Origin: a bacterium | GTDB lineage: Bacteria; Armatimonadota; Chthonomonadetes; Chthonomonadales; JAMCWF01 | NCBI GenBank assembly: GCA_021842405.1 | Contig: JAKBZR010000001.1 | Location: 18,865 to 82,864, forward strand | Direction: 5' to 3' | DNA: 64,000 bases | Shown here: positions 1 through 64,000 of the stretch, one piece after another | How the letters are laid out: every line of letters begins with the position of its first letter | Numbering within the stretch: position 1 is the first letter of the stretch | Notes under the pieces: generated by a model | Told to the model about the DNA's origin: nothing | Seen by the model: the letters and a program-made list of their open reading frames with translations, nothing else | The model's database searches: none | Translations under genes and position numbers: made by a program

Positions 1-57
1 ATCGTCATCCCGGCGGTGATACCTACCGGATATTCGCATTGATGGGGATAAAAAGCG

Positions 58-1257
58 ATGGCCGAATATCATTTCGACAACCAGGTTATCAGCGATACAG
101 GGAGAAATCGGATCATTTATCTGGACAATGCGGCTACCACCCCCTTGTGCGCGGCGGCCCGAGAAGCGATCGGCCGGTTGCTGAGGGAATCATTCGCAAA
201 TCCGTCCAGCCAGCATCGGGAAGGGCGGGAAGCACGATCCCGGATTGACGCAGCGAGGGATGCAGTAGCCGAAGTATTTGGCGGTGACTACAGCGAGATA
301 TATTTCACCTCCGGCGGCACCGAAGCGGACAACCTGGCGCTGTTTGGAGCGATGATGGCAGCGCCGTCCGATCGCAATCATCTCATTGTCAGCGCCATCG
401 AGCATCATGCGGTGCTGGATGCGGCCCGAAAACTTGAAAAATGGGGCCGGAAAGTGAGCTATCTGCCGGTGAATCGGCAGGGAGTGGTGGAGATCGAAAG
501 CTTGAATTCCGCCATCACCGACCGGACGGCGCTGGTTTCCGTGATGCACGCCAATAACGAAATTGGGACCATTCAGGCGATTGAAGAACTTGCTGCAGTC
601 GCGCATCAATACGGCGCTCTCTTTCATACCGACGCCGTGCAATCGGTGTCGTCAATGCCAATTGATGTGAACCGGTTAGGGGTGGATCTGCTCTCATTTT
701 CCGCCCATAAGTTTTATGGTCCAAAGGGGGTCGGTGGCCTATATGTGCGGAAGGGGATCGCCATATCTCCCTTGATGCACGGTGGCAGCCAGGAGCGCGA
801 GCTCAGGCCGGGCACCGAGAACATCATCGGCATCGTTGCACTGGCCGCCGCGTTGAAGTGGACGTCTGCCCACCGCGAGCGGGATATCAAACGGATCGCC
901 CGCTTCAGACGGCGATTGGAGGATCGGTTGGAGGCTATATCGGGCGTTTCGGTTAATGCAAAGGCGGCTGGCCGGTTACCTGGCATTGTCAATATTTCTG
1001 TTGATGGTGTGGAAGCGCAATCACTGCTGCTGCGGTTAGATCGGATGGGGGTCGCCGCTTCAGCCGGCTCGGCCTGCTCTTCTGGAGCTCTGGAGCCTTC
1101 GCACGTCTTGTTAGCGCTGGGTTATAACCGGGAAGAGGCTTCACAATGCATCCGGCTCTCTTTGGGAAGGTATACGACCATTTCTGACATCGAGCTAGCA
1201 TCCGACCGCATTGCGGAAGCGATTACGGCGATACGGAAAACGGGATCAAAAATATAA
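58..1257 (+). CDS. cysteine desulfurase, class V aminotransferase (NifS/IscS type)
   Basis: 399 aa ORF; PLP-lysine motif SAHKFYGPKG and catalytic-Cys loop SAGSACSSG near the C-terminus. Confidence 0.85.
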   Translation: MAEYHFDNQVISDTGRNRIIYLDNAATTPLCAAAREAIGRLLRESFANPSSQHREGREARSRIDAARDAVAEVFGGDYSEIYFTSGGTEADNLALFGAMMAAPSDRNHLIVSAIEHHAVLDAARKLEKWGRKVSYLPVNRQGVVEIESLNSAITDRTALVSVMHANNEIGTIQAIEELAAVAHQYGALFHTDAVQSVSSMPIDVNRLGVDLLSFSAHKFYGPKGVGGLYVRKGIAISPLMHGGSQERELRPGTENIIGIVALAAALKWTSAHRERDIKRIARFRRRLEDRLEAISGVSVNAKAAGRLPGIVNISVDGVEAQSLLLRLDRMGVAASAGSACSSGALEPSHVLLALGYNREEASQCIRLSLGRYTTISDIELASDRIAEAITAIRKTGSKI

Positions 1258-1321
1258 CGGACGGTGCGGTTGAGGAATTGAAACGACCCTATTTCCCGCT
1301 TCCAAATCCATCGAGGCGAAG

Positions 1322-3286
1322 CTAAGCAATCGGTTCGACATAAAATTCGGTCGTTTCGGCGACGCGCTTAAACCAGCGACCGGTACGATCTACCAGCGGG
1401 AACCACCAGGCGCTCGGCCGGTGATCGGAGTGGGGCAAGCCTTCGATGGCCATGGTGGCTTTGCAGAGCATGCGAAACCGCTCCATCTCGCACTCATTCT
1501 CTATTCGGGTGATGGTCGCCCTTGCTTCCGCCGCTTCTCCCTCTCTTTCCAATGCCAATCGAGCCGCCTTAATTCGAGTTGCTTCCTGGAGCGCTAACCG
1601 CCGCTCCTCATGCAGGGCATCCAGCTCTGTTTGAAAGCGAGCGCGGGCCGCCTTTTCTTCGGGCGTCCAGGTTTGGGTTGCCCGGAAGTGATCTCCCATT
1701 TGCTTCTCGGTATTTGTGATCATGCGGCGGATTTCATCCACGCGATCATATATTTCGTTCACCCGTCTCTGTTTCTCCAAGCCCTGAGCGCGGTATGCGA
1801 TGAGCCTCTCTTTCGCACGATTGTACTCGGCCAAGCGATCTATCCATTGCCCACTCGCATTTTCAGCTAGAAAGGCGAGAATTGCACGGGGCCGGCGGAT
1901 TTCGAGCAGGTTGGCGCGGAGCGATTTTTGCTTTTGCATTGCGGTGCGCCAACGTTGTGCGAATTCCACCCCGCTGATTGTAGGTCGGCCGAAAGCCAAG
2001 CCGAGATGCTGTGGGAGCTTAAAGCTGCACGCCGTCTCGCGCAACGAATCCCAAGTATGGTAGTGAAGGCGAAGGATCGGTTTAAAATCCAACTTGATTC
2101 CGTGCTTTTGCAGGTATTCATTCATCTTGCGGGTCCGCCAGACGTAAGACGAGCCTTCTTTGCTAAATACAAAGATGTACTCGGTGGCCAGCATCGAGAT
2201 GAGCGCGACCGCTTTTCCAACCACCACCACATCGTTGCCAAACTCTCGATTCAGGGTTATTGCCAGGTCGCAGACATTCTCAATCGGTTCACGGAGGGGG
2301 ATGCGCAGCGGATGAGGCGTCTCGATATGGACAGCGCGCAACGTAATCCGCAGTGACCCGCGCCCGTGATGGGGCAAAACCACATCGAAGGGTATGGCGC
2401 CCAACCCGAATTTATCCAACGAATAGATATCGGAGCCGGCTACTGCTCCATTATAAGCGGCGATCGCCGTCTTTCGAGTGGATGGGTTGAGAAACAGGTC
2501 TAAAAATTGAAAACGACGCAAACCGGCGGTTTCTGGAGTGAGGCGGAGTAGCGAGGTCGTACTGGTGACTTCACATGACCCTTTACATTCGGCATCAAGG
2601 TAATTGAGCAGGCGTGGATAGATGGCCTGAAAGAGATCACTCAACATACCGTTGGGATGGCTTGCGATAAGCTGCTCTAACTCATGGTAAATTCGATCGG
2701 CAACCGTTTGAGCTTCTCTCCGACAGCACTCCTCTGAAATCGCTTCGATGGTACCGTCGAAACCCCATTTCAATAGGCGCAAGATGCCATCGGCGACCTC
2801 CTTTAAGGGGAGGCGGTTCACCACTAAATTGCGGGAACCGATATACACCAGTCCGCGCCAGCCCCACGCCTCGGTAAAGTGATCAATCAACGCTGAGACG
2901 CCGCCGGGGTAGGCGGCCCCTAGACGCTCCAGCGGAATGCCGGCTTGCTGAGCATCGGACCGGCGTGGAAATGTCTCGCTGCCGAACAGCCGGGAGATCT
3001 CACCGGCCGCCGACCAGAGATCTCTGGTTGAGCCATCGTTATGCGGGAAAAGATCAAATCGGGGGCCCCCGTCGTTCCGAACTCTCGACTTGGCGAAATA
3101 ATCGGTGTCATGCACTCCCAGCACCAAGGTTCCACCCAGCTCCATCTGGTCCAAAGCGCGCCTCAACACCGCCTTCATGGGTTCATCCCAAAAAACGGTT
3201 TGCCCAAGCGCCAAGAAACGGACATTAGGATAGGCGTCACAAAGTGCTTTCAGTGTGTTATATGCTGATGGGTGAAACTCATTCAT
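1322..3286 (-). CDS. hypothetical protein, 654 aa, with E/R/A-rich coiled-coil-like C-terminal third
   Basis: long uninterrupted ORF; only short antisense ORFs overlap it; no family motif recognised by eye. Confidence 0.6.
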   Translation of the reverse strand: MNEFHPSAYNTLKALCDAYPNVRFLALGQTVFWDEPMKAVLRRALDQMELGGTLVLGVHDTDYFAKSRVRNDGGPRFDLFPHNDGSTRDLWSAAGEISRLFGSETFPRRSDAQQAGIPLERLGAAYPGGVSALIDHFTEAWGWRGLVYIGSRNLVVNRLPLKEVADGILRLLKWGFDGTIEAISEECCRREAQTVADRIYHELEQLIASHPNGMLSDLFQAIYPRLLNYLDAECKGSCEVTSTTSLLRLTPETAGLRRFQFLDLFLNPSTRKTAIAAYNGAVAGSDIYSLDKFGLGAIPFDVVLPHHGRGSLRITLRAVHIETPHPLRIPLREPIENVCDLAITLNREFGNDVVVVGKAVALISMLATEYIFVFSKEGSSYVWRTRKMNEYLQKHGIKLDFKPILRLHYHTWDSLRETACSFKLPQHLGLAFGRPTISGVEFAQRWRTAMQKQKSLRANLLEIRRPRAILAFLAENASGQWIDRLAEYNRAKERLIAYRAQGLEKQRRVNEIYDRVDEIRRMITNTEKQMGDHFRATQTWTPEEKAARARFQTELDALHEERRLALQEATRIKAARLALEREGEAAEARATITRIENECEMERFRMLCKATMAIEGLPHSDHRPSAWWFPLVDRTGRWFKRVAETTEFYVEPIA

Positions 3287-3307
3287 TGGTATGCCCTAAA
3301 ATCTGCG

Positions 3308-4804
3308 CTATTTTGCCATTTGATGAGCCAGCGCGGTAAAAGTTCGCACCATCACGCCGGTGGCCCCCTTTGAACGATAGGGCTTGGCCGTGTCGGTGTC
3401 GGCGGTGCCGGCGATGTCAAGATGGACCCAAGGGCGGCCCTCAACGAACTCTTCCAGGAATTTGGCGGCCGTTATTGCACCTCCAGCCCTTCCGGCCGCG
3501 TTTTTGATGTCGGCGATGTCACTTTTGATTAATTCTGAATATTCAGCCATCATGGGTAGCTCCCAGATCGGCTCCCCCGTTTGATCGGCCACCGATTTCA
3601 GCTCGGCCAGCCAATTTCGGTTGTTCGTCATCGCGCCGGTAACCAGGTTGCCCAGCCCAACGATGCAGGAGCCGGTCAAGGTTGCGGCGTCAATCAAGTT
3701 TTCCGCTTTGAGGTTGCGGACGGCATAGGTCAGCGCATCAGCCAGGATCATCCGTCCCTCCGCATCGGTTGTGATGATCTCCACCGTTTTCCCATTCATA
3801 CACTTTACGACATCGCCGGGTCGAAAAGCTTTGCCGCTGGGCATATTTTCAACCGCCGGGATGACTCCCACCACATTGATCGGGCATTTAGTCAGCGCAA
3901 TGGCACGCATCGCGCCCATAACGGCGGCGCCGCCGGCCATATCGCCTTTCATATCGGCCATGCCGTCGCTGGGTTTGATGGAAATTCCACCGCTGTCAAA
4001 AGTTACTCCCTTACCAACCAGCGCCAGCTTGAAATGGTCCGTATTGGGCTTATGTTTTAAAATGATCAATCTTGCGCGGTTTTCACTACCAACCGATACG
4101 GCGAGCAGAGATCCCATTCCCAAGCGCAGCATATCATCCTCATCTAAAATCTCACACTGCAACCCCACCGCTTCGGCCACCTCATGGGCTCTTTTGGCCA
4201 GATCACTGGGAGATAGGTTGTTGGCCGGTTCGTTGACCAAATCGCGTGCGATGTTGACCGATTCCGACACCGCTACCGCCCATTCCAGCAGCGGTTTAAG
4301 TTCCGCGCTGGGAATTTCCTGGCCGGCGGGAAACTCAACCTCCTCAAAAAACGGCAGCGGCTTCTTCACGGTGTGATAACGATCGGGTTCCCAGAGGCCG
4401 GTATAAATCCCTTCCACGCACGCCGTCACCACCTCAGCCGGTGGTAGGCCACCGGTGTTGTGATGAAGCAGGCAAACGATATGCTTGCAGTTTTTGCTCC
4501 TCAAGCAGCGCGCAGCGGCGCCAGCGGCTTGGAAATAGTTGTCACGTCGGATGGATTCACGCTTACCCAAACCGGCGATGAGGAGTCGTTTATAAGGGGT
4601 GGAGACATGAAAAAGGGTTAGTTCGCCCGCTTTTCCGGAAACCTCGTTCTCATCACCCAAACCGGCAAATGACGAAAAAATCCGGTCGGCCTTTTGATCC
4701 AAATCGGCCAGCAAAGGGTGAAATGCCTCCCCCTCAAAATGGCTTACAATAATGGCATCCGTCTGCAAAGAAATCGGATCGGTGGTCGTTGCGGTTACTC
4801 TCAC
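3308..4804 (-). CDS. pepA: leucyl aminopeptidase, M17 family
   Basis: 498 aa; M17 signature region ITTDAEGRMILADALTYA, VGKGVTFDSGG and typical length. Confidence 0.9.
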   Translation of the reverse strand: MRVTATTTDPISLQTDAIIVSHFEGEAFHPLLADLDQKADRIFSSFAGLGDENEVSGKAGELTLFHVSTPYKRLLIAGLGKRESIRRDNYFQAAGAAARCLRSKNCKHIVCLLHHNTGGLPPAEVVTACVEGIYTGLWEPDRYHTVKKPLPFFEEVEFPAGQEIPSAELKPLLEWAVAVSESVNIARDLVNEPANNLSPSDLAKRAHEVAEAVGLQCEILDEDDMLRLGMGSLLAVSVGSENRARLIILKHKPNTDHFKLALVGKGVTFDSGGISIKPSDGMADMKGDMAGGAAVMGAMRAIALTKCPINVVGVIPAVENMPSGKAFRPGDVVKCMNGKTVEIITTDAEGRMILADALTYAVRNLKAENLIDAATLTGSCIVGLGNLVTGAMTNNRNWLAELKSVADQTGEPIWELPMMAEYSELIKSDIADIKNAAGRAGGAITAAKFLEEFVEGRPWVHLDIAGTADTDTAKPYRSKGATGVMVRTFTALAHQMAK

Positions 4805-4995
4805 GCGCTCATTACCTCAAAAGTTAAGATTGATGTACAACCGGGTATATTTCGCAATAGTGGAGCAATTAATGGCCGCTTTCGTTTTAAACGGTTTCCA
4901 AGCTGGGGTCCCGCTACTTGTTATTTGGCCGGCCGCGATCTCGATACCCCCTTCAGTATACCTTCTGTAGCACCGATAAATTCCCGGCGATCAAA

Positions 4996-6306
4996 CTAAT
5001 GTTTGGCTAAAACCGCATCCAATTCGGCTTGAGTTTCCGTTGTCGCTTCATCCAGCGCCTGCTGCGGCGTCTTCTGGCCGTAAATCGCAGCGTCTACTGC
5101 CCTCTGCAGTGCGCCCATGTAGTATGCCTGAGCCGGCATCACCGGCCGCTGATGCTTTGATTCAAGCAGGATTTTATAGAACTGATTAAATCCGGGTTGG
5201 TGGCTCATGATCTTAAACGCCGGAGAGCGGGGTAGTGCGGGGAACAGGCCCATTTCGGTTGCGATCATTGTGGTACCGGTATTACTGGTACAGAGCCAGT
5301 GGATCAAGTTCCAGGCCGCATTGGGATGACGCGCCCCTTTCGGAATTGCGATGCACCATCCGCCGACCCATGAGCTGTGTCGCTCTCCGCCAGGAGGGAA
5401 GGGGATGAAACTCAAGCCGTAATTGAGATTGGGGGCGTAACGCTTTATATCCCGGATGCCGCTGATGTGCATGCATTCCATCGCCATTTGACCGGTATAA
5501 AATGGATTAAGTTGTGCGCTGCCGAATCCCTGCTGAAGGCCGACAATTTTGGTGATGTTGTACTTTTTGGCATAGGAGACCATCCATTTGAGGGCGGCCA
5601 CAATCTTGGGGTTATTGGCCGTAATTTGATGGGTCTTTGAATTATAAAATGAACCACCGAACGCCCAGCCCCAGGTGAAAAGGGAGTTGGCGCTGCCGAA
5701 CTGTGCCCACGGAATAATCCCGACCTGCACGAGATTACTGCCCTTATAGATCGTTAATCGAGCGGCGTCCGCATCCATCTCAGCAATGGTTTTAGGCGGC
5801 TTATTGGGGTTCAGGCCGACTTTGGCAAAATCGGCCTTGTTCCAAGCAAATGCGAAATTGGGATCAGCGCAGAAGGTCATCGCATAGATACGGCCATTGT
5901 AATGGATTTGACGCCAACATGGAGGAAAGAAGTCTTTGGCGACCAAGTGGTCTTGTTTGTAAAAACGATCCATGCTCAATAGGGCGCCGCGATCCGCCCA
6001 CTCAGCCACCTGCGGCCCATCCACGAAGATTACATCCGGCGGCAAGCCGGCTGCAACGGCGGTGAAAAACTTCTGATTATTGGAAAGGTCGTTCGGCGTA
6101 TAGACGACTTGAAGATGGATGTTGGGGTGAGTGCGTTCATATCGCTTCATGATGGCGGCAAACTCGTTGCTGGTAGTGCCGCCCCATGGATGCCAGACGG
6201 TTACAATCAGACGGCCTTTGCTGTCACGATTCGGTTGCGACCCAACGCATCCGGTGATAACAAAAACAAGAATCACTAACCCGGAAATTTTTTTCAATAA
6301 ATTCAT
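4996..6306 (-). CDS. ABC transporter extracellular solute-binding lipoprotein (sugar type)
   Basis: 436 aa; signal peptide with lipobox VITGC; overall family-1 SBP-like sequence; no permease or ATPase gene adjacent. Confidence 0.7.
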   Translation of the reverse strand: MNLLKKISGLVILVFVITGCVGSQPNRDSKGRLIVTVWHPWGGTTSNEFAAIMKRYERTHPNIHLQVVYTPNDLSNNQKFFTAVAAGLPPDVIFVDGPQVAEWADRGALLSMDRFYKQDHLVAKDFFPPCWRQIHYNGRIYAMTFCADPNFAFAWNKADFAKVGLNPNKPPKTIAEMDADAARLTIYKGSNLVQVGIIPWAQFGSANSLFTWGWAFGGSFYNSKTHQITANNPKIVAALKWMVSYAKKYNITKIVGLQQGFGSAQLNPFYTGQMAMECMHISGIRDIKRYAPNLNYGLSFIPFPPGGERHSSWVGGWCIAIPKGARHPNAAWNLIHWLCTSNTGTTMIATEMGLFPALPRSPAFKIMSHQPGFNQFYKILLESKHQRPVMPAQAYYMGALQRAVDAAIYGQKTPQQALDEATTETQAELDAVLAKH

Positions 6307-6731
6307 TCTGTTTCGTACCTATTTGCAAGTTTCAATGCGATATCGGCTGGAAATGAGCGCGGGCGCCCGTCCTTATCCACCACAACCTGATGGGTCTCCC
6401 CTTCCGCCAACAACCGGGTTTCGCATGTGACCCGATATCGGCACTGTAAGGAACGGCGCCTTAACTGGCTGACCTGCACGGAGATGGTAATGAGGTCATC
6501 ATAACGAGCCGGAGAGTGATAGCGGCAGGCGGCATAGACGATAGGCAGGAAAAGACCATGCTGCATTTCCATCGCGGCATAATCAACGTTACGAACGCGG
6601 CATAACTCACCTCGCGCCACTTCAAACCAGGTGAGATAGTGGGCGTAATATGCGACACCCATCTGATCGGTTTCGGCATAGCGCACTCGAAGCCGGGTGG
6701 ATACCCAGTCACTCCCTTCTATTTTATCCAT
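6303..6731 (-). CDS. acyl-CoA thioesterase, 4HBT/YbgC hotdog family
   Basis: 142 aa; N-terminal RVRYAETDQMGVAYYAHYLTWFEVAR motif typical of YbgC-type thioesterases. Confidence 0.8.
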   Translation of the reverse strand: MDKIEGSDWVSTRLRVRYAETDQMGVAYYAHYLTWFEVARGELCRVRNVDYAAMEMQHGLFLPIVYAACRYHSPARYDDLITISVQVSQLRRRSLQCRYRVTCETRLLAEGETHQVVVDKDGRPRSFPADIALKLANRYETE

Positions 6732-7276
6732 TTAGAGAGAATTATTGCATCCAAATAGCGACCGTGCTGCATTCGATATTCCCGATGCCGGCGTCCTTCC
6801 GTTTGAAATCCAAATCGAGTGTAAAGTGACATCGCTTTTAAATTATTGCTGAAAACGCTGCAGGTTAATTTCTCAATGACCGGATGATCCCGCGCCCAGA
6901 TTAAAAGGGTCTCAACCAGCGCGCCGCCAATTCCTTGATTGCGGTTTTCCCGCCGAACGGTCAATCCAAAGGTTCCCACATGGCGGGTACGTTCATAGGT
7001 GCCCCCCATGAAATCAAGGCTACCCACTAGGTACCCTTCAATATCGGCGATGAGCCAGATCGAGTTATCGCCGGCCAGAATCTGCTCCAGGCGATTGGGA
7101 GAGCCATTCCAGTCCCTTTCATACTCAGCCGGCGTGCTGACATAATAATCCGCACTTTCGGAGATGGTTTCCCGCTGCAGCTCTCCCAGCGCCGTTCGAT
7201 CAGTGAGGTTCGCACTGCGGATTTGCATGGGAACCCTCATCGTAGTCATATATTGCCGGCATATCTGAGGTGTCAT
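6719..7276 (-). CDS. GNAT family N-acetyltransferase
   Basis: 185 aa; acetyl-CoA motif RRENRNQGIGGALVE; true start may be an internal Met (MQIRSANL). Confidence 0.75.
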   Translation of the reverse strand: MTPQICRQYMTTMRVPMQIRSANLTDRTALGELQRETISESADYYVSTPAEYERDWNGSPNRLEQILAGDNSIWLIADIEGYLVGSLDFMGGTYERTRHVGTFGLTVRRENRNQGIGGALVETLLIWARDHPVIEKLTCSVFSNNLKAMSLYTRFGFQTEGRRHREYRMQHGRYLDAIILSKWIK

Positions 7277-7310
7277 GCGGCCCTACTCCAATCTTCAACA
7301 AACCCTAAGC

Positions 7311-8807
7311 TTACAATCGGGAACCGTTGATCATACTGGTTACCGCCAATGGGTGAATATTGTTTTCACTCGGCTCCAGCAGACAGATCCGGTGATGGTT
7401 CGTGTCGGCCACGATCAAATTCTGATCCATTGCTGCAATACCGCCAGGCTCGTCGAGCCGATCAATTATATCTTCTTGTTCTCCAGATGCCGAATTTTGA
7501 AATGATAGCGCCAGCGTTTGGACCGCTCCGTTATCGGGGTCAAGTTTCCGGATGCAGTGATTGTAGCTGTCGGCTACGTAGACCAATCCGTTTATATAGG
7601 CGACGCCCAGCGGATGCTGAAAACGCGCTTCATCGCCGGTGCCGTCTTTAAGGCCGAAATCGAAGAGGTCGCCACCAGCCAGCGTGCTCACCGTTGGCCT
7701 AGCCCCCAATGTGATTTGGCGTATGGAGCTAATCTCCGGATCGGCCACAAAGAGGGAGCTGCCATCGGTTGCCAATCCGCTCGGCTGTGCGAAAGCGGCT
7801 CGATGCACCGGCCCATCCACGCGGGCTTCACGACCGGTGCCAGCGAAAGGCAGCGCCTCATTCCGATCGAAATCGTATCGCCATATCTGGTGGCAACCAG
7901 CCATCGCGATGAACAGGTAACGCTGGCAAACCAGAATATCCCACGGGGAGTTAAGGGAAACCGAGTCGCCAGGACCGCCAATCCCCGGACCGAGCGACAT
8001 TCGGCCATTGCCGATTAAGGTTGTGACGGTGCGGGTACTCAGATCGGCAAGGCGTATCAAGTGATTATCGGTATCGGCGATGAGCAGCTTGCCTTCATGG
8101 AGCGCCAGTCCCTGCGGATTGTGAAAGGCCGCCTCCTCAAAGGCGCCGTTCTTAGAATCCGCCTCACCGCACCCACAGATATCAAGTAATTTCCCATCGA
8201 AATCGGTAATTACGATGCGGTGGTGCCCTGAATCGGCAATGTAGAGGCGCCGGTTTTCATTGTCGGCGATCACTTTGCCGGGGTATCGCAGCGGTAAATC
8301 ACCCGATTCGTCCGATTCAAGCTGAAAGCGGGGCCGTTGGCCGGTTAGATCGCCCGTTGACTCGAAATGTGCAAGGGCTTCACCGATGGCATTGTCCAGC
8401 TCTCGCAGATGTCCCTCGCCGGAGACCATGCCAAGGATATGGCCGGTCGGTCCGATGAGCACCAAAGTTGGCCAGGCGCGGATGCCATAGCTTTGCCAGA
8501 TATGATAGTCGTTATCGAGCGCGATCGGGTGGCGGATGTCATACCGCAGCACCGCATTCCGCACGTTCTGTATTTCCCGCTCATTGTGAAATTTGGCCGA
8601 GTGAACGCCGATCGCCACAAAGGGATCGCCCCGGTACTTTTCTTCAAGATAGCGAAGCTCCGGCAGCACGTGCATACAGTTGATGCAGCAGTAGGTCCAA
8701 AAATCAAGCAGCACAATATGGCCGCGCAACCCTTTCAGGCTGAGCGGCTGATCGGTGTTCAACCAATCGGTAGCGGCCAGTTCTGGAGCATGGACCGGTT
8801 CCATCAC
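7311..8807 (-). CDS. thioredoxin-like domain fused to NHL-repeat beta-propeller
   Basis: 498 aa; N-terminal LLDFWTYCCINCMH redox motif; repeated ...ADS/ADT/ADP...HxI(R)... NHL-like blades. Confidence 0.75.
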   Translation of the reverse strand: MMEPVHAPELAATDWLNTDQPLSLKGLRGHIVLLDFWTYCCINCMHVLPELRYLEEKYRGDPFVAIGVHSAKFHNEREIQNVRNAVLRYDIRHPIALDNDYHIWQSYGIRAWPTLVLIGPTGHILGMVSGEGHLRELDNAIGEALAHFESTGDLTGQRPRFQLESDESGDLPLRYPGKVIADNENRRLYIADSGHHRIVITDFDGKLLDICGCGEADSKNGAFEEAAFHNPQGLALHEGKLLIADTDNHLIRLADLSTRTVTTLIGNGRMSLGPGIGGPGDSVSLNSPWDILVCQRYLFIAMAGCHQIWRYDFDRNEALPFAGTGREARVDGPVHRAAFAQPSGLATDGSSLFVADPEISSIRQITLGARPTVSTLAGGDLFDFGLKDGTGDEARFQHPLGVAYINGLVYVADSYNHCIRKLDPDNGAVQTLALSFQNSASGEQEDIIDRLDEPGGIAAMDQNLIVADTNHHRICLLEPSENNIHPLAVTSMINGSRL

Positions 8808-8828
8808 CCTCTCATTTCACCTTGAAGA

Positions 8829-10568
8829 TTAATTACAATCGGCGGCCAGCCGCTCCATAAATTGATGGATCGGAACGGCGCCAAGGTCCCCTTCGCCACG
8901 ATGGCGGACCGAGACGGTTCCGGCCGCAATATCGCGATCGCCGATGACGAGCATGTAGGGGATCTTTGCCACTTCGGCCTGCCGGATTTTATAGCCGGTT
9001 TTCTCGTTTCGGACATCCACCTCGGACCGGTAACCGGCATCCCTCAATTGCCGGGCAATTTCAGACGCGGCGCTTTGATGGCGATCGGCAATCGGTATCA
9101 CCCTCACCTGAATCGGAGCTAACCAAGTTGGGAAGGCGCCGGCGTAATGCTCAATCAGTAGGCCGATTATCCGCTCCAGTGAGCCGAACGGAGCGCGGTG
9201 GATCATCAGCGGACGATGCGGTTTGCCGTCCTCACCGATATACTCCAGCTCAAAGCGCTCCGGCAAGTTGTAATCAACCTGGACGGTTCCCATCTGCCAC
9301 TCCCGGCCCAGCGCGTCGCGTACCATCAAATCGAGCTTAGGGCCGTAAAAGGCGGCATCGCCTTTTGAGATGGAGTAGTCCATTTTCAGGTCAGCGACGG
9401 CTTGTTTGATGGCCGTTTCAGCGGCGGACCAGTTCTCATCGCTGCCGATGTATTTGTCATCCTCTGGATCGCGCACCCCGATACGCAACCGATATTCTTG
9501 CAGATTGAGCTTGCGCAACACGGTCACCATCAAATCCACCACCGCCTTGAACTCATCCTGGAGCTGATCCGGTGTGACGAACAGGTGCGCGTCATCCTGG
9601 GTAAAGCCTCTCACGCGGAGCATTCCGTTCAATTCACCGCTCTGCTCATACCGGTAAACGGTGCCGAACTCAGCCAGCCGGAAAGGCAGGTCCCGGTAGG
9701 AGCGGGTTTGAGAGGCGTATATTTGAATGTGATGGGGGCAGTTCATCGGCTTTAGGATGAAGGTCTCATGCGCCTCTTCGTCGTTCATCATGGGAAACAT
9801 CTTGTTGTTAAAGGTTGAGAGATGTCCCGATTTGGCATAGAGGCGACTGCTGGCGATATGGGGGGTGACAACCGGCATGTAGCCTCGCCTTTGCTGCTCC
9901 ATTTTCAAAAACTGCTCCAGCGTTTCCCGTAAAACGGCGCCCTTCGGCAGCCAAAGCGGTAGTCCGCTGCCCACTTCCGGGGTAAACAAAAAGAGCTCCA
10001 GCTCACGCCCCAGCACTCGGTGGTCGCGCTTTTTGGCCTCTTCCAGCCGATTGAGGTAGTCGTCCAGCTCCGCCTGAGTGGGCCAGACGGTGCCGTAGAT
10101 CCGGGTGAGCATCCGATTGCGCTCATCTCCTCGCCAGTAAGCGCCGGCAATGGAGAGCAGCTTGAAGTGCCGAATCTGACCGGTGCGATTGACGTGCGGG
10201 CCGCGGCATAGATCGAACCAATCCCCCTGCTCATAAAAGCTGATCGGATCGCCGTCCGGTATGGCCTCGATGAGCTCCAGCTTGTAGGGCTGGTTGGATT
10301 TTGAGTAGAGGGCGGTTGCCTCTTGCCGGGATCGGGTGAGCCGCTCGATCGTCAGATCACGTTTTGAAATCTCTTGCATTCGGGCTTCAATCTGGGGGAG
10401 GTCTTCGGCCGTGATTGATTTTGGAAACTCAAAGTCGTAGTAGAACCCCTCCTCGATCGGCGGGCCGATTGCCAGCTTGGTGCCCGGATAAAGCTCAGTG
10501 ACCGCCTGAGCCATCAAATGGGCGGCGCTGTGCCTCAAGCTATAGAGCGGATCGCGCGCGTCAGTCAT
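8829..10568 (-). CDS. thrS: threonine--tRNA ligase (no N-terminal TGS domain)
   Basis: 579 aa; starts at the editing-domain motif LRHSAAHLMAQAV...AIGPPIEEGFYYDF; class II catalytic and anticodon-binding regions present. Confidence 0.9.
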   Translation of the reverse strand: MTDARDPLYSLRHSAAHLMAQAVTELYPGTKLAIGPPIEEGFYYDFEFPKSITAEDLPQIEARMQEISKRDLTIERLTRSRQEATALYSKSNQPYKLELIEAIPDGDPISFYEQGDWFDLCRGPHVNRTGQIRHFKLLSIAGAYWRGDERNRMLTRIYGTVWPTQAELDDYLNRLEEAKKRDHRVLGRELELFLFTPEVGSGLPLWLPKGAVLRETLEQFLKMEQQRRGYMPVVTPHIASSRLYAKSGHLSTFNNKMFPMMNDEEAHETFILKPMNCPHHIQIYASQTRSYRDLPFRLAEFGTVYRYEQSGELNGMLRVRGFTQDDAHLFVTPDQLQDEFKAVVDLMVTVLRKLNLQEYRLRIGVRDPEDDKYIGSDENWSAAETAIKQAVADLKMDYSISKGDAAFYGPKLDLMVRDALGREWQMGTVQVDYNLPERFELEYIGEDGKPHRPLMIHRAPFGSLERIIGLLIEHYAGAFPTWLAPIQVRVIPIADRHQSAASEIARQLRDAGYRSEVDVRNEKTGYKIRQAEVAKIPYMLVIGDRDIAAGTVSVRHRGEGDLGAVPIHQFMERLAADCN

Positions 10569-10738
10569 GGGAAAACTGCTTTCTGTAAACGAGATGTTCG
10601 GTTAATCGGGCGAGCGAAATGTGAAGCCCCGCCCACCGGCCGAATGATTCGTGTTGGGAGGTGCATCGGCGAATGAGCATGACCTTTTTGATGGGCAACT
10701 CTTTGAGATTATTTTATTCAATCGGGGCGGCGCAAGTC

Positions 10739-10780
10739 AATGACGAAGCGGCAGGATACACCGACTTTTTCAACAACTTC
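10739..10780. repeat. solo terminal half of the type-2 hairpin element
   Basis: aatgacgaagcggcaggatacaccgactttttcaacaacttc closely matches the right terminus at 17076-17117; it ends at the stop codon of the 10781-11713 gene. Confidence 0.6.
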
Positions 10781-11713
10781 TTAGGTCAATTGCGGCCAGT
10801 GGCGTAAAATCATATCGCGGCTCATCTCCACCGCCTTGATGGGGTCAGCCGGATTGCCGCCCTCCCACTCGATCGAGACCGCCCGTTTGTAATGTGCCGC
10901 CTTGATCATTCCCAGCAATCGGGTGTAATCCATATCGGCCTCATCGCCATCCGCATTGAAAGCACGGGTCTTGGCGTGGACGTGATAGGCGTGCGGCGCC
11001 AAGAGCTGGCAGGATTGATATCGCAGCTCAGGCGGGTTATCAGGCCAATTACCGAAATCCAGGCAAGATCCCACCCATTTCGGATCGGTGCCGTTAATGA
11101 CGCGGAGGATGCGGTCGGCGGTCAGTGAAACGCCCCCGTGATTTTCGATGGTAATTTTAATGTTCAGCTTCTTTGCGAGCGGCAACATCTGTTTGAAGGC
11201 GGCGATGCACCGTTCCACGCCGACGGTCTTGTCCTCATCATCGTTGCCGGTTCCACCCAGGTTCATTCGTACAACCGGCGCGCCGAGATAGGCGGCCACC
11301 TTGAGCTTGCGGGTATCCTCCGCGATCTGCTGTGTTCTGGCGGCAGGGTCGTTCGCGGCCAGATTGCCCTCCATAATTAAGCAGGTGATGATTCGTCCGT
11401 TCTTGCGGCATGCCTCTTTCAGGTGATCCAAGTAGTCGGTATCCCAGGCGGGGAAGTAGAGGTCGTTGAGCGAGATGCCCTTAATGTTCAGGTCCTTCAG
11501 CAAAGCGGGAATGGTCTCCAGCGTCTGTTTGCCCTGTGCGATAAGGTCCCGCAGGCTGTAGGTCTCGCAGCTTAAAATGGGCCCCCGGTAAGCGTCCGCC
11601 TCCGCTTCCGAACCAGCCATTCCTAGCATGGCGGCCGCCATAAGGCCAGTGCTGACTGAAAGCGAATCGCCTAAAAACTCTCTTCTTGAACGCTTCATTT
11701 TCGGCTCCTTCAA
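10781..11713 (-). CDS. sugar phosphate isomerase/epimerase (xylose isomerase-like TIM barrel) with Tat-type signal
   Basis: 310 aa; N-terminal SRREFL twin-arginine motif; TIM-barrel family look (ITIENHGG). Confidence 0.65.
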   Translation of the reverse strand: MKEPKMKRSRREFLGDSLSVSTGLMAAAMLGMAGSEAEADAYRGPILSCETYSLRDLIAQGKQTLETIPALLKDLNIKGISLNDLYFPAWDTDYLDHLKEACRKNGRIITCLIMEGNLAANDPAARTQQIAEDTRKLKVAAYLGAPVVRMNLGGTGNDDEDKTVGVERCIAAFKQMLPLAKKLNIKITIENHGGVSLTADRILRVINGTDPKWVGSCLDFGNWPDNPPELRYQSCQLLAPHAYHVHAKTRAFNADGDEADMDYTRLLGMIKAAHYKRAVSIEWEGGNPADPIKAVEMSRDMILRHWPQLT

Positions 11714-11864
11714 ATTGGTATGATTATTGATGGAATGAGCGTATCATTAATATTGCATTACATTCGTCAATCCGATGCTCTATTCCTGCAAAGGATGGTT
11801 TTGGGGGATCGGTTCGGTTAATACGAGGCAACCTCAAGAATATGATATACTCTAACTGGAAAAT

Positions 11865-14585
11865 ATGACCGCCCCTTCGATATGGAGTGGAAGCGATAGC
11901 CCCATGTATTACAAGGCTGGAATCAAGACCGCCTGCTTTAGTATTTTAGCAATTCTTCTCTCCTCCATCTCCAGCGCCCAGTCGCTTATCCCCGCATCGC
12001 CATCTTCGTCCAACGGGGTTACCGATGGCTGGATGGTGCACTCTCAAAGATTAAAATCCGGAGTGCCGTTGGGCGGGATCGGATGCGGCACCTTTGAGAT
12101 GATGACCGACGGCTCTACCGCCAACGCCACCATCAATAACAACTGGGGCTGGCCGACCGGCGAGCTGAAGGGCTGCTTTGCGGCGGTATGGACGCGGGCG
12201 CAAAATCAAGTTGAGGCGCGGGTGCTAGAATTAAACAACCCTTACGGCCTACCGGACGTGGGAAGACTGGATTATCGGGGCAATTTCCCGGTAGCCGATA
12301 TCCGCTATCCCAGCTCGGATTTACCGGTTACAATCCGCTTGAGAGCCTTCTCTCCGCTCATTCCCCATGATTTAAAGAACTCCTCGCTTCCGGTTGCGAT
12401 CTACTCTTTTCGGGTTAAAAATATCGCGCGCGGCCCGGTGGAGGCAGCCATCGCCGTTTCTTGGCAAAATATTCTGGGGGTCGGTGGTAATTCGGTCAAC
12501 GGTGGCTTCAACGAACAATACGGAGATACGGTCCAGAGGTTGGTTTCGACGCCGGGATACGATGGCGTGTTGATGAGCGGTAAGGCTCCATCCCACTTGG
12601 CCGGTGCAGCAAAACTACAATTGAACGCAGTTGGCGATTATGCCCTCATGGTGAAAGCCTCCAAACCGGATGAGAAGACCTCCACCGCCTCCTGGAACGT
12701 TTTGGGGAAGACGCCATCCTTTTGGAGCACTTTTGCCAAGGAGGGCGATGTGAGCGGCCGGTGCGGACCGGCGGGCGTTGGGGTGGAACCGGCCGGCGTC
12801 GTGGCGATACGGGTATTACTGAAGCCGGAGGAAGAGCGCCGCTTCGTCTTTGCGTTTTCTTGGTATACCCCCCATTTAATGACGTTATCCGGTGAAGATT
12901 ACGGTCACTACTATGAACTGTCGTTTGATAACGCGGCCGCGATCGCCCATTATGCGCTCGGCAATGAGCTGGCGCTGGAAACGCTGACCCGTGAATGGCA
13001 GTATCGGTTGCAGACCTCCAGTTTGCCCGGTTGGTACACAAGCATGCTGATCAACAGCGCATCCGCCCTTTTTACCAATACGATCTTAACTCGGCAGCGT
13101 TGGTTTTCAGTGTTGGTAAGCCCCGATGATAAGAAGGGTATGCTCGGCGGGATGAATCAGCGAATGACGGGGCACGCGCTGACCTTCGCCTTCTTTCCGG
13201 ATCTGGAGGAACAAGAAATTCATCAGTTTTCCATGATGCAGACGGATGCAGGGGCGGTTCCACAATTTGACGGCAATATCAGCTCGTCCATCGGCGTTGA
13301 GGCCCGGTCGAGTCAATCCGAACGGCCCGAGGATCCCGATATCGGCTGCGAATTTGCGGCGATGATTTACCAATACTATAGGGCGACCGGCGATCGGTCG
13401 TTTTTGGACGAGTATTATCCCCATGCCAAGCACGCGATCCAATTTTTATTCTCTCAGGATTATGATAACGACGGAATCCCAGAGGGCGGCTCACCCTTCA
13501 CTGATCTGCACCAATCGGGCAACTTTTGCTATACGGCAATGATGTGGCTGGCCGCATTGCGGGCGGGTGAAGTGATGGCTAAGGCGATGGACGATACCGA
13601 GTTCGTAAACCAGTGCCGGAACTGGTACAAGAAGGCATCCGATTCAGTGATGCGAGAGCTGTGGAACGGCCGATACCTGGATGAATGGTGCGACCCCACT
13701 CATCCGATGAGCGGTAAGCCGACCAAATCAACCGTTTGCTTTGCCTATCAGATGGCAGGCGAATGGATGGCGGACGAGCTGGGTTTAGGTCCTCTGTTGA
13801 ACCCGAAAGTAGTTCGAAGCGGTGTCGCAGCCGTAATCGCCCTTAACGATCGTACATCGTCTGTCCTGCCACCGGCTGTAATTCAATCAAATGGCACACC
13901 AGAACCAAGCTCTCAATGCTGGATACCCTTTGCCGAGACCTATCAGGCAGCATTATATGCTTGTGAGGGGAATCCCGACGCGGCGTTAGTCCTTCTGCAA
14001 CGGATAAACCGCGGTTTGACTGAGGTGGGTCGAGATCCATGGGATATTTCATTGGTCTACGACAGCGTAACCGGTCTGCCGGTCCGAGATCGGTGGACGA
14101 TGGCGGCGCCGGCGATTTGGTACACGCTGGATGCCTTTGCCGGTTACCAGCTGGATCGCCCGGATGAAACGCTGACCTTGCGCCCGGCGCTCCCCTCGAG
14201 CTGGCCGATACTGCGTGTGCCATGGTTCGGGCCGACCTTTTGGGCATCTTTCGACTATAGGCATGGAATCAGGCGGACGCGAATGAGCCTCTATATTGAT
14301 CACACCTTTGTGACGCAAACCTCTGGTTCAAGCCTTCAATTTACCAATAATGAACCAGTGGGAATGACAATCCGCCGGATCAAACTATCCCTTTCACCCG
14401 AGTTGGAAAAGTTGCCGGTTCGTGAGCTGAGGGTGGATGTCAGTTTAGGAAAAGCGCCGATTTCGGGTAAATTAATTAAGGAGAACGGTAGGGGGTATCT
14501 CTTCTTTGCGGATGGACCGTTTACCATGCATACCGGGGACCGGCTCAGCATTGACGTGATCCGCAAGGAATATTACAATCAATAA
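11865..14585 (+). CDS. glycoside hydrolase, GH116-like (GBA2-type beta-glucosidase family)
   Basis: 906 aa; N-terminal hydrophobic signal; PLGGIGCGTFEM motif typical of the GH116 N-terminal domain; large C-terminal domain. Confidence 0.55.
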   Translation: MTAPSIWSGSDSPMYYKAGIKTACFSILAILLSSISSAQSLIPASPSSSNGVTDGWMVHSQRLKSGVPLGGIGCGTFEMMTDGSTANATINNNWGWPTGELKGCFAAVWTRAQNQVEARVLELNNPYGLPDVGRLDYRGNFPVADIRYPSSDLPVTIRLRAFSPLIPHDLKNSSLPVAIYSFRVKNIARGPVEAAIAVSWQNILGVGGNSVNGGFNEQYGDTVQRLVSTPGYDGVLMSGKAPSHLAGAAKLQLNAVGDYALMVKASKPDEKTSTASWNVLGKTPSFWSTFAKEGDVSGRCGPAGVGVEPAGVVAIRVLLKPEEERRFVFAFSWYTPHLMTLSGEDYGHYYELSFDNAAAIAHYALGNELALETLTREWQYRLQTSSLPGWYTSMLINSASALFTNTILTRQRWFSVLVSPDDKKGMLGGMNQRMTGHALTFAFFPDLEEQEIHQFSMMQTDAGAVPQFDGNISSSIGVEARSSQSERPEDPDIGCEFAAMIYQYYRATGDRSFLDEYYPHAKHAIQFLFSQDYDNDGIPEGGSPFTDLHQSGNFCYTAMMWLAALRAGEVMAKAMDDTEFVNQCRNWYKKASDSVMRELWNGRYLDEWCDPTHPMSGKPTKSTVCFAYQMAGEWMADELGLGPLLNPKVVRSGVAAVIALNDRTSSVLPPAVIQSNGTPEPSSQCWIPFAETYQAALYACEGNPDAALVLLQRINRGLTEVGRDPWDISLVYDSVTGLPVRDRWTMAAPAIWYTLDAFAGYQLDRPDETLTLRPALPSSWPILRVPWFGPTFWASFDYRHGIRRTRMSLYIDHTFVTQTSGSSLQFTNNEPVGMTIRRIKLSLSPELEKLPVRELRVDVSLGKAPISGKLIKENGRGYLFFADGPFTMHTGDRLSIDVIRKEYYNQ

Positions 14586-14680
14586 TTGAATGCCGATCGT
14601 CAAGGTGGGGCAGGTATTCCCTTGGGCCGTGGCTTTTTCGTGCATTTTCCCTCAATCCATTTCCGATAATTCGATGGGGG

Positions 14681-14710
14681 TTGCAATTTTTAGTGAAAAT
14701 ATCGTATTAT
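14681..14710 (+). promoter_or_regulatory. candidate promoter upstream of the erpA-like gene
   Basis: TTGCAA (14681-14686), 18 nt, TATTAT (14705-14710). Confidence 0.3.
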
Positions 14711-14777
14711 TTAGCATAAATAAATATAAGGTGCTAAGCTGGCCAGTTTTTTCGAGATAGCTCTCGTGAGGCACAAC

Positions 14778-15206
14778 ATGGAAGGAGACAGGGGAAAACT
14801 AATGAGCGTACCAACCAGTTTGGAGGATCAGGCGATCATCACACTGAGCGAGCGGGCCGCTACCGAGATCAAATCACTGCTCGAGCGACAGGGCAAACCG
14901 GATGCGGTGTTGCGCGTTTTTGTTTCGGGCGGCGGCTGTTCCGGACTACAGTACGGGATGGCCATTGACGAAGGGATGGAAGAGGGGGATCAGATTACCG
15001 ATCAGCACGGGGTCAAGGTGGTCATCGATTCCATGAGCCTTCAGTACATTGCGGGTAGCACGGTGGATTACGTTGAAGATATGATGGGTGGTGGGTTTAA
15101 GATTGATAACCCCAACGCGATCCAATCTTGCGGTTGCGGTCACTCCTTCTCCACCGAGGAGGGTGAGGATAGCGGCTGCGGATCGGGTTGCGGCTGCGGC
15201 CACTAG
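14778..15206 (+). CDS. A-type iron-sulfur cluster carrier (ErpA/IscA/HesB family) with extra Cys/Gly/His tail
   Basis: VFVSGGGCSGLQYG and C-terminal CGCGHSF motifs; start ambiguous (GTG 14766, ATG 14778, ATG 14802); 18-aa tail STEEGEDSGCGSGCGCGH. Confidence 0.85.
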   Translation: MEGDRGKLMSVPTSLEDQAIITLSERAATEIKSLLERQGKPDAVLRVFVSGGGCSGLQYGMAIDEGMEEGDQITDQHGVKVVIDSMSLQYIAGSTVDYVEDMMGGGFKIDNPNAIQSCGCGHSFSTEEGEDSGCGSGCGCGH

Positions 15207-15227
15207 TTGAATTAGGCGGCAGTTCGA

Positions 15228-16289
15228 CTAGGGAAAAGTTAAAATCGAGCCGGTGGAGAGGGCAGGTAATTTTATCGGAATTGTCACTTTCGCCTTCTCC
15301 CGAGATGATATAAGGGTGGTTTGCAGCGTTTGTAAAACGCGATGCGTCTCGGCGGCACGATTCATGGCTGACTTGCCATTCCCGACGATCGTTCCGGCGA
15401 AATCATCCAGTGCACGCTCGAACTCGCTTTCTCCCGGTCTCTGCCGGTCGGTGGGTGGATTTGCCCCTGTTTTCTTTTTAATACCCCTTCGGTTGCGGAA
15501 GGGGGGAGGCCATCCGTCGTCGCGCACGTATTCAATGGTCTCCTTTTTGAGAGATCCCTCCACCTCGTAGTGCTCCTTATCCTCAGTAACCCGCATGGAC
15601 TGAGTCAGCCGGATCAAGGAGGGACCCCGCTGATGGCGCAAGATCAGGTTGGCATAGATGATCTCTTGCGATTTTCGCTGATGGTGGAGGTCGGCGCTGA
15701 TGCTGATGATCGGCCCCAGCCACCAGAGCAGCACATCCAGCGTATCGTAAATGTGGGAAATCAGGTTGGCGGCGGGTTCCGTGCGACCGGCCACCTCGTC
15801 AAAAGGCGTAATCCCGAATTGAGCTTGACAGGTAACAAGGCGCAATGTGCCGAACTCCCCCGTCTTGATCTGCTGGCGAATGCGTTGGATCCGGTTATTA
15901 TAATGCCGCAAGCCTGCCTGCGCAACCGTTATCCGGCGCTCAGCGGATAGTTGGCTGAGATAATCCCATTCGTTCGGAGCACAGATGAGGGGGGTGACAT
16001 TCAGGACGCAGAGTCCCATTTCGATCGCTTTGCGCACAAAGGGAAAAGTTGACCACTCAGCGGTTCCTAAAACGAGACCGTCAGCTTTAGCGGCGGCCTC
16101 CGGCAGCATCTGTTCCGGCGTGATGCGGCTAACCGAAGCTCTTCGGTTTCCAAACGGTGGAAAGAGGGCTTCATAGCGGTGAGAAAGGAGGCGCTCAGGC
16201 GGTAGTGAATCTAGATACCTTTCACAACCAATGAGGGCCAGACGAGGCGATTGAGCTGACAGCGTGATTTTTTGTGGCTCACCGTTCAT
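15228..16289 (-). CDS. hypothetical protein (weak Gfo/Idh/MocA-like look, dinucleotide motif degenerate)
   Basis: 353 aa ORF; coding-looking composition; family assignment by eye is weak. Confidence 0.45.
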   Translation of the reverse strand: MNGEPQKITLSAQSPRLALIGCERYLDSLPPERLLSHRYEALFPPFGNRRASVSRITPEQMLPEAAAKADGLVLGTAEWSTFPFVRKAIEMGLCVLNVTPLICAPNEWDYLSQLSAERRITVAQAGLRHYNNRIQRIRQQIKTGEFGTLRLVTCQAQFGITPFDEVAGRTEPAANLISHIYDTLDVLLWWLGPIISISADLHHQRKSQEIIYANLILRHQRGPSLIRLTQSMRVTEDKEHYEVEGSLKKETIEYVRDDGWPPPFRNRRGIKKKTGANPPTDRQRPGESEFERALDDFAGTIVGNGKSAMNRAAETHRVLQTLQTTLISSREKAKVTIPIKLPALSTGSILTFP

Positions 16290-16331
16290 TTCTTAAGCTA
16301 TCCGGATCGCCCATGCCTCCATTCCGCCAAA

Positions 16332-16541
16332 TTAATGAGGCAAGCTTAGGGGAGTGTAAGCGGCCTCCAGCGGTTGATACATCAAGCCGTAGGTTGCCAG
16401 TGGATAGAAATAGCAGGTTTTTCCGCAACAGCTACAATCCGCGACGATCGGACCGTGTGGCATTCTGCGTGGCGGAAGCACGTGGAAGCCGATGCTGCAC
16501 AACGGAAGACGAAAGAGAATTTTAAATCTGGTTGCCACCAA
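16332..16541 (-). CDS. candidate small Cys-rich protein (about 68 aa)
   Basis: strong SD AAGGAG (16546-16551, minus strand) 7 nt before GTG at 16538; own TTGATT-17-TATATT promoter; ends 42 nt before the next minus-strand gene; contains DCSCCGKTC. Confidence 0.4.
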   Translation of the reverse strand: MVATRFKILFRLPLCSIGFHVLPPRRMPHGPIVADCSCCGKTCYFYPLATYGLMYQPLEAAYTPLSLPH

Positions 16542-16609
16542 ACTACTCCTTCTTTCGATGACAAATATTCATCCCATCTCATTTCGAAAAAATCGAGCCC
16601 ATCTCTTAT

Positions 16610-16638
16610 AATATACACGAAAATTTCCTAAGAATCAA
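16610..16638 (-). promoter_or_regulatory. candidate promoter for the small Cys-rich ORF and downstream gene
   Basis: minus strand TTGATT (16633-16638), 17 nt, TATATT (16610-16615). Confidence 0.45.
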
Positions 16639-16843
16639 GCCACCGTGTAACAGTTCAGTTTTGTGGGAATGATTTTCGTTCGCGCCCAGCTCAGCATTCC
16701 CCCGTCAACGGGGGAAGGTTAGGATGGGGGTTAAGGCGCACCGCCCTGTCTGCCGCCAGGCAGACAACTCTTTTCCCAATTCTGTGAGAGTGCTGGGGGA
16801 AGAGATGGCTTCGCTTCGCTCGCAATGACACCCTCCCCCTTAA

Positions 16844-17117
16844 GTGGTTGTTGAAAAAGTGGTTGAAACCCGCCGCTTCGTCATTCCCGCGAAAGCGGGA
16901 ATCCAGTTCCCTGCCTAGCGGCTTGCCGGGATGCGGATGTTCATCTGCCATTGCGAGAAGTCGCAAAGCGACGAAGCAATCTGATTATTACCAATGGGGA
17001 ATTGTTCCGCTCGCGCGGCTTGTCGGGTCGCTCATTTCGATCGGCAAAGATGGACTGGATTCCCGCGTTCGCGGGAATGACGAAGCGGCGGGTTTCAACC
17101 ACTTTTTCAACAACCAC
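16844..17117. mobile_element. type-2 MITE-like element with 61-bp inverted termini
   Basis: 16844-16904 and the reverse complement of 17057-17117 match 60/61; each arm ends in the hairpin cattcccgc-loop-gcgggaatg. Confidence 0.7.
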
Positions 17118-17119
17118 CT

Positions 17120-17152
17120 AAACCCTAAAGGTTTTCAAAACCTTTAGGGTTT
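17120..17152. repeat. perfect 33-bp palindrome
   Basis: aaaccctaaaggtttt c aaaacctttagggttt; 16-bp arms, no mismatch. Confidence 0.8.
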
Positions 17153-17292
17153 CACCCCAATGTGTGTATGGGCCACTCCCTCCCCGCAAGCGGGGAGGGT
17201 GTTGATTATTGCTATAGGGGTAAAGCCTCCTGCTTAAATTGCTCAGAGAATTGAACTCATTCGTTTTATTTAATCGGAAACGAGCAGCGAAT

Positions 17293-17322
17293 TTGACACC
17301 GCTTCTCATCACCACGTATAAT
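17293..17322 (+). promoter_or_regulatory. sigma70-type promoter of the his operon
   Basis: TTGACA (17293-17298), 18-nt spacer, TATAAT (17317-17322); both hexamers are perfect consensus. Confidence 0.65.
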
Positions 17323-17350
17323 GTGCGTGATATATGGCGGGGGTAAAGTT

Positions 17351-18634
17351 TTGAAGCGGATTCAGGTCTCATTGGATGGTATTAGGGCGGCCTTTCAAGC
17401 AGTGCAGCGGGAAGCGTCCCATAAAGATACCGAAAAAGAGGCGAGCGTCATTCAAATCATCGAATCGGTTCGCGAGGAAGGTGAAGCGGCACTGCTTCGC
17501 CTTGGCCGTCAATTCGATTGTCCCACGCTGGATTGTATTGAAGTGACCGCAGCGGAATGGGACAGCGGAGCTCAGCAGGTCGGTGAGGGCGAACGGCAGT
17601 TGCTGCACTCGGCTGCCTCCAACATTATCCGTTTTCATGAAAAACAGCGGCGATCAAGCTGGATGGATTTTGGCGATGGTGTGGTGTTGGGGCAATTGAT
17701 GCGGCCGGTTGAGCGAGTGGGCATCTACGTGCCGGGCGGAACGGCGGTCTATCCGAGCAGCGTTTTGATGACCGCGATTCCAGCAAAGGTGGCGGGCGTG
17801 CAATCGCTCATAGTCACCACGCCGGCTCAGCGCGACGGTTCCATCCATCCAATGGTGCTGGCCGCTGCGCGGATCGCCGGAGTTGATCGAATTTTCAAGA
17901 TCGGTGGCGCGCAGGCGATCGCGGTGCTTGCCTACGGTGTGGGCGGGGTTCCATCGGTGGATATGATCGTGGGTCCCGGCAATGCATACGTCAATATTGC
18001 CAAGCGGATGCTTTGGGGAGTGGTGAATATGGATATGCTGGCCGGCCCCAGCGAGGTCTGTGTGCTGGCCGATGAGTCGGCCAAGGCGGAATGGGTGGCC
18101 GCTGATATGATCACCCAGGTGGAGCACGATTCGGAGTGCGCCGCTTATTTGGTGACCACTTCGCCGACACTCGCGGATGAAACGGTGGCGCAAATCGAGG
18201 CGCAGGTTGCCGATCTTCCAAGAGGCTCGATCATTAAAACGGCGCTGGACCGGCATGGCGCCGTACTCATTGCGGAGACATTGGAGCAGGCGATTGATCT
18301 GGCTAATGCATGTGCGCCCGAACACCTGGCGCTGATGGTAAAGGAGCCGTGGTCGGTTGTGGGCTCGATCCGGAACGCAGGCGCCATTTTAATGGGCAGC
18401 TACTCGCCGCAAAGCGTGGGCGACTATTGGGCCGGGCCAAGCCACACGCTGCCGACCAGCGGAGCGGCACGATACGCCTCTCCGCTGAACGTTGACACGT
18501 TTATTAAAAAGACCAGCGTCATCGCATACGGGCGCGAGGCGGTTCAGCAAGCCGGGCCATCAATTGCAAAATTGGCGCGAATTGAAGGTTTCGAGGCGCA
18601 CGCTCGCGCGGTGGAAAAGAGGCTCATCGGCTGA
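17351..18634 (+). CDS. hisD: histidinol dehydrogenase
   Basis: HisD-like throughout; the ORF-track ATG at 17321 lies inside the -10 hexamer, so the TTG at 17351 (GGGGGT upstream) is preferred. Confidence 0.9.
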   Translation: MKRIQVSLDGIRAAFQAVQREASHKDTEKEASVIQIIESVREEGEAALLRLGRQFDCPTLDCIEVTAAEWDSGAQQVGEGERQLLHSAASNIIRFHEKQRRSSWMDFGDGVVLGQLMRPVERVGIYVPGGTAVYPSSVLMTAIPAKVAGVQSLIVTTPAQRDGSIHPMVLAAARIAGVDRIFKIGGAQAIAVLAYGVGGVPSVDMIVGPGNAYVNIAKRMLWGVVNMDMLAGPSEVCVLADESAKAEWVAADMITQVEHDSECAAYLVTTSPTLADETVAQIEAQVADLPRGSIIKTALDRHGAVLIAETLEQAIDLANACAPEHLALMVKEPWSVVGSIRNAGAILMGSYSPQSVGDYWAGPSHTLPTSGAARYASPLNVDTFIKKTSVIAYGREAVQQAGPSIAKLARIEGFEAHARAVEKRLIG

Positions 18635-18635
18635 A

Positions 18636-19277
18636 ATGGATAAACAACCGGAATCATTTTCATTTGGGGGAAGAGCGCGGGAACCACGAAAAGCGACAAT
18701 TCAACGCAAAACCGGCGAGACGGAAATTACACTCACCCTAAATTTAGATGGTCAGGGAGAGTGCCAGGCGAGCACCGGCATTGGCTTCTTCGACCACATG
18801 CTGCAGCACATCGCCAAGCACGGCAGCTTCGATCTGATGGTAAAGGCGAGCGGGGACCTCCACGTTGACGACCATCATTTGGTTGAGGACGTGGGCATCT
18901 GCTTGGGGCGCGCCGTCTCGCAGGCATTAGGCGATCGCAGCGGCATTCAGCGATACGGGGATGCGATCATCCCGATGGATGAGGCGTTAATTTTGTGTGT
19001 GGTGGATATCAGCGGGCGGGGGTTGTTGGTTGAAAATATCGAGACGCCGGCCACTCGGATCGGCATATTTTCGGCCGAGATGGCGCCCGAATTTTTTCGG
19101 GCGGTGGCTTCCAATGCGGGATTAACCCTTCATTTCCGCCAACTGGCCGGCCGCAACAGCCATCACATAATAGAGGGCGCTTTCAAGGCGTTCGCTCGGG
19201 CCTTGAAAGAGGCGGTAAAATGGGTGGGTGATCAGGGCGTTCCCTCCACGAAGGGCATTATCGAGTCGCAGGGCTAG
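18636..19277 (+). CDS. hisB: imidazoleglycerol-phosphate dehydratase
   Basis: ATG at 18636 one nt after the hisD stop; motifs TGETEI and GIGFFDHMLQHIAKHG; the track's upstream extension overlaps hisD. Confidence 0.9.
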   Translation: MDKQPESFSFGGRAREPRKATIQRKTGETEITLTLNLDGQGECQASTGIGFFDHMLQHIAKHGSFDLMVKASGDLHVDDHHLVEDVGICLGRAVSQALGDRSGIQRYGDAIIPMDEALILCVVDISGRGLLVENIETPATRIGIFSAEMAPEFFRAVASNAGLTLHFRQLAGRNSHHIIEGAFKAFARALKEAVKWVGDQGVPSTKGIIESQG

Positions 19278-19332
19278 ACGATTTCAATCGCGGTTGTTTA
19301 TTAAAGTGAAACTCAGTCGGTATAGTTAAACT

Positions 19333-19965
19333 ATGATTGCAATTTTGGACTATGGGATCGGGAATTTAAAGAGCGTGGAGCGGGCGCTTACCGCGGTCGG
19401 CGCCGAGGCGAAGGTAACCTCGAGCCTCAAAGAGATCAGAGAGGCCGACAAGCTGGTGGTACCGGGCGTGGGGGCGTTCGGCGCTTGCGTAACGGGAATG
19501 AAGCGTCAAGAATTCGTGGAGCCGCTGATCGAGGCCATTGAAAAAGGGAAGCCGGTGCTGGGAATCTGCGTGGGGCTTCAAATGCTGTTTGATGAGAGTG
19601 AGGAGCTGGGGCCGACGCCAGGTTTAGCGATACTGCCGGGCCGGGTGGTGCGATTTTTCCCATCCGATGCGCCGTCCGAAACGGTACAGGGGTTGAAGGT
19701 GCCTCATATCGGCTGGAATACGCTGGAGGTTACACGCCCTAATAAGCTGTTTAAAGGCATACCGGATGGGGCGCGGGTCTATTTTGTGCACTCTTACTTT
19801 GCACAACCCTCAAATCCCAGTGACATCTTAGCCAACAGTCATTACGGGATCAACTTCTGTTGCGCAGTCCAACACGAGAACCTTTTCGCGACCCAGTTTC
19901 ACCCGGAGAAGAGCGGCGCGGTTGGCTTGCGAATCTTGAGTAATTTCATACGACTGGTAAATTAA
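19333..19965 (+). CDS. hisH: imidazole glycerol phosphate synthase, glutamine amidotransferase subunit
   Basis: 210 aa; MIAILDYGIGNL start, catalytic Cys in GICVGLQ, HSY and FHPEKS motifs. Confidence 0.9.
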   Translation: MIAILDYGIGNLKSVERALTAVGAEAKVTSSLKEIREADKLVVPGVGAFGACVTGMKRQEFVEPLIEAIEKGKPVLGICVGLQMLFDESEELGPTPGLAILPGRVVRFFPSDAPSETVQGLKVPHIGWNTLEVTRPNKLFKGIPDGARVYFVHSYFAQPSNPSDILANSHYGINFCCAVQHENLFATQFHPEKSGAVGLRILSNFIRLVN

Positions 19966-20030
19966 CGGCACCGGCAAAAATTAGCGAGCCGCGCCGTTTT
20001 GATTCATTGAGGGCACGGGTGGAGCGTTGA

Positions 20031-20768
20031 ATGGAAGTTATACCGGCGATTGATATAAAGGGCGGTAAGTGCGTTCGGCTGCGGCAGGGACAGTTTACGG
20101 AGGTTATGACCTACTCCGAGGATCCGGTCGAAATGGCGCTGAAATGGCAGTTGGAGGGTGCGGCCCGCCTGCATGTGGTGGATCTGGATGGCGCCCGCGT
20201 GGGATCGCCGCAAAACGTAAATACGGTGCGCCAGATCATTCGCCGAGTCCGGATACCGGTGCAGTTGGGCGGTGGGATACGAAATGCCGAAATTATCGAG
20301 CGGATGCTTCGGATCGGGGTGGATCGTGTGATTTTAGGGACGGCGGCGGCGATGGATCGCTCGATTGCAGCCAATCTGTTGACCCTATACAGCTCCCATC
20401 TATTGATCGGAATTGACGCTCGGGATGGAAAGGTGGCGGTACGCGGCTGGCAAGAGCAATTAAACCGATCCGCCGTTCAATTCGCGCGTGACATAGAGAG
20501 CTTGGGCGCGCGGGGAATCATCTTTACCGACATTGCGCGGGATGGAATGCTCCAGGGACCGAACCTCACCTCACTACAGGAGATGCTCAATGCGGTTCGA
20601 ATTCCGGTGATCGCATCCGGTGGGGTGGCATCGTTGCAAGATATTCGGAAATTAAAGGAGATGAATTCTCCCAACTTGGCAGGTGTGATTGTGGGAAAAG
20701 CGTTATACGCTGAAACGCTCCGCTTAAGCGAGGCGATTGCGGTAACCGCTGATGGAACGTCGGGATAG
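20031..20768 (+). CDS. hisA: ProFAR isomerase
   Basis: 245 aa; VIPAIDIKGGKCVRLRQG start typical of HisA; follows hisH. Confidence 0.85.
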   Translation: MEVIPAIDIKGGKCVRLRQGQFTEVMTYSEDPVEMALKWQLEGAARLHVVDLDGARVGSPQNVNTVRQIIRRVRIPVQLGGGIRNAEIIERMLRIGVDRVILGTAAAMDRSIAANLLTLYSSHLLIGIDARDGKVAVRGWQEQLNRSAVQFARDIESLGARGIIFTDIARDGMLQGPNLTSLQEMLNAVRIPVIASGGVASLQDIRKLKEMNSPNLAGVIVGKALYAETLRLSEAIAVTADGTSG

Positions 20769-20827
20769 ATATCTGAAAGCTGGATCATCGGTGAAATAGA
20801 GGGGTTGAGCGGAACGAGGAGGAAATA

Positions 20828-21124
20828 ATGGGTGATTGGGTCAGCTTAGCGGCAGTCTTGCTCATATTTGGGACTCCAATAATTGCCATCTTAAGCGCGC
20901 ACCACCGGAAGCTGGTCGAGATCAAGGCGCGGATGAAAGCGAGCGTAGACCAAGAGGTTAAGGCTGAGATTCAGGCGTTGCGGCAAGAGATCATGGACCT
21001 TCGAGACACCACCTCCCAGTATGATGTCGGGTTTGATAATGCGCTCAAGCGGTTGGAGATGAGAGTCCAGCAGTTGGAAACCCGTTCCGCCGATATGATC
21101 AACGCCTCAGTTCACCAGGGATAA
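20828..21124 (+). CDS. small membrane-anchored coiled-coil protein, unknown function
   Basis: 98 aa; one N-terminal TM helix then heptad-like charged segment; GAGGAGG SD upstream. Confidence 0.55.
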   Translation: MGDWVSLAAVLLIFGTPIIAILSAHHRKLVEIKARMKASVDQEVKAEIQALRQEIMDLRDTTSQYDVGFDNALKRLEMRVQQLETRSADMINASVHQG

Positions 21125-21143
21125 ATGGAGGGTTTTTCAGGCA

Positions 21144-21893
21144 TTACACCCCTCGTGCGAGTGCCGCCACAAAAACTTTATCGGCTCCCGCCAGCTTCAG
21201 TACCCGCGCACACTCATTTACGGTTGCCAGTGAGGTCAAAACATCATCAACCAGCAGCACCGATTTCCCGGCAACCCTATTCGGTTCGGTGACCGCAAAG
21301 GCATTGGAGACATTTATTGCGCGCTCGGTTCGCCGGAGATGAACCTGAGAGGGCGTCTTCCTCGCTCGTTTGAGTGCTCCGAGCACCTCATACCCCAGAT
21401 CAACCGATAGCACATCAGCCAGCAGCTCAGCCTGATTAAACCCGCGCCAGCGCAATCGGGATGAGTGGAGCGGCACCGGAATGATGGATTGGATTCTCTC
21501 AGAACGAAATGGCGCTGAATCGGCAATCGAGGCGGCCAGTATGCGGCCCAGCTCCTTGCCCAGTATCCGGCGCCGCCCATATTTTAAGCGGTGAATGGCA
21601 TGTCTCAAAGCACCGTTGTAGATTCCGAAAGCATAAGCTGACTCAAAGTTGAAAATATTTCCGTTGGCGCATCGCTGGCAGAGCGATTTACCGGTGAACG
21701 CTCCGCATCGCCGGCAACCCACTGCATGCGCCTCGATGATCTGATTATAGCAATCTTGGCAAATCGTGCGAAGCTGGCCGGTTTGACAGATGAGGCATGA
21801 GGGTGGGTAGAGGATATCCAGCCATTGACCGCCGATATTTTTGATGCCGTCAAGAGACGATCTGAACCACTGAAAACGACTGTAATCGCCCAT
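21144..21893 (-). CDS. comF: ComF family protein (phosphoribosyltransferase domain with N-terminal zinc ribbon)
   Basis: 249 aa; CxxC...CxxC N-terminus, PRT motif VLLVDDVLTSLATV. Confidence 0.8.
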   Translation of the reverse strand: MGDYSRFQWFRSSLDGIKNIGGQWLDILYPPSCLICQTGQLRTICQDCYNQIIEAHAVGCRRCGAFTGKSLCQRCANGNIFNFESAYAFGIYNGALRHAIHRLKYGRRRILGKELGRILAASIADSAPFRSERIQSIIPVPLHSSRLRWRGFNQAELLADVLSVDLGYEVLGALKRARKTPSQVHLRRTERAINVSNAFAVTEPNRVAGKSVLLVDDVLTSLATVNECARVLKLAGADKVFVAALARGV

Positions 21894-21960
21894 CGCTCAA
21901 TACCTGGTTGCGGGAGGAATCTAATCGGCGAACCGTTCTTAACCTGTTTTCAACAACTCG

Positions 21961-22509
21961 CTAAAGGTAGCGAAGCACCAAATTTTGGCTGACCACGTCT
22001 AGCTTGGAAAGGTCGCGAATTTCGAAACGATTGCCATCAATATCAGTCAGCATAACCCGATTGGTGGAAAGCTCCACCATGTTATCGCGCATGCCTCGAA
22101 CGATGTACTCCCGCTCACCGCGATCGGTTTCAACGACCCACGTCACGGATCCCCACTCTTCGACCGCGCTTTTCACTCGCTGGACGGTTGGAATGAAGTA
22201 GCGGCGCTCTAACTCTTCCTCGCACACGCGTCGGGATTCGGGATCCAATTCGTGCGGCTCGACGATAATGCCGACATCGTGCGATGCGCTGTCTAGGAAC
22301 GCGTAGTAGTGGTTCGGATCGGAGAGAGGGAAAGCGCGTAATATCATCACCCGGATGATGGATTTCTCCTCACCGATGGTCAATCGAGTTCGGCCGCCAG
22401 AGCGAAAAATCCGCACCTTTTGCGGGTCGAGAATTTCCAGATCAAAGCTATCGTTGATCGAGAAGGGGTTTTCGATCGAGGCGACCAGGGAAGAGATGCT
22501 GTTTTCCAT
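21961..22509 (-). CDS. DUF1854-like protein
   Basis: 182 aa; pattern RAFPLSDP ... WVVETDRGEREY ... TDIDGNRFEIRDLSKLD matches my recollection of DUF1854. Confidence 0.5.
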   Translation of the reverse strand: MENSISSLVASIENPFSINDSFDLEILDPQKVRIFRSGGRTRLTIGEEKSIIRVMILRAFPLSDPNHYYAFLDSASHDVGIIVEPHELDPESRRVCEEELERRYFIPTVQRVKSAVEEWGSVTWVVETDRGEREYIVRGMRDNMVELSTNRVMLTDIDGNRFEIRDLSKLDVVSQNLVLRYL

Positions 22510-22643
22510 CGTTGTTTGTCTCCTCTCAAACGCTCAACAAGACTACTATTCCCCTGTAGATATATCGGTAGCTACCCGATAATTATACCAGTTGTAGTGA
22601 TTACATTACTTCAAATCCATTTGTCCTTAATTATGGGATAGAT

Positions 22644-24446
22644 ATGAATTCACCGGTTTTGAACTCCAAGACGGCTTCCATCGCAACTGACAGCCAGAAA
22701 CGTTGGGCTAGTATCTACAATTCGATTCCGTTGGCTCAAATTCCCGATCATTATCGGATATTTACAGCGATGCCGTTCTTGTCCAATTATTTAGAACGGG
22801 TTAAACAATATTGTCCAACTGGTGGGCGGGTGCTTGAAACTGGGATCGGATTTGGTTATGGGGCGATTTGGGCGGCGAAGCGAGGCTTCCAGGCTGAAGG
22901 GATAGATTACAGCGAGGATATTGTGGATCGTGCCAATCTCATTGCTCTTCTTCTAGGCGCTCGGGTGGTCTTTCGGTACGGCGACATGTTTGAGTTGACG
23001 AGGTATATCGAAGGACCTTTTGATGTAGTTTTTCATCAGGGGGTACTCGAGCACTACGATGATAGTTCGATACGAACTCTCCTAGAACAACAGCTTCGAG
23101 TATCCAGCACCGTCATTTTTAGCGTTCCATCGAAGGATTATCCATTTGAGCGAGAATTCGGCGACGAGAGATTGATGGGAGTGGAAGAATGGCGAGATAT
23201 CCTCGCCCCGTTTAATGCTGTAGAAATTTGCGCATACGGAGATCCCGCATTAGGCGCCAAAGAGCATATTCTCGCTGTGCTTCGCGGTCAAATTTCAACC
23301 TCGGCCCGTCAGTCGGTTAGACCGATGTTTCTCTGGAAGGCACCCCTTTTAGATACTAGTGGCTATGCGGAAGAAGCTCGCCGGTTTGTTTGCGGTTTGA
23401 CGCGGATTGGAGTTCCAGTAGCCGCGCGGCCAATCAATTGGAGCAACCGGCATGCTGATCTCGAAGATCATGAGAGACGCCTTCTTATTCGAGCAATTAG
23501 TCGGCCTGAGGCAGCCGGCGGGGTGCATGTTTCTCATATTTTCCCTCCAATGTTCACTCGTGAGAGTAACGCCGCCCTTAATATCGGGCGAACAATGTTT
23601 GAAACCGACCGTATACCGGCCGATTGGGTTGCACCTTGCAACCAGATGGATCAAATATGGGTGCCGAGCAAGTTCAACCTAGCTACCTTTGCCAATTCTG
23701 GAGTGGAAACCGATAAATTAAAAGTGATTCCCGGTGCGATTAATTCGACCAATTATGATCTCAAGCTGGAACCATTACCTGTTAATGGACGGCGCGGCTA
23801 TAACTTCCTTTCCGTTTTTGACTGGAGCCTCCGTAAAGGTTGGGATATTTTACTGAGGGCTTACCTCGAGGAGTTTCAGCCGGAGGAAGATGTGGCATTG
23901 ATCATCAAGACCTATTCCTCACTGGGATGGTCTATCCAACAGATTGTGGGGGCCGCTTCCCAGGCCATTCTTGGACTCGGCTTTAACTTGAACCATATCC
24001 CTGACATCGTTTTTCATGATGTGCAACTTAACTGGATGGAGATGCTACGACTGTACCGCGCCGCCGACTGCTATGTGATGCCCTCTCGGGGTGAAGGATG
24101 GGGACGGCCTTATATGGAAGCGATGGCAATGGGTTTGCCGGTTATCGGAACCGGATGGAGCGGTAACACCGAATTTATGCATTCGAAAAATTCATATTTG
24201 ATCGAATTTGATATTTTGCCGGTTTCAGATGCGGCCTGTGCTGAGGCACCTAATTTCCGAGGCCATCAGTGGGCGGAGCCTCGAATTAGCCACTTAAAAA
24301 ACATGATGCGGTTCTGTTTCAACAATCGCGTCGAAGCAAGGGAAGTGGGTGCACTTGCACGAGAAGAAACAATCGGTAACTATTCAGAGGTGACGGTCGC
24401 TAAAAATATATTGGCTCAACTTTCTGCTGATGTAAACCTATCTTAA
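22644..24446 (+). CDS. fusion protein: class I SAM-dependent methyltransferase + GT4-type glycosyltransferase
   Basis: 600 aa; SAM motif VLETGIGFGYG near residue 65; GT4 motif SRGEGWGRPYMEAMAMGLPVIGT near residue 480. Confidence 0.75.
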   Translation: MNSPVLNSKTASIATDSQKRWASIYNSIPLAQIPDHYRIFTAMPFLSNYLERVKQYCPTGGRVLETGIGFGYGAIWAAKRGFQAEGIDYSEDIVDRANLIALLLGARVVFRYGDMFELTRYIEGPFDVVFHQGVLEHYDDSSIRTLLEQQLRVSSTVIFSVPSKDYPFEREFGDERLMGVEEWRDILAPFNAVEICAYGDPALGAKEHILAVLRGQISTSARQSVRPMFLWKAPLLDTSGYAEEARRFVCGLTRIGVPVAARPINWSNRHADLEDHERRLLIRAISRPEAAGGVHVSHIFPPMFTRESNAALNIGRTMFETDRIPADWVAPCNQMDQIWVPSKFNLATFANSGVETDKLKVIPGAINSTNYDLKLEPLPVNGRRGYNFLSVFDWSLRKGWDILLRAYLEEFQPEEDVALIIKTYSSLGWSIQQIVGAASQAILGLGFNLNHIPDIVFHDVQLNWMEMLRLYRAADCYVMPSRGEGWGRPYMEAMAMGLPVIGTGWSGNTEFMHSKNSYLIEFDILPVSDAACAEAPNFRGHQWAEPRISHLKNMMRFCFNNRVEAREVGALAREETIGNYSEVTVAKNILAQLSADVNLS

Positions 24447-24447
24447 T

Positions 24448-26697
24448 ATGATTGGCGAGGATAATTGGGTGCGCGTACTATTGAACCAATGTTACTTTCT
24501 GCCAGAACTACAAGCTGGAAGATACTTAGAAGGTTGCCCCCACGAAATAATTGCTATTGGGAGTAATTATCACCATTCATCACGATTAAATTCTAATCTA
24601 AATTTTAAATGTCTTAAGGATGATCTACCCTCAGATTGGTGGCCTGATATCTATATCCATTGGAGTCCGGAATATAACCCTGTCCCAGTCGGTATTGAAG
24701 AATTGCAATGTTTTAAAGTAGTGGTTGTAGGTGATTGGTATTTGGCCGGTCAGATTTTGAGCCATATAGAATCAGAATTTGATCTTTGTTTTGCCAGCGA
24801 AGCTGGGTGCATCAACCTGCGTAAATTGGGGATTGAGCCGGTGGAGCACGCCTTACTTTGGGCCTACAACCCATCTTTACACCAACGCATACCCGAAATG
24901 GTTCGTGATCTGGATATCTCCTTCGCCGGCAATTTTAATCACGATGTTCAGATAACTAGAGAACGATGGTTGGCGCGCATTGCCCGTCTATCATCACGTT
25001 ATCGGGTGCGTGTTGACACCGGTGTTTACGGGGAAGGTTATAACCGGTTACTGAATCGATCAAAAATCGCATTTAACCGAAGCATCACAGGTGAGTTGAA
25101 TATGCGATCCTACGAAGCGGCAGCCTGCGGCGCCCTGCTGTTCATTGAGGAGTCCAATGCCGAAGTCACTCAGGTACTCAGTCCGGGCGACGAGTGCATT
25201 CTTTATAATGAAAACAACTTTGAAGATTTGGTTGATTACTATCTTTCACACGAGGAGGAGCGGCAAAGAATTGCGGATGCCGGCTACCGGAAGATTCAAG
25301 GTCATACCTATGCACAACATCTTGCGGATATCGTGTCCATCGCCGAAAAATACATGCAGATGGATCGAAAGCCTAGGAAGTTTGTAGATATTCCAGTTGG
25401 TGTGCGGCATACCAATTTAGCCATGCAGTGGGCGCTTGGCCAAAATACCACCACCGCCGACCGTGCCAGTCAACTCCTAGAAAAAGCGGCTCGATTACGC
25501 CCCCATGATTTTCGGGTTTGGCTGGCGCTGGCCCATCAGCGAGTTTCAAAATGGCAAGACAATCCAAAAAGCGCCTCCGCATCCGTATGGCTGACTGAGG
25601 CTAGAAATTCCGCGCTGAAGGCGTTGAGGCTGTATCCTGAGTCGGTCAATGGGCGATGCGCTCTGGCCTATCTTGCCTCCTTGAGCGAAGATTTGATTGC
25701 CGCTGAATCCGAGCTGATCGCCGCGCTTTATTTAATGGATAACCCGGATTTTCACCTCGATCAATTGAGCGGTCCGCTGATTGATCGAAAATTCGACGAG
25801 TTCAATACCAAATGGGAAATGCTAAACGCATCTTTACCCAAAAGCGATCCTGATTTCTTGCCGAAAGCAAAATCCCTTTTCAGGTGGCGAATATTAACGG
25901 ATCTCTATGATGTTGCATGGAAACAAAAGCGCTTTTCAAAGGCGCTCTCCTTCGCACGGGAGGCGGTAGGGTTGGAACCAACCTCCGGTAAGTCGCATTA
26001 TATGTTGGCGCGAGCACAGCGGGCGCTCGGTTTGAGCGACAAAGCAGTTTCAAGCTACCGAAAAGCACTGGAGTTTATCCCACTTCACCCCGAGGTCTGG
26101 ATTGAAACCATCAACCTGCTGTTCACGCTGGGTCGGCATGCGGAGTGTTTGGCTGCCTGGGACGAATTGGTCAAAATCATCAATGGATGCCCGCCGTTAG
26201 AGCCCCTCAAAGACCTGCTGGCCGATACAATCCACCGCAGCCGAGAATTGGTCAGTTCCGGCGGGCAAGATCAAAATCAGAAGGCGATCGCTCCCGATCG
26301 GCATCGATTCATCGTTATATCGGACCTCAGTGCTCCGGAAAGCTGGCAGCCGGTGATCACTGCTTTTGCGCGACGATTTGGGCCGTCGGACCGCATTGAT
26401 CTGCTCCTCCGTTTTGAGAACTCGGGCAGAACGCCAACCCATGTTTTGCTAGAAAAAATAGACCGCTATATCAGTGATGAGCTCCATCTAAGCACGGACA
26501 ATATTGCGAACATCATTATTATCGCGGAAGAGATGAGCCCGGATGATTATTGGAAGGTCATTCGGGTAGCCGATACGTTCATCGGCGATCACTCTACGTT
26601 CGGCAGTGACATTGCGCATGCGATGGAGATTCCAATTATACCCGCCGAGGATTTACTCATCTATCAAATTCCTCAGCGATTGAAGGATGCGGCTTAA
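24448..26697 (+). CDS. CgeB-like glycosyltransferase domain + TPR repeats + C-terminal domain of unknown function
   Basis: 749 aa; starts 2 nt after the previous stop; SKIAFNRS...YEAAACGALLFIEE...YYLSHEEERQRIADAGY resembles the CgeB/DUF3880 family; TPR-like helices mid-protein. Confidence 0.6.
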   Translation: MIGEDNWVRVLLNQCYFLPELQAGRYLEGCPHEIIAIGSNYHHSSRLNSNLNFKCLKDDLPSDWWPDIYIHWSPEYNPVPVGIEELQCFKVVVVGDWYLAGQILSHIESEFDLCFASEAGCINLRKLGIEPVEHALLWAYNPSLHQRIPEMVRDLDISFAGNFNHDVQITRERWLARIARLSSRYRVRVDTGVYGEGYNRLLNRSKIAFNRSITGELNMRSYEAAACGALLFIEESNAEVTQVLSPGDECILYNENNFEDLVDYYLSHEEERQRIADAGYRKIQGHTYAQHLADIVSIAEKYMQMDRKPRKFVDIPVGVRHTNLAMQWALGQNTTTADRASQLLEKAARLRPHDFRVWLALAHQRVSKWQDNPKSASASVWLTEARNSALKALRLYPESVNGRCALAYLASLSEDLIAAESELIAALYLMDNPDFHLDQLSGPLIDRKFDEFNTKWEMLNASLPKSDPDFLPKAKSLFRWRILTDLYDVAWKQKRFSKALSFAREAVGLEPTSGKSHYMLARAQRALGLSDKAVSSYRKALEFIPLHPEVWIETINLLFTLGRHAECLAAWDELVKIINGCPPLEPLKDLLADTIHRSRELVSSGGQDQNQKAIAPDRHRFIVISDLSAPESWQPVITAFARRFGPSDRIDLLLRFENSGRTPTHVLLEKIDRYISDELHLSTDNIANIIIIAEEMSPDDYWKVIRVADTFIGDHSTFGSDIAHAMEIPIIPAEDLLIYQIPQRLKDAA

Positions 26698-26889
26698 GAA
26701 GTTGTTGAGAAATGCTGTAACTCCACCGGGTCGTCATTCCGGGACCGCGAAGCGGAACCCGGAATCCAGAATATCAGCTTTCAGGTGCACCAGTAGGCAA
26801 AGGACTGGATTCTCGCCATCCACTCCACTGGAGTGGAGCCATGCGGGAATGACGAAATGGCGATCATCAGCGAATTTTTCAACAACCAC
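26693..26889. mobile_element. type-2 MITE-like element between two glycosyltransferase genes
   Basis: termini cttaagaagttgttgagaaat / atttttcaacaaccac; 59 bp (26802-26860) match 35584-35642 with 2 mismatches. Confidence 0.65.
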
Positions 26890-26918
26890 TCAAACGATGA
26901 TTAGGCGGTGGATAAAGA

Positions 26919-29900
26919 TTGTGTGAACCGGTGATACCCAGTAAGCAGGTTTTAAAGATTAACTGGGAGGGCGCATTTCTGGCGCGGCACAGCCTGGCGC
27001 TTGTCAATCGAGAGCTGGTGCTGGCCTTGCTGGAGAACGATGACCTCGATATCCGCATCAATGATGTGGAACCGGCCGCCCTCTCTCCCTATTCATCGCC
27101 GGAATTGAGGCGGCTGGCATCCCGATTCGGCATTTCGCACCTCGTGCCGGACATAACCGTTCGTCACCACTGGCCGCCGAACCTCACGTTGCCGAACTCG
27201 GGTAAGCTCATCCTTATTCAGCCCTGGGAGTACGGCGCCTATCCGAAGGATTGGGTCAGTGCAGTCGGAAGCACGGTGGATCAGCTTTGGGTACCCTCGA
27301 ATTACACGCGGGAAAGCGCGATCGCAAGCGGAATTGCGCCTGAGAGAGTGGTTGTCGTACCGAATGGTGTAAGGACGGATATCTTTCACCCCGACGTAAC
27401 GCCGATTTCACTGCCCACTTCAAAGCATTACAAGTTCCTATTCATTGGGGGAACGATTGCACGCAAAGGCATTGACCTTTTGTTGCAGGCCTATCAGCAA
27501 GCTTTTTCTGCCCAAGACGACGTTACCTTAGTGATCAAGGATTTCGGCGCCCAAACGTTTTATCGGGGGCAAACGTCGTCATCTCAAATCCAGGAAGCCA
27601 TGTCACGTCAGAACGGCCCGGAAATCGTCTATTTGACCGACGATTTACCGGAGGATTCGATGCCGAAGCTTTATGCGTCGTGCGATTGTCTGGTTCACCC
27701 ATATCGAGGGGAAGGCTTTGGGCTGCCGATCGCGGAGGCCATGGCCAGCGGATTGCCGGTTATTGTGCCGGATAAGGGTGCATCCCGCGATTTCACGGAT
27801 GAACATACCGCAATTTTGGTACCGTCTCAAAAGGTTGATTTTGACGAGAACCGGGTCGGCCAAATAATAACCAGTGGAAATCCATACTGGTACGAAGTGA
27901 ATGTCGGTGAGCTTGCCGATAGAATGCGTTCCATCTATGAGAATCCAGCGGCCTATCAAGAGACAGCGATTCATGGTTGCCGGAATACCCAAGCCAATTT
28001 TACCTGGCGTCAGGCAGCCGATAAAGCGGCGGCATCTTTGCTGACCCTCTTTGAAGCGGCGGCGGCCAAATCGGAAAGATTACGGACATGGGAAGTCAGA
28101 AAACAAGAGGCCATCCGACTGACCCGGTCGGGCGAGTGGGAATCGGCGATTACCTTGGTTCAATCCCTGCTGGATGAGCGGCCAAGAGATGACGATCTGT
28201 TAAACGCATACGGTGTGGCGCTATACCGGACGGGTGAGAGGGAGCAGGCGCTGAAGCTGTTCAAACGGAACGCGGAGATATCGGCATTTCCGCGCGATTT
28301 CCTGCACAACCTGGCCTTTTTACAGTGCGAGATGGGTGATTGGAACAATGCGTTGCAAAACGCCATCAAAGCATATCAGATTTCACCGGAAAATGAAGAT
28401 GTAGGAAATACCTTGCGGCGCGCAATGCGGGGTGCAATCGCCGATACCCGAAACGCACGACGCACTCATAAAAGGATTGAATATAAAACGAATAGTGTAA
28501 AAAGTGATACCGTTCGGACTGATCTCATCCGGAGGGCGCGGCAACTGTTGCAAAACGGTCGCGCCTCCATAAATGAGAACGGAGAAGGCATAAAGGATCT
28601 CCATCACGCTAAGCCTCGCATCTCGCTGTGCATGATAGTAAAAAATGAGGAGCAGTTTTTGGCGGGCTGCCTGGATAGCGTGGCCGGAGCGGTGGATGAG
28701 GTCATCATTGTGGATACGGGGTCCACCGATGACACTATCGCCATCGCGGAACGATACGGAGCGAAGATACACCATTTCAAGTGGATTGATGATTTTGCGG
28801 CCGCGCGCAATGTCTCACTGCAACATGCGACTGGCGATTGGATTTTATGGCTGGACGCGGATGAGCGTTTGATGAGTGATTCGGCGCATACGGTCAGGGA
28901 GCTCGTCTCAAGCGTCTCGGAGAAGCAGGGGGGATACGTTTGCCGAATTCGTAATCGGATCAACTCTTCCAATGTTGAACGCTCCGGCGACTATGTTTGG
29001 CACAGTGCGTGCCGTCTATTTCGGTGCCATCCGGCGATTCGCTTTGAGCAGCGGATCCATGAGCAAAATATGCGCACTATCGTGGCGGCCGGATTTAGCT
29101 GGGCGGAATGTGGCATTGAAATTGATCATCTCGGTTATACGACCGAGGTGATGACGGATCGCAACAAGCGGGAACGTTTTATTAATATGTTAACCCGTGA
29201 AATAGAGGAGGGGGTTGATCCGGAATTTCGGGGATTTCAGCTTTTCAACCTGGGCAACACCTATTTCGTGGTTGGTGAATATGAAAAGGCGATACCCTAT
29301 TTTGAACAATCGGCTGATCATATATCCCTGAATAATGAATACGCTGCGCTGCTCTTCTCGGAGTGGGCGAGCGCACTCTATTTCGTAAACCAAATTGAGG
29401 AAGCTCTCAAAGTTTGTGACCGGGCGGACGCAGTGGGTATCCGACATCCAGAGATACGGTTCCAACGGGGTCATATCTATTTGGCAAAAGGGGATACGCT
29501 GCAAGCCGAATTTGCCTTTCGAACCGCCATTGAAATGGGGATGGAACCCAATGCCCATTTCGCCGGTGATGAAGGTTCCTGGCGCCATAAAGCCCATTAT
29601 GGCTTAGCGATGGTTGCACTATGTCGCTGCGACTATCAATCCGTCGTTGATTACTCGAGCGAGGCGCTGGCATTGAAAAGTGATTTCAATGACGCATTGA
29701 TGTCTCGATCGCAAGCATTGAATTGCTTGGGGCGGAAAGAAGAGGCCATTGATGATCTGAGCCGTGTCCTCGTATCAAATCCGAGCTATCTAACCGCCCA
29801 TCGTGATCTGGGGTTCATCTTGATGGATATCGGCCGGAGCAGCGAGGCGTTACCGCACCTGCACGAGGTCTTGAAATGGGGTGAGCCTGATATCGAAGTG

Positions 29901-30362
29901 ATGGCAAAGCTGGCTGACTGCGCTGAAAAACTGGGGCAGAACGATATTGCGCTCAGCGCCCATCAGAAATTATGCAAGGCAATGCCTCAATCATCGGCTC
30001 CGCGCGTCAACCTGGGACGGTTTTATGCAAAAAATGGAGATTTAGGAAATGCACTCGCCGCCTACGCAGAAGCAATTGGGCTCGAGAAAGATTCGGCGAA
30101 TGCCTATTTTAATATGGCCGATGCGCTCTACCAGCTCGGCCGATACCAGTTGGCGATTGATGTGCTTCAGACGGCGTTGAAATTGGAGCCAAGCCGAGCG
30201 GAGGGCTATTTCGTTTTGGGCAACTGTTATTTTCGCCTTGGAGCGAATCAAGCGGCAGCGGCGGCCTACCAAGTCGCGCTATCGTTTCGCGCGGAATACC
30301 CGGAGGCGCAGCACAATCTAAAGTTGGCTGTAGCCGGCGTTGCAAATTTAGAGGCGGCTTAA
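26919..30362 (+). CDS. giant GT4 - TPR - GT2 - TPR multidomain glycosyltransferase
   Basis: 1147 aa; GT4 motif YRGEGFGLPIAEAMASGLPVIVP; GT2 motifs ISLCMIVKNEE, VIIVDTGSTDDT, WLDADE; long TPR tracts; TTG start (GTG at 26931 is an alternative). Confidence 0.75.
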   Translation: MCEPVIPSKQVLKINWEGAFLARHSLALVNRELVLALLENDDLDIRINDVEPAALSPYSSPELRRLASRFGISHLVPDITVRHHWPPNLTLPNSGKLILIQPWEYGAYPKDWVSAVGSTVDQLWVPSNYTRESAIASGIAPERVVVVPNGVRTDIFHPDVTPISLPTSKHYKFLFIGGTIARKGIDLLLQAYQQAFSAQDDVTLVIKDFGAQTFYRGQTSSSQIQEAMSRQNGPEIVYLTDDLPEDSMPKLYASCDCLVHPYRGEGFGLPIAEAMASGLPVIVPDKGASRDFTDEHTAILVPSQKVDFDENRVGQIITSGNPYWYEVNVGELADRMRSIYENPAAYQETAIHGCRNTQANFTWRQAADKAAASLLTLFEAAAAKSERLRTWEVRKQEAIRLTRSGEWESAITLVQSLLDERPRDDDLLNAYGVALYRTGEREQALKLFKRNAEISAFPRDFLHNLAFLQCEMGDWNNALQNAIKAYQISPENEDVGNTLRRAMRGAIADTRNARRTHKRIEYKTNSVKSDTVRTDLIRRARQLLQNGRASINENGEGIKDLHHAKPRISLCMIVKNEEQFLAGCLDSVAGAVDEVIIVDTGSTDDTIAIAERYGAKIHHFKWIDDFAAARNVSLQHATGDWILWLDADERLMSDSAHTVRELVSSVSEKQGGYVCRIRNRINSSNVERSGDYVWHSACRLFRCHPAIRFEQRIHEQNMRTIVAAGFSWAECGIEIDHLGYTTEVMTDRNKRERFINMLTREIEEGVDPEFRGFQLFNLGNTYFVVGEYEKAIPYFEQSADHISLNNEYAALLFSEWASALYFVNQIEEALKVCDRADAVGIRHPEIRFQRGHIYLAKGDTLQAEFAFRTAIEMGMEPNAHFAGDEGSWRHKAHYGLAMVALCRCDYQSVVDYSSEALALKSDFNDALMSRSQALNCLGRKEEAIDDLSRVLVSNPSYLTAHRDLGFILMDIGRSSEALPHLHEVLKWGEPDIEVMAKLADCAEKLGQNDIALSAHQKLCKAMPQSSAPRVNLGRFYAKNGDLGNALAAYAEAIGLEKDSANAYFNMADALYQLGRYQLAIDVLQTALKLEPSRAEGYFVLGNCYFRLGANQAAAAAYQVALSFRAEYPEAQHNLKLAVAGVANLEAA

Positions 30363-30396
30363 TGCTAATTAGGATGGAAAATATACGCGGTTACCC

Positions 30397-30424
30397 TAAA
30401 GCAATTCTCACGGCATACCGATAA
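30397..30424 (+). promoter_or_regulatory. sigma28 (FliA)-like promoter upstream of flagellin
   Basis: TAAA (30397-30400), 16 nt, ACCGATAA (30417-30424) versus consensus TAAA-N15-GCCGATAA; about 140 nt upstream of fliC. Confidence 0.5.
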
Positions 30425-30565
30425 TCGTTGTGAACACAATTTGGGTGTGCGCCGATCCAAAAAATCTGTAGCTGCACGGCGCAGTCTCAGCGGGATGCTG
30501 GGACGTATGCGAGCGTAAGCGACGGGTGATCCGTCCTTATTGCACGATTTCAAGGAGGAGTATAG

Positions 30566-32032
30566 ATGAGTTTAGCCATCAACACAAATGTCTCGGCGCT
30601 GACGGCGTTGTACAATTTGAACCAAACCGAGCCAGCGCTGCAGACCGCGATCCAACGACTCTCTTCCGGCTTGCGAATTAACTCCGCGGCCGACGACCCG
30701 GCAGGCCTCATCATTTCGGACCACCTGCAATCCCAAATCGGCGGCCTTAATCAGGCGATCAACAATGCGCAAAACGGAGCGAACTTGATCAAGACGGCGG
30801 AGGCGGCGCTCGGCCAGGTCAGCTCGTTGCTGGACAGCATCAACCAGCTTGCGGTGAACGCGGCCAACACCGGCGTCAACGACACCAACATGGTGCAGGC
30901 CGACCAGTCTCAGATTCAATCGGCCATCCAGAGTATCGATTCAATCGCAACACAAACTCAGTTTGCGGACAAGAACCTGTTGGATGGGACTTCCGGCGTT
31001 ACTTCCAACGTGACGAATACGGCCGATATCGCCGGCATCAGCATCGGCAGCGCCTTTGACGGATACCAGACGGCGAGTGGAAACGTCACGATGACGGTAA
31101 CGACCGCCGCTGCGCGGGCTTCGGCCAACGGCTCCTCGGCGGTGGTAAGTTATGGATCGCTCTCCTCAACCATCGGCACGAGTGGAACGATTGTCATTAA
31201 CGGGGCATCCATCGCGGTTTCCTCAACTGACACGGTCCAAAGCTTGCTGGACAAGATCAACGCGGTGACGCAGCAAACCGGTGTTACCGCAAACTACGAT
31301 TCAACCAATCAAGTGATTGATCTAGCGCAATCAAACTACGGCGCCAACTTCAAAATCGTGGAGTCGGAGAGCGGCACATTCATTTTCGGCACTGCGGGAA
31401 CGTCGGTAGTGGGGACCAATGCCGTTGTCAGCGCTTCGGCTCAGGCCATGGTCAACGGCACTGCAACCACTGAAACCGTGACCTTTACCGGCGGCGTCAA
31501 TTCCACCGATTCCGGATTGTTGGTGAAAGACAGCGCCGGCAACTCGATCCTGTTGACCGAGGTAGGCAATTCAACATCTACCTCCAACGCGACCGTCGGA
31601 TCGGTCACAACCGGCAGCGTTCAGTTCCAGGTTGGAGCCAACTCGGGCCAAACGGTGAACATCTCGTTGGGGAATGTGCAGACCAATCAGCTTGGCACCA
31701 CCGCAGTAGCCGGCTTGAACCTGCGGACGATCAACGTTACGACTGCCCAAGGAGCCAGCGATGCGATGCAAGTGGTGCAACAGGCGCTCACGCAAGTTGA
31801 TACGCTTCGGGCGAAAATGGGGGCATTCGAGACCGATATTCTCAACAGCAATGTTCAGTCACTGGGTATTGCGGTTCAGAACTTGTCGGCATCGGAGTCG
31901 CAGATCCGCGATGCCAATATTCCGCAGGAGGTCATGAATATGACGAAGTACAGCATCCTGCAGCAATCCGGCATTTCGGTGCTTGCTCAAGCGAACAGCT
32001 TGCCGCAGGCATTGCTCAAACTGTTGCCCTAA
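30566..32032 (+). CDS. fliC: flagellin
   Basis: 488 aa; N-terminal MSLAINTNVSALTA...RLSSGLRINSAADDPAG and conserved C-terminal helix ...SILQQSGISVLAQANSLPQALLKLL; Ser/Thr-rich centre. Confidence 0.95.
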   Translation: MSLAINTNVSALTALYNLNQTEPALQTAIQRLSSGLRINSAADDPAGLIISDHLQSQIGGLNQAINNAQNGANLIKTAEAALGQVSSLLDSINQLAVNAANTGVNDTNMVQADQSQIQSAIQSIDSIATQTQFADKNLLDGTSGVTSNVTNTADIAGISIGSAFDGYQTASGNVTMTVTTAAARASANGSSAVVSYGSLSSTIGTSGTIVINGASIAVSSTDTVQSLLDKINAVTQQTGVTANYDSTNQVIDLAQSNYGANFKIVESESGTFIFGTAGTSVVGTNAVVSASAQAMVNGTATTETVTFTGGVNSTDSGLLVKDSAGNSILLTEVGNSTSTSNATVGSVTTGSVQFQVGANSGQTVNISLGNVQTNQLGTTAVAGLNLRTINVTTAQGASDAMQVVQQALTQVDTLRAKMGAFETDILNSNVQSLGIAVQNLSASESQIRDANIPQEVMNMTKYSILQQSGISVLAQANSLPQALLKLLP

Positions 32033-32059
32033 GCAAAATCGAAGCTCGCAGGGTAATTC

Positions 32060-32095
32060 GGCAGGCTCCATTCTATTCGGTAGGGGGAGCCTGCC
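32060..32095 (+). terminator. strong hairpin between fliC and fliD (no U-tract)
   Basis: GGCAGGCTCC (32060-32069) pairs with GGAGCCTGCC (32086-32095), 16-nt loop, 28 nt after the fliC stop. Confidence 0.35.
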
Positions 32096-32151
32096 ACATC
32101 AACACGAGGCGGCATTCAGCGGTTAATTGGATCAAGTGAAAGGAGTGAATT

Positions 32152-34479
32152 ATGGCAGGAAGCGGCATCACCTTTACCGGATTGAGCAGCGGGATTAACT
32201 GGCAATCCATCATTCAACAGATGCTGACGATGGCTCGCGCTCCGGAGAAGGTCTATCAACAGCAAGAACAAACCCTCATCAATGAGCAGACCGCGCTGGG
32301 GAAGTTTCAGGCCAGCTTGACCGGCCTTCAATCGGCCGCCAATTCACTCAACCAGCAAAATGCCTTCAATTTGGTGACGGCGAGCAGCAGCAACACTTCC
32401 ACCGCCACCGTATCCGCCAATGCAGGTGCTCAAACCGGAACTCACACCCTCGTGGTGAATCAACTTGCACAGGCGCAAAAACTGGGGTCCATCGCTCAAT
32501 CCAGCCAAACTAATCCGCTTGGCGTGAGCGGGCAAATCGTAATAAACGGCCATGCGATCACGGTGCAAAGCTCCGATACGCTGCAGACTCTGGCCGCAAA
32601 CATTAACAACGCCAATGCGGGCGTGACCGCCTCCATTATCGAAACCGCACCTAACTCCTACAATCTGATATTAACCGCCAACAACTCTGGAACGGCAAAC
32701 GAGATCAGCCTCTCCGATGTAGGGTCAGGAACCATTTTGCAGAGCACGCTCGGATTGATCGGCAGCGCCGAAGCGGTTGCAAACCCGATTACGAATGGCG
32801 CTGGATCGGCCCTCTTCAGTGACAGCTCCACCAGCATCGGCACCTTACTGGGGATGACATCGCCCACTTCAGGCACCATTCAGATCAACGGAACGAGCGT
32901 CTCCATTGATTTTTCGACCGATTCATTGACCAGCATCGCCAATAAAATCAACTCGGCCGGCATATCGGGAGTCAGCGCCGCCGTCATTGCGGTGACGAAT
33001 CCCACGACCGGTGCAGCCGAGCAGCAGCTTCAGATTACCGGCAGCACCACGCCGACCTTCACCGATTCCAATAATATTTTGGCGAATTTAGGGATACTGC
33101 AAAACAGCGTCAGCAGCTCGCAGCTTCAGGCGGCGCAAGATGCTAACTTCACATTGGATAATTTATCCATTACCCGAAGCAGCAATACTGTGACCGACGT
33201 CATTCCAAACGTTACCCTAAGCCTGTTATCGGGTGGGGGCGCAACGTCAAACATAACGGTCAATCCCGATACGAGCACCATGCAGCAAAATATCACCGGT
33301 TATGTGAATGCCTTTAACTCGATGGTGGATACCTTGCAATCGCAGGCGAACTATGATCCCACCACCAATGTAACGGGGCCGCTGTTTGGCGAAAGCACGA
33401 CCCAAAATGTACTCAATGAGCTGGTGAACCAGGCCACGTCCAGCGTTTCGGGGTTGCCCTCCACTTTGAGTACTTTAAGCCAGATCGGTATAACATTAGA
33501 TCAGAACGACCATCTGGTGGTTAACAGCGCGACGCTTTCCAATGCGCTGACGACCAATCCCAATGGCGTGGCAGCCCTGTTTCAGGCAACTGGTACCACC
33601 ACCGATTCGGCAATCACTTACGTGTATAGCACCAATAAAACACAGGACTCAGGCTCAGCGGGTTATGCCATCAATATCACCCAGCCGGCCACCCAAGCGA
33701 CCGCATCCGCCACCGTCGCCCAAACGAGCGCCAATTCCAGTCAAGAGACATTGACGTTCAGCGGAACCTTAATCGGCTCAAATCCCTATTCGATCACGTT
33801 GAATTCAACCAATACGCTGTCCGATACGGTTGCGCAGATCAATGCGGACCCAACATTATCGCCTCTGTTGACCGCCTCCATTGTAAGCGGTGAGCTGAGC
33901 CTGCAATCGAAGGCGTATGGATCGAGCGGAGATTTCACGGTCGTTTCAAGCCAAGCCGCCGCCTCCAACAACTCCGGCATCGGCACCACACCGATCAATG
34001 CAACCGGATTGGATGTAGCGGGCACTATCAATGGGGAGGCGGCAACCGGCAACGGCCAGTACCTGACCGGCAATTCAGGAAACGCAACCACCGATGGTCT
34101 TGAGATCAAGGTCAATACTACTGTGGCGGGATCGCATGGATCCATCGTATTCAGTCAGGGTGTGGCCGATCAAATGACCAACTTTATCAGCAGCGCCACC
34201 GATCCGCTATCCGGCTCGTTGACCGAGCTCAACAATTCATTAAATACGCAAGTCCAAGACATACAAAATACGATCCAAGATATTGAAAAACAGGTAGCGG
34301 CTGAAGCAACCATGTTACAGCAGGAGTTTGCCGCAATGGAGATGTCGGTTGCACAGCTTCAGCAAGCAGGAGCCAGCCTATCCTCATTGACCGGGCTGAG
34401 CTCGTCGAGCAGCTCCAGCGGCAGTGGGAGCTCGACCGGATCTTCGCCTTCATCATCGAGCTCGACCAGTGGTGGTTAA
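32152..34479 (+). CDS. fliD: flagellar filament capping protein
   Basis: 775 aa; FliD N-terminus GITFTGLSSGINWQSIIQQM; poly-Ser C-terminal tail. Confidence 0.9.
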   Translation: MAGSGITFTGLSSGINWQSIIQQMLTMARAPEKVYQQQEQTLINEQTALGKFQASLTGLQSAANSLNQQNAFNLVTASSSNTSTATVSANAGAQTGTHTLVVNQLAQAQKLGSIAQSSQTNPLGVSGQIVINGHAITVQSSDTLQTLAANINNANAGVTASIIETAPNSYNLILTANNSGTANEISLSDVGSGTILQSTLGLIGSAEAVANPITNGAGSALFSDSSTSIGTLLGMTSPTSGTIQINGTSVSIDFSTDSLTSIANKINSAGISGVSAAVIAVTNPTTGAAEQQLQITGSTTPTFTDSNNILANLGILQNSVSSSQLQAAQDANFTLDNLSITRSSNTVTDVIPNVTLSLLSGGGATSNITVNPDTSTMQQNITGYVNAFNSMVDTLQSQANYDPTTNVTGPLFGESTTQNVLNELVNQATSSVSGLPSTLSTLSQIGITLDQNDHLVVNSATLSNALTTNPNGVAALFQATGTTTDSAITYVYSTNKTQDSGSAGYAINITQPATQATASATVAQTSANSSQETLTFSGTLIGSNPYSITLNSTNTLSDTVAQINADPTLSPLLTASIVSGELSLQSKAYGSSGDFTVVSSQAAASNNSGIGTTPINATGLDVAGTINGEAATGNGQYLTGNSGNATTDGLEIKVNTTVAGSHGSIVFSQGVADQMTNFISSATDPLSGSLTELNNSLNTQVQDIQNTIQDIEKQVAAEATMLQQEFAAMEMSVAQLQQAGASLSSLTGLSSSSSSSGSGSSTGSSPSSSSSTSGG

Positions 34480-34525
34480 TCAGGGGATGAGCTGGTCTGC
34501 GATCATATAAGCGTTTGGAAAGGAT

Positions 34526-34960
34526 GTGCGTTTCTCTATGGCAGTTTCTCCGCCGAAAGCCGGATACCGGGCTTACTTGCGCCAGCAGGTTGAGGCAGCA
34601 ACTCCGTTAAGGCGCGTTTTGATGCTGTATGATGGGGCGCTCCGATTCATCTCAGTGGGGCGCCGCTGCATCGAGGAGAAGAGCTACGAAAAGCAAAACG
34701 AAGCCATCCAAAGAGCACAGGCGATAATCTTTGAGCTAATCTCCTCGCTCAACCAAGAGATTAGCGGTGAGATTAGCGGCAATTTGCTCACCATCTACAC
34801 CTATATGTTGCGCCAACTCATCGAGGCGAATATCAAAGATGATCCGACAAAGCTGGACGAGGTAACAAGAATGCTATCCGAACTGCGGGCAACTTGGGCT
34901 GAATTGGAAAAGGGAATGGATTCGGCGATTGTAAAAGGGGCGGGCGAGCATGAATCCTGA
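34526..34960 (+). CDS. fliS: flagellar export chaperone FliS
   Basis: 144 aa; YLRQQVEAATPLRRVLMLYDGALRFI typical FliS core; start may be the ATG at 34538. Confidence 0.85.
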   Translation: MRFSMAVSPPKAGYRAYLRQQVEAATPLRRVLMLYDGALRFISVGRRCIEEKSYEKQNEAIQRAQAIIFELISSLNQEISGEISGNLLTIYTYMLRQLIEANIKDDPTKLDEVTRMLSELRATWAELEKGMDSAIVKGAGEHES

Positions 34961-35282
34961 GCAGGCGCTGACGCGACTGGAACAACTGGCAAAAGAGCAT
35001 CTGGCCGCTCTGAATCGGAGGGATATCGGTCTGGTGCTACGGATCTGCAAGCTGTACCAGCCGACTCTCTTTTTCTTACGCTCGGCGCCCTTAGCCGATA
35101 ATCCGGAAAATCGAAAGCGTATGATGGCCGTCCAGCATATGCTGGACGAGTGTGAGGTGCGGTCACAAATCGAGCTAGGTCGCATAACTCAGAAGCTCAA
35201 GAAAAGTGCGCTCGGCCGTCGCCAACGATCCGCTTATAAAGCCGTGGCTGCTCCTCAATCGTTTATGGATGCATCCTATTGA
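34950..35282 (+). CDS. hypothetical protein in the FliT position
   Basis: 110 aa; start overlaps the fliS stop by 11 nt; call is positional only (fliD-fliS-fliT order as in Bacillus). Confidence 0.4.
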   Translation: MNPEQALTRLEQLAKEHLAALNRRDIGLVLRICKLYQPTLFFLRSAPLADNPENRKRMMAVQHMLDECEVRSQIELGRITQKLKKSALGRRQRSAYKAVAAPQSFMDASY

Positions 35283-35326
35283 TCGCTGTTATGGCCGAAG
35301 AATTTCTTTTCCGGCAAAGCCCAAGA

Positions 35327-35672
35327 AAGCATGTTGGAAAATACTTTAGCACGCATTGGGTCATCATTCCGGGCAAGAAAAGTGGGTAAGAGTTCATTTC
35401 CCTGGGAATGATTTATAGCAGCATTGGTCGCCCCCCACCCCAACCCTCCCCCACGAGGGGGGAGGGAGTTGATAATCGCGGTAGGGGTAAGAGCTTGCTA
35501 CCTAAATTACCCAGAGAACTAACTCATTCAAAAGTGGGACACGGAATCCAGGAAATCAGCATCCCAGACTACCCATAGGCTAGGGACTGGATTCCCGCCA
35601 TCCACTCCACTGGAGTGGAGCCATGCGGGAATGACGTAATGGTAGGCGCTCCTGTGATTTTTTCAATAACCC
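35327..35672. mobile_element. type-2 element carrying a nested type-1 insertion
   Basis: aligns with 26693-26889 on both sides of the 35387-35529 insert. Confidence 0.65.
35387..35529. mobile_element. type-1 MITE-like element (143 bp) flanked by a 9-bp direct repeat
   Basis: aaaagtggg at 35378-35386 and 35530-35538; termini taagagttcatttccctgggaat / (rc) gaatgagttagttctctgggtaat; central hairpin ccctccccc-acg-aggggggaggg. Confidence 0.75.
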
Positions 35673-35939
35673 CGTAGGAGCATGTACCGACGTAGGAATG
35701 AACCGACCGCCGGATAAAAAATCACCGAACATAACGGATTCGGGACCTGCTGAATTAATAATTCTTATTGACGGCCGGTTATTCCAACCACCACCATCAA
35801 AGTCCGCCCAGCATAGCGATGTGCCCAGGGCGAGTGGCCGCCCGAGATGGTCTATCTTCGATAATTTCTATGTGATAAATAACCCTCATGGCAGGAATAC
35901 TGTAAGTAGGAGTAACAGTCATCCAAGGAGGGGACCTGA

Positions 35940-36365
35940 TTGAAACTGGCAAAAGAGAGTTGGATATTGGTCGTTATATCTATAGCCGACCTGATCATCA
36001 CTTTAGTTTTATTGACGAAGGGAGCTGTTGAAGCAAACCCCTGGATGAAAAGCTATTTGATTATGGGGGTCGGATACTTTATACTGGTAAAAGTGATGTT
36101 TGTGGTGGGGCCGATTGCAATATTGGAATGGGCAAGGCGCCATCGTCCGCAATTTGTCAAACAGATGTCCCGGTTGGCCATCGCGGCCTACCTGACATCC
36201 TATTTCTCCTTTATGGTGCGATACAATGTGATACCACTCAACCGATCATCGGTGCCGTCAAGCCAGATCGCTGCGATTCTCTCGATGGGCAATCAATCTT
36301 CCTCTAAAATGAACATTGAATCTTCCAGCTCGATCTGGGTACGCCGGTATTGGGGAAATCGGTGA
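35940..36365 (+). CDS. DUF5658-like small membrane protein
   Basis: 141 aa; TM helices and EANPWM motif; AAGGAGGGG SD before the TTG start. Confidence 0.5.
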   Translation: MKLAKESWILVVISIADLIITLVLLTKGAVEANPWMKSYLIMGVGYFILVKVMFVVGPIAILEWARRHRPQFVKQMSRLAIAAYLTSYFSFMVRYNVIPLNRSSVPSSQIAAILSMGNQSSSKMNIESSSSIWVRRYWGNR

Positions 36366-36440
36366 CGAATTAAAAGGCAGAGTGTCAGGTGGCGATGACC
36401 GATCGTTTTCAATAGGATAGGTTGATCGTATAGGATGGTA

Positions 36441-37133
36441 TTAGCAGTCGGGGTGACTCATGCGCGTTGTTCCGGCCGTTTTGCCAATCCGGATGCTTCG
36501 AGACCACTCTCTCAGTCGCTCCATAATTCCATCAGCCCACAGATCAATCGCCTCGTAAGTGAACCAGAGCAAAAGGGCAAAGATAACTATTGCTACAGTA
36601 AGCGAGGTATTTTGCGGAATTCTGGCGATCGCTTGAAAAATCGGCCTTGGGTTGGTGATGACCTCCCAGGAATTAAATCGCAAAATGAGACCGAGGTACA
36701 CTCCGATCGAAACCACCAGAAAAAAGGGGTAGGCCAGTACGGGAAACGTCCAGCCCACGATTCGGCACGCTCGCTCGATCGGCCGAATTGCAAGCGTGAA
36801 GCAGAGCAGCCCCATTCCGCTGTAAATGAGATAAAAGAGTGCTGAGGTGCTCAGCTTGAATAGTGCGGCATGATCTGAATTCACGTGCTGATACGTCGGG
36901 CTGTGGGTTATCCGGCTGAGGTAGTGGCGCCATTCGGTCAACAGATAGCAAGAGTTGGGCAGAAAGGCAAGCCAAGTCAGTGTAATGATGATGAGCAACG
37001 GCAAAATCCGAATCCTTTTGCCGGCGGGCGTTATCTGAATAAGCCCCCAAATCGTATAGCCGAGGCCGACCGGAATGAGCGCTAAAAAAAGATTCCACAT
37101 CACCCAGATGGGTGGGCGAGAATACAGGATCAT
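36441..37133 (-). CDS. DUF1361-like polytopic membrane protein
   Basis: 230 aa; multiple TM helices; WNLFLALIP N-terminal motif; overlaps the upstream GT2 gene by 4 nt. Confidence 0.5.
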   Translation of the reverse strand: MILYSRPPIWVMWNLFLALIPVGLGYTIWGLIQITPAGKRIRILPLLIIITLTWLAFLPNSCYLLTEWRHYLSRITHSPTYQHVNSDHAALFKLSTSALFYLIYSGMGLLCFTLAIRPIERACRIVGWTFPVLAYPFFLVVSIGVYLGLILRFNSWEVITNPRPIFQAIARIPQNTSLTVAIVIFALLLWFTYEAIDLWADGIMERLREWSRSIRIGKTAGTTRMSHPDC

Positions 37134-38035
37134 TGAACGTTAATTGACCTACCACCGGTAAGGATTCGTTTCAAATGGGAGCCGATATGCCGGGCTTCAC
37201 TTTTTAAGGTGCCGAGCCAGGAGAGCGGACCGATAATCAGCTTTGTGAGAAGGCTGCCGTTCTTCCGATAGTATAGCCGTTGACTTCGATAAAATTGCCT
37301 CGCCATCTCACGGCTCCGTTGCCTCACGCTGCCCATCCACTGGTGGATGACTACCGCCTCCGGAATTAAATATACCTTCCATCCGGCCCGTATCATCCTG
37401 CGGCACCAATCCACCTCCTCGTAAAACATGAAAAAATCCTCATCCAAAAGACCGATTTGCTGAATGGCGGTTCGGCGTACCATTATGCAAGCGCCGGAGA
37501 CCTGCTCCACTTCGATCACATCCGGTAAATGTCCCTCCATAGTCTTGTGGTCAGACCCCTCAACTAAAAGAGGTGCCGGGATCGGCTTTTTGCGAATACC
37601 GAGCAACCGCCTTATCTCGGTCCCGATATTGGGGAGCGGCCCACCGTTTCCCTGCCGCGATCCATTGGGAAAGATGAGCGACGGCCCAGCGGCGCCTGCT
37701 TCCGGATAGTGGTTAAGCCGGTCCACCATACAACTTAACGATTCTGGAAGCGGCTTGGTGTCCGGATTCAGAAGCACGATGAACCGTCCCTCCGCGTGCT
37801 CAATGGCCTGATTGCAAGCTCGGCTGAAGCCGAGATTGGCGCTGTTTTTAATCAATTGAACGGTAGGAAAATATTGAGAGACCATTTCAGCGCTGCCATC
37901 TTGGGAATCGTTATCCACTACGATCGCGGTGGAAGATAATCCTTCGGCGGCGGTCGAGAGGGACCGCAAGCACTCCCGCAATGAATCGCGCGTGTTAAAA
38001 CTGACGATAATGATCGTGAGGTCGGTGGTGGCCAT
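37130..38035 (-). CDS. glycosyltransferase family 2
   Basis: 301 aa; IIIVSFNTRDSL, VVDNDSQDGS and ACIMVRR motifs. Confidence 0.85.
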   Translation of the reverse strand: MATTDLTIIIVSFNTRDSLRECLRSLSTAAEGLSSTAIVVDNDSQDGSAEMVSQYFPTVQLIKNSANLGFSRACNQAIEHAEGRFIVLLNPDTKPLPESLSCMVDRLNHYPEAGAAGPSLIFPNGSRQGNGGPLPNIGTEIRRLLGIRKKPIPAPLLVEGSDHKTMEGHLPDVIEVEQVSGACIMVRRTAIQQIGLLDEDFFMFYEEVDWCRRMIRAGWKVYLIPEAVVIHQWMGSVRQRSREMARQFYRSQRLYYRKNGSLLTKLIIGPLSWLGTLKSEARHIGSHLKRILTGGRSINVQ

Positions 38036-38095
38036 ACAATTACGCGCTCTTCACCAGCCGGAGTCTGAATTTGAAACTGACTTCGTTTCCACCGC

Positions 38096-40708
38096 TTATA
38101 GATGCTTTCCCCCGAAGGGTGGGGCCGGTCGGTGGTACCTATGAATGATCCGACGGGGGCGATAGACACGGCGGCTTGCAGTCAGGGTTATTGAAGTGGA
38201 TACGCCCGGAGTTAAACTCACGCGGCGGGTTATCCCACTCCATATAAGTTGAACTGCCTCCGGATGTCCCGAGCGCACTTGTAACGCGAGCTGGGCCGGT
38301 GAAATGGAGGTGATGGTCAATCTGGTGGGCTTCTGACACCGAATCGTGACCGGAAACGGCGCCAAGGCTCCTCCTGGATTTTCCACGATGTAGTGGCTGG
38401 GGTTGGCCAACTGCTGGGCTCGGACCGCCAAACGGTAGGAGGTGACCGGCTCATTGTTTGCATAAGCGCTGAGCGAGGCGTTCCAGTCATACCGGCTGTA
38501 AGCATTTTGTTCTTTCCAATTCACCGAAGTGCTGAGGCGATGGATCAGATTGAAGGGGTCCTCCCAGTTTTCAACGATCAAGCTGCGCGCGCGTTCCGCT
38601 GCGATGTCGGCCAGGATGCGCACCGCAGGGGAGCCATCCGGTGATAATCGCACGGATGGAATTGGGCCGCTGATATGCTCCACCGCTACCCGATAGTTAA
38701 AGCCCGGTTTTTGCGGGATCAAGGTAGGGAGGTAGATTGATAACCAGCCGCTGTTTGGAACTACCGGTACGGTGATGGTGAAAAGATTATGGTCGGTTGC
38801 AATGTCTCGTAAGCTGACTACGATGGTGCACGGCGCCCCAGCCAGCGAGAGGTCAATTCGATTGATTCCGAATGAGCCGGTCGGAGCCGCATAGGATCGG
38901 AAAATCGGTTGATTGAGCGGGCGTGCGGCTACCCCGCTGGATGGAGAATCCATCACGCCGGTCGGTTCTTCAATGGTGGTCTCAAACCGTTGGAGGAGGG
39001 CGCTTAGGTTCTTGACATAAGGCCAATTGAACAAGGTCACGTAACGGCAGCCGGTTGCGTAGGCGGCCTGCAGGCAGCCAATGAGCTCATCCTCGTTCTT
39101 GGCGCCGGTACACTCAAGATTGGGTAAGGCGGTGCGACCGAACTCGCGCTCCTTTAACAACCAGGACAGCATCTCGGCTCCGTTCCAGTATTCCCCTCCG
39201 CTGCACCCATTTTCGACCGATCCCAGCTCGATCCCGGGGTGCCATTCGGTGACCTCTTTCAACGGATAGAGCGGCATCGCGTAGGGCTCGGTGTATATGT
39301 TGTCAATGGTTAATTTTGTGCGTGAAGTGCGATGGCTGTTGCTGCCGATTAGGATTGGATCGGGTTGGAGTGAGCTGATCATGTCGTTGACCAGCCGCTG
39401 CTGCTGGCGCGCCAAATTTTGATGTAGCCACCATCTCTCGCTCCCGGTCAGCCCATCCTTTGGGTTGAGCATCACGCCGTCTTTTGCGGCGGCCGCGACG
39501 GTGGCCGGGTTAAAATCGGCCTCCAGATGGGTTCTCGGTATTCCGTGATTGAAAGCGGTATAGCCATGGTCGTCAACGCCGTCCGCCCAGTAGATCGTCT
39601 CATCGCCGGTGGAGAGTGAATGGGGGAAAAGGCCGCCATCCTCGACCAAGGCCAGCCGATCACACTGCGACTGCCATGCTTTGAGCGCCGCCTTTAGCCG
39701 ATCGGCGCGGAATTCATTCAGGTGATGATTGTTAAAGGTCATCCATGGGGTATTCCCCCAAACGTTGGGCACCGATAGCCCGTAATGAACATCATAGCTT
39801 GATCCCAGTAGTTTCTGTAGGGCTGGAATGACGACTTGATTTTGGGGCGAGTAAACGATCTGCTGATAGGTGGGATCGGAGAAAGTACCCCCCAACCCAT
39901 CGGGAACGCCTTTAGGAACGCCCCCCCAGTCGGTTTCAAATCGGATTCGCAAGGGAAAATGGGCACGCATCGCAAGATCAGCAAGCTGGCCGATGTACTG
40001 TTGGTCCTGGCTATCGCTTCGAGCGCAGTAGTTAATGAGAACGGTCGCCTCCGGTTTAATGAATTGACTGGGAGGGATCGTCTTTTTTATGGCTGCCATC
40101 TCGCCGGCGTCAATTTGATAGCCGGATCCCTCGGGGGACAATAAACCGAGTCGCATGGAGAGGTCGTTCAAGGATGGGTGCCACTGATCGCCGGTGCCGC
40201 GATAGGCTCGGATCAGTGAGATGATCACCGGCGCTTCGGAATCGGGAAGAGCCTGAACTTCGATCGTGGTATGGGTGGTGCCGGGTTTCACCTCAAGGAA
40301 GATGGATTGCTTGATCCCGCCGCCCGGATCCAGGGAATAGGCGCGGTATCGCTCTTGATCGTTGATCAAAATCCGGTAGGATTTTATCTTTCCGTAGTCG
40401 GCGAGCGGCGTTGAGAAGACGAATTGAAGGGTGGCGCCGCGGGGGTTGGTCAGCAACTGCAAGGATAAGTCTCCCTTGCCGGGCTCAAGGGAGATGCCGG
40501 CCAAGGTGCGGTTGACGGTGCCGACCATCGCATGGCTGTGAAGGATCTCGGCATTATCGTAATGCACCGCATGGCGCCGCATAGAGGGCAATGAGGCTAG
40601 GTTCACCCAGTCGGTGACGTGGGGTTGTAGGGCGGCATTTGCCGGAGACCCGGCGTTAAGGAAAATGAGAAATGTGAGCGCAACCCCTATTAACTTCGGT
40701 GCTTTCAT
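38096..40708 (-). CDS. secreted protein of unknown function, 870 aa
   Basis: signal peptide MKAPKLIGVALTFLIFLNAGSPANA; long clean ORF; no recognisable family motif. Confidence 0.6.
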   Translation of the reverse strand: MKAPKLIGVALTFLIFLNAGSPANAALQPHVTDWVNLASLPSMRRHAVHYDNAEILHSHAMVGTVNRTLAGISLEPGKGDLSLQLLTNPRGATLQFVFSTPLADYGKIKSYRILINDQERYRAYSLDPGGGIKQSIFLEVKPGTTHTTIEVQALPDSEAPVIISLIRAYRGTGDQWHPSLNDLSMRLGLLSPEGSGYQIDAGEMAAIKKTIPPSQFIKPEATVLINYCARSDSQDQQYIGQLADLAMRAHFPLRIRFETDWGGVPKGVPDGLGGTFSDPTYQQIVYSPQNQVVIPALQKLLGSSYDVHYGLSVPNVWGNTPWMTFNNHHLNEFRADRLKAALKAWQSQCDRLALVEDGGLFPHSLSTGDETIYWADGVDDHGYTAFNHGIPRTHLEADFNPATVAAAAKDGVMLNPKDGLTGSERWWLHQNLARQQQRLVNDMISSLQPDPILIGSNSHRTSRTKLTIDNIYTEPYAMPLYPLKEVTEWHPGIELGSVENGCSGGEYWNGAEMLSWLLKEREFGRTALPNLECTGAKNEDELIGCLQAAYATGCRYVTLFNWPYVKNLSALLQRFETTIEEPTGVMDSPSSGVAARPLNQPIFRSYAAPTGSFGINRIDLSLAGAPCTIVVSLRDIATDHNLFTITVPVVPNSGWLSIYLPTLIPQKPGFNYRVAVEHISGPIPSVRLSPDGSPAVRILADIAAERARSLIVENWEDPFNLIHRLSTSVNWKEQNAYSRYDWNASLSAYANNEPVTSYRLAVRAQQLANPSHYIVENPGGALAPFPVTIRCQKPTRLTITSISPAQLALQVRSGHPEAVQLIWSGITRRVSLTPGVSTSITLTASRRVYRPRRIIHRYHRPAPPFGGKHL

Positions 40709-40959
40709 GGGCAGTCCTTCTTATGAGATGATTAGGATCAGCGGGCTGAGTTGCTTCACTCCAGTTTGAACATCTTTGTCGGAAAGTTGAGCTTGTCGAG
40801 ATAAAGCGAAACAACGGATAAGGTGTTTTTTGCATCAACCGCCACTCGGATCCATCGAGAAAAGGTCGCAGCGACTCGAAATGACCCAATCAATGAAACC
40901 CACTCGAATATTTATTATATTCCAAGTGACCGTTAATGTGAGAGGAGGAGGGTTGAATG

Positions 40960-41000
40960 AAAGAGTTCACTTTTTATTTTCCGCAAAACTGAATTCATTC
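40960..41000. mobile_element. 41-bp minimal type-1 element (termini only)
   Basis: aaagagttcac...ccgcaaaactgaattcattc; flanked by ggttgaatg (40951-40959) and ggttgaatt (41001-41009), 8/9 identical. Confidence 0.55.
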
Positions 41001-41110
41001 GGTTGAATTCACCGGTCGCTTCATTTTCGTGATGGAGATAGGCAGAGAGTGAATGCCGTTTGGTGACTCCTGTCTGCCCGGTTAGAGGCAGGCAGGAGCG
41101 ATACGACACT

Positions 41111-41950
41111 TTAGTTCTGCGGAGTCGGGGTAGTGTGCGCTGGGCTCTTGAGATTGGATTTTTGATGGGAACGGCTCTTCGGCTCAAGGTTGCCGATAGT
41201 CAGCTTGTGCCATGGCATCCATTTGGAATGGCCGTCCGCAAAGGCGACGAGATCGCCGCCGTGGTGGCGGGTTGCGTTATCGAGCCGCTCTTGGCCGTAT
41301 TTTTGGATTAATTTTTCAGCCGATTGGTTTTTCAGCCACATCAGCTTGTTGCCGGCATCGTTGGAGAAAGCAATCCCCGCTACGATCAAATCGGCCGATT
41401 TACCGGTGGGGTCGGGGAGTGAATTGACGAGTTGTGGCGCCGAATCGGCCAGCATCAACGTGTTTACGGGTTCCGGAATATTCGCCAAGCGGTTCCCTTT
41501 ATGTCCGCCGGTCAGCCACTCATTCAGCCCGAAGGAGACATAGTTTGCCGGGTGCGTCGGGCCGAACAGATCGTTCGCGCCGCTGTCGTCGCTGCAGCCG
41601 CTCCAGTAGTCGTTCCAGCGCAACACGTCGGCCGGATCGCGATATACCGAAACTTTGTCCGTGTAGGGATAGATCACATCGGTCCAGAAGGAGGCCGAAT
41701 CGCGAGGCGCCCCGTGGTTTCCCCCCTTGCAGTAGTATTGGATATTCCAGTAGGGGTAGAGCTCGTCGTAGTCTTGGTTGTACATCGCCATCGCAAGACT
41801 CAGTTGTTTGATGTTGGAAAGGGCGATGTCGGTCAGGCTTGTCTTCTTTTCCTGAGCGATGCCCGGCGCTAGGATCGCGGCTAACAGAGCGATGACCGCG
41901 ACCGCCACGCCGCCTTCAAATAGTGAAACCCTCTTGCGCTTCAATTTCAC
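41111..41950 (-). CDS. H-X9-DG (DUF1559) prepilin-like protein with degenerate N-terminal leader
   Basis: 279 aa; C-terminal HHGGDLVAFADGH gives H-X9-DG; N-terminus has a hydrophobic helix but VSLFEG instead of GFTLIE. Confidence 0.7.
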   Translation of the reverse strand: MKLKRKRVSLFEGGVAVAVIALLAAILAPGIAQEKKTSLTDIALSNIKQLSLAMAMYNQDYDELYPYWNIQYYCKGGNHGAPRDSASFWTDVIYPYTDKVSVYRDPADVLRWNDYWSGCSDDSGANDLFGPTHPANYVSFGLNEWLTGGHKGNRLANIPEPVNTLMLADSAPQLVNSLPDPTGKSADLIVAGIAFSNDAGNKLMWLKNQSAEKLIQKYGQERLDNATRHHGGDLVAFADGHSKWMPWHKLTIGNLEPKSRSHQKSNLKSPAHTTPTPQN

Positions 41951-42090
41951 AAGCTCCTTTCGAGTGAGCGCTGGAACGTCTATCTCAAACGGATGTCAAT
42001 GCGAATCCCGGAATTGTTTACCACTGGAAGCAAAAGGATTAACATAAATATACCATAATTGCAATCTAAATCTCATGAATTGAAATTGCG

Positions 42091-42270
42091 AAAGAGTTCA
42101 GTTTTGCGGGAATGATTTTCGTTCGACCCCACCCCAGCCCTCCCCGCAAGCGGGGAGGGCGTCATTGCGAGCGAAGCGAAGCAATCTCATTCCCCGGTTC
42201 TCCCCCGAGAGGGGTGAGGTGATTTATCGGTCAGCTTTTAATTCCCACAAAACTGAACTCTTACCTCTTT
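42091..42270. repeat. type-1 MITE-like element
   Basis: inverted termini aaagagttcagttttgcgggaat / attcccacaaaactgaactcttacctcttt; internal hairpins ccctccccgcaagcggggaggg and cattgcgagcgaagcgaagcaatc; no flanking direct repeat found. Confidence 0.65.
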
Positions 42271-42282
42271 CCGCACATCTTG

Positions 42283-42311
42283 TTGACGTGGGTATAGGGC
42301 GCGGGTATAAT
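42283..42311 (+). promoter_or_regulatory. sigma70-type promoter driving the T-box leader
   Basis: TTGACG (42283-42288), 17-nt spacer, TATAAT (42306-42311). Confidence 0.7.
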
Positions 42312-42335
42312 GGGCGGGTGAAGTAGGCTAATAAT

Positions 42336-42638
42336 GGGCTTTGAGGAAGAGGAGTAAGCGATGGGGGCGCCACAGAGAGCCGGGAAGGGTGAGAACCGGT
42401 GCAGCCGAAGTCGCTGAAATGGCTTCTGAGCCACCGACCTGAAACCACTGGATATTGTGGAATTAGGGTCGGCCGGGGGGCTCCCGTTACAGGGCTAGGG
42501 TGTAGAGTCTTCTCCCTTTAGACAGAACAGCACCCGTCGAGGTCGTCCCCGTGAGGGTTCGGCGAAGGTCAGGTGGTACCACGAGAAATACGCCTCTCGT
42601 CCTGGTCGCATCGGCGTTCGGGACGGGTGGCTTTTTTT
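42336..42638 (+). promoter_or_regulatory. T-box riboswitch leader, Specifier AUG (Met)
   Basis: Stem I base 42337-42340/42429-42432. Specifier loop: 5-prime AGGAGUA (42350-42356), 3-prime GAA-AUG-G (42416-42422). AG bay AGAGA 42374-42378; distal loop GGUGAGA 42388-42394; F box CCGUUA 42484-42489; T-box AGGUGGUACCACG 42571-42583. Terminator plus U7 follows. Confidence 0.85.
42592..42638 (+). terminator. intrinsic terminator of the T-box leader
   Basis: GCC-U-CUCGUCC (42592-42602) pairs with GGACGGG-U-GGC (42621-42631), followed by TTTTTTT (42632-42638). Confidence 0.75.
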
Positions 42639-42675
42639 GTTAGCGCCTGTGCCCGGCGAAAACTTACGGAGGTTA

Positions 42676-43929
42676 ATGATGGCGAAAGTTTTAGGCTTGA
42701 GATGCCGCGAGTGCGGGCAAGAATACGGGGTGGTGCCCAACCACGTCTGCGAGATGTGCTTCGGCCCGCTCGAAGTACGTTACGATTACGAGGAGATTGG
42801 CCATCGAATTTCACGGACATCCATAGAATCCGGCCCGCCCAGCATCTGGCGCTATAAAGATCTGCTGCCCATTGACGGCGAGCCAACCGTGGGCTTGAAC
42901 TGCGGATGGACGCCGCTGGTTCGGGCGGAGCGTCTGGGGCGTGAGCTGGGGCTGCGCAATCTGTATCTAAAGAACGACAGCGTCAACCACCCAACCCTTT
43001 CTTTCAAAGACCGGGTCGTTTCGGTCGCCCTGACGAAGGCGCGGGAGTTCGGATATGAGGTGGTGGCCTGTGCCTCCACCGGCAATCTGGCCAACTCAGT
43101 AGCGGCCCACGCCGCCGAGGGCGGATTTACCAGCTACATTTTCATCCCTGACAATCTGGAGCTGGGTAAAGTGTTGGGCACGCTGGTCTACGGCGCGAAT
43201 GTGCTTGCGGTCAGCGGAAACTACGATGAAGTGAATCGGCTTTGCGCGGAGGCGGTCGGAAAGTACAATTGGGCATTCGTCAACATAAATTTAAGGCCCT
43301 ACTACGGTGATGGTAGCAAAACCTTCGGCTATGAGATCGCGGAGCAGTTGGGGTGGAGAGCGCCCGACCACATCGTGGTGCCTTGTGCGGGCGGTTCGCT
43401 GATGTCGAAGACCTATAAGGGGTTGAATGAGCTGGCGCAATTGGGCATAATTCCACCGGTTAAAACTAAAATGTACGCGGCGCAGGCCTCCGGTTGCTCA
43501 CCCATCACCACCGCCATTAAGACGAAATCCGATGTCATTCGCCCGGTTAAGCCCAATACCATCGCCAAGTCCATCGCAATCGGCAATCCGGCTGACGGTT
43601 ACTACGCGATCGATACGGTGCGAAAAAGCGGCGGCTGGGCCGAAGATGTAACCGACGATGAGGTTATTGAGGGCATCAAACTGCTGGGACGTACCGAAGG
43701 TATATTTACCGAGACGGCCGGCGGAGTGACGGTGGCGGTGGCCCGAAAGCTGGTGGAGCAGGGGCGTCTGCCGGCCGATGAACTGGTGGTGCTGGCCATT
43801 ACCGGCAACGGACTGAAAACGCAGGAGGCGGTTACCGACTGTCTATCCCAGCCGATGCACATTCAGCCCAACTTGACTTCGCTGAAAGAGGCGATCGGCC
43901 TCCAGCGTCAGGCGGCGTTGAGCGTCTGA
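42676..43929 (+). CDS. threonine synthase-like PLP enzyme with N-terminal zinc ribbon (candidate O-phosphohomoserine sulfhydrylase)
   Basis: CRECGQEY...CEMCFGPL zinc ribbon; PLP-lysine motif PTLSFKDRV; start placed after the leader terminator at the ATG following GGAGG (42668-42672). Confidence 0.8.
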   Translation: MMAKVLGLRCRECGQEYGVVPNHVCEMCFGPLEVRYDYEEIGHRISRTSIESGPPSIWRYKDLLPIDGEPTVGLNCGWTPLVRAERLGRELGLRNLYLKNDSVNHPTLSFKDRVVSVALTKAREFGYEVVACASTGNLANSVAAHAAEGGFTSYIFIPDNLELGKVLGTLVYGANVLAVSGNYDEVNRLCAEAVGKYNWAFVNINLRPYYGDGSKTFGYEIAEQLGWRAPDHIVVPCAGGSLMSKTYKGLNELAQLGIIPPVKTKMYAAQASGCSPITTAIKTKSDVIRPVKPNTIAKSIAIGNPADGYYAIDTVRKSGGWAEDVTDDEVIEGIKLLGRTEGIFTETAGGVTVAVARKLVEQGRLPADELVVLAITGNGLKTQEAVTDCLSQPMHIQPNLTSLKEAIGLQRQAALSV

Positions 43930-43944
43930 TTGAATGGTCGCAAA

Positions 43945-43965
43945 CTGGGGAATTGAACTAATTCG
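43945..43965. repeat. possible solo remnant of a type-1 terminus
   Basis: ctggggaattgaactaattcg resembles ctcagagaattgaactcattcg at 17241-17262. Confidence 0.3.
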
Positions 43966-44041
43966 ACGGATTGGAGCGATCATTTCATTCGTCCCATCTG
44001 TCCTATTTCCTATAGTCCTATATCGAGGAGGTTAAACATAA

Positions 44042-44317
44042 ATGCCGGTAACCGTATTGATTCCAACACCGCTCCGGAAACTAACCAATGAACAGGATAG
44101 CGTCGAAACGTCCGCATCCACAATCGCCGGCTTAATCCAGGATCTCAATCAACAGTTTCCCGGATTGGGTGCCCGATTGACCGACGAGACCGGAGCATTA
44201 CGACGCTTTGTCAATATCTATGTGAACGAGGAGGATATTCGTTTTTTGAAGGGAACGGAGACGCCGCTTGCCGACGGCGATTCGGTGTCTATCGTGCCAT
44301 CTATTGCGGGCGGTTAA
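44042..44317 (+). CDS. CysO/MoaD/ThiS-family sulfur carrier protein
   Basis: 91 aa ending AGG; strongly resembles my recollection of M. tuberculosis CysO (VTV.IPT.LR ... RFVNIYVNEEDIRF ... ADGDSVSI.P..AGG). Confidence 0.85.
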   Translation: MPVTVLIPTPLRKLTNEQDSVETSASTIAGLIQDLNQQFPGLGARLTDETGALRRFVNIYVNEEDIRFLKGTETPLADGDSVSIVPSIAGG

Positions 44318-44366
44318 TGTGATCGAAACGGATGGCAGCCTGTAATCAACAGTGAGGGGAAGCGGT

Positions 44367-44618
44367 ATGGCTTTAATTCAGGTTCACATAACGGCGACGA
44401 GAGACCAAGTTAGCGAGCCGATTTTATACCGGCTGGCGAAGGACTTCAATGTGGTGACCAACGTGCGCCGCGCACAGGTTGAGGAAGATTATGCATTTGT
44501 GGCGGTGGATATCGAAGGTTCTCTGCCCGAGGTGCAGCGCGCCATCGCCTGGCTTCAGACGACCGGTTTGCATATTGATCCAAAGGAACGATCGGTCAGC
44601 GATCGCGGAAACCTGTAG
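44367..44618 (+). CDS. stand-alone NIL-domain protein
   Basis: 83 aa from the ATG after GAGGGGA; C-terminal QRAIAWLQTTGLHIDP resembles the MetN C-terminal NIL region (AAIAWLQEHHVKVEV, from memory). Confidence 0.65.
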   Translation: MALIQVHITATRDQVSEPILYRLAKDFNVVTNVRRAQVEEDYAFVAVDIEGSLPEVQRAIAWLQTTGLHIDPKERSVSDRGNL

Positions 44619-44681
44619 TTCCGGGTCGTCAAATTTTCAATCCGTAAGGCGAATGCCGGAATTGGGCGGCGGGTCAAGAAA

Positions 44682-46073
44682 ATGGAACTTATCGAGCGAG
44701 TTGAAGCAACGATCCGCCGTTACAATATGTTTGATCGGCAGACCAGAGTGTTGGCAGCGGTATCGGGCGGTGCCGATTCAATCGCGCTTTTGCATCTGCT
44801 GAAGCGGCTTTCAGCCCCATTGGAAATAGAGCTGTATGTTGCCCATCTGAATCATCAATTGCGGGGCGAGGAAGCGGATCAGGATGCCGAATCGGTCCGC
44901 GAGCTCTGTTTGAGCTGGGGATTATCGCTCAAGATCGGTTGCCGGGATATCAGGGCGATTCGGAAGCGGCGTCATCTCTCGACGCAAGAGGCGGCACGGG
45001 AAGAGCGCTATCGCTTCCTGAGTGAAGCGGCCGATGAAGTTGGAGCCCACCGAATCGCGGTCGGCCATCATCGAGATGATCGGGCCGAAACCGTTCTGTT
45101 GCATATAATAAGGGGCTGCGGGATCAGCGGGCTGACCGGAATACCGCCGGTTTCGGGGATGGTGGTGCGCCCGCTGATCGAGATCGGACGATCGGAAATC
45201 GCGGATTATTGTCGTGAAAACCATCTATTTTACCGGCAGGATTCCTCGAATACCAATCTTCGTTACCGCCGCAATCACCTGCGATCGGAACTGATTCCTT
45301 TCATCCAATCGTATTACAACCCACAGCTCCCGAAGAGCCTGTTACGGCTTGCCGACCTTGCAGGGGATGATGATGAGGCACTGAACGCCGTTACCGCCCA
45401 GTGTATGGATACCCTGGTGATCCGAAATACAAAGGATCGTCTGGAGATAGATACAGCCGCGCTTCTTAAGCAGCCGAGGGCGGTTCAGCGGCGTGCGGTT
45501 CGCCGGGCGATTGATCGGGTACGCGACAGCCTTGAGGATATCCCTTTTTCCCTAGTGGAACGCGCACTGGATGCGCTGAAACGTGGAGAAAAATTGGGGG
45601 TGAATTTGCCAGGCGGCCGGGTACGATTAAGCAGCCAGGCAGGCAGGTTCGTCGTCTTCAGGGAAGCGGATCCGGTTTCGATATTGCCGGTCGCCCAAGA
45701 ATTGGAGGTGCCCGGCCACCTACGGGTCGAGGCGCTGAACGTCGAGATTTGGGCCAGTGCATCTCCCATGGAAACAACCGGCAGCGATTTGATGGTGAAG
45801 GTGTCCGCATCGGCGGTACGCCCGCCGATGGTGGTGAGGAATTGGCGAGCGGGCGATATCCTTACAACATCCAACGGCCATCATAGAAAGTTACAGGATG
45901 TTTTTACCGATAAGAAGGTTGAACGCGAAAAGCGGCACCGGATTCCCATTATAGCGGATGTGGACGGCATCGTATGGGTGGTGGGAGTGATGCCGGATCA
46001 TCGGCCGGAAGCGACTGAGGGCGGACCGGCCATCTACCTGAAAGCGCGGTGGCTGTCAGAAGAGGAGTGTTAA
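44682..46073 (+). CDS. tilS: tRNA(Ile)-lysidine synthase
   Basis: 463 aa; PP-loop VLAAVSGGADSIALLHLL; conserved position upstream of ftsH. Confidence 0.9.
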   Translation: MELIERVEATIRRYNMFDRQTRVLAAVSGGADSIALLHLLKRLSAPLEIELYVAHLNHQLRGEEADQDAESVRELCLSWGLSLKIGCRDIRAIRKRRHLSTQEAAREERYRFLSEAADEVGAHRIAVGHHRDDRAETVLLHIIRGCGISGLTGIPPVSGMVVRPLIEIGRSEIADYCRENHLFYRQDSSNTNLRYRRNHLRSELIPFIQSYYNPQLPKSLLRLADLAGDDDEALNAVTAQCMDTLVIRNTKDRLEIDTAALLKQPRAVQRRAVRRAIDRVRDSLEDIPFSLVERALDALKRGEKLGVNLPGGRVRLSSQAGRFVVFREADPVSILPVAQELEVPGHLRVEALNVEIWASASPMETTGSDLMVKVSASAVRPPMVVRNWRAGDILTTSNGHHRKLQDVFTDKKVEREKRHRIPIIADVDGIVWVVGVMPDHRPEATEGGPAIYLKARWLSEEEC

Positions 46074-46117
46074 TGGCCTGATTGAGGGGCGGCAATGGCT
46101 TGCCGATAAAACGGGCA

Positions 46118-46126
46118 TGCTATAAT
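46118..46126 (+). promoter_or_regulatory. candidate extended -10 promoter element upstream of ftsH
   Basis: TGcTATAAT at 46118-46126, 46 nt before the ftsH ATG; no good -35. Confidence 0.3.
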
Positions 46127-46171
46127 ACAAATGTGAACATTTGCGCCGAAGGGGAATAAGGACTTTTATCC

Positions 46172-48145
46172 ATGAACAACAACAAAGGGCTGAAGATCCT
46201 GATCAGCATTTTGATGATCGGACTGATCGTACTGGCCTTTAAATCGTCGGCATTAAGGGATCTCGGAGAATCGCCTGAAACAGTCTCATACTCCACCTTT
46301 GTGAATGAGGTAGAGAACCACAATGTCGCGCGTGGGACCATCAATGATAATACGTTCTCCGGCGAATATCTCCGCAAGCCGGTTTCATCCCGATCCAGCA
46401 AGTTCAATGTTGATATCGGCAGCTCAGGAAATCAGCGGGACCTGATTAAGCTGTTGTTGGCGAACCACGTCAAATTTGACTATACGCATCCCTTATTCTC
46501 ACCCCTTGTTCAAAACTTGTTGATCAGCTTCTTACTGCCTTTCCTATTGATTGTGGTTTTATGGATCTGGTTCATGCGCCAGGCGCAATCGGGGGGTAAC
46601 CAGGCGCTTTCTTTCGGCCGAAGCCGGGCAAAGCGATTGACCGACAGCGTTCCTAAAATCACCTTCGATGACGTGGCCGGAGTGGATGAGGCGAAACAGG
46701 AGTTGGAAGAGATCGTTGAGTTTCTCAAGAACGCCAAAAAATTTCAGGCGTTGGGAGCGAAGATTCCAAAGGGCGTTTTGCTTTTAGGACCGCCTGGATG
46801 CGGCAAAACGCTTCTGGCCAGAGCGGTTGCCGGTGAGGCCAACGTTCCCTTCTTTCATATCAGCGGCTCCGACTTCGTCGAGATGTTTGTGGGCGTTGGT
46901 GCTTCACGGGTTCGAGACCTTTTTGAGACCGCTAAAAGCAACCGGCCGAGCTTGATTTTCATTGATGAGATTGATGCGGTGGGCCGCCTGCGGGGCGCAG
47001 GGTTAGGGGGTGGCCATGATGAGCGCGAGCAGACGTTGAATCAGTTGTTGGTGGAGATGGACGGTTTTGACCCGAACGCCGGCGTCATCTTAATAGCAGC
47101 CACGAACCGGCCGGACGTTTTGGATCCGGCGCTTCTTCGACCGGGGCGATTTGATCGCCGGGTGGTAGTGGATTCACCGGATTTTAGGGGTCGGGCTGAA
47201 ATTTTGAGAGTACACCTCCGTGGAAAACCGTTGGACTTTGATCACAGCGAAGAAGAGCGGGAAAAAGTGGTTAAAAATTTAGCCCAGCGGACTCCCGGTT
47301 TTACCGGTGCTGACATTATGAACTTGGTGAACGAGGCGGCCCTGCTGGCCGCAAGACGCAATAAGACCAAAGTATCGATTCAGGAGTTTGAAGAATCGAT
47401 TGATCGGGTCATTGCTGGCCCCGAGCGAAAAAGCCGGGTGATGACGGAGGCGGTCCGCAGGCGAACTGCCTACCATGAAGTCGGTCATGCGATTGTCGGA
47501 GAAACGCTGGAACACGCCGATCCAATCCATAAGGTTTCCATTTTGCCGCGGGGTATGGCCCTGGGTTACACAATCAGCCTGCCCAGTGAAGATCGTTACA
47601 ACATGACAAAGAGCGAGCTGGAAGACAGTATCGCAATGGCGTTGGGCGGACGAGTTGCGGAGCAGGTCGTTTTCGGGGAGATGGATACCGGCGCTTCAAG
47701 GGACCTGGATCAAGCCACCGATGTGGCGCGAGCGATGGTTTGTGAATATGGAATGAGCGAGCGGCTAGGACCGTTGCGATTGGGCCGGCGCCACGGCAGC
47801 CCCTTTTTGGGGCGAGACATCATGGAGGATCGGGACTACAGTGAAGAGGTAGCTCAGGCCATTGATGAAGAGGTGCGCTCTATTATTGACCAGTGCTATC
47901 AACATGCGAAGCAGATATTGACCCAGAAGCGCGATAAGCTGGAGCTGATTGCAAGCGTACTTCTCGAAAAGGAAGTTCTTGAGCGGGAAGCGTTTGTCGC
48001 TCTCTTAAAAGGTGACGCCACCGCGATAGAGCCAAGTAAGGCACCGCCCAGCGACAGCTCGGGGCCATTCGGCACGCCGGAAATCCCGTCTCCGAAAGAG
48101 GTTCCGGCCCCACCCTTGTTTCGCCCCGAGCCGGGTGTAGCGTAG
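46172..48145 (+). CDS. ftsH: ATP-dependent zinc metalloprotease FtsH
   Basis: 657 aa; Walker [15 protein letters not shown] region, zinc motif HEVGHAIV, two N-terminal TM helices. Confidence 0.95.
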
Positions 48146-48167
48146 TTCCTACCTCAAACGGTAGCCG

Positions 48168-50927
48168 TCACTGGCGGTACATCGAAACCGCCTCGTGGAT
48201 TGGTAATTCGGCCGTCTGAATGGTAAGAGTACGATTTGAGGGGTTATACTCCCAGCCAACGCTGCCCTCAGTTTTCTGCTTGGGTAAAACGACTCCGTTA
48301 ACCATTACGCGATGGGGCCGGTAGACGTTTACCATCTCGACTCGATAGGAACGACGCACCAATTGCCCTGGATAGCTTCCCTTTTCCGGTTCAACCGTTA
48401 ATACCCCACTCTTTAAGTGGATCGGCGTCCAGGCATACTGGCCGTGCTCGTAGCCAAACCCATCACCGGCATCCTCGTAGAGCTTAAAGTACCCATTCGC
48501 TCCTGGATACACCCTCAATATGAGCGGATCCACCGGTTTAGCTCCCACGTGCTCCATATACGGCTGCATCGGGATAATGCCGCCCATCTTAACGAAGACT
48601 GGCATACGATCCAGCGGGCAGGTGATCTTTTCAACGTTGGGGCCACGATAGGTGTGGCCGGTAAAGAAATCGGTCCAGGTACCGGGTGGGAACCATACAT
48701 TCCGGGATGCCATATCACCGGGGCGCGCGATCGGCGCAACGAGCATTTCGCGGCCGAATAGATACTCATGGTCAAAGGTATAGGCGTAGGGATCGTTAGG
48801 CCAGTAGAGGTACATTCCGCGAGCCATCGGCAAGCCGGTGTCGTGTGCTTGGCGGGAAAGGGTGTAAAGGTAGGGGATCAGCGATTCACGCAGTCGCATG
48901 AATTTGTCGGCCGACTCGCGAGCTGCAGCGCCGTATTCCCACGGCAAGCGATATCCGTGATTGGAGTGAAGCCGTAAAATCGGTTGAAAGGCGCCTAACT
49001 GAACCCAGCGAGCATAGAGGTCATCGGGATCGCGCGGGTTATTGGGCGGCGGGCCGTTGAAGCTGCCGATGTCGTGGGTAACGTAGGGGAGGCCGATATT
49101 CCCTTCCCGAATGGTGAAATAATCCTCGAAATCCAGCATCGCCCAGGTGGCGGAGGTATCGCCGGTGAAGTGAACGCTGTAACGATGCTCCGCCCAAGGA
49201 CCGGCTGGATAGGTCCCTCTCCAGTTCTGCAACGAGGATCCGATGCGGGAAAAGGCAAAACCACGCAAGCCGGTGCGATCGATATCATGGGTGTAAAGGT
49301 AGTTGATCCACGTGTCCGGCGTGATGCCCGGCATGCCGGCGCGACTGTTGTCGCAGCACCAGTCCAGCCACCAAAACCGTACGCCTTGCTTTTCAAACGG
49401 ATGATGTAGTGCAAAGTAAGATCGTGCCTGGGCGGGGACGCTCCAATCCCAGACGTAGTTTCGATTGCCATTGTTAATCAAGCCGCCGGCAATGCGATTG
49501 GCGAGCGGAAATTGGGGATCGTCCTTCTGAATGCTGGAGTGGATGTTTAGCGTTACGTGAAGGCCCTGCTGTTTGCACCATGCCAAAAATTGGGTGGGAT
49601 GGGGGAACAGCTTTCGATTCCACTCCCAGCCGTTCCATCTGCTGGGGGCTTTGAAATCGGTATCAATTACCAGCACATCGAGCGGCACCCGCTCAGAGCG
49701 GAATTCCGGGATCAGTTTTTGCTGGTAGTCGGTGGCGTGGTAGGGAAAGTAACGGGAAAACCAGTTGCCGAATGCCCAGCGCGGCAGCAGCGGCGGATGG
49801 CCGGTGAGGTTGGCGAACTGATCGAGCGCCTCACGGTAGTGGTGGCCGTAACCAAAGAAATAGCCGTCTTGATAGGGGCCTCGATGCGGAGGGCGTGGCG
49901 TGACCCATCCGTTGGGCAGAAAGATAGCGGTCTGGCTGTCATCCAGCAAATACCAGCCATCCCGGCAAAGCAGGCCGTTGTGAAGCGGTATCGGGCCACT
50001 TTGTCCGTCCAAGCTGCGGAACCAGCCGCCCAAATTATTGGAAGAGGGTACGGTTGCTGTCTTTACGGCAGGAGGGGCGGTTGGCGCCGATTCGCCCGGC
50101 TTTAAAACCGCGATGTAATCTACATTAATGTTACCGCTGTCTTTTTTTGAATAAGTTAATGAGACGCTGTCGCTGCCTTTTCGTAAAGTGATGTTCGGCT
50201 CGATCGAGGCCCAGTCATCCCAGTTGTTGGTGGTTGGGAAGGTGAGCGGGCCGGCATCCACGCCATTTATAACCAAATCCATCGTTCGGGGCTCCAGCTT
50301 GCCGTCGCCGCCGCGATTGTTTGAGTATCGGATTAAAAGGGGATAAGTACCGCTGGTCGGCACGTCGAGGATTTGCCACGAGATGGTGGCGCCGACTGCC
50401 TGGATTCCGGCCACAAACCCTTCACCGGAGTAGCCGGAATGATCTCTCGCCAACGAGGCTCCTCCTCCCAGCTCGGCGTCCTCGGCCTGGCCGATCCGCC
50501 CAAGCTCCACCGGGCTGGCGATGCTGCCAAATCGGGGATGGGCCATCACCGTATGCCCATCCACCTTCAGAGTAACGCTGAGATTATGGGGCGTAAAAGG
50601 CCCCGAGTGCAGCCGGTAGCGCAGCAGCAAATCGGCCGTGCGGATAGTAAGCCAGCCGTTGTAAATTTGGGTTGCATAGGGCGTATAGGGAAAATTACGG
50701 TGAATGACGTTGAAGGTGGGGCGATTTTCGAACTTCCCATCGGCCGCATATTCGAGACGGATCAGCATTGGGGTTAAAATTTGAAAGCGAGCATGCCCCG
50801 CCACGACGGTGTCAGCGCGGGATGATCGCGAAGCCGCGTACCCGGCGGATGGTAATCCGCTGGAAGCAAGAACCGCAACGGTAGCAACAAGTAAAGACCG
50901 GTAAGTGTTTAAATGGATGCGCATCAA
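48168..50927 (-). CDS. glycoside hydrolase family 31-like enzyme with inserted CBM6/35-like module
   Basis: 919 aa; signal peptide; IPLDVLVIDTDF and FWWLDWCCDN GH31-like core; CBM-like segment GEGFVAG...NINVDYIAV. Confidence 0.65.
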   Translation of the reverse strand: MMRIHLNTYRSLLVATVAVLASSGLPSAGYAASRSSRADTVVAGHARFQILTPMLIRLEYAADGKFENRPTFNVIHRNFPYTPYATQIYNGWLTIRTADLLLRYRLHSGPFTPHNLSVTLKVDGHTVMAHPRFGSIASPVELGRIGQAEDAELGGGASLARDHSGYSGEGFVAGIQAVGATISWQILDVPTSGTYPLLIRYSNNRGGDGKLEPRTMDLVINGVDAGPLTFPTTNNWDDWASIEPNITLRKGSDSVSLTYSKKDSGNINVDYIAVLKPGESAPTAPPAVKTATVPSSNNLGGWFRSLDGQSGPIPLHNGLLCRDGWYLLDDSQTAIFLPNGWVTPRPPHRGPYQDGYFFGYGHHYREALDQFANLTGHPPLLPRWAFGNWFSRYFPYHATDYQQKLIPEFRSERVPLDVLVIDTDFKAPSRWNGWEWNRKLFPHPTQFLAWCKQQGLHVTLNIHSSIQKDDPQFPLANRIAGGLINNGNRNYVWDWSVPAQARSYFALHHPFEKQGVRFWWLDWCCDNSRAGMPGITPDTWINYLYTHDIDRTGLRGFAFSRIGSSLQNWRGTYPAGPWAEHRYSVHFTGDTSATWAMLDFEDYFTIREGNIGLPYVTHDIGSFNGPPPNNPRDPDDLYARWVQLGAFQPILRLHSNHGYRLPWEYGAAARESADKFMRLRESLIPYLYTLSRQAHDTGLPMARGMYLYWPNDPYAYTFDHEYLFGREMLVAPIARPGDMASRNVWFPPGTWTDFFTGHTYRGPNVEKITCPLDRMPVFVKMGGIIPMQPYMEHVGAKPVDPLILRVYPGANGYFKLYEDAGDGFGYEHGQYAWTPIHLKSGVLTVEPEKGSYPGQLVRRSYRVEMVNVYRPHRVMVNGVVLPKQKTEGSVGWEYNPSNRTLTIQTAELPIHEAVSMYRQ

Positions 50928-50977
50928 TGTTCCTCCTATCCGGTCGAATCGAGTCGATCCGATATGAATTTGTGATT

Positions 50978-51021
50978 CCCGTGTTCCGGTGGTTGCGAAA
51001 TCGCTTTCACCGGAACACGGG
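50978..51021 (-). terminator. 14-bp perfect hairpin downstream of the PPIase gene (no U-tract)
   Basis: CCCGTGTTCCGGTG (50978-50991) pairs with CACCGGAACACGGG (51008-51021), 16-nt loop. Confidence 0.35.
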
Positions 51022-51038
51022 ACGAGGGTTTCTACCGA

Positions 51039-52772
51039 TCAGGGCTTGCCGGCCGGAGGTAATTGATTCGACGGTTTAACCGGCGCGGCCGTTTTCGGGG
51101 CGGTGGCGGCCGGTGGCGGTGCAGCCGGTGGCGGCGGGGCCGCTGTTCCGGTTGCGCCGGGCGCTGGGGTTGCGGGTACGGCGGAAGCCTTTTGCTGGGC
51201 TTGTAAAGTTTGAATCGTTTTCTGCTCTTGAGCAGCCAGCGCAGGCTGGCCCAACGCGATGAAGTCCTTCATTAGCTCCTGGTGGATGCTGATCAGGGTG
51301 GGCGATTGATCCCAGCTCAGTAGTTGCTGGATCATCTTGTACTGCTCCAGAGCCAAGTTATTTTGATTGTTCTGGCGGTAGAGGTCGGCCAGATTGAATC
51401 GTGCACTTCGGGACTCAACTGTCGCTAGCGCCTGCGTATAGTAGGTGATGAGCTGTTGGCGCAATGCCTTTCGCTGCTGGCCTTTCGGCATGGTTGCATA
51501 TTGCTGCGAATAGAGAAGGCTGGCCAGCGCCAGTGCCGCATCCCCATCGGAGGCGTGGGTGGACACGTAGCTTTTCATCTCCGCGATGAAATCAGTCATA
51601 TTTTGGATGGAGCCCGGCGGATTTATCGGGCTGGGATTTGCCAAAATGAAATAGTCGTACTTCCACTTCAATGATGGATCTTTGATGACGATCTTGGCGT
51701 TCGCCATTAACTTGCTCAGCTCGCTCGCCCATGCCTGCTGCTTCTCCTGGGTTTCAAGCTGCGTGAGGTAGGTCGCCTTCTTTTTAGCGAAGTCCTTCGG
51801 CAGGCTTTCGCGGATGCCCAGCAATTGGATAATGTAATAGCCGTAGTTAGTCTTGATCACACCGCTGATCTGACCTGGTTTCAGCGCCAGCGCCGCTTGG
51901 GAGACCGGTTTGGGCAGTGCGATGAGCGGCACCCAGCCGAGGTTACCGCCTTTTTTACCGCCCGGCACCTCCTTTTTCAACTTCGCGCTATAGATCATAT
52001 TGGTGTTTAAAGGATCGCTGGAGAACTGGTTGGCCAATTGAGCGAAATCGGTCCCCTTCTGCAACTTGGTCAGAATCTGCTGCGCCCGGAATTTAGCCTG
52101 GGCGCTTGGCAGCAAGTTGGGTGTCTGCAGCGGACTGTTGAGCGTGCCGATCAAGATTTCACGAAGGTTGGCCTCTTTATAGGAGTTGACAAGATCGGCC
52201 TCGGTCACTTTTATGTTGCTGGTGATCGTATCCTGCAGCTTTTGTGGCAACAAATCCTGGTGCAGATACTGTGTCAGTTGATTCAGACTCATACTGAAGC
52301 GCTGTTGGATGTAGGTGGAGAGGTCCGCTTGGGAAACCGGCTTGCCTCCACCGATAGGAGCGCTGATCTGCTGGAGCGCTTTGGAGATATCGGCGTCGTT
52401 CACTTTCAAGCCGAGCTTTTTGGCCGCCAGCTCCTGCACCCTTTGCATGATAAGCTGATTGATCAACGCCCCCTGAAGCTGGATCCACTGCATTTGCGAT
52501 TGGGACGGGGTGATGTTCAATAGTTTTTTTTGCTGATCATACTGGGCTCGGGTGATCGGACTGCCGTTGACGGTGGCGATCACTTGCTGATTGTTCTGGC
52601 CGGAGCCGCTGACAAACATACCGGGGTTTTCGGCGAAAAGCAGCAACATGCCGACCCCGATAATAACGGCAAGCACTGCGTACCAGAATGGATTGGCGAA
52701 GGCATGCCGCCACCAAGATAATGAGGCGGGGCGAATCCGACGACGAGATTTTCTTTTTTTAGTTGTGGCCAT
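51039..52772 (-). CDS. membrane-anchored parvulin-type peptidyl-prolyl isomerase (PpiD/SurA-like)
   Basis: 577 aa; N-terminal TM anchor; parvulin core GGNLGWVP...KTNYGYYIIQL; Pro/Ala-rich C-terminal tail. Confidence 0.75.
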   Translation of the reverse strand: MATTKKRKSRRRIRPASLSWWRHAFANPFWYAVLAVIIGVGMLLLFAENPGMFVSGSGQNNQQVIATVNGSPITRAQYDQQKKLLNITPSQSQMQWIQLQGALINQLIMQRVQELAAKKLGLKVNDADISKALQQISAPIGGGKPVSQADLSTYIQQRFSMSLNQLTQYLHQDLLPQKLQDTITSNIKVTEADLVNSYKEANLREILIGTLNSPLQTPNLLPSAQAKFRAQQILTKLQKGTDFAQLANQFSSDPLNTNMIYSAKLKKEVPGGKKGGNLGWVPLIALPKPVSQAALALKPGQISGVIKTNYGYYIIQLLGIRESLPKDFAKKKATYLTQLETQEKQQAWASELSKLMANAKIVIKDPSLKWKYDYFILANPSPINPPGSIQNMTDFIAEMKSYVSTHASDGDAALALASLLYSQQYATMPKGQQRKALRQQLITYYTQALATVESRSARFNLADLYRQNNQNNLALEQYKMIQQLLSWDQSPTLISIHQELMKDFIALGQPALAAQEQKTIQTLQAQQKASAVPATPAPGATGTAAPPPPAAPPPAATAPKTAAPVKPSNQLPPAGKP

Positions 52773-52773
52773 G

Positions 52774-53631
52774 CTAGGTGTTTTCTGCTCCGATAAAGCG
52801 CTGTAATGCGGTCAAACATGCACGCGAGGCCGGTTCAGACGACCCATCGGGCATCCGGTAGTGGGATTCCAGCGAGATGTAGCCGTCATACCCATCCGCC
52901 TTCAGCGCGGCAAACTGGCCCTCATAGTCAATTTTACCCTCGCCCACCACGCACCACTTCACCTTACCGTCGGGCGAGCGGATGCCGTCCTTGATGTGGA
53001 TGTGGGCGATATAGGGCCGCGCCGCCTCGTAGCCGTCCGGATAAGGACGCTCGCCGGCCGCGAAGGCGTTACCCGGATCCCAAACGACTTTCAGATGGGG
53101 TGAATTGATGGCTTTCGCCGCTTTTGCCACCTCCACGCCGGTGCCGAAGTTACAGGAGTGCTCGTTCTCCAGCAACAGCGTAATGCCGTGTCGGGCGGCG
53201 ATCTGCAGCGGTTCCTGAAAGGCTTGCACGATCCGTCCCAGCAGCTCGTCGGTTAGGTCACTCTTGCGCCAAAAGGCAAAGACGCGGATGAATCGGCATT
53301 CGAAGAGGTGGGCCAGGTCGCAGCAGCGCTGCAGCAAGTCAAGCTGCTCGTTGAGTCCGCGCGGACGGGCCAGATGCAGCGGTCCGCGGATACCGCTCTC
53401 CCCGCCGAAATCCAGGTCGCACTTAAAGAAGGGGCTGGCCAGCGCGCAGACCTTCAAGCCTCGCTGATGAAGGGCGAGGCGGGCGCGATTTGTCTGCTCG
53501 GTGGAGAGATCGCCGATATTGACGCCCCAGAGTCCGCGCAGCTCGGCGCCGGCCGCGCCGTGCTCCACCAGGACGTCCAGCGCGCGCTCGAAGTCCTGCG
53601 AAATCTCATCGGTTATGGCGGCGAGCTTCAT
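52774..53631 (-). CDS. sugar phosphate isomerase/epimerase (xylose isomerase-like TIM barrel)
   Basis: 285 aa; LLLENEH and HIHIKD motifs typical of the AP-endonuclease-2/xylose isomerase-like fold. Confidence 0.7.
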   Translation of the reverse strand: MKLAAITDEISQDFERALDVLVEHGAAGAELRGLWGVNIGDLSTEQTNRARLALHQRGLKVCALASPFFKCDLDFGGESGIRGPLHLARPRGLNEQLDLLQRCCDLAHLFECRFIRVFAFWRKSDLTDELLGRIVQAFQEPLQIAARHGITLLLENEHSCNFGTGVEVAKAAKAINSPHLKVVWDPGNAFAAGERPYPDGYEAARPYIAHIHIKDGIRSPDGKVKWCVVGEGKIDYEGQFAALKADGYDGYISLESHYRMPDGSSEPASRACLTALQRFIGAENT

Positions 53632-53704
53632 CGGGGGTTAAGGATCCTCAGTCTCGTGTGCATCGGGGAACAGTTTACTGCAAAGGGTAGGGATGAGTCA
53701 AACA

Positions 53705-53884
53705 AAAGAGTTCAGGTTTGCTGAGGATGGTGTTGCAGACAGGTCTCATAGGGGCGGCGATGATGTTGACACCATATAGCAGGAAGGAACGGACCTCCCT
53801 CCCCGTTGACGGGGAGGGCCGGGGTGGGGGTGCATCCAATATTATTGCAAATTATTCCCGTAGAACTGAACTCTCTCATCTCCG
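53705..53884. repeat. type-1 MITE-like element
   Basis: left aaaagagttcaggtttgctgagg; right attcccgtagaactgaactctct; internal hairpin ccctccccgttgacggggaggg. Confidence 0.6.
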
Positions 53885-53979
53885 GCCCGGTTGTTCATCA
53901 TTCAGAAGAATGGGGTAAGATATCCTGGAGTATGGCTCGCTATGCCTGCTGGCGATCGGCAAGGCGAGGAGGAAATTTG

Positions 53980-54738
53980 ATGACCAAGGTTGTTAAATTC
54001 CCAACCAAAAAATGTGAAAGCTGCGGGCATCCGGTGCTGATATCGGCGCCGGTCTGCACCCACTGCGGCTCACGACTCGATACGCCGCCCCCCAATGTAA
54101 CCGTCCCCGCCGCACCGCCGATCTCAGCAACCCCTAATCTTACCCATGCTACGATGCCGCTAACGCCGGCGCCCACCACATCAGGCCCAACCTACCGACT
54201 GACCGGTGCGGACGGGGTGGAATACGGCCCGGTAGACATGCCCGCGTTGATGCAGTGGATTCGAGAGGGGCGTGTACAGCCGGACAGTCGTATCAAGGAG
54301 GTCAGCACCGGACGGCAGCTTTTCGCCCGAGAGATGCCGGCATTCCGGGCGATGTACAACTCGTATAGCCCTTCATCTTCCCTGATGAGCCAGCTTGACT
54401 TGCAGAAGCAGACTGCTTTCGGTACAAATCGAATCGCTCACATCCACAAGATATGGCCGGCTATCTTGCTGGCAGTCTTGCTGACGGGCGCCGGCCAGAT
54501 TTACAACCGGCAGATTGTGAAGGGATTAGGATTATTACTGTGCATGTATCTACTCGGCAATGGTTTTTTTGGATTTTATGAAGTTTTATTCTTGGCGCAG
54601 GGGAACGCAGCCCTGTCGCCTGCCATCTTTCTAACAATATTCGCAGTTGCTATCTGGGTGCTGGGCATTGCCGATGCGATCATCATCGCTTCACGCCTGG
54701 AGCGCGGCGAGCCGGTGTCGCCCTGGAAATTTTTCTAG
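53980..54738 (+). CDS. zinc-ribbon + GYF_2-like domain membrane protein
   Basis: ATG at 53980 behind AGGAGG; CESCGH...CTHCG ribbon; YGPVDMPALMQWIREGRV GYF-like segment; C-terminal TM helices; the track's upstream extension is repeat-encoded. Confidence 0.6.
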   Translation: MTKVVKFPTKKCESCGHPVLISAPVCTHCGSRLDTPPPNVTVPAAPPISATPNLTHATMPLTPAPTTSGPTYRLTGADGVEYGPVDMPALMQWIREGRVQPDSRIKEVSTGRQLFAREMPAFRAMYNSYSPSSSLMSQLDLQKQTAFGTNRIAHIHKIWPAILLAVLLTGAGQIYNRQIVKGLGLLLCMYLLGNGFFGFYEVLFLAQGNAALSPAIFLTIFAVAIWVLGIADAIIIASRLERGEPVSPWKFF

Positions 54739-54894
54739 TGTGCGGCGGAAACGGATCCGATCATTTCGGTGAGCCATCCTCTATACGAAAACGGGTATTA
54801 AACCGTACAACCTTTGATTCCCCTTCCCAAATTTAAGGGGGAGGCAGAGGAGGGCAAATCCGGTTACAAAGAATAGAATCGAATTTATAACCTT

Positions 54895-54914
54895 ATTCCC
54901 ACCGAACTGAAATC
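54895..54914. repeat. degenerate remnant of a type-1 right terminus
   Basis: attcccaccgaactgaaatc versus attcccacaaaactgaactc; hairpin ccccttcccaaatttaagggg lies nearby. Confidence 0.3.
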
Positions 54915-54926
54915 CATCGGACATAC

Positions 54927-54956
54927 TAGACATGAGAGGGGGCTGTTCAGTATACT
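54927..54956 (+). promoter_or_regulatory. candidate promoter upstream of murA
   Basis: TAGACA (54927-54932), 18 nt, TATACT (54951-54956); both hexamers lie inside an 11-bp direct repeat. Confidence 0.3.
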
Positions 54957-55040
54957 AGACATTGGTTAATCGGAATAACGACGCAGTTATGTTCCCATCG
55001 AAGCGCCGATTGAAGTTTAGACCTGGAGGTCGTTTTAGGT

Positions 55041-56333
55041 TTGGAGAAGCTTTTTATCGTTTCCGGTGCGCAGCTCAGCGGCGAGGTGCAACTCAGCGGC
55101 AGCAAAAACGCAGCCCTTGCCATCATGGCGGGAGCTTTACTGGCTCCCGGAAAGACAATTCTCCATAATGTGCCCCGGATCAGCGACATGAATACCATGA
55201 TCGCAATGCTGAATAGTCTCGGTGTTCCGTCCAAGTTTGTCGGCACACACACAGTCACCATTGATGCTACCAACATACGCACCTGTGAGGCGCCCTACGA
55301 GCTGGTTCGCAAGATGCGCGCCTCCTTTTCAGTGCTCGGACCGATCGTGGCCCGCTGTGGGGAGGCGAGAGTGCCGGTTCCGGGCGGCTGCGACATCGGG
55401 GCGCGGCCGGTGAATTTCCACATAGACGGCCTTCGCCGTCTGGGGGCGCGGATTGATGTGGAGCACGGACTATATGCCGCAAACGCCCAGCGATTGCAAG
55501 GAACTAATATCTACCTCGATTTTCAAAGCGCCGGCGCTACCCAGCACCTCATGACCGCGGCTGGTTTGGCTGTAGGCACAACGACCATTGAAAATGCGGC
55601 GACCGAGCCGGAGATAGTGGATCTAGCGAACTTTTTGAAGGCGATGGGCGTTAAAATTGAGGGGGCTGGCACTCCCACTATCATCATCAACGGTGTGGAG
55701 GAGCTCACACCGATCGAATACACGATCATCCCCGATCGCATGGAGGCGGGCACCTTCGCGATAGCGGCCGGTATCACGAGGGGGGATATCTTTATTCGAG
55801 GCGCAGTGGAAGAGCATATGAAGCCGGTCATCACCAAGTTAGGAGAGGCGGGGGTGCAGCACAGCGTAGAGTCGGACGGCATCCGCTTCCGGCGTTCGGG
55901 GAGGATACGGCCGGTGACCATCAAAACGATGCCGCACCCCAGCTTTCCCACCGATTTACAGCAGCCGTTCGCCGCCATGCTCTGCGTGGCGGATGGGACC
56001 TCGACGATAACCGAAAATGTGTACGAGAGCCGATTCCGCTACATTAACGAGCTGAATCGTATGGGCGCCGACATTCACGTGGAGGGGCGGACGGCGGTCA
56101 TTAACGGGGTGCCCCGTTTGACCGGCGCGCCGGTCACCGCCACCGATTTACGGGCGGGAGCGGCCTTGATCATTGGCGGGTTAGTGGCGGAAGGGGAGAC
56201 CGAAATTTCCGGTGTGGACCATATTGATCGTGGATACGAAGACATCGCGGGTAAATTGGCGGGACTGGGCGCATTGATCCGCCGGGGAGACGAGGTCGAA
56301 AACAACGAAGGGGTTCATGTTTGTTCAATTTAG
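55041..56333 (+). CDS. murA: UDP-N-acetylglucosamine 1-carboxyvinyltransferase
   Basis: 430 aa; [15 protein letters not shown] start region, active-site [10 protein letters not shown] loop. Confidence 0.95.
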
Positions 56334-57334
56334 TTCCGTCCATTGGAATAGATTTGGGTACCGCCAATATCCTGGTCTACGTGCGAGGAAGAGGTATCGT
56401 TTTACGGGAGCCCTCCGTTGTAGCGATAGATAACGGATCGAAAAGGGTTCGCGCGGTAGGGGAAGAAGCCCGCCTAATGCTGGGTCGAACGCCGGGCAAT
56501 ATCGTCGCGATCCGTCCGATGAGCGATGGGGTGATCGCCGATTATACCACCACCGAGAAGATGCTGGAGCACCTCATTAATAAGGTGGTGGGGCGGCGGC
56601 GGGTGTTTCGGCCTCGCGTTTTGATATGCGTGCCGTCCAATGTAACCAGCGTGGAAGAGCGCGCCGTTATTCAGGCGGCGCGGGAAGCGGGCGCCGGCGA
56701 GGCGCACACCATTGAAGAGCCGATGGCGGCCGCCATCGGCGCGGGCTTGCCCATATCGGTGCCCGGCGGAAATATGGTGGTGGATATCGGTGGCGGAACC
56801 ACCGACATCGCCGTCATCTCCCTTGGCGGAATCGTGATCAGCAACAGCTTGCGGATCGGCGGCAATAAGATGGATGAGGTGATCATCCGTCATATCCGCA
56901 CTGCCTACAATTTAATGATCGGTGAGCGAACGGCCGAAGAGATCAAGATAAAGATCGGCAGCGCATACCCGCTTGATGAAGAGTTGGAGATGGATGTCCG
57001 CGGCCGCGATCTGGTAGCCGGATTACCCAAAACGGTGCGGGTCAGTTCGGTTGAAATTCGGCAGGCGCTCGCGGAACCGGTAACCGCCATCGTTGAAAAA
57101 GTGCGTTCGGTGCTGGAGCATACACCTCCGGAACTCTCCAGTGATATCATCGAGCGAGGGATCTGTTTGACCGGTGGTGGCGCTTTGCTTCGCAACTTCG
57201 ATAAGCTGCTGGGGGCGGCAACCAGCATACCGGTCTATATTGCGGATGATCCACTCTCCTGCGTTGCCATCGGCACCGGCCGCGCACTGGATGAGATGCA
57301 GACGATCCGAGAGAGTTCATCGCACAACGACTGA
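56321..57334 (+). CDS. mreB: rod shape-determining protein MreB
   Basis: 337 aa; [13 protein letters not shown], actin-fold phosphate loops DIGGGTTD; overlaps the murA end by 13 nt. Confidence 0.95.
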
Positions 57335-57396
57335 GCCGTGATGAACGGGATCGGTAATTTAGAAGGCATGAAATTCATCCCGACTGCCGATAATTA

Positions 57397-57843
57397 GTCA
57401 GAGTTCAGTTCTGTGGGAATTAAATGTTGACTGGTCGAGGTCTATCGCGCTATCAGAGCCCCAAGCGTAAGCGAGGGATATCCGGTTGAGGAAATGCCTA
57501 TGGAGGAGGTTTACCAATATTGGTCAGAGTTCAGTTCTCTGGGTAATTTAGGCGGGTGTTGCAGGGCGGTGTGTCTTGACCCCCATCCCGCCCTTCCCCC
57601 TGGGAGGGGGAAGGAGCACGGAACGGTTGCGAGGAGGAAGAGAGTAGGACAAGTTTAAGGTGGAAGGCAAGGATGGGGTGCGACGTAGTAGTCGCCAAGA
57701 CCCAGTCCGGATCCCTTCCCCCTGAGAGGGGGAAGGCTAGGATGGGGGTCGGCCTAATGCACTCCCAAGCTCCCCTTCTTCTCCCAGGCCAGGATGGGGG
57801 TCGAACGAAGATCATTCCCATAAAACTGAACTGTTACCTCTTT
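57397..57843. mobile_element. 447-bp composite type-1 element flanked by a 9-bp direct repeat
   Basis: cgataatta at 57388-57396 and 57844-57852; two left termini gtcagagttcagttct (57397, 57524), one right terminus attcccataaaactgaactgttacctcttt; hairpins ccttccccctgggagggggaagg and ccttccccctgagagggggaagg. Confidence 0.7.
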
Positions 57844-57961
57844 CGATAATTATTTTATTAAGTGGATATAAGAGGTAAGATATAACCGGTATTTTAGCGG
57901 GTATTGATATGTTTTTGAACCGCGCGACGAGTGGAATTTCTAGGGGATCAGGCAGGAGGGA

Positions 57962-58663
57962 ATGATGAAATTACGGGTTTTTCTTATTGGGTTGCTCGTA
58001 TTGGTTTTAGCTGTTCCCGGTTATCCAAGCGGAATGCGGCTGGTGGATGTCCCGGCGCACTATTGGGCCCGATCGGCGGTGGAGCAGGTGATTGCGCGGC
58101 ACATAATGACCGCCGTACATGGCCGGTTTTATGGAAACCAAACGGTCACCCGGTCCGTGTTCACGATCGCGCTGGTCAATTTTGCGGTATCGCTGCAAAA
58201 AAGTGAGTGGGCATTGCCTCCCAAATCCTACCAGGCTCCCCGCCCTGTCATTGCAAAAAGTCTCACCGTGAATAAACATCCTCTTACCCGCTACAAGCTG
58301 GCCGCTATTTTCGCTCGCATTGGGCCGTTCGTCCAAGCCGGTTTGCCATCAAACCATTCCCACCATTATGGGAACTCGATTGTGCTTCCGGCCGCTAATT
58401 CAGTAAAAGTTCCTCCCCATCAACCGGACAGTTCCGCACTCCTCTTTCTTACACATCATCGCATGATCTGGCCCGGGTCACCTCTCATTCAGCACGCTTC
58501 ACAACCGATCACGGTTCAAGAAGCCTCCGTTGGGCTGGCACAGATGATTCTCGGTTTAAACGATGAGTACACCGATGAGCCGGAAAATCGTCCCGGCTAT
58601 ACCGGCCCTTCGCCCAACACGAGAGTCCGGCTTCCAGGCAAGCAGCCATCGTCAGAAAAGTAG
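57962..58663 (+). CDS. secreted SLH-domain protein
   Basis: 233 aa; signal peptide; VDVPAHYWARSAVEQVIARHIM...GNQTVTRSVFT resembles an S-layer homology domain. Confidence 0.55.
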   Translation: MMKLRVFLIGLLVLVLAVPGYPSGMRLVDVPAHYWARSAVEQVIARHIMTAVHGRFYGNQTVTRSVFTIALVNFAVSLQKSEWALPPKSYQAPRPVIAKSLTVNKHPLTRYKLAAIFARIGPFVQAGLPSNHSHHYGNSIVLPAANSVKVPPHQPDSSALLFLTHHRMIWPGSPLIQHASQPITVQEASVGLAQMILGLNDEYTDEPENRPGYTGPSPNTRVRLPGKQPSSEK

Positions 58664-58944
58664 ATTTATTCATTAACAGGCCATAAAATCCGATAATTAA
58701 CCATACAATTGCTATTTGAGCGTTGGTTGTCGCAATGAGCAGAGAACGTTCAATGACATGAAGAAGCGTCCTTGCCGACGGCAAACACCCAAAAGAGCTC
58801 AGAAGGAGAACCGGCTGGGCGCAGCCGGTAAATCTTACGGTTCGTTGGCAAAATTACTGAACCGATTTTATGGCATTTACGTCTAAATCCAATGGAAACC
58901 CGTTTTTGCCTTGGATGATGGGCTGATGGCTTAATGCCAGAGAG

Positions 58945-60657
58945 GTGATTCCGTTGCTTACGTTGAAGCGAACGTTGCTTGGCGCCATACTACTGCAAGA
59001 AGGAATGATTACGACTCAGCAGCTTGAGGTCGCACTAGCGGAACAGGTGCGCTCCGAGAACAAGAAGCTGGGTGAGATTATGATCGGCCTTCGATACATC
59101 ACCGAAGCGGAGCTGATGAAGGCGCTGGAAAAGCAACTGGGTTGTCCGGCGGTTGATCTCAACGAGAATCCGCCCGATCCGAGCGTGCTTGGCAGCATTC
59201 CCAGCGAGTTTGCATTGAGAAATCAGTTGCTGCCGCTGCGCACCCATGACCACACCCTGCGCGTTGCAATGGCGGATCCACTCGATGTGGCGACCATTGA
59301 TGACCTGGAGCTTTTAACCGGTTTGCAAATCGAGCCGGTCTTGGCCAGCCCCACCGAGATCCGAAGGGCGGTTGAGCAAGCCTATATGACTCAGATGATT
59401 CAGGGCGCGCAGGATTCGGAGCAGGCAGCCGAAGCGGAAGAGAGCCTCGACGTCGCCGATTTGCAAAAGATGGCGCGAGAAGAGCTCGTCATCCAGATGG
59501 TAAACCTGATTATAAACCAGGCCATCCAGGATCGCGCTTCCGATATTCATATCGAGCCGTTTGAGAAAGAGCTCCGCGTTCGATACCGGGTGGATGGCGT
59601 TCTCCACGAGGTCAATTCTCCGCCCAAACGGCTTCATCCAGCCATCGTCTCCCGCATCAAAATATTGAGCGATATGAACATTGCGGAACGCCGGCTGCCA
59701 CAAGACGGTCGCATGCGCATCCGTTCAGCCAGCCGCCAAATAGACCTTCGTGTCTCTTCCATCCCAACCCTGTTTGGGGAAAGCGTCGTTATGCGAATAC
59801 TGGATAAACAGACAGCGATGCTGGGCTTAACCGAGCTGGGTATGAACGAAGTGATGTTTGATCGGTTTTCTCGGCTTATCAAAGAGCCGCACGGCATCAT
59901 TTTGGTTACCGGACCGACCGGCTCCGGAAAAACCACCACGCTCTACGCCGCCATCAGCGAAATCTACTCGGTTGAGAAAAAAATCATGACGATCGAAGAT
60001 CCGGTTGAGTACCAGCTTAACGGGGTAAACCAGATTCAGGTGCACCCACAGATCGGCTTGAGCTTCGCCAACGGCCTCCGGCACATCGTCCGGCAGGACC
60101 CCGATATCGTGATGGTGGGTGAAATCCGGGATGCTGAAACGGTGGAAATTGCCATTCACGCCGCTTTGACCGGTCACTTGGTTTTTTCAACGCTGCACAC
60201 CAATGATGCGGCCGGTGCAATCAGCCGCTTGCTGGATATGGGTGCCGAACCTTATTTGGTTGCCTCTTCGCTGATAGGGACCATCGCCCAACGCCTGGTC
60301 CGCTTGAATTGCCCTCGTTGCTCGGAGCCGATTGAGGAGTCCCCCAGCGCATTGAAAGAGATCGGCATTGATCGGGGCGATATCTTAAAGAATCCGCTGC
60401 GAGCCGGCCGCGGTTGCCCTGAATGCCGAGGGGTCGGTTATCGAGGACGATCCGGCATTTATGAGATGATGACGATTGATGATAATCTCCGGCAAATGAT
60501 CGTGAATCGAAAGCCCAGCAACCAGATGAAACAGTACGCCCAAAAAGCCCAAACGATGACCTCCCTGTTGCAAGATGGCCGTGACCGGGTTCTGGCTGGA
60601 CAGACAACCATACAAGAGGTTCTGCGCATTTGCCAGCGCGAGGAGTTTGATGTCTAA
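58945..60657 (+). CDS. gspE: type II secretion / type IV pilus assembly ATPase (GspE/PilB family)
   Basis: 570 aa; N-terminal T2SSE_N-like domain, Walker A GPTGSGKTTT, tetracysteine CPRC...CPEC. Confidence 0.9.
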   Translation: MIPLLTLKRTLLGAILLQEGMITTQQLEVALAEQVRSENKKLGEIMIGLRYITEAELMKALEKQLGCPAVDLNENPPDPSVLGSIPSEFALRNQLLPLRTHDHTLRVAMADPLDVATIDDLELLTGLQIEPVLASPTEIRRAVEQAYMTQMIQGAQDSEQAAEAEESLDVADLQKMAREELVIQMVNLIINQAIQDRASDIHIEPFEKELRVRYRVDGVLHEVNSPPKRLHPAIVSRIKILSDMNIAERRLPQDGRMRIRSASRQIDLRVSSIPTLFGESVVMRILDKQTAMLGLTELGMNEVMFDRFSRLIKEPHGIILVTGPTGSGKTTTLYAAISEIYSVEKKIMTIEDPVEYQLNGVNQIQVHPQIGLSFANGLRHIVRQDPDIVMVGEIRDAETVEIAIHAALTGHLVFSTLHTNDAAGAISRLLDMGAEPYLVASSLIGTIAQRLVRLNCPRCSEPIEESPSALKEIGIDRGDILKNPLRAGRGCPECRGVGYRGRSGIYEMMTIDDNLRQMIVNRKPSNQMKQYAQKAQTMTSLLQDGRDRVLAGQTTIQEVLRICQREEFDV

Positions 60658-61873
60658 CTTTCGATATAAAGCAGTGGACCGAACCGGCACTTCGATTGCA
60701 GGGGTAATTGACGGCCGCGATCATGCCGAAGCTGCGGTAAAGGTGCGCGCGCTCGGTTATTACCCGGTCGAGATAAAATCGGCTAATGCCGCTGAAATAT
60801 CACGCAATGGAAATGCGGCCGCTCCCGCTGGAAAAAAGAAAATAACCCGCCTTGAAATCCTTCTTTTCACCCGAGAGCTGGCCGATCTACTCGATGCGGG
60901 GTTGCCGATGGATCGCGCGTTGACTGTTTTAATCGAGCAGAGCGATTCGGAAGGGCTTATTGGGATGGTTAAGCGGCTGCAGGGAGAGATCCGGGCCGGA
61001 CAGCCACTATCCGCTGCACTGGGGCTGTATCCTCAAGCATTTCCACCGCTCTATGCCAATATGATTCGAGCCGGTGAAATCAGCGGCCAGTTGCCAACCG
61101 TAATGACCCAGTTGGCCGAATTTATGGAGAAAGAGCAAATTCGCCGCAGCCAGATTATTGCCGCCCTTACCTATCCGATGGTGCTGATCTGTATTGCTAC
61201 CTTAGCCGTCACCTTTTTATTGACCTTTGTGATCCCAAAGCTCACCGCCGTTTTTAAAAGTCTGGGCGCCGCGCTCCCACTGCCCACTCAAATGCTGCTC
61301 GCAATTGCGGCGGTGGTTACGCATTACGGCTGGTTGATTGGGATCGGCATCGTGGTGATTGTGGTTGGTTTTCGAAGGTGGGTGCAAACACCATCCGGCC
61401 GCCGCTCGTTCGACCATTTTCGAATCAACGCACCGCTCTTCGGCGGGTTGGTGCGGAAGATCGTCAGCGCGCGCTATGTGCGGACGCTCGGAACGCTGTT
61501 GTCAGGTGGAGTGCCGATACTCGATTCGCTGGAGATCTCATCCACCGCAGTAGGGAATACGGTCATGTCGGATGCCGTTCTATCCGCCCGATCGGGGGTG
61601 CGGCAAGGTGAAACGCTTTCCAGCGCAATGGAGAAGACCAATCAATTTTTACCGATCGTAGTCCATATGACCGGTGTCGGGGAAGAGACAGGCAAACTGG
61701 GCGGTATGCTGCTCAGAACGGCCGGCACGCTCGATTTCGAAGTGGACAATGCAATGCGAAGATTAACCAGCCTGATTGAGCCGCTGGTTGTCTTACTGAT
61801 GGGCGGTTTTGTCGGCTTTATCGTTTTATCCATTCTGTTGCCGATCTTCCAGGCTGATACAATCGTGAAATGA
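60650..61873 (+). CDS. gspF: type II secretion / type IV pilus platform protein (GspF/PilC family)
   Basis: MSNFRYKAVDRTG start overlapping the gspE stop (ATGTCTAA); duplicated T2SSF domains with three TM segments. Confidence 0.9.
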   Translation: MSNFRYKAVDRTGTSIAGVIDGRDHAEAAVKVRALGYYPVEIKSANAAEISRNGNAAAPAGKKKITRLEILLFTRELADLLDAGLPMDRALTVLIEQSDSEGLIGMVKRLQGEIRAGQPLSAALGLYPQAFPPLYANMIRAGEISGQLPTVMTQLAEFMEKEQIRRSQIIAALTYPMVLICIATLAVTFLLTFVIPKLTAVFKSLGAALPLPTQMLLAIAAVVTHYGWLIGIGIVVIVVGFRRWVQTPSGRRSFDHFRINAPLFGGLVRKIVSARYVRTLGTLLSGGVPILDSLEISSTAVGNTVMSDAVLSARSGVRQGETLSSAMEKTNQFLPIVVHMTGVGEETGKLGGMLLRTAGTLDFEVDNAMRRLTSLIEPLVVLLMGGFVGFIVLSILLPIFQADTIVK

Positions 61874-61935
61874 CCGCGCAATTGATTAAGCCATCCATTG
61901 TGGGGTCGTGTGAAGTGAAAGGTAAGGAGAAAGGT

Positions 61936-62388
61936 ATGCAAGCATCAATCTCAACTCGGCGCGGCCGCGCCCAAAGCGCATTCACGTTGATTGAATTGCT
62001 GGTCGTGATCATTATTTTAGCCATATTGGCGGCGGTGGTTATCCCGCGCGTCATCGGTAGAACCGAGGACGCCCGAGTCGCCAAAGCGATGACGGATATC
62101 GCCACATTTCGAAGTTTGCTGGAGACTTACAAAGCCGACACCGGCACCTATCCCACCACCTCACAAGGACTGCAGTCCCTGGTCGTCAATCCCGGCGTGC
62201 AGGGTTGGAACGGCCCCTACATCGTGGGTGGAACGCTGCCGCTCGATCCATGGGGACATCCATATATCTATAAATCACCGGGCGACCATGATCCCGACTA
62301 CGACATCATCTCAGCCGGGCCGGACGGACAGGCCGGTGACAGCGATGATATTGATAGTTGGAACCTGCAAAAGAACAGCGTTAAATAG
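61936..62388 (+). CDS. gspG: major pseudopilin GspG
   Basis: SAFTLIELLVVIIILAILAAVV prepilin N-terminus; GspG core DPWGHPYIYKSPG...DIISAGPDG; ATG at 61936 behind AAGGAGA. Confidence 0.9.
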   Translation: MQASISTRRGRAQSAFTLIELLVVIIILAILAAVVIPRVIGRTEDARVAKAMTDIATFRSLLETYKADTGTYPTTSQGLQSLVVNPGVQGWNGPYIVGGTLPLDPWGHPYIYKSPGDHDPDYDIISAGPDGQAGDSDDIDSWNLQKNSVK

Positions 62389-62419
62389 TTATAAAATGAG
62401 ATGATTCGGGGAGCGGGAT

Positions 62420-62986
62420 TTGCTGGGGCTTGAAACGCCGAAATATCGTTACGGTTTTACCTTGATCGAGATGCTGGTGCTGATTATTATTATGGCGATC
62501 GTCTCCAGCTTACTCATTCCGAGGTTTCAAGGGGCATGGCAGCACACGCAGTTTCGGTGGGAAAAAGAGTCGGTGATCAGCTTTTTTGCCGATGCGCGTC
62601 GAACCGCAACCAGTTACGGAGGGGATGTCGTTGTCATTTATTATCCACAACAAAATAGGTTGGAAGCGAACCTCGACCCCTCATCCCTGCCAACCGATCT
62701 GCCTTCCGCGATGTTGTCGCATAATCAGCCGGCCGAAATCCCGAGAACCCTGATGCTGGGTGATGCATTTCAAATTACAAACTGGAATACGATTCCGGGT
62801 ATTTATTCGACCGGCGCCGCCACCGGTAACGGTGCATTATCATCGAACAATAATCCCTACCAAATTGTATTTCATGCTGACGGTTCCAGTGATGATTTGG
62901 GTTTTACCTTCTTAAGCCAATACGGTTACCAAAGTCAGTTTGAGTTAAACGGGATAACCGGTCATCTCAGCGAGATAAAACGGTAA
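62420..62986 (+). CDS. minor pseudopilin (GspH-like)
   Basis: 188 aa; YGFTLIEMLVLIIIMAIV prepilin motif. Confidence 0.7.
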   Translation: MLGLETPKYRYGFTLIEMLVLIIIMAIVSSLLIPRFQGAWQHTQFRWEKESVISFFADARRTATSYGGDVVVIYYPQQNRLEANLDPSSLPTDLPSAMLSHNQPAEIPRTLMLGDAFQITNWNTIPGIYSTGAATGNGALSSNNNPYQIVFHADGSSDDLGFTFLSQYGYQSQFELNGITGHLSEIKR

Positions 62987-63447
62987 TGGATAATCCTAAA
63001 TTAAAAAGGAGCCGTCGAAACGGCGGTTTCACCCTGATAGAAATGATAGTAGCGACCGTTCTGCTAGCTATCGGGGTAGTGGCATCTCTGTTGTCATACG
63101 CCGCCGCGGCACGGCTTTCCGTCTCCGCCATCAACCGCACAACGGCCACTTTTTTAGCTCAACAGCAGCTCACGAGCCTGCAGGATAATCCAAACGGCCT
63201 TCCGACCGGCAATCAAAATGGGGATTTCGGGCCGCAATACCCGGGGTTTACCTGGCAGTCCGAAGTCGACTCGAGTGAATTCCCTTCATTGGATCAAGTA
63301 CGATTGGTGGTGCAGTGGCAATCGGGATTGTTGACCCATTCGGTCGAGCTCGATACCTATTTGCCCACCAGCCAACCGGGCTCAACCACTTCGACAAGCA
63401 CGCCCAGTGCAACAGGCGGAAATAGCAATGGACCTCGAACGCCGTAA
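62986..63447 (+). CDS. minor pseudopilin (GspI-like)
   Basis: 153 aa; GGFTLIEMIVATVLLAIG prepilin motif; start overlaps the previous stop. Confidence 0.7.
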   Translation: MDNPKLKRSRRNGGFTLIEMIVATVLLAIGVVASLLSYAAAARLSVSAINRTTATFLAQQQLTSLQDNPNGLPTGNQNGDFGPQYPGFTWQSEVDSSEFPSLDQVRLVVQWQSGLLTHSVELDTYLPTSQPGSTTSTSTPSATGGNSNGPRTP

Positions 63448-64000
63448 TCGAGCCTATACTTTGATCGAAATGCTGCTGTCACTGGTGATTTTTACCATTA
63501 TCTCGGTGGCTATTTCGGTTGCCTATGGCTCGGTGATTCGCGCCCAAAACAATATCAACACCGCCGATGCGACCAATCGAGAGGCAAGCGAGGTATTTAC
63601 GGAAATCTGTCGTGACTTGCAGTTCGCATACACATCGGCCAACGATCCGAACACGATGTTCATCGCCAATATGGGAACCGGGCTGGGGCAGCCGGTATTG
63701 CTGTTTTCAACCTGGGCGCGGCGACTATACCTTTCTCAAAACGATATAACGACACCCGACCAATCTCAAACTCAATATGCGATACCGAGATCCGATCACG
63801 AAATCGTTGCCTATTTTTGGGACCCCCAATCAAACGCACTCTATCGCTGTACTACGACGATCCCTAATACCAGCTTGCTGCCGCAACCAGGTGATCCTGG
63901 ATCAACCCGCTTTCAAAACATCGAGGCACTGGACGTCGAGTGTTATGACGGGTCATCTTGGCAATCCAGTTGGGACTTCCAAGGCGGTTCCAGCAATCGC
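63428..64000 (+). CDS. minor pseudopilin (GspJ-like), 3-prime partial at window end
   Basis: not in the ORF track; ATG at 63428 then 191 stop-free codons to the window end; N-terminus MDLERRNRAYTLIEMLLSLVIFTII is a prepilin motif. Confidence 0.7.
   Translation, partial: MDLERRNRAYTLIEMLLSLVIFTIISVAISVAYGSVIRAQNNINTADATNREASEVFTEICRDLQFAYTSANDPNTMFIANMGTGLGQPVLLFSTWARRLYLSQNDITTPDQSQTQYAIPRSDHEIVAYFWDPQSNALYRCTTTIPNTSLLPQPGDPGSTRFQNIEALDVECYDGSSWQSSWDFQGGSSNR

Follow-up and report, generated by a model that had tools for sequence, protein, structure and literature searches.

The 64-kb stretch of DNA that was analysed (the window) carries three co-directional ORFs on the + strand (ORF1 to ORF3; 600, 749 and 1147 aa), followed by fliC-fliD-fliS, and the features of this region are collected in Table 1. 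The ORF3 stop codon ends at 30362 and the fliC ATG lies at 30566, leaving a gap of 203 nt; coordinates and strands agreed with the first-pass annotation, in which three co-directional genes were described as ending 203 bp before fliC. Its domain calls were reproduced by Pfam search, with ORF1 a methyltransferase (MT) plus GT4 glycosyltransferase (GT), ORF2 a CgeB-like domain plus TPR and ORF3 a GT4-TPR-GT2-TPR protein, giving four GT domains and one methyltransferase for the trio. In a scan of sequence motifs and composition the EX7E and DXD motifs of the three proteins were intact, and the proteins appeared soluble with no TM-like segment. Neither a nucleotide-sugar pathway gene nor a Maf gene was found among the scanned ORFs of the window, as had been claimed earlier for nucleotide-sugar biosynthesis genes of the pseudaminic or legionaminic acid type, and no flippase, polymerase, lipid-carrier GT or oligosaccharyltransferase was present in the operon. 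The window also contains pilin/T2SS genes and one further GT2 module.

Table 1. Features of the trio and the adjoining flagellar genes. Nucleotide positions are those of the window; ORF3 module coordinates are given in the 1143-aa numbering.
Feature	Position	Strand	Evidence
Sigma-28 (FliA)-type promoter candidate upstream of ORF1, CTGTAG-N16-CCGATAAT	22554..22583	+	Read from sequence
ORF1, SAM-methyltransferase + GT4 fusion, 600 aa	22644..24446	+	Pfam, PDB matches
ORF1 class I SAM-methyltransferase domain	aa 46-174, nt 22779-23165	+	Pfam Methyltransf_25/23/11
ORF1 complete GT4-type GT-B glycosyltransferase	aa ~216-600, nt 23289-24443	+	Pfam Glycos_transf_1 at aa 453-531
ORF2, CgeB-like GT-B + TPR + C-terminal domain, 749 aa	24448..26697	+	Pfam, AlphaFold2
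ORF2 CgeB-like GT-B module	aa 1-305, nt 24448-25362	+	Pfam Glyco_trans_1_2 PF13524, aa 156-296, E = 8e-24
ORF2 TPR solenoid	aa 317-612, nt 25396-26283	+	Pfam TPR at ~aa 480-580
ORF2 C-terminal Rossmann-like alpha/beta domain, previously unannotated	aa 619-749, nt 26302-26694	+	AlphaFold2 model
MITE-like palindromic element, 200 bp, filling the ORF2/ORF3 gap	26694..26893	none	Inverted repeats
ORF3, GT4-TPR-GT2-TPR, 1147 aa, TTG start	26919..30362	+	Pfam, PDB phmmer, AlphaFold2
ORF3 module A GT4	aa 1-356, nt 26931-27998, EX7E 261-269	+	Pfam, model
ORF3 module A helical/TPR arm	aa 359-547, nt 28005-28571	+	Pfam, model
ORF3 disordered linker between modules	aa 544-559	+	Model
ORF3 module B GmaR/SunS-like GT2	aa 564-745, nt 28620-29165, DAD 642-644	+	Pfam, PDB phmmer
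ORF3 module B TPR superhelix, ~11 repeats	aa 746-1142, nt 29166-30356	+	Pfam, model
Sigma-28-type promoter of fliC, CTAAAG-N16-CCGATAAT	30396..30425	+	Read from sequence, conservation
fliC 5'-UTR hairpin, GGA in apical loop	30484..30504	+	Conservation, folding
fliC, flagellin, 488 aa	30566..32032	+	Pfam Flagellin_N, Flagellin_C
fliD, filament cap protein, 775 aa	32152..34479	+	Pfam FliD_N, FliD_C, Flagellin_IN
fliS, flagellin export chaperone	34526..34960	+	Pfam FliS E = 1e-38
Small conserved ORF, 110 aa	34950..35282	+	Position after fliS, also in relatives

A PDB search with ORF1 returned both methyltransferase and GT4 matches. The EX7E motif of its GT part lies at aa 484-492, and this part was 45-53% identical to orthologues in relatives, where it stands alone or is otherwise fused, while the nearest named models of the MT domain were BchM and the oligosaccharide methyltransferase MftM, neither of which reached its cutoff. 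ORF2 starts 1 nt past the ORF1 stop, or 22 nt past it if an alternative GTG start is used. Its AlphaFold2 model (pLDDT 89.7, pTM 0.90) had OGT, SPINDLY, SdgB, BshA and MshA as Foldseek neighbours, and the GT core contained residues invariant across about 40 full-length homologues. The element between ORF2 and ORF3, bounded by 20-nt terminal inverted repeats (26694-26713 and 26874-26893) and containing nested repeats, was present as a single copy within the window and is probably an insertion inside the operon; in relatives the two genes overlap or are separated by about 100-120 bp. No terminator-like site was found in this gap, and the element could disturb ORF2-ORF3 co-transcription in this genome.

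ORF3, for which the public annotation gives a start at 26931 and 1143 aa, consists of two "GT + TPR" modules with a disordered linker between them. By Pfam it carries GT4 (aa 74-369), TPR/BTAD (aa 374-451), Glycos_transf_2 (aa 569-689) and TPR reaching aa 1131. By phmmer, ORF3 aa 565-763 matched residues 8-200 of the 204-residue GmaR catalytic domain (PDB 22ao) with E = 2e-32, the motifs IVKNEE, DxxIVDTGSTD, DADE, IHEQ and H-GY being common to both, and SunS matched with E = 3e-21. The AlphaFold2 model of ORF3 (pLDDT 90.8, pTM 0.54) was closest in Foldseek to ThuS/SunS and to the OGT TPR domain. The catalytic residues were invariant in 41 orthologues. The polypeptide had been called unusual, a description that did not hold, as more than 90 full-length orthologues were found at 36-45% identity, besides larger fusions.

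With respect to the flagellar genes, the flagellin family was conserved over its full length (52-60% identity), and the high Ser/Thr content pointed out earlier for the FliC central domain and for FliD was borne out. Ser+Thr made up 29.8% of the FliC central domain (aa 143-400; 77/258 residues) and 28.9% of FliD, which has a Ser-rich tail with a poly-Ser end, compared with 9-15% in 11 other window proteins (the three GT proteins, FliS and seven housekeeping or glycoside-hydrolase proteins). Ser/Thr-rich variable domains are frequent in flagellins, glycosylated or not. Neither FliC nor FliD contains Cys. The hairpin in the fliC 5'-UTR was kept in eight loci whose stems differ, and GGA lay in the loop in 8/8 folds; with a second GGA within the Shine-Dalgarno sequence (30552-30560), this resembles a CsrA-site arrangement. 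An Rfam search of the hairpin gave no match. The 110-aa ORF after fliS was without match in Pfam and NCBIfam searches, had equally placed counterparts in L085 (32% identity, E = 9e-10) and L086 (E = 4e-7), and probably belongs to the late flagellar block.

Relatives of ORF3 were found in 82 loci, and in 33 of these fliC, fliD or fliS was located within 10 kb; of the 28 loci whose flanks were 5 kb or longer on each side, 18 showed the same linkage. The linked loci spanned eight or more phylum-level lineages (Chthonomonadales, Verrucomicrobiota, Bacillota, Chloroflexota, Gemmatimonadota, Acidobacteriota, Syntrophobacteraceae, Baltobacteraceae and Ignavibacterium). As the ORF3-relative loci sum to about 1.3 Mb, and on our estimate of 1-3 flagellin loci per ~4-Mb genome, about one linkage would be expected by chance; late flagellar genes were enriched approximately 30-fold or more beside ORF3 relatives. 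The distance from the end of the ORF3 orthologue to the fliC start was 203-400 bp in seven loci of Chthonomonadales type. Fusions in other phyla, namely MT-GT4-GT4-GT2-TPR (P0112), CgeB-like-GT4-GT2-TPR (P0110) and GT4-GT4-GT2-TPR (P0078, P0096), join ORF1 or ORF2 with ORF3 in a single polypeptide and suggest a functional coupling of the three genes. The trio is conserved in relatives as a cassette but is not an obligatory unit, since one locus (L085) has no ORF2 orthologue and ORF3 is the first gene in three others (L007, L025, L005). Distant relatives of partial architecture occurred in MAGs labelled Akkermansia and Cytophagia, groups not known to be flagellated, so that the GT4-TPR superfamily as a whole is not specific to flagella.

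Linkage to fliC was found in only about one third of the close relatives that had enough flanking sequence. In the cultured relative Chthonomonas calidirosea T49 the trio lies among unrelated genes away from fliC, and two flagellin loci of related genomes (L084, L086) have no adjacent GT genes. The first-pass annotation had named occurrence away from fliC in relatives among the observations that would refute a role in flagellin modification; such separation was indeed seen in about two thirds of close relatives, C. calidirosea included, but because several of the unlinked clusters keep a sigma-28-type promoter and adjoin the che operon, adjacency is too strict a measure and its loss is not fatal to the proposal. 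The candidate promoter lies 90 nt before ORF1, with a perfect -10 and a -35 that is off consensus (deviating from TAAA), and the CT-to-CCGA spacing is 22 nt both here and in the fliC promoter, which is kept as CCCTAAn-N15/16-CCGAnAAT in L006, L007, L012, L018, L026, L084 and L085. When scored with a PWM trained on fliC promoters only, the ORF1-upstream candidate reached 12.0 bits (region-level p ~0.01). Scores of at least 9.5 bits were obtained upstream of the GT cluster in 8/15 loci and in 27/396 (7%) control upstream regions (Fisher p = 5e-6), a conservative test because many top-scoring controls are fliC, fliD, cheC or ORF3-orthologue promoters. Equivalent sites precede the cluster in L002, L021, L027, L029, L065, L085 and L087. 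In the 6.1-Mb genome holding L084 and L087, the trio is 500 kb from fliC and retains GTAAAT-N16-CCGATAC, divergent to a cheC-D-R-Y-X operon and 8 kb from flgM; the che operon is likewise a neighbour of the cluster in L012, L020, L021, L027, L085, L071 and L078. C. calidirosea T49 has only a weaker CCGATAG variant, which alone is not significant.

Both precedents named in the first-pass annotation, GmaR and FlmG, were confirmed as GT-TPR enzymes. GmaR, the flagellin O-GlcNAc transferase and MogR antirepressor of Listeria monocytogenes, has GT2 followed by TPR (PMC9638930). It resembles ORF3 module B in its N-terminal GT2 with TPR directly after, in homology over the whole solved catalytic domain and in linkage of its gene to the flagellin gene, whereas ORF3 has an extra GT4+TPR module in the same chain, acts beside two more multidomain enzymes and has no detected antirepressor-domain homology. 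While GmaR adds a single GlcNAc, the product of the trio would be expected to be an oligosaccharide. In FlmG of Caulobacter and Brevundimonas, which transfers pseudaminic or legionaminic acid, the TPR domain binds flagellin and the GT-B domain sets donor specificity (PMC7591256; bioRxiv 10.1101/2022.03.25.485807). Like the trio it is a soluble cytoplasmic enzyme, and by domain description it is akin to ORF2 and ORF3 module A, in which the order is reversed (GT-B first, TPR second); nonulosonic-acid biosynthesis genes are absent from the window. The Clostridioides difficile type B flagellin locus (GT1, GT2 with a methyltransferase domain, GT3) likewise has several GT genes by fliC for a stepwise O-linked oligosaccharide, including an enzyme with fused GT and methyltransferase domains that has been proposed to attach rhamnose and methylate it (PMC5207246). 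Its methyltransferase domain (PF08241) corresponds to that of ORF1 (PF08241/PF13649), but its enzymes are GT2 (PF00535), with no TPR mentioned in that paper, and its genes are downstream of fliC with sugar-biosynthesis genes (rml, FdtB-like) (PMC5207246), whereas the ORF1 MT is fused to GT4 and the window has no sugar pathway genes.

Two further groups resembled members of the trio in fold. The glycocin S-glycosyltransferases SunS/ThuS share with ORF3 a GT2 followed by a helical-repeat substrate-binding domain and were the best structural neighbours of its model (TM ~0.6-0.7 over the target); these enzymes glycosylate Cys of small bacteriocin peptides, while FliC and FliD are free of Cys. A glycocin gene is absent, and with TIGR04195 a score of 85 was reached, well short of the cutoff of 350. 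In OGT/SPINDLY-type enzymes (eukaryotic and bacterial), among the nearest fold matches of both ORF2 and ORF3, a long TPR superhelix presents protein substrates to a GT-B catalytic domain. That of OGT is GT41 and C-terminal to the TPRs, in contrast to ORF2 and ORF3; the resemblance lay chiefly in the TPRs, and TM-scores over the full chain were low.

Taken together, the trio probably forms an operon of the flagellar regulon whose products O-glycosylate flagellin stepwise in the cytoplasm before it is exported, perhaps with FliD also as a target. At the level of sequence, this reading is supported by three independent lines, synteny, the sigma-28-type promoter and the fusions; GmaR homology, soluble enzymes with intact motifs and the Ser/Thr-rich FliC central domain also agree with the flagellin glycosylation island suggested initially. 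The sigma-28 (FliA)-type promoter would switch on the operon along with the late flagellar genes, and the TPR arms (one in ORF2, two in ORF3) would bring the enzymes onto unfolded or chaperone-free flagellin. The GmaR-like GT2 of ORF3 would most likely prime the glycan on Ser/Thr of the FliC central domain with a hexose or HexNAc taken from a common UDP-sugar, the three GT-B domains (ORF3 GT4, ORF1 GT4 and the ORF2 CgeB-like domain) would lengthen the glycan to a short oligosaccharide, and the ORF1 methyltransferase domain would methylate one sugar. We infer the acceptor protein, proposed to be FliC with FliD as a possible second acceptor, as well as the priming domain, the donor sugars, the glycan length and a sugar as methyl acceptor.

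It is unlikely that the operon, while belonging to the flagellar regulon and acting on proteins, acts mainly on FliD, on hook-associated proteins or on several exported flagellar proteins together. FliD equals the FliC central domain in Ser/Thr content, the three separate modelled TPR arms could bind different acceptors, and in the distant loci L042, L058, L061 and L062 the closest flagellar gene is fliD or fliS and not fliC; fliD and fliS usually travel with fliC, however, and their proximity therefore does not discriminate between acceptors. In fliC-linked close relatives the directly downstream gene is always fliC, and GmaR, the sole characterised homologue of the GT2 domain, acts on flagellin (PMC9638930). 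Production of a non-flagellar glycoconjugate, such as an exopolysaccharide, an oligosaccharide of the cytoplasm or cell envelope, or a glycosylated pilin or S-layer protein, with fliC adjacency an accident of rearrangement, appears quite improbable. The GT4, GT2 and CgeB-like domains are generic, with NCBIfam matches all below cutoff and scattered over polysaccharide enzymes, in most close relatives the trio is not next to fliC, distant relatives belong to lineages not known to be flagellated, and the window holds the pilin/T2SS genes and extra GT2 module. Against this stand the flagellar enrichment across phyla, the conserved promoter, the persistence of che-operon adjacency where fliC is unlinked, the GmaR/SunS type of the ORF3 GT2, i.e. 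protein- or peptide-directed, and the solubility of the proteins with membrane, export, polymerase and lipid-carrier components absent. Lastly, that ORF3 is mainly a GmaR-like bifunctional regulator whose C-terminal helical-repeat arm sequesters a flagellar-gene repressor, with glycosylation secondary, is very improbable: GmaR does combine an all-helical antirepressor domain with GT2 and TPR (PMC9638930) and some 400 residues of modelled helical repeats follow the ORF3 GT2, but in the alignments shown the GmaR match is limited to the catalytic domain (among the best 60 of 91 matches the only GmaR chain is the 204-residue catalytic-domain entry), the repeats resemble canonical TPR/OGT-type superhelices, no MogR-like gene was seen in the window, and the catalytic residues are invariant.

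As a probable system for glycosylating flagellin in the cytoplasm, the trio is a widespread version of a known sort of flagellin-decorating system and no rarity.

The three glycosyltransferase genes upstream of the flagellin gene fliC (ORF1, ORF2 and ORF3) probably form a late-flagellar operon whose soluble products act in the cytoplasm and glycosylate flagellin before it is exported. Pfam assigned a class I SAM-methyltransferase and a GT4 domain to ORF1, a CgeB-like Glyco_trans_1_2 domain and TPR to ORF2, and GT4, TPR, GT2 and TPR, in that order, to ORF3, confirming the domain calls of the first-pass annotation. That annotation had also described the flagellin central domain and the cap protein FliD as rich in Ser and Thr. 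Composition analysis agreed: Ser and Thr together make up 29.8% of the FliC central domain and 28.9% of FliD, compared with 9-15% in eleven other window proteins. The main acceptor might instead be a different exported flagellar protein, such as FliD, a possibility that draws on this composition and on the multiple TPR arms of the enzymes and that we consider unlikely. The sequence of the window matches a MAG contig in the public databases (GCA_027392485.1), and the named relatives belong to Chthonomonadales, phylum Armatimonadota. The longest-ORF starts of ORF2 and ORF3 disagree with public annotation and with the orthologue consensus, and the shorter forms are favoured because of the orthologue N-termini (MRVL... 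and MPL.I...).

Features of the flagellin-associated glycosyltransferase locus and of other blocks in the window
Feature	Position	Strand	Remarks
Sigma-28-type promoter candidate of ORF1	22554-22583	+	CTGTAG-N16-CCGATAAT
ORF1	22644-24446	+	600 aa
ORF2	24448-26697	+	749 aa; alternative start 24469, 742 aa
MITE-like element	26694-26893		about 200 bp
ORF3	26919-30362	+	1147 aa from TTG start; public annotation start 26931, 1143 aa
fliC leader hairpin	30484-30504		GGA in apical loop, CAGCGGGAUGCUG
Second GGA, fliC Shine-Dalgarno	30552-30560
fliC	30566-32032	+	203-nt gap after ORF3
fliD	32152-34479	+
fliS	34526-34960	+
Small conserved ORF	34950-35282	+	110 aa; overlaps fliS end
DUF1361/GT2 block	36441-40708	-	DUF1361 (230 aa), GT2 glycosyltransferase (301 aa), 870-aa protein; co-directional
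Type II secretion/type IV pilus-like block	58945-63447		GspE/PilB ATPase, GspF, GspG-type major pseudopilin, more N-methyl-motif proteins

The ORF2/ORF3 gap is occupied by a MITE-like element with imperfect 20-nt terminal inverted repeats and nested inverted repeats, present as a single copy in the window. It has the appearance of a MITE-type insertion into the operon, since the corresponding junction in relatives is either an overlap or approximately 100-120 bp; its reverse strand would encode a peptide which we take to resemble the LDSRFRGNDE-type repeats of many genomes. The small ORF overlapping the end of fliS (chaperone) shares 32% identity with ORFs that occupy the equivalent place behind fliS in two other loci (L085 and L086), has no match in Pfam or NCBIfam, and may be an unrecognised late flagellar protein, for example a FliT-like chaperone. 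Just downstream of the flagellar genes lies the DUF1361/GT2 block, whose 870-aa protein has no family match, and which may be a separate envelope-glycan module. Besides this and the T2SS/pilin block, the remaining window carries glycoside hydrolases and housekeeping genes (his genes, ThrRS, FtsH, TilS, MurA-like and MreB). A scan of the operon for sigma-70 promoters and intrinsic terminators gave nothing above shuffled expectation, and Rfam returned 0 matches in window positions 22000-36500.

The first-pass annotation had called the GT4-TPR-GT2-TPR arrangement unusual, a view that was not sustained: more than 90 full-length ORF3 orthologues (approximately 1,150 aa, 36-45% identity) and approximately 40 full-length ORF2 homologues were found, the three-gene cassette recurs among relatives, and fusions occur in other phyla. 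There, single chains carry MT-GT4-GT4-GT2-TPR (P0112), CgeB-like-GT4-GT2-TPR (P0110) or GT4-GT4-GT2-TPR (P0078 and P0096), and these fusions argue that the trio in the window acts in one pathway. The cassette is modular in relatives. One locus (L085, 4894-9754) has only a GT4 gene and an ORF3 orthologue before fliC, without ORF2, and in three others (L007, approximately 9968-13492; L025; L005) the cluster begins with the ORF3 orthologue, which carries a strong sigma-28-type site of its own. The label 'Chloroherpetonaceae' on one locus (L002), hinting at a non-flagellated host, was deemed unreliable, as nr labels the same protein Chthonomonadaceae.

With respect to flagellar context, a scan of one genome per species gave 80 loci with ORF3 relatives, to which two more were added. 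fliC, fliD or fliS was located within 10 kb in 33 of these 82 loci, and of the 28 loci that have 5 kb or more of flank on each side, 18 carried one or more of these late flagellar genes. The loci sum to approximately 1.3 Mb, for which about one such linkage would be expected by chance from our own estimate of flagellin-locus density. Linked loci were found in Chthonomonadales, Verrucomicrobiota, Bacillota, Chloroflexota, Gemmatimonadota, Acidobacteriota, Syntrophobacteraceae, Baltobacteraceae and Ignavibacterium. Glycosyltransferase genes of this kind are recurrently linked to flagellin genes across taxa, as in flagellin glycosylation islands generally.

Adjacency of the trio to fliC in relatives, which the first-pass annotation had offered as a check on its proposal, held only in part. 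In seven Chthonomonadales-type loci (the window, L006, L007, L012, L018, L026 and L085) fliC lies 203-400 bp downstream of the ORF3 orthologue, whereas about two thirds of the close relatives with enough flank have no adjacent fliC, Chthonomonas calidirosea T49 among them. C. calidirosea is a cultured relative that carries the cassette and whose operons are reportedly scattered. The species has been described as motile (PMC7509429). Viewed from the flagellin side the picture is mixed, with glycosyltransferase genes upstream of fliC in L085 and not in L084 or L086. Because C. calidirosea T49 is one of many relatives in which the trio and fliC are unlinked, strict adjacency was dropped as a test and replaced by cross-phylum enrichment, promoter content and the che/flgM neighbourhood.

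The operon is preceded by a predicted promoter of the sigma-28 (FliA) type, TAAA-N15/16-(G)CCGATAA. The candidate lies 90 nt upstream of ORF1 and has a perfect -10 and an imperfect -35 element; the promoter in the gap before fliC reads CTAAAG-N16-CCGATAAT with identical spacing, and counterparts of the latter (CCCTAAn-N15/16-CCGAnAAT) are kept upstream of fliC in seven other loci. A weight matrix trained on eight fliC promoters only was applied to the region upstream of the first glycosyltransferase gene with a threshold of at least 9.5 bits, and scored 8 of 15 glycosyltransferase-cluster loci as positive compared with 27 of 396 upstream regions used as controls (Fisher p = 5e-6). This test is conservative, since many of the top-scoring controls are themselves starts of fliC, fliD, cheC or ORF3 orthologues. 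A weaker variant, CTGAGGTT-N14-CCGATAG, in Chthonomonas spp. and in L012 and L020 scored 4-7, was not significant and was not counted. A simple regular expression, TAAA-N15-CCGATA, applied upstream of fliC missed most Chthonomonadales promoters, because there the -10 element is CCGAnAAT and the gaps are approximately 390 bp; reading whole gaps corrected this.

The case for a regulatory link without fliC adjacency is clearest in a genome of 6.1 Mb, where 500 kb separate fliC-fliD-fliS (L084) from the complete trio (L087). Upstream of this unlinked trio GTAAAT-N16-CCGATAC is still found, the trio is divergent from a cheC-D-R-Y-X operon, and flgM is 8 kb away. Adjacency to che genes was also observed in L012, L020, L021, L027, L085, L071 and L078, and flgM is near the cluster in L085 as well as in L087. 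It is improbable that the genes serve a non-flagellar glycoconjugate pathway and lie beside fliC by accident, as the enrichment of late flagellar genes, the sigma-28-type promoter, the che adjacency and a GT2 of protein-directed type all argue against such a reading, which is favoured by the generic domains, the many unlinked relatives and the distant relatives in MAGs labelled Akkermansia or Cytophagia.

Two further observations concern regulatory sites. In three Chthonomonas genomes (L001, 13498-14346, - strand; L011; L016) a conserved CTCCTG-N16-CCGACAAT, scoring 13 bits with the fliC-trained matrix, precedes a metallophosphatase gene convergent to the glycosyltransferase trio. The fliC leader contains a hairpin with GGA in its apical loop, followed by a second GGA in the Shine-Dalgarno; the hairpin, with CCGGCAGGAUGCCGG in relatives, is also present in L006, L007, L012, L018, L026, L084 and L085, and its stems differ between loci. 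The layout is similar to that of B. subtilis hag with its two CsrA sites and hints at translational control of the FliW/CsrA type. Neither csrA nor fliW could be recognised among the genes of the window.

None of the three proteins contains a TM-like segment. The EX7E motif is present in both GT4 domains (ORF1 and ORF3) and D-A-D in the ORF3 GT2 domain; the ORF3 EX7E and D-A-D are invariant among orthologues (41 for D-A-D). The AlphaFold2 model of ORF2 (pLDDT 89.7, pTM 0.90) has three modules: a GT-B-like domain (aa 1-305), a TPR solenoid (aa 317-612) and a predicted Rossmann-like C-terminal domain (aa 619-749) that is absent from the earlier annotation. Foldseek neighbours of ORF2 were OGT, SPINDLY, SdgB and GT4 enzymes, and because of low TM-scores these whole-chain matches were used for fold class only. 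The ORF3 model (pLDDT 90.8, pTM 0.54) consists of two rigid halves, each a glycosyltransferase domain with TPR, joined by a disordered linker (aa 544-559). The closest structures to the second half were ThuS/SunS, which are GT2 plus helical-repeat peptide glycosyltransferases, and the OGT TPR superhelix. Its TPR region lies directly C-terminal to the GT2 domain (aa 770-1131 by Pfam; helical-repeat superhelix aa 746-1142 by AlphaFold2). A GT4-conflict Pfam match overlaps generic GT4 matches and was not taken as a sign of a defence system. ORF1, ORF2 and ORF3 all fell below the cutoff of every NCBIfam model and therefore belong to no named family; ORF3 scored 85.5 bits against TIGR04195 (SunS family, cutoff 350).

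[quoted passage not shown] The second half of ORF3 aligned by phmmer with residues 8-200 of 204 of the solved GmaR domain (PDB 22ao, E = 2e-32), and the two GT2 domains are homologous, with a DXD motif and in common the motifs DADE, IHEQ and H-GY. On sequence grounds ORF3 thus appears to share the catalytic domain and TPR order of GmaR, and not demonstrably its antirepressor feature. That ORF3 is itself a GmaR-like regulator is very improbable, as among the best 60 of 91 PDB matches to ORF3 the GmaR match is confined to the catalytic-domain chain, and the window has no recognisable MogR-like gene.

FlmG has an N-terminal TPR domain that binds flagellin and a C-terminal GT-B domain that sets the donor (PMC7591256; bioRxiv 10.1101/2022.03.25.485807). 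The logic of TPR plus GT-B is the same here, but the domain order is reversed, with GT-B first and TPR second in ORF2 and in the first half of ORF3, and the donor class is different. FlmG enzymes are coupled to a pathway for pseudaminic or legionaminic acid. As the first-pass annotation had stated, no biosynthesis gene for either sugar was found among the ORFs scanned in the 64-kb window, nor was any nucleotide-sugar pathway gene. The C. difficile type B flagellin locus resembles the trio in its stepwise oligosaccharide synthesis and in a glycosyltransferase-methyltransferase fusion proposed to methylate sugar (PMC5207246), but its enzymes are GT2, TPR is not mentioned and sugar pathway genes are present. 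SunS/ThuS have the same fold as the second half of ORF3 but use Cys acceptors; FliC and FliD are without Cys, and no bacteriocin-like gene was recognised beside the operon. No Maf gene was found in the window, PF01973 (MAF_flag10/DUF115) having no match in any scanned ORF. The locus lacks the defining features of the Maf, FlmG and SunS families. ORF1-3 represent a multi-module, widely distributed family without a characterised member that is kin to known flagellin glycosylation systems. In a full-text search, no publication dealing with flagellin glycosylation in Armatimonadota was found.

For the proposed flagellin-glycosylating operon we suggest, from the example of FlmG, that the enzymes would be docked to their acceptor through three TPR arms. 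The GmaR-like GT2 module would attach the first sugar, three GT-B domains would extend the chain, and the ORF1 methyltransferase domain would methylate a sugar, the role suggested for the C. difficile type B fusion. The operon holds no lipid-carrier, flippase or oligosaccharyltransferase component, and for this reason stepwise transfer directly onto protein is favoured. The system probably uses common sugar donors. More tentatively, besides Maf and FlmG the trio could represent a third class of machinery for glycosylating flagellin, one that spans phyla and builds a methylated oligosaccharide from UDP-sugars, a reading we hold as possible and still doubtful. Such a class may be a sigma-28-controlled, TPR-scaffolded cytoplasmic assembly line, with four glycosyltransferase domains and a methyltransferase distributed over one to three polypeptides making a defined methylated oligosaccharide. 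The acceptor may be flagellin, and perhaps FliD, and the donors may be ordinary UDP-sugars, without dedicated sugar-biosynthesis genes.

Flagellin O-glycosylation is well studied in the nonulosonic-acid systems (Maf and FlmG) and in a few Firmicutes. The way in which acceptor specificity is programmed is an open question in the field (PMC7591256). The family described here combines acceptor-binding TPR arms with four different glycosyltransferase domains in varied fusions across many phyla. Were the third-class reading true, the fusions in Armatimonadota, Verrucomicrobiota, Planctomycetota, Chloroflexota and Bacillota would be natural experiments in the recombination of acceptor-binding TPR arms with donor-specific glycosyltransferase domains. 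If the proposed function of the locus is confirmed, flagellin glycosylation would be extended to Armatimonadota and Verrucomicrobiota, and a compact system independent of sugar pathways would be available for dissecting and engineering cytoplasmic protein O-glycosylation. For annotation, these genes labelled 'tetratricopeptide repeat protein' or 'glycosyltransferase' are probably members of the flagellar regulon, even where they lie away from fliC.

Follow-up and report, generated by a model that had tools for sequence, protein, structure and literature searches.

A T-box leader with a methionine Specifier precedes a threonine synthase-like gene and a sulfur-carrier gene in Armatimonadota and probably controls a MetM/MetO-type unit

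We analysed a 64 kb stretch of DNA from a member of the Armatimonadota (the whole stretch is called the window below) and found in it a genuine and complete class I, i.e. transcriptional, T-box leader, which is located in front of a gene labeled as threonine synthase. The leader is very probably a Met-specific T-box that attenuates transcription of a three-gene unit, and the three genes most likely encode a MetM-type enzyme, a MetO-like carrier and a NIL protein. MetM is a homologue of ThrC which forms homocysteine from O-phosphohomoserine and the thiocarboxylate of MetO, and it frequently carries a wrong annotation as threonine synthase (GapMind 2026 preprint, doi 10.1101/2024.10.14.618325). 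What we describe is an ordinary riboswitch on a recently described, already known methionine pathway. The coordinates of all features are summarized in Table 1.

Table 1. Features of the leader and of the downstream genes, in positions of the window.
Feature	Position	Strand	Basis
Sigma-70-type promoter: TTGACG (42283-88), 17-nt spacer, TATAAT (42306-11)	42283..42311	+	
T-box leader, Stem I through antiterminator	42332..42607	+	RF00230
Stem I	42337..42432	+	RF00230 alignment and sequence inspection
Specifier AUG (Met), followed by purine G42422	42419..42421	+	RF00230 codon columns
Stem II, with GAAA...AUUA S-turn-like loop elements	42434-42472	+	RF00230 alignment, fold
Stem IIA/B region, ending in F box CCGUUA (42484-89); span given together with Stem II	42434..42489	+	Alignment, fold
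Extra hairpin, insertion relative to the Rfam model	42498-42535	+	Predicted fold; unaligned insertions in RF00230 alignment
Stem III	42542-42563	+	Predicted fold
Antiterminator	42567..42607	+	Fold, RF00230 alignment, motif conserved in relatives
Intrinsic terminator: hairpin (42592-42631), then U7 (42632-38)	42592..42638	+	
ThrC-family PLP enzyme, candidate MetM-type homocysteine synthase	42679..43929	+	Profile matches, translation
ThiS/MoaD-family sulfur carrier, MetO-like candidate, 91 aa	44042..44317	+	PF02597, 67.3 bits
Stand-alone NIL-domain protein	44367..44618	+	PF09383, 43.5 bits

The Rfam covariance model of the T-box (RF00230) matches the leader with 98.5 bits (E = 1.9e-20; gathering score 93 bits), and the alignment is full length, covering model positions 1-219 of 219. 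Four pairs in this alignment are non-canonical, one of them being a C-A pair in the helix of 3 bp that lies below the AG bay. The leader contains the Stem I motifs, a bulged antiterminator and a terminator that excludes it, and it turned out that the T-box is the only Rfam family at or above the gathering score in the 64 kb window. The first-pass annotation had read a complete T-box leader here and had proposed a search with RF00230 as a check; the search bears out this reading, and all of the element coordinates given there, from Stem I to the U7 tract, agree with the sequence. The promoter that it had placed upstream matches at 11 of 12 positions and is the top sigma-70-like site within 41900-48400, from which transcription would start at about 42318.

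Stem I is built on a base of ggct (42337-40) and agcc (42429-32), with a K-turn made up of UGA (42342-44) and GA (42428-29). The coordinates of the base pairing proposed earlier hold, but U42340-A42429 is probably not a Watson-Crick pair, since A42429 belongs to the GA of the K-turn. Above it follow the lower helix gaag/cttc (42346-49 and 42423-26), the Specifier loop with the S-turn AGUA (42353-56), the upper helix agcga/tcgct (42357-61 and 42411-15), the AG bay AGAGA (42374-78) and the distal loop GGUGAGA (42388-94). The folding energy of Stem I alone is not distinctive (z = -0.9), and RNAfold by itself singles out neither Stem I nor the Stem II-III region. Plain folding thermodynamics was set aside as evidence; what supports Stem I is its match to the covariance model, together with the covariation seen in relatives. 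In our own Stem I model (R1), the Stem I of the window scores 94.2 bits.

Homologous leaders were found 5' of the orthologous gene in 18 related loci and in the cultured Chthonomonas calidirosea, all of them assigned to Armatimonadota by their record titles or nearest relatives, and in the 18 related loci the distance from the Stem I elements down to the gene is 250-500 nt. Across 19 leaders, 94% of the cells in the Stem I alignment are paired and 18 of 22 pairs have changed on both sides; none of 500 shuffles reached the observed value, and slid registers are just 35-45% paired. The lower helix that frames the codon shows compensatory variants as well, i.e. GAAG/CUUC, GGAG/CUCC, AAGA/UCUU and AAGG/CCUU. 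Stem I is strongly backed by this covariation. Besides, the T-box motif NGGUGGNACCRCG is kept in 15 of the 18 related loci, and a hairpin plus T run is present in most homologous leaders. Only 5 of 20 homologous leaders reach the Rfam gathering score, so the other 15 would be missed by routine annotation. Our Stem I model found no match in the 62 related loci without a T-box, and no Rfam family reached its gathering score among the upstream regions of 16 loci from phyla other than Armatimonadota (Nitrospinota, Nitrospirota, Omnitrophota and others).

To place the Specifier, we followed the codon columns of RF00230. The alignment sets GAA at model positions 87-89, deletes position 90 and sets AUG at positions 91-93, while G42422 occupies the purine column, immediately 5' of CUUC in the lower helix. 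On its 3' side, the Specifier loop has 7 nt instead of 8, one position of the model being deleted. This leaves room, in principle, for an aligner to shift the register, and MAFFT moved GAA by one column. If the Specifier were read in a different register (AAU/CAU or UGG/UGA), or if it were a different triplet, e.g. ACC 42444-46, a tRNA other than tRNA-Met would be sensed. We regard this as extremely improbable, as the covariance model sets AUG and the purine against the lower helix with high posterior probability, and AUG alone is invariant (20 of 20 homologous leaders). In 19 leaders AUG is preceded by A (15 leaders) or C (4) and followed by G (12), A (6) or U (1); the -1 frame (AAU/CAU) and the +1 frame (UGG/UGA/UGU) are therefore not conserved, and the latter would be the stop codon UGA in 6 of the 19. 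The triplet ACC, which had been named as the alternative, is not favoured because it sits in the loop of Stem II, outside Stem I. The alignment and its conservation support the earlier assignment of AUG, and the leader would accordingly be one that reads the methionine codon.

At the 3' end of the leader, the antiterminator is a canonical bulged hairpin (-12 kcal/mol) with the helices GGUCAGG/CCUGGUC and ACGAGA/UCUCGU. It contains the T-box sequence AGGUGGUACCACG (42571-83) and a 7-nt bulge UGGUACC (42574-80), of which UGGU could pair with the ACCA end of a tRNA. The discriminator base of bacterial tRNA-Met is A73. The UGGU of the window is compatible with A73, and five relatives carry UGGA, which would mismatch it. 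The segment 42560-42645, which contains the terminator, folds with -34.9 kcal/mol (z = -3.0), and a separate terminator scan reported a terminator-like site at 42615-42629 plus a T run. The 5' strand of the terminator, CUCGUCCUGG, also serves the antiterminator as its 3' strand, which makes the two structures mutually exclusive. Folding both alternatives, as had been suggested earlier, gave these two competing folds, with the bulge and the U7 tract in place.

The following mechanism is proposed. A transcript starting from the TTGACG/TATAAT promoter would expose Stem I, which would dock a tRNA with a CAU anticodon able to pair with the Specifier AUG (42419-21). When methionine is scarce, the 3' ACCA of the uncharged tRNA would pair with UGGU (42574-77) in the antiterminator bulge; this pairing would stabilise the antiterminator and RNA polymerase would read through. 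With Met-charged tRNA, the more stable terminator hairpin (42592-42631) with its U7 tract would form and transcription would stop before the genes. The controlled unit would consist of the ThrC-family enzyme, the Gly-Gly ThiS/MoaD carrier and the small NIL-domain protein. We infer from these elements that the leader binds tRNA-Met and allows readthrough upon methionine starvation.

The CAU anticodon is common to the initiator tRNA, the elongator tRNA-Met and the precursor of tRNA-Ile2, and no tRNA gene is located within the 64 kb window. In the window together with the 18 related loci there is no tRNA-Met gene, and the only tRNA genes there are those for Arg and Gly, in one locus (L005). The tRNA that is sensed could be the initiator tRNA-fMet or the tRNA-Ile2 precursor with its CAU anticodon and not the elongator tRNA-Met, which would link the operon, and perhaps tilS downstream of it, to translation initiation or to lysidine status. 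In Staphylococcus aureus, the met T-box has a strong affinity for the initiator tRNA and only a weak one for the elongator tRNA-Met (PMC3771891). In our window, a spacer of 63 nt separates the NIL gene from tilS, the product of which modifies the tRNA-Ile2 anticodon CAU. We consider such a specificity unlikely: the sequence gives no means of telling initiator from elongator recognition, and tilS is beside the operon in none of 80 related loci and not in C. calidirosea either. Its adjacency in the window looks accidental, and a link between tilS, tRNA-Ile2(CAU) and the AUG Specifier was rejected as a coincidence. Since the signal would be methionine charging with initiator and elongator tRNA alike, the physiological reading of a methionine-responsive leader is unchanged.

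The first gene of the unit starts at ATG 42679 (or 42676), after GGAGG at 42668-72, and its translation contains an N-terminal CxxC...CxxC zinc ribbon and the PLP-lysine motif SFKDR. As the first-pass annotation had suggested, it is a member of the ThrC family (TIGR00260, 284.7 bits with a cut-off of 167; PALP, 240.6 bits). The closest solved structures are all threonine synthases (about 190-198 bits), and NCBIfam as well as every source annotation label the protein threonine synthase. The second gene, separated from the first by 112 nt, encodes a sulfur carrier that ends in ...SIAGG, i.e. in a terminal Gly-Gly; its matches to moaD_arch and SAMP1-like models are both below the curated cut-offs. 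The third encodes a NIL protein of 83 aa from ATG 44367, or 88 aa from GTG 44352, and looks co-transcribed with the other two, judging by the gene order, the strong ribosome-binding sites and a 112-nt gap between the first two genes in which no terminator-like site was found. Related clusters contain genes for ThiF, TusA, AIRS, DsrE and chlorite-dismutase-like proteins, but neither homologues of these nor MoeZ or Mec-type genes occur within the 64 kb window, so the enzyme that activates the carrier must be encoded elsewhere.

The profile score, the structures and the labels would all fit a genuine threonine synthase behind a real Met T-box, i.e. cross-pathway control at the O-phosphohomoserine branch point. 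This is also the direction of the in vitro result for a related protein, the MetM-like ThrC of Microcystis, which behaved mainly as a threonine deaminase or synthase (PMC12172450) and by which membership in the MetM-like family does not guarantee the MetM activity. The gene neighbourhood points the other way. It turned out that the ThrC-like and ThiS-like genes are adjacent in nearly all evaluable loci (77 of 78), and the pair is distributed over Armatimonadota, Nitrospinota, Nitrospirota, Omnitrophota, Elusimicrobia, Caldisericota and Margulisiibacteriota. Of the related loci, 55 carry a ThiF-family activating enzyme, about 60 have CysM/CysK-like PALP genes, and 4 contain TusA. Threonine synthesis needs neither a Gly-Gly carrier nor such ThiF, CysM-like or occasional TusA neighbours, and a threonine synthase induced at low methionine would drain O-phosphohomoserine from methionine, which is the opposite of the need. 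Moreover, such ThrC homologues are on record as MetM proteins with a wrong annotation (GapMind preprint, doi 10.1101/2024.10.14.618325). A threonine-synthesis context is not what surrounds this gene, as the leader carries a Met codon and the conserved partners are sulfur-transfer genes, and we find a true threonine synthase here quite improbable.

The ThrC-like protein is most likely a MetM-type homocysteine synthase that would work with the MetO-like carrier; its MetM activity is deduced from sequence and gene context. The earlier suggestion that the operon serves methionine and not threonine agrees with the conserved sulfur-carrier gene next to it and fits the published MetM/MetO pathway. 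The same annotation had called a Met leader on a ThrC-like gene unexpected: the combination itself stands, while the surprise is weakened because the MetM/MetO pathway was described in 2024.

For the NIL gene, we summarized its location relative to the carrier gene. The NIL gene comes after the ThiS-like gene in the 17 loci with a T-box that carry one, in C. calidirosea it sits one gene further downstream of the sulfur carrier, and NIL genes recur in the clusters of other phyla. NIL domains are also contained in MetN and in the NIL/ferredoxin protein that the unrelated DUF39 homocysteine pathway requires. Tentatively, the NIL protein might be a third, hitherto undescribed component of the MetM/MetO system that is co-regulated by the Met T-box, as a methionine-binding feedback subunit or as a sulfur-relay partner, although we hold this to be somewhat doubtful. 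If it is true, NIL domains would have a common, unexplained function in homocysteine formation.

The riboswitch provides regulatory evidence, coming from RNA and not from protein similarity, for a methionine role of a clade widely misannotated as "threonine synthase". The Met T-box backs the MetM/MetO pathway of 2024 in a distant phylum and may guide re-annotation. Transcriptional T-boxes are evidently used in Armatimonadota and are under-annotated there, because most of the leaders fall below the Rfam gathering score; a literature search for T-box and Armatimonadetes returned no paper, and with Chthonomonas and Armatimonadota added there was none among the top matches. The same arrangement in the cultured C. 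calidirosea makes experiments feasible. No new mechanism is involved, and the understanding of T-boxes and of the pathway is unchanged.

Compared with the class I T-boxes of Bacillus subtilis tyrS and glyQS and Oceanobacillus iheyensis glyQ, the leader has the same full architecture, from the K-turn to the U-tract terminator. It differs in its host, which belongs to Armatimonadota and not to Firmicutes, in being GC-rich (59%), and in an extra hairpin between the F box and Stem III; relative to the RF00230 model, the 3' side of its Specifier loop is one nucleotide shorter. The gene pair follows the logic of CysO-CysM-Mec-MoeZ, which serves cysteine synthesis in Mycobacterium tuberculosis, and of HcyS-dependent methionine synthesis in Wolinella succinogenes, where a ThiF-type enzyme converts a ubiquitin-like Gly-Gly carrier to its thiocarboxylate, which is the sulfur donor for a PLP enzyme. 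ThiF and CysM-like genes adjoin the pair in related loci, but our PLP enzyme is of the ThrC family, not of the CysM or MetY families. Met-specific T-boxes are also known from Staphylococcus and Lactobacillales, where they regulate met genes, and the AUG Specifier and the transcriptional control of methionine genes are common to them and to our leader (PMC3771891); the S. aureus T-box acts on metICFE-mdh, whereas the targets here would belong to a MetM/MetO-type thiocarboxylate route. The nearest counterpart by description is the MetM/MetO system of Streptomyces albulus (Hasebe et al. 2024, Appl Environ Microbiol 90:e01247-24), which we compare as it is presented in the papers citing it. According to these, Streptomyces metM lies behind a SAM riboswitch (PMC12172450, citing Hasebe 2024), while a Met T-box takes this place here. 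As far as that description goes, our system further differs in a carrier that ends directly in Gly-Gly, so that Mec-type trimming seems unnecessary, in the lack of MoeZ/ThiF and Mec in the 64 kb window, and in the added NIL-domain gene. Common to both are the ThrC-homologous PLP enzyme beside a ThiS/MoaD carrier and the methionine-related riboregulator, which indicates a convergent regulation of one pathway by two such elements, the SAM riboswitch in Streptomyces and a tRNA-Met T-box here.

We scanned the entire 64 kb window against Rfam, and it turned out that RF00230 (T-box) is the sole family at its gathering score, with a forward-strand match at 42332-42607 that covers the full model (98.5 bits against a gathering score of 93, E = 1.9e-20). 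The first-pass annotation had read a complete T-box leader here, and its element coordinates all agree with the sequence. Within Stem I these are the base, the GAAG/CUUC and upper helices, the S-turn (AGUA), the AG bay (AGAGA) and the distal loop (GGUGAGA); further downstream come the F box (CCGUUA), the T-box sequence AGGUGGUACCACG and the U7 tract. One pairing at the Stem I base needs amendment, since A42429 is part of the K-turn GA and therefore U42340-A42429 is probably no pair. The promoter proposed for the leader is the top site in the 6.5 kb scanned. Just upstream of it lies a short dispersed repeat (42137-42190, +), in which a perfect hairpin of 11 bp, GCCCTCCCCGC/GCGGGGAGGGC, precedes GTCATTGCGAGCGAAGCGAAGCAATCTC; at a distance of 25 kb the opposite strand has another copy of its ~45-nt core (16804-16827, -), where chance would give none. 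The two ORFs directly upstream of the leader are on the opposite strand and have no Pfam/NCBIfam match at E <= 0.001. The wider neighbourhood encodes unrelated products (flagellin, FliD, glycosyltransferase, GH31, a SurA-like protein, EPSP synthase and MreB).

Features of the leader and its neighbouring genes (window coordinates)
Feature	Position	Strand	Remarks
ORF, 870 aa	38096-40708	-	
ORF, 279 aa	41111-41950	-	
Promoter TTGACG-17-TATAAT	42283-42311		11/12 consensus matches
Additional predicted hairpin	42498-42535		between F box and Stem III; insertion relative to Rfam model
Ribosome-binding site GGAGG	42668-42672		past terminator, not sequestered
ThrC-family PLP enzyme, 417 aa	42679-43929	+	PALP 240.6 bits; TIGR00260 thrC 284.7 bits
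ThiS/MoaD-family protein, 91 aa	44042-44317	+	C terminus ...SIAGG
Stand-alone NIL-domain protein, 83 aa	44367-44618	+	
tilS	44682-46073	+	starts 63 nt past NIL gene, no terminator-like site between; followed by ftsH

Aligned to RF00230, the Specifier loop has on its 3' side GAA, one deleted model position, AUG, G and CUUC. AUG (42419-42421) occupies the three codon columns with high posterior probability, and G42422 occupies the conserved purine column, immediately 5' of the lower helix. ACC at 42444-42446, which the first-pass annotation had itself given as an example of a Specifier placement that would refute its reading, sits in the Stem II loop.

To compare leaders, we took 80 genomic loci in which a relative of the ThrC-like protein is encoded. 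The Rfam gathering score for T-box was reached in 4 of 16 loci scanned, and from the alignment of these four with the window we built a separate Stem I covariance model, which was searched in all 80 loci and the window. A Stem I precedes the ThrC-like gene in the window and 18 of the 80 loci; the record titles of these loci mostly give Armatimonadota names (Chthonomonadales, Capsulimonadaceae, Armatimonadales), and two say no more than bacterium. The same search gave no Stem I in the remaining 62; the ThrC-like/ThiS-like pair is without a T-box in L015, L017, L018, L021 and L023-L080 (Nitrospinota, Nitrospirota, Omnitrophota and others), and no Rfam family reached its gathering score upstream in 16 T-box-less loci scanned. 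About Stem I itself, 94% of cells are paired with two-sided changes in 18 of 22 pairs, figures that lean toward structure as the alignment was model-fitted; 0 of 500 shuffles came up to these figures, and in slid registers pairing drops to 35-45% of cells. On this covariation the Stem I structure is well supported. In the helix framing the codon, changes on one strand are compensated on the other (GAAG/CUUC, GGAG/CUCC and AAGA/UCUU; Chthonomonas calidirosea has AAGG/CCUU), the T-box motif is kept in 15 of the 18 related loci, and a hairpin with a T run is present in most leaders. The window and the four loci above reach the Rfam gathering score, and the C. calidirosea leader does not; the other leaders were detected solely by our Stem I model, so routine annotation pipelines would miss them.

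AUG is unchanged in all 19 leaders. Its 5' neighbour varies (A in 15 leaders, C in 4), as does its 3' neighbour (12 G, 6 A, 1 U). Thus the -1 and +1 frames are not conserved, and the +1 frame is the stop codon UGA in 6 of the 19. A Specifier in a different register is contradicted by this pattern and we regard it as extremely improbable; the comparative data settle the register at AUG, as first proposed and as placed by the covariance model.

Folding of the expression platform gave both alternatives, in competition with each other. Alone, 42566-42608 folds as a canonical antiterminator with two helices and a 7-nt bulge UGGUACC (42574-42580) at -12 kcal/mol, and adding downstream sequence shifts the preference to a long hairpin that has its core at 42592-42631 and U7 after it (-34.9 kcal/mol, z = -3.0). 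The terminator 5' strand CUCGUCCUGG is also the antiterminator 3' strand, therefore the two folds are mutually exclusive. Because GGAGG is left free past the terminator, the leader is predicted to be a class I, transcription-attenuating T-box.

With UGGU at its start, the bulge is able to pair with ACCA at a tRNA 3' end, and would be compatible with A73, the usual discriminator in bacterial tRNA-Met. Neither the window nor the vicinity of the related loci has a tRNA gene against which to compare the discriminator. Five leaders (L005, L008, L009, L014 and L016) have UGGA instead, and L009 and L016 carry AGGUGGAAUCACG, the T-box sequence region being ~100-200 nt upstream of the gene; since the fourth bulge base normally pairs with the discriminator, UGGA implies either that tRNA-Met has U73 or that a mismatch is tolerated. 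Met-specific T-boxes were previously known in Staphylococcus and Lactobacillales, and the S. aureus met leader favours initiator tRNA (PMC3771891). Besides, the tilS product is the lysidine synthetase modifying the CAU anticodon of tRNA-Ile2, and CAU also matches the AUG Specifier. It seems unlikely that the leader prefers the initiator tRNA, or the tRNA-Ile2 precursor before modification, as its ligand, and even then the signal would still be methionine charging, with the same physiological reading. As tilS is near the ThrC-like gene in none of the 80 relatives, nor in C. calidirosea, we treated it as outside the regulated unit, and its adjacency to the NIL gene is probably coincidental.

The gene behind the leader had been said to look like threonine synthase, and PALP and TIGR00260 scores place it in the ThrC family, slightly under the PRK08197 threonine synthase cut-off (290.9 against 303). 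Its features include the SFKDR lysine motif and, at the N terminus, a zinc ribbon (CxxC...CxxC); its nearest solved structures are canonical threonine synthases (~190-198 bits), which leave its first ~50 residues uncovered. The C-terminal end of the next protein is the hallmark of sulfur carriers thiocarboxylated on the C-terminal glycine. The NIL protein differs in size by lineage, with 168 aa and two NIL repeats in L024:8712-9218 and 178 aa in C. calidirosea (L081:7391-7927).

Generally, the ThiS-like gene comes next after the ThrC-like gene (77 of 80 loci); two exceptions stop at the contig edge and L022 has the ThrC-like gene alone. These loci span Armatimonadota, Nitrospinota, Nitrospirota, Omnitrophota, Elusimicrobia, Caldisericota and Margulisiibacteriota, and their neighbours include a ThiF-family E1-like enzyme (55 loci), a CysM/CysK-type PLP enzyme (~60) and TusA (4). 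By gene content, the conserved set is one for protein-thiocarboxylate sulfur transfer, not threonine synthesis. In nine Armatimonadota loci (L008-L014, L016, L020; e.g. L010:5364-6200) a chlorite-dismutase-family gene (PF06778, 191.9 bits) follows the Met T-box and separates the ThrC-like from the ThiS-like gene. Cultured C. calidirosea has the ThrC-like, ThiS, zinc-ribbon and NIL genes behind a Stem I with GAA-AUG-G, which makes direct tests practical. There, ThiD-like, ThiC, DAO-family oxidase and ThiG genes converge on the end of the cluster (L081:6366-11257), and its sulfur carrier might possibly be shared with thiamine synthesis; thiamine genes are not beside the cluster in the window.

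A true threonine synthase under methionine control is highly unlikely, as it would divert O-phosphohomoserine during methionine shortage, against the needs of the cell, and would leave the conserved sulfur-carrier partners unexplained. With these partners, the pathway fit and the methionine signal, the argument that the operon serves methionine rather than threonine is supported, and the original finding holds and is neatly accounted for.

Both the T-box family, Met-specific members among them, and the MetM/MetO pathway (a ThrC-homologous enzyme with a sulfur carrier) were already known. As far as we found, the pairing of a T-box with a MetM/MetO-type pathway, the host phylum Armatimonadota (a literature search for T-box and Armatimonadetes gave no paper) and the conserved NIL-domain gene in the operon are new. 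NIL domains were previously linked to methionine, and the stand-alone protein may have a role in the homocysteine route.

Hasebe et al. (2024) described the MetM/MetO pathway from Streptomyces albulus, and a GapMind 2026 preprint summarises it. According to a 2025 mSystems paper citing Hasebe (PMC12172450), a SAM riboswitch lies upstream of S. albulus metM, and a Microcystis "ThrC" encoded beside a MetO-like gene shares 51.6% identity with MetM. The window operon matches this pathway in gene content, under a methionine signal, and on synteny and regulation its enzyme is a candidate MetM-family member. Unlike the MetM/MetO system, its carrier already ends in Gly-Gly, so trimming would not be needed, no activating enzyme is nearby, and a NIL-domain gene is attached; the regulator is a predicted tRNA-Met T-box in place of the SAM riboswitch reported at S. 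albulus metM.

Follow-up and report, generated by a model that had tools for sequence, protein, structure and literature searches.

Does the ThrC-like enzyme encoded at this locus make threonine, as its database name implies, or homocysteine? The question arises in a 64,000-nucleotide stretch of Armatimonadota DNA (the window), in which the gene for this PLP enzyme is followed by one for a small sulfur carrier. Proteins of this kind are named threonine synthase in all database sources examined. An earlier note on this DNA had proposed that the pair forms homocysteine with a carrier thiocarboxylate, and had mentioned a comparable Streptomyces pair, MetM/MetO. That pair exists: both bioRxiv 10.1101/2024.10.14.618325 and PMC12172450 cite Hasebe et al. 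(2024, Appl Environ Microbiol 90:e01247-24) for the pathway. In S. albulus, MetM/MetO converts O-phosphohomoserine to homocysteine, and the annotation of MetM as a threonine synthase is a frequent error (bioRxiv 10.1101/2024.10.14.618325); S. albulus metM bears a SAM riboswitch, and a Microcystis (cyanobacterial) homolog is 51.6% identical to S. albulus MetM (PMC12172450). We refer to the two window genes as metM-like and metO-like.

The Microcystis homolog, which is encoded beside a metO-like gene, reportedly acted in vitro as both a threonine synthase and a threonine deaminase; with sulfide it gave no clear formation of homocysteine, and there was no increase of methionine in vivo (PMC12172450). 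These data count against reading the window enzyme as a homocysteine synthase. The window protein is 57 to 60% identical to cyanobacterial homologs and 52 to 54% identical to a Micromonosporaceae homolog. When the latter and an actinobacterial profile were used to search for Streptomyces MetM, the matches were from Micromonosporaceae only, and a tblastn search of plasmids for MetM returned only a Nonomuraea record.

Features of the metM-like locus (positions in the window)
Feature	Position	Strand	Description
Sigma-70-like promoter	42283..42311	+	TTGACG-17-TATAAT, 11/12 consensus positions
T-box leader	42332..42607	+	Rfam RF00230; AUG (Met) specifier 42419-42421; core GGUGGUACCACG 42572-42583
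Intrinsic terminator	42592..42638	+	Hairpin 42592-42631, then U7 42632-42638
metM-like gene	42676..43929	+	417-aa ThrC-family fold-type II PLP enzyme with N-terminal Cys4 ribbon
metO-like gene	44042..44317	+	91-aa ThiS/MoaD-fold sulfur carrier ending exactly at Gly-Gly
NIL-domain gene	44367..44618 (mechanical ORF from GTG 44352)	+	Single NIL domain; third gene of the operon

The metM-like start codon is preceded, at a distance of 4 nt, by GGAGG, and the product begins with MMAKVLGL. Both enzyme features described in the earlier note are present: a ThrC-type PLP lysine, K111, in HPTLSFKDRVV (residues 105 to 115), whose SFKDR lysine aligns with ThrC K61, and an N-terminal ribbon (CRECG...CEMC) with cysteines at C10, C13, C25, and C28. 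The protein matches Pfam PALP (E = 3e-71) and passes the cutoff of the NCBIfam thrC equivalog TIGR00260 (284.7 bits; cutoff, 167.1). Every one of its nearest relatives of solved structure is a threonine synthase (E = 1e-57 to 1e-49). It scores only 34 to 37 bits on cysK and cysM models (cysKM, 34 against a cutoff of 344; PRK10717, 36.6 against 387), far under the cutoffs, which places it outside the CysK/CysM subfamily.

The metO-like gene starts 112 nt 3' of the metM-like gene on the same strand, and its product ends in SIAGG followed by a stop codon, in line with the AGG end given in the earlier note. The likeness to M. tuberculosis CysO that the note had described also proved correct, down to the strings RFVNIYVNEEDIRF and ADGDSVSIVPSIAGG, both of which are found in the carrier: CysO (3dwg_C) is the best solved relative, matched over its full length (E = 2.6e-23) at 53% identity. 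Together with a Pfam ThiS match (E = 1.8e-18), these features fit a carrier of the MetO/CysO type, a beta-grasp ThiS/MoaD protein of about 90 aa with a C-terminal Gly-Gly. Since the protein already terminates at the diglycine, C-terminal trimming would be unnecessary.

The leader upstream of these genes carries a methionine signal. The Met T-box that the earlier note had placed there is real, with a match to the full-length RF00230 model (98.5 bits; gathering score, 93; E = 1.9e-20) that begins 21 nt downstream of the promoter. In the cmscan alignment, AUG falls on the specifier-codon columns, with a purine and then the closing helix after it. The terminator has a predicted folding energy of -34.9 kcal/mol (z = -3.0) and was also found at the same position by a terminator scan; the 5' arm of its hairpin shares sequence with the 3' half of the T-box antiterminator. 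By model match, specifier, and terminator, the leader is a Met-class T-box, predicted to bind tRNA-Met. A T-box also precedes the orthologous gene in all seven other Armatimonadota loci, whose proteins are 72 to 81% identical to the window protein. All eight leaders share the GAA-AUG-R specifier arrangement, and the AUG is kept while the flanking helix sequences vary, as read by eye. Of 69 loci scanned outside the Armatimonadota, 30 have a SAM-I riboswitch upstream of the metM-like gene, in almost every case within 250 nt. The earlier note had taken the T-box as support for its reading, and methionine-responsive RNA elements also precede the gene in these relatives. This is a clear instance of regulatory replacement, in which one operon has a SAM-I riboswitch in most phyla and a tRNA-Met T-box in all the Armatimonadota loci.

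The pairing of enzyme and carrier is widespread. We compared 80 homologous loci from the Nitrospinota, Nitrospirota, Planctomycetota, Cyanobacteria, Verrucomicrobiota, Chloroflexota, Actinomycetota, Acidobacteriota, and other groups, and in 72 of them a CysO/MetO-like ORF follows the enzyme gene on the same strand, as it does in every Armatimonadota locus (8/8). Chance adjacency was rejected on this count. Genes for ThiF/MoeB-type E1 enzymes lie nearby in 17 of the 80 loci, and JAMM genes in 11. The earlier note had found no E1-like activator in the window, and a Pfam analysis of all window ORFs of at least 150 aa likewise detected none; six-frame phmmer searches of the 64 kb with ThiF, JAMM, HomK, CysK, and ThrC queries returned only the metM-like gene itself. 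A published Armatimonadota genome paper likewise contains nothing specific on a second thrC, an E1, or a JAMM gene. Three loci of the Nitrospirota type (L008, L011, and L015) contain metM, metO, and a NIL gene followed in one string by a canonical thrC (TIGR00260, 333 bits) and homK (TIGR02535, 578 bits). With thrC and homK alongside, the role of threonine synthase falls, at least in some genomes, to a protein other than the metM-like enzyme.

Phylogeny separates the two groups of enzymes as well. In a neighbor-joining (NJ) tree, the solved threonine synthases and the second, operon-internal ThrC copies form a clade apart, and the window protein falls inside the MetO-linked clade; it does not cluster with characterized threonine synthases. 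Tight clustering with them, in a genome without another thrC, was what the earlier note had named as refuting its proposal. About 16 positions are invariant in 83/83 MetO-linked sequences and differ from the invariant ThrC residues, and the window protein has all of them. In place of eight residues that are invariant in solved ThrCs (T. thermophilus numbering), G64, M65, T88, N157, R160, S248, W249, and D323, the window protein and 83/83 MetO-linked homologs have V, V, L, R, Y, D, G, and T, respectively (e.g., G64V, T88L, N157R, R160Y, and W249G). We take T88 and R160 to bind the substrate phosphate in T. thermophilus ThrC; a literature search for phosphate binding by these two residues found nothing.

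We consider it likely, with a probability of about 0.8, that the promoter, the Met T-box, and the metM-like, metO-like, and NIL genes make up a methionine-starvation-induced operon for a thiocarboxylate route to homocysteine. The support for the homocysteine synthesis put forward in the earlier note is comparative, consisting of the separate clade, the synteny with a carrier, the control by methionine or SAM signals, and the separate thrC in some operons. The locus is most likely a further, well-supported case of the MetM/MetO pathway already described in Streptomyces in 2024, as judged from sequence comparison.

Homology and genomic context suggest how such an operon would work. Under methionine starvation, uncharged tRNA-Met would pair with the AUG specifier and with the UGGU bulge of the leader; this pairing would stabilize the antiterminator and let RNA polymerase pass the terminator. 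The Gly-Gly carrier would then be adenylated and converted to its C-terminal thiocarboxylate by an E1 of the MoeZ/ThiF type, presumably encoded elsewhere in the genome. The ThrC-like enzyme, with Lys111 as the Schiff-base lysine, would bind O-phospho-L-homoserine and eliminate phosphate, and the carrier thiocarboxylate would attack C-gamma, in place of the attack of water at C-beta that leads to threonine. The carrier-homocysteine adduct would be resolved to free homocysteine, possibly by a JAMM/Mec hydrolase, and homocysteine would be methylated to methionine. The NIL protein would be a functionally linked accessory; its most plausible role would be to bind methionine and exert feedback on MetO or MetM.

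The simplest competing explanation is that the 417-aa protein is a plain threonine synthase, with a carrier that serves molybdopterin, thiamine, or cysteine synthesis. It agrees with the TIGR00260 score, with threonine synthases as the closest solved structures, and with the lack of a further thrC within the window. A Met T-box (8/8 Armatimonadota) or SAM riboswitch (30/69 others) would make no sense for a threonine gene, however, and the adjacency of the carrier across phyla, the separate clade with its lost ThrC-invariant residues, and the canonical thrC in the same operon at three loci all argue against this explanation, which we regard as very unlikely. A bifunctional enzyme, the only member of the ThrC family in its genome, might instead make threonine without charged carrier and homocysteine with MetO-thiocarboxylate. 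The in vitro activities of the Microcystis homolog, itself encoded beside a metO-like gene, lend this idea some weight, but control by tRNA-Met only, the replacement of ThrC-invariant residues (some of which probably bind phosphate), and the retention of a separate thrC alongside in other lineages make it unlikely.

Two further explanations would keep the sulfur carrier chemistry and change the product. A cysteine synthase of the CysM/CysO type, acting on O-phosphoserine, would be in keeping with the close relationship of the carrier to CysO and with the CysK/CysM-like genes in many homologous neighborhoods, although the 25-locus PALP cluster in which these were counted also includes three second thrC copies. 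Any CysK-like gene at these loci is separate from metM, and regulation is by methionine or SAM signals rather than by cysteine. A cysteine synthase identity for the metM-like enzyme was rejected on the family model scores (34 to 37 bits for cysK and cysM against 285 for thrC), and we consider such a pair extremely improbable. It is just as hard to credit that the enzyme and carrier make some other sulfur metabolite, such as a natural-product thio-amino acid: siderophore and thiosugar pathways do employ cassettes of ThiS/MoaD, E1, and JAMM proteins (PMC1779556), and the carrier matches 4n6e, but the surroundings are housekeeping genes without a biosynthetic cluster, the distribution is broad, and the regulation is by Met or SAM.

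The proposed homocysteine synthase can be set beside several known systems. With S. albulus MetM/MetO, as the citing papers describe it, the window operon shares a ThrC-homologous PLP enzyme with a GG-type ThiS/MoaD carrier, an RNA switch of the methionine pathway, routine misannotation as threonine synthase, and dependence (here predicted) on MoeZ, an E1, and Mec, a JAMM hydrolase, whose genes need not adjoin; this comparison is drawn through literature identities and shared context. The window operon differs in having a tRNA-Met T-box where S. albulus metM has a SAM riboswitch, a carrier that stops right at the diglycine, a NIL gene at its end, and a host from the Armatimonadota. The CysM/CysO/Mec/MoeZ system of M. 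tuberculosis has a homologous carrier of equal length with the same AGG end and follows the same logic, in which a fold-type II PLP enzyme joins an O-phospho-amino acid and a protein thiocarboxylate; in contrast to CysM, the PLP enzyme in the window belongs to the ThrC branch and would be expected to convert O-phosphohomoserine to homocysteine. Canonical ThrC (PDB 2zsj, 6cgq, 1uim, and 2d1f) shares the fold, the PLP-lysine motif, and probably the substrate, with about 35 to 40% identity over residues 54 to 408, whereas the window protein has the extra Cys4 ribbon, the clade-invariant substitutions, and different genomic partners and regulation. Wolinella succinogenes reportedly has an HcyS/HcyF/HcyD/MetY pathway, described by Krishnamoorthy and Begley in 2011. 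There, too, a protein thiocarboxylate is the sulfur donor for homocysteine and the carrier is processed by a JAMM protease; its enzyme, however, is MetY, an O-acetylhomoserine sulfhydrylase of fold type I that acts on O-acetylhomoserine, whereas the window operon has a ThrC-like enzyme with O-phosphohomoserine as the expected substrate.

The third gene of the operon does not appear in the earlier note. Its product is 83 aa long if translated from ATG 44367 and 88 aa long from GTG 44352; in a family alignment, homologs begin with MA or MP at the site matching the ATG. The product matches Pfam PF09383 (NIL) with 43.3 bits (cutoff, 24; E = 3.4e-11). A NIL gene follows metO in 38 of the 80 homologous loci, and in 8 of the 80 the domain is fused behind the GG end of MetO. 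Among solved structures it is closest, with a weak match (E = 1e-3), to the C2 domain of E. coli MetN (3dhx/3dhw), which binds methionine; MetN N295 is required for L-methionine binding (PMC6233128). The aligned Asn is kept in the window protein and varies among operon-linked NIL proteins, while the Ala aligned with MetN A299 is invariant in the family alignment. MetN C2 sits in a transporter (an ABC ATPase), whereas the window NIL protein is free-standing. A NIL protein is likewise tied genetically to homocysteine formation in the DUF39 pathway of methanogens and Desulfovibrio (MA1821/MA1822), where the domain is fused to a ferredoxin domain and acts with DUF39 on aspartate semialdehyde (PMC5764234). 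In the operon studied here, unlike in the DUF39 pathway, NIL occurs alone or fused to MetO, alongside a ThrC-like enzyme.

By analogy with the MetN domain, we tentatively propose that MetM/MetO has a third working component in the NIL protein, which might bind methionine or homocysteine and gate the carrier or the synthase, adding posttranslational feedback to the RNA switch. The MetO-GG-NIL precursors found in several lineages would have to be cut after Gly-Gly before charging, much as ubiquitin fusion precursors are. The unrelated DUF39 pathway requires this domain too, and NIL may therefore be a general recognition module for homocysteine or methionine. The MetM/MetO literature that we searched does not mention a NIL protein.

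The operon leaves the known MetM/MetO chemistry unchanged; its consequences lie in annotation and in the partners that it reveals. As long as such enzymes are named threonine synthases, metabolic reconstructions of the Armatimonadota and of many other phyla will overlook a route to methionine and may overcall threonine synthesis or auxotrophy for methionine. In the window, the three genes are located among housekeeping genes, including tilS and ftsH, with no biosynthetic cluster nearby. At one homologous locus (L016), MetO carries a 265-aa C-terminal extension that starts with SLSEDEVERYSR and appears to be an E1, its family having been read from sequence and length alone. The conserved NIL partner, the MetO-NIL fusions, and this apparent MetO-E1 fusion single out particular interactions that can readily be probed.

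The first operon gene encodes a PLP enzyme of the threonine synthase (ThrC) family, scoring 284.7 bits on TIGR00260, the NCBIfam thrC equivalog (cut-off, 167), and 290.9 bits on PRK08197, slightly under that model's cut-off of 303. Alignment to solved threonine synthases begins at residue 54 (E = 1e-57 to 1e-49). Both the PLP-lysine motif (SFKDR; K111) and the N-terminal ribbon (CxxC-11-CxxC; C10, C13, C25, and C28) named in the earlier note are present. The product of the second gene matches Mycobacterium tuberculosis CysO over its full length with 53% identity. The pairing of a ThrC-like enzyme with a GG-ended, CysO-like carrier, which that note had read from the sequence alone, is borne out at the coordinates it gave by PALP, TIGR00260, ThiS, and CysO matches. 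A third ORF, which the note did not mention, follows the carrier gene after 35 to 50 nt and encodes a NIL protein; its ATG start is more likely than the GTG. Downstream lie tilS and ftsH, a neighborhood not kept in Armatimonadota relatives. Within the 64-kb window we found no E1-like activating enzyme, as had been noted, and no JAMM, HomK, CysK, or second ThrC. A NifS/IscS-type cysteine desulfurase is a candidate sulfur source for carrier charging but lies 41 kb off and is probably unrelated.

Features of the window and of homologous loci from other genomes (L prefix)
Feature	Location	Strand	Remark
Cysteine desulfurase	58-1257	+	TIGR03402, 441 bits (cut-off 531)
654-aa ORF	1322-3286	-	
Threonyl-tRNA synthetase	8829-10568	-	
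hisD, hisB, hisH, hisA	17321-20768	+	Histidine biosynthesis
Flagellin, FliD; type II secretion/type IV pilus-like cluster	30566-34479 and 58945-63447	+	
870-aa ORF	38096-40708	-	
279-aa protein	41111-41950	-	
Promoter	42283-42311		TTGACG-17-TATAAT, near consensus
T-box	42332-42607	+	Rfam, 98.5 bits, E = 1.9e-20
Specifier AUG	42419-42421		
Hairpin with U7 tract	42592-42631		Strong
metM-like gene	42676-43929	+	417 aa; Pfam PALP, E = 3e-71
metO-like gene	44042-44317	+	91 aa, AGG then stop; Pfam ThiS family
NIL gene	44352 (GTG) or 44367 (ATG) to 44618	+	One NIL domain; PF09383, E = 3.4e-11
Double NIL	L001 8391-8927; L083 6881-7408; L084 6980-7507; L087 6043-6576; L088 5475-6002		
Single NIL	L086 5637-5894		Window's closest long-contig relative
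Double zinc-ribbon gene	L001 7708-8343		211 aa
Rrf2-family regulator	L004 3341-3805		
MetO-NIL fusion	L004 5288-5803		
metM-like to TIGR02535 string	L008 148-4756		
MetO with C-terminal extension	L016 5226-6293		
SAM_alpha match	L032 2737-2810		37.5 bits (gathering score 36)
PYLIS_3 match	L078 5418-5517		Marginal

The Streptomyces MetM/MetO pair named in the earlier note does exist. According to the GapMind 2026 preprint, which summarizes Hasebe et al. 2024, Streptomyces albulus makes homocysteine from O-phosphohomoserine with a carrier (MetO), an E1 (MoeZ), a hydrolase (Mec), and a ThrC homolog (MetM), the last frequently misannotated as threonine synthase (bioRxiv 10.1101/2024.10.14.618325). 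S. albulus metM carries a SAM riboswitch (PMC12172450). A Microcystis protein that shares 51.6% identity with S. albulus MetM and is encoded beside a metO-like gene acted in vitro as a threonine synthase and a deaminase, with no clear MetM activity when sulfide was supplied (PMC12172450). The window locus is like this system in enzyme family, carrier, and methionine-responsive leader; loci related to it also contain E1 and JAMM partners. Matched by description rather than by direct alignment, it appears to be a further member of the pathway described in 2024, an ordinary but cleanly documented one. What is new is modest: a T-box replacing the riboswitch, a NIL partner with its fusions, and a thrC-homK co-operon.

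That the window enzyme is a threonine synthase is unlikely. Against this identity stand the thrC-homK loci, a separate clade, and replaced ThrC-invariant residues. In three Thermodesulfovibrio/Nitrospirota-type loci (L008, L011, and L015), metM-like, metO-like, NIL, canonical thrC, and TIGR02535 genes form one same-strand string. The second ThrC-family protein there reaches 333 bits on TIGR00260 and clusters with solved ThrCs; the gene after it scores 578 bits on TIGR02535, the proposed homoserine kinase family (HomK) that forms O-phosphohomoserine (GapMind preprint, bioRxiv 10.1101/2024.10.14.618325). Because two ThrC paralogs adjoin an O-phosphohomoserine-forming enzyme, the arrangement is best explained as a branch point. 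The phylogeny against ThrC proposed in the earlier note was run as a neighbor-joining distance tree (135 sequences, no support values). One clade united solved ThrCs with the three second copies; apart from these, the window enzyme fell inside a compact MetO-linked clade, alongside a Micromonosporaceae protein.

At 16 positions, all 83 MetO-linked sequences carry one residue and ThrCs invariantly another, and the window enzyme has every MetM-type residue: V114, V115, L138, E162, Y183, N187, an inserted N205, R207, Y210, K245, S299, D307, G308, G349, G350, and T382. The ThrC residues (Thermus thermophilus numbering) are G64, M65, T88, A113, F134, L138, N157, R160, A194, A240, S248, W249, S290, A291, and D323, of which T88 and R160 presumably form part of the phosphate site steering water addition. 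These three lines of evidence argue that the window enzyme is not a threonine synthase; clade, signature residues, carrier synteny, and Met/SAM leaders support the homocysteine synthase interpretation put forward earlier. Cys4-ribbon ThrC-like proteins also form a second, deeper group, 36 to 42% identical (representatives P0176, P0186, P0192, P0199, P0202, P0203, P0218, P0220, and others), that lacks both the MetM-type signature and the complete ThrC-type one (e.g., A138, P162, F187, N207, and D382).

The T-box is the sole Rfam element at gathering threshold across the 64 kb. Specifier-codon columns of the covariance-model alignment hold AUG, then a purine and the closing helix, in agreement with the Met T-box previously noted. 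The promoter lies just 5' of the T-box and the hairpin 3' of it, with a 5' arm that overlaps the antiterminator; the leader is predicted to be a complete transcription-attenuation switch reading tRNA-Met. No T-box was found at this threshold upstream of the threonyl-tRNA synthetase gene, leaving the Met T-box as the only one in the window. Divergent from the promoter region runs the gene for a 279-aa protein suggestive of DUF1559/H-X9-DG proteins: its N terminus is hydrophobic and prepilin-like, and its C-terminal part holds the motif HHGGDLVAFADGH. It had no Pfam match at E = 1e-4.

The top matches of the enzyme are from Armatimonadota, family Chthonomonadaceae, with 100% identity to a protein on one 2.9-kb ENA contig and 74% to Chthonomonas calidirosea. 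We compared seven Armatimonadota loci with enzymes 72 to 81% identical to the window protein. All seven have a ThiS-family gene (91 to 96 aa) after the enzyme gene and a T-box immediately 5' (62 to 97 bits; E = 5e-11 to 3e-20), and six have a NIL gene. With the window included, all eight leaders share the specifier GAA-AUG-R, while flanking helix sequences vary, as judged by eye with no covariation test. In C. calidirosea (L001), a double zinc-ribbon protein gene is inserted between the carrier and NIL genes, and an opposite-strand thiamine cluster (thiD, thiC, thiO, thiG, thiS, and thiE) follows; within the stretch retrieved, no TPP riboswitch reached the Rfam gathering threshold.

A broader survey, in which one genome per GTDB species was scanned with an alignment of diverse homologs, yielded 80 loci (enzymes 56 to 66% identity) from Nitrospinota, Nitrospirota, Planctomycetota, Cyanobacteria, Verrucomicrobiota, Chloroflexota, Actinomycetota, Acidobacteriota, Desulfobacterota-type MAGs, Aquificaceae, and others. 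Genes were simple ORF calls. In 72 of the 80, the enzyme gene is followed on the same strand by a MetO-like ORF (six-frame phmmer). The carrier ends exactly at GG in 42 loci and 1 to 7 residues beyond it in 21, is fused to NIL through AIAGG and a linker in 8, and in 1 (L016) bears a 265-aa extension judged E1-like solely from its length and from its opening motif, SLSEDEVERYSR, which resembles a MoeB/ThiF E1 N terminus. Other neighbors were clustered and cluster representatives annotated: 25 loci have members of a PALP cluster (CysK/CysM-like genes plus the three second thrC copies), 17 have ThiF/MoeB-type E1 genes, and 11 have Prok-JAB (JAMM) genes, nearly all on the enzyme gene's strand.

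Of 69 loci scanned with Rfam at gathering threshold, 30 have a SAM-I riboswitch 5' of the enzyme gene, always on the same strand and nearly always within 250 nt of the start. No T-box was found there in any non-Armatimonadota locus among those scanned; Armatimonadota have a tRNA-Met sensor in place of the SAM sensor of other phyla. The metM-like family is thus under methionine-pathway control across phyla. An Rrf2-family regulator gene lies directly 5' of the metM-like gene in L004, L010, L013, and L046, for which no SAM riboswitch was reported. In an Acidobacteriota MAG (L032), a marginal SAM_alpha match lies 1.2 kb 5' of the metM-like gene, and the PYLIS_3 match in an Anaerolineae MAG (L078) is probably spurious.

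A NIL ORF or domain was present in 38 of the 80 loci which, with the eight MetO-NIL fusions, ties NIL to the MetM/MetO pathway. The best solved relative of the window NIL protein is the C2 domain of Escherichia coli MetN, in which L-methionine is bound across the C2 dimer and N295 is required (PMC6233128). At the N295-aligned position, the window NIL protein carries Asn, a residue not invariant among operon-linked NIL proteins; their family-invariant Ala aligns with MetN A299. Tandem double NIL proteins (175 to 178 aa) are found in most Armatimonadota and, by analogy, could mimic the C2 dimer. In the alignment, the single NIL of the window and of L086 looks like a hybrid, with its first half from repeat 1 and its second half from repeat 2. 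The fusions (L004, L010, L013, L017, L020, L024, L046, and L050) are in frame with a short linker, and cleavage would be needed to free their internal Gly-Gly end; of the seven loci with full-length fusions, five have a JAMM gene nearby. Homocysteine synthesis by the unrelated DUF39 pathway also needs a NIL-ferredoxin protein (PMC5764234). We hypothesize that the NIL protein is a methionine-sensing accessory of MetM/MetO; the accessible literature on MetM/MetO or prokaryotic ubiquitin-like systems yielded no mention of NIL.

Elsewhere in the window, the 870-aa and 654-aa ORFs had no Pfam match at E = 1e-4, and the former has a signal-peptide-like N terminus. The mechanical hisB ORF, which overlaps hisD by ~140 nt, probably begins upstream of the true start. 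The type II secretion/type IV pilus-like cluster comprises a T2SSE ATPase, T2SSF, T2SSG, and two further N-methyl pseudopilins.
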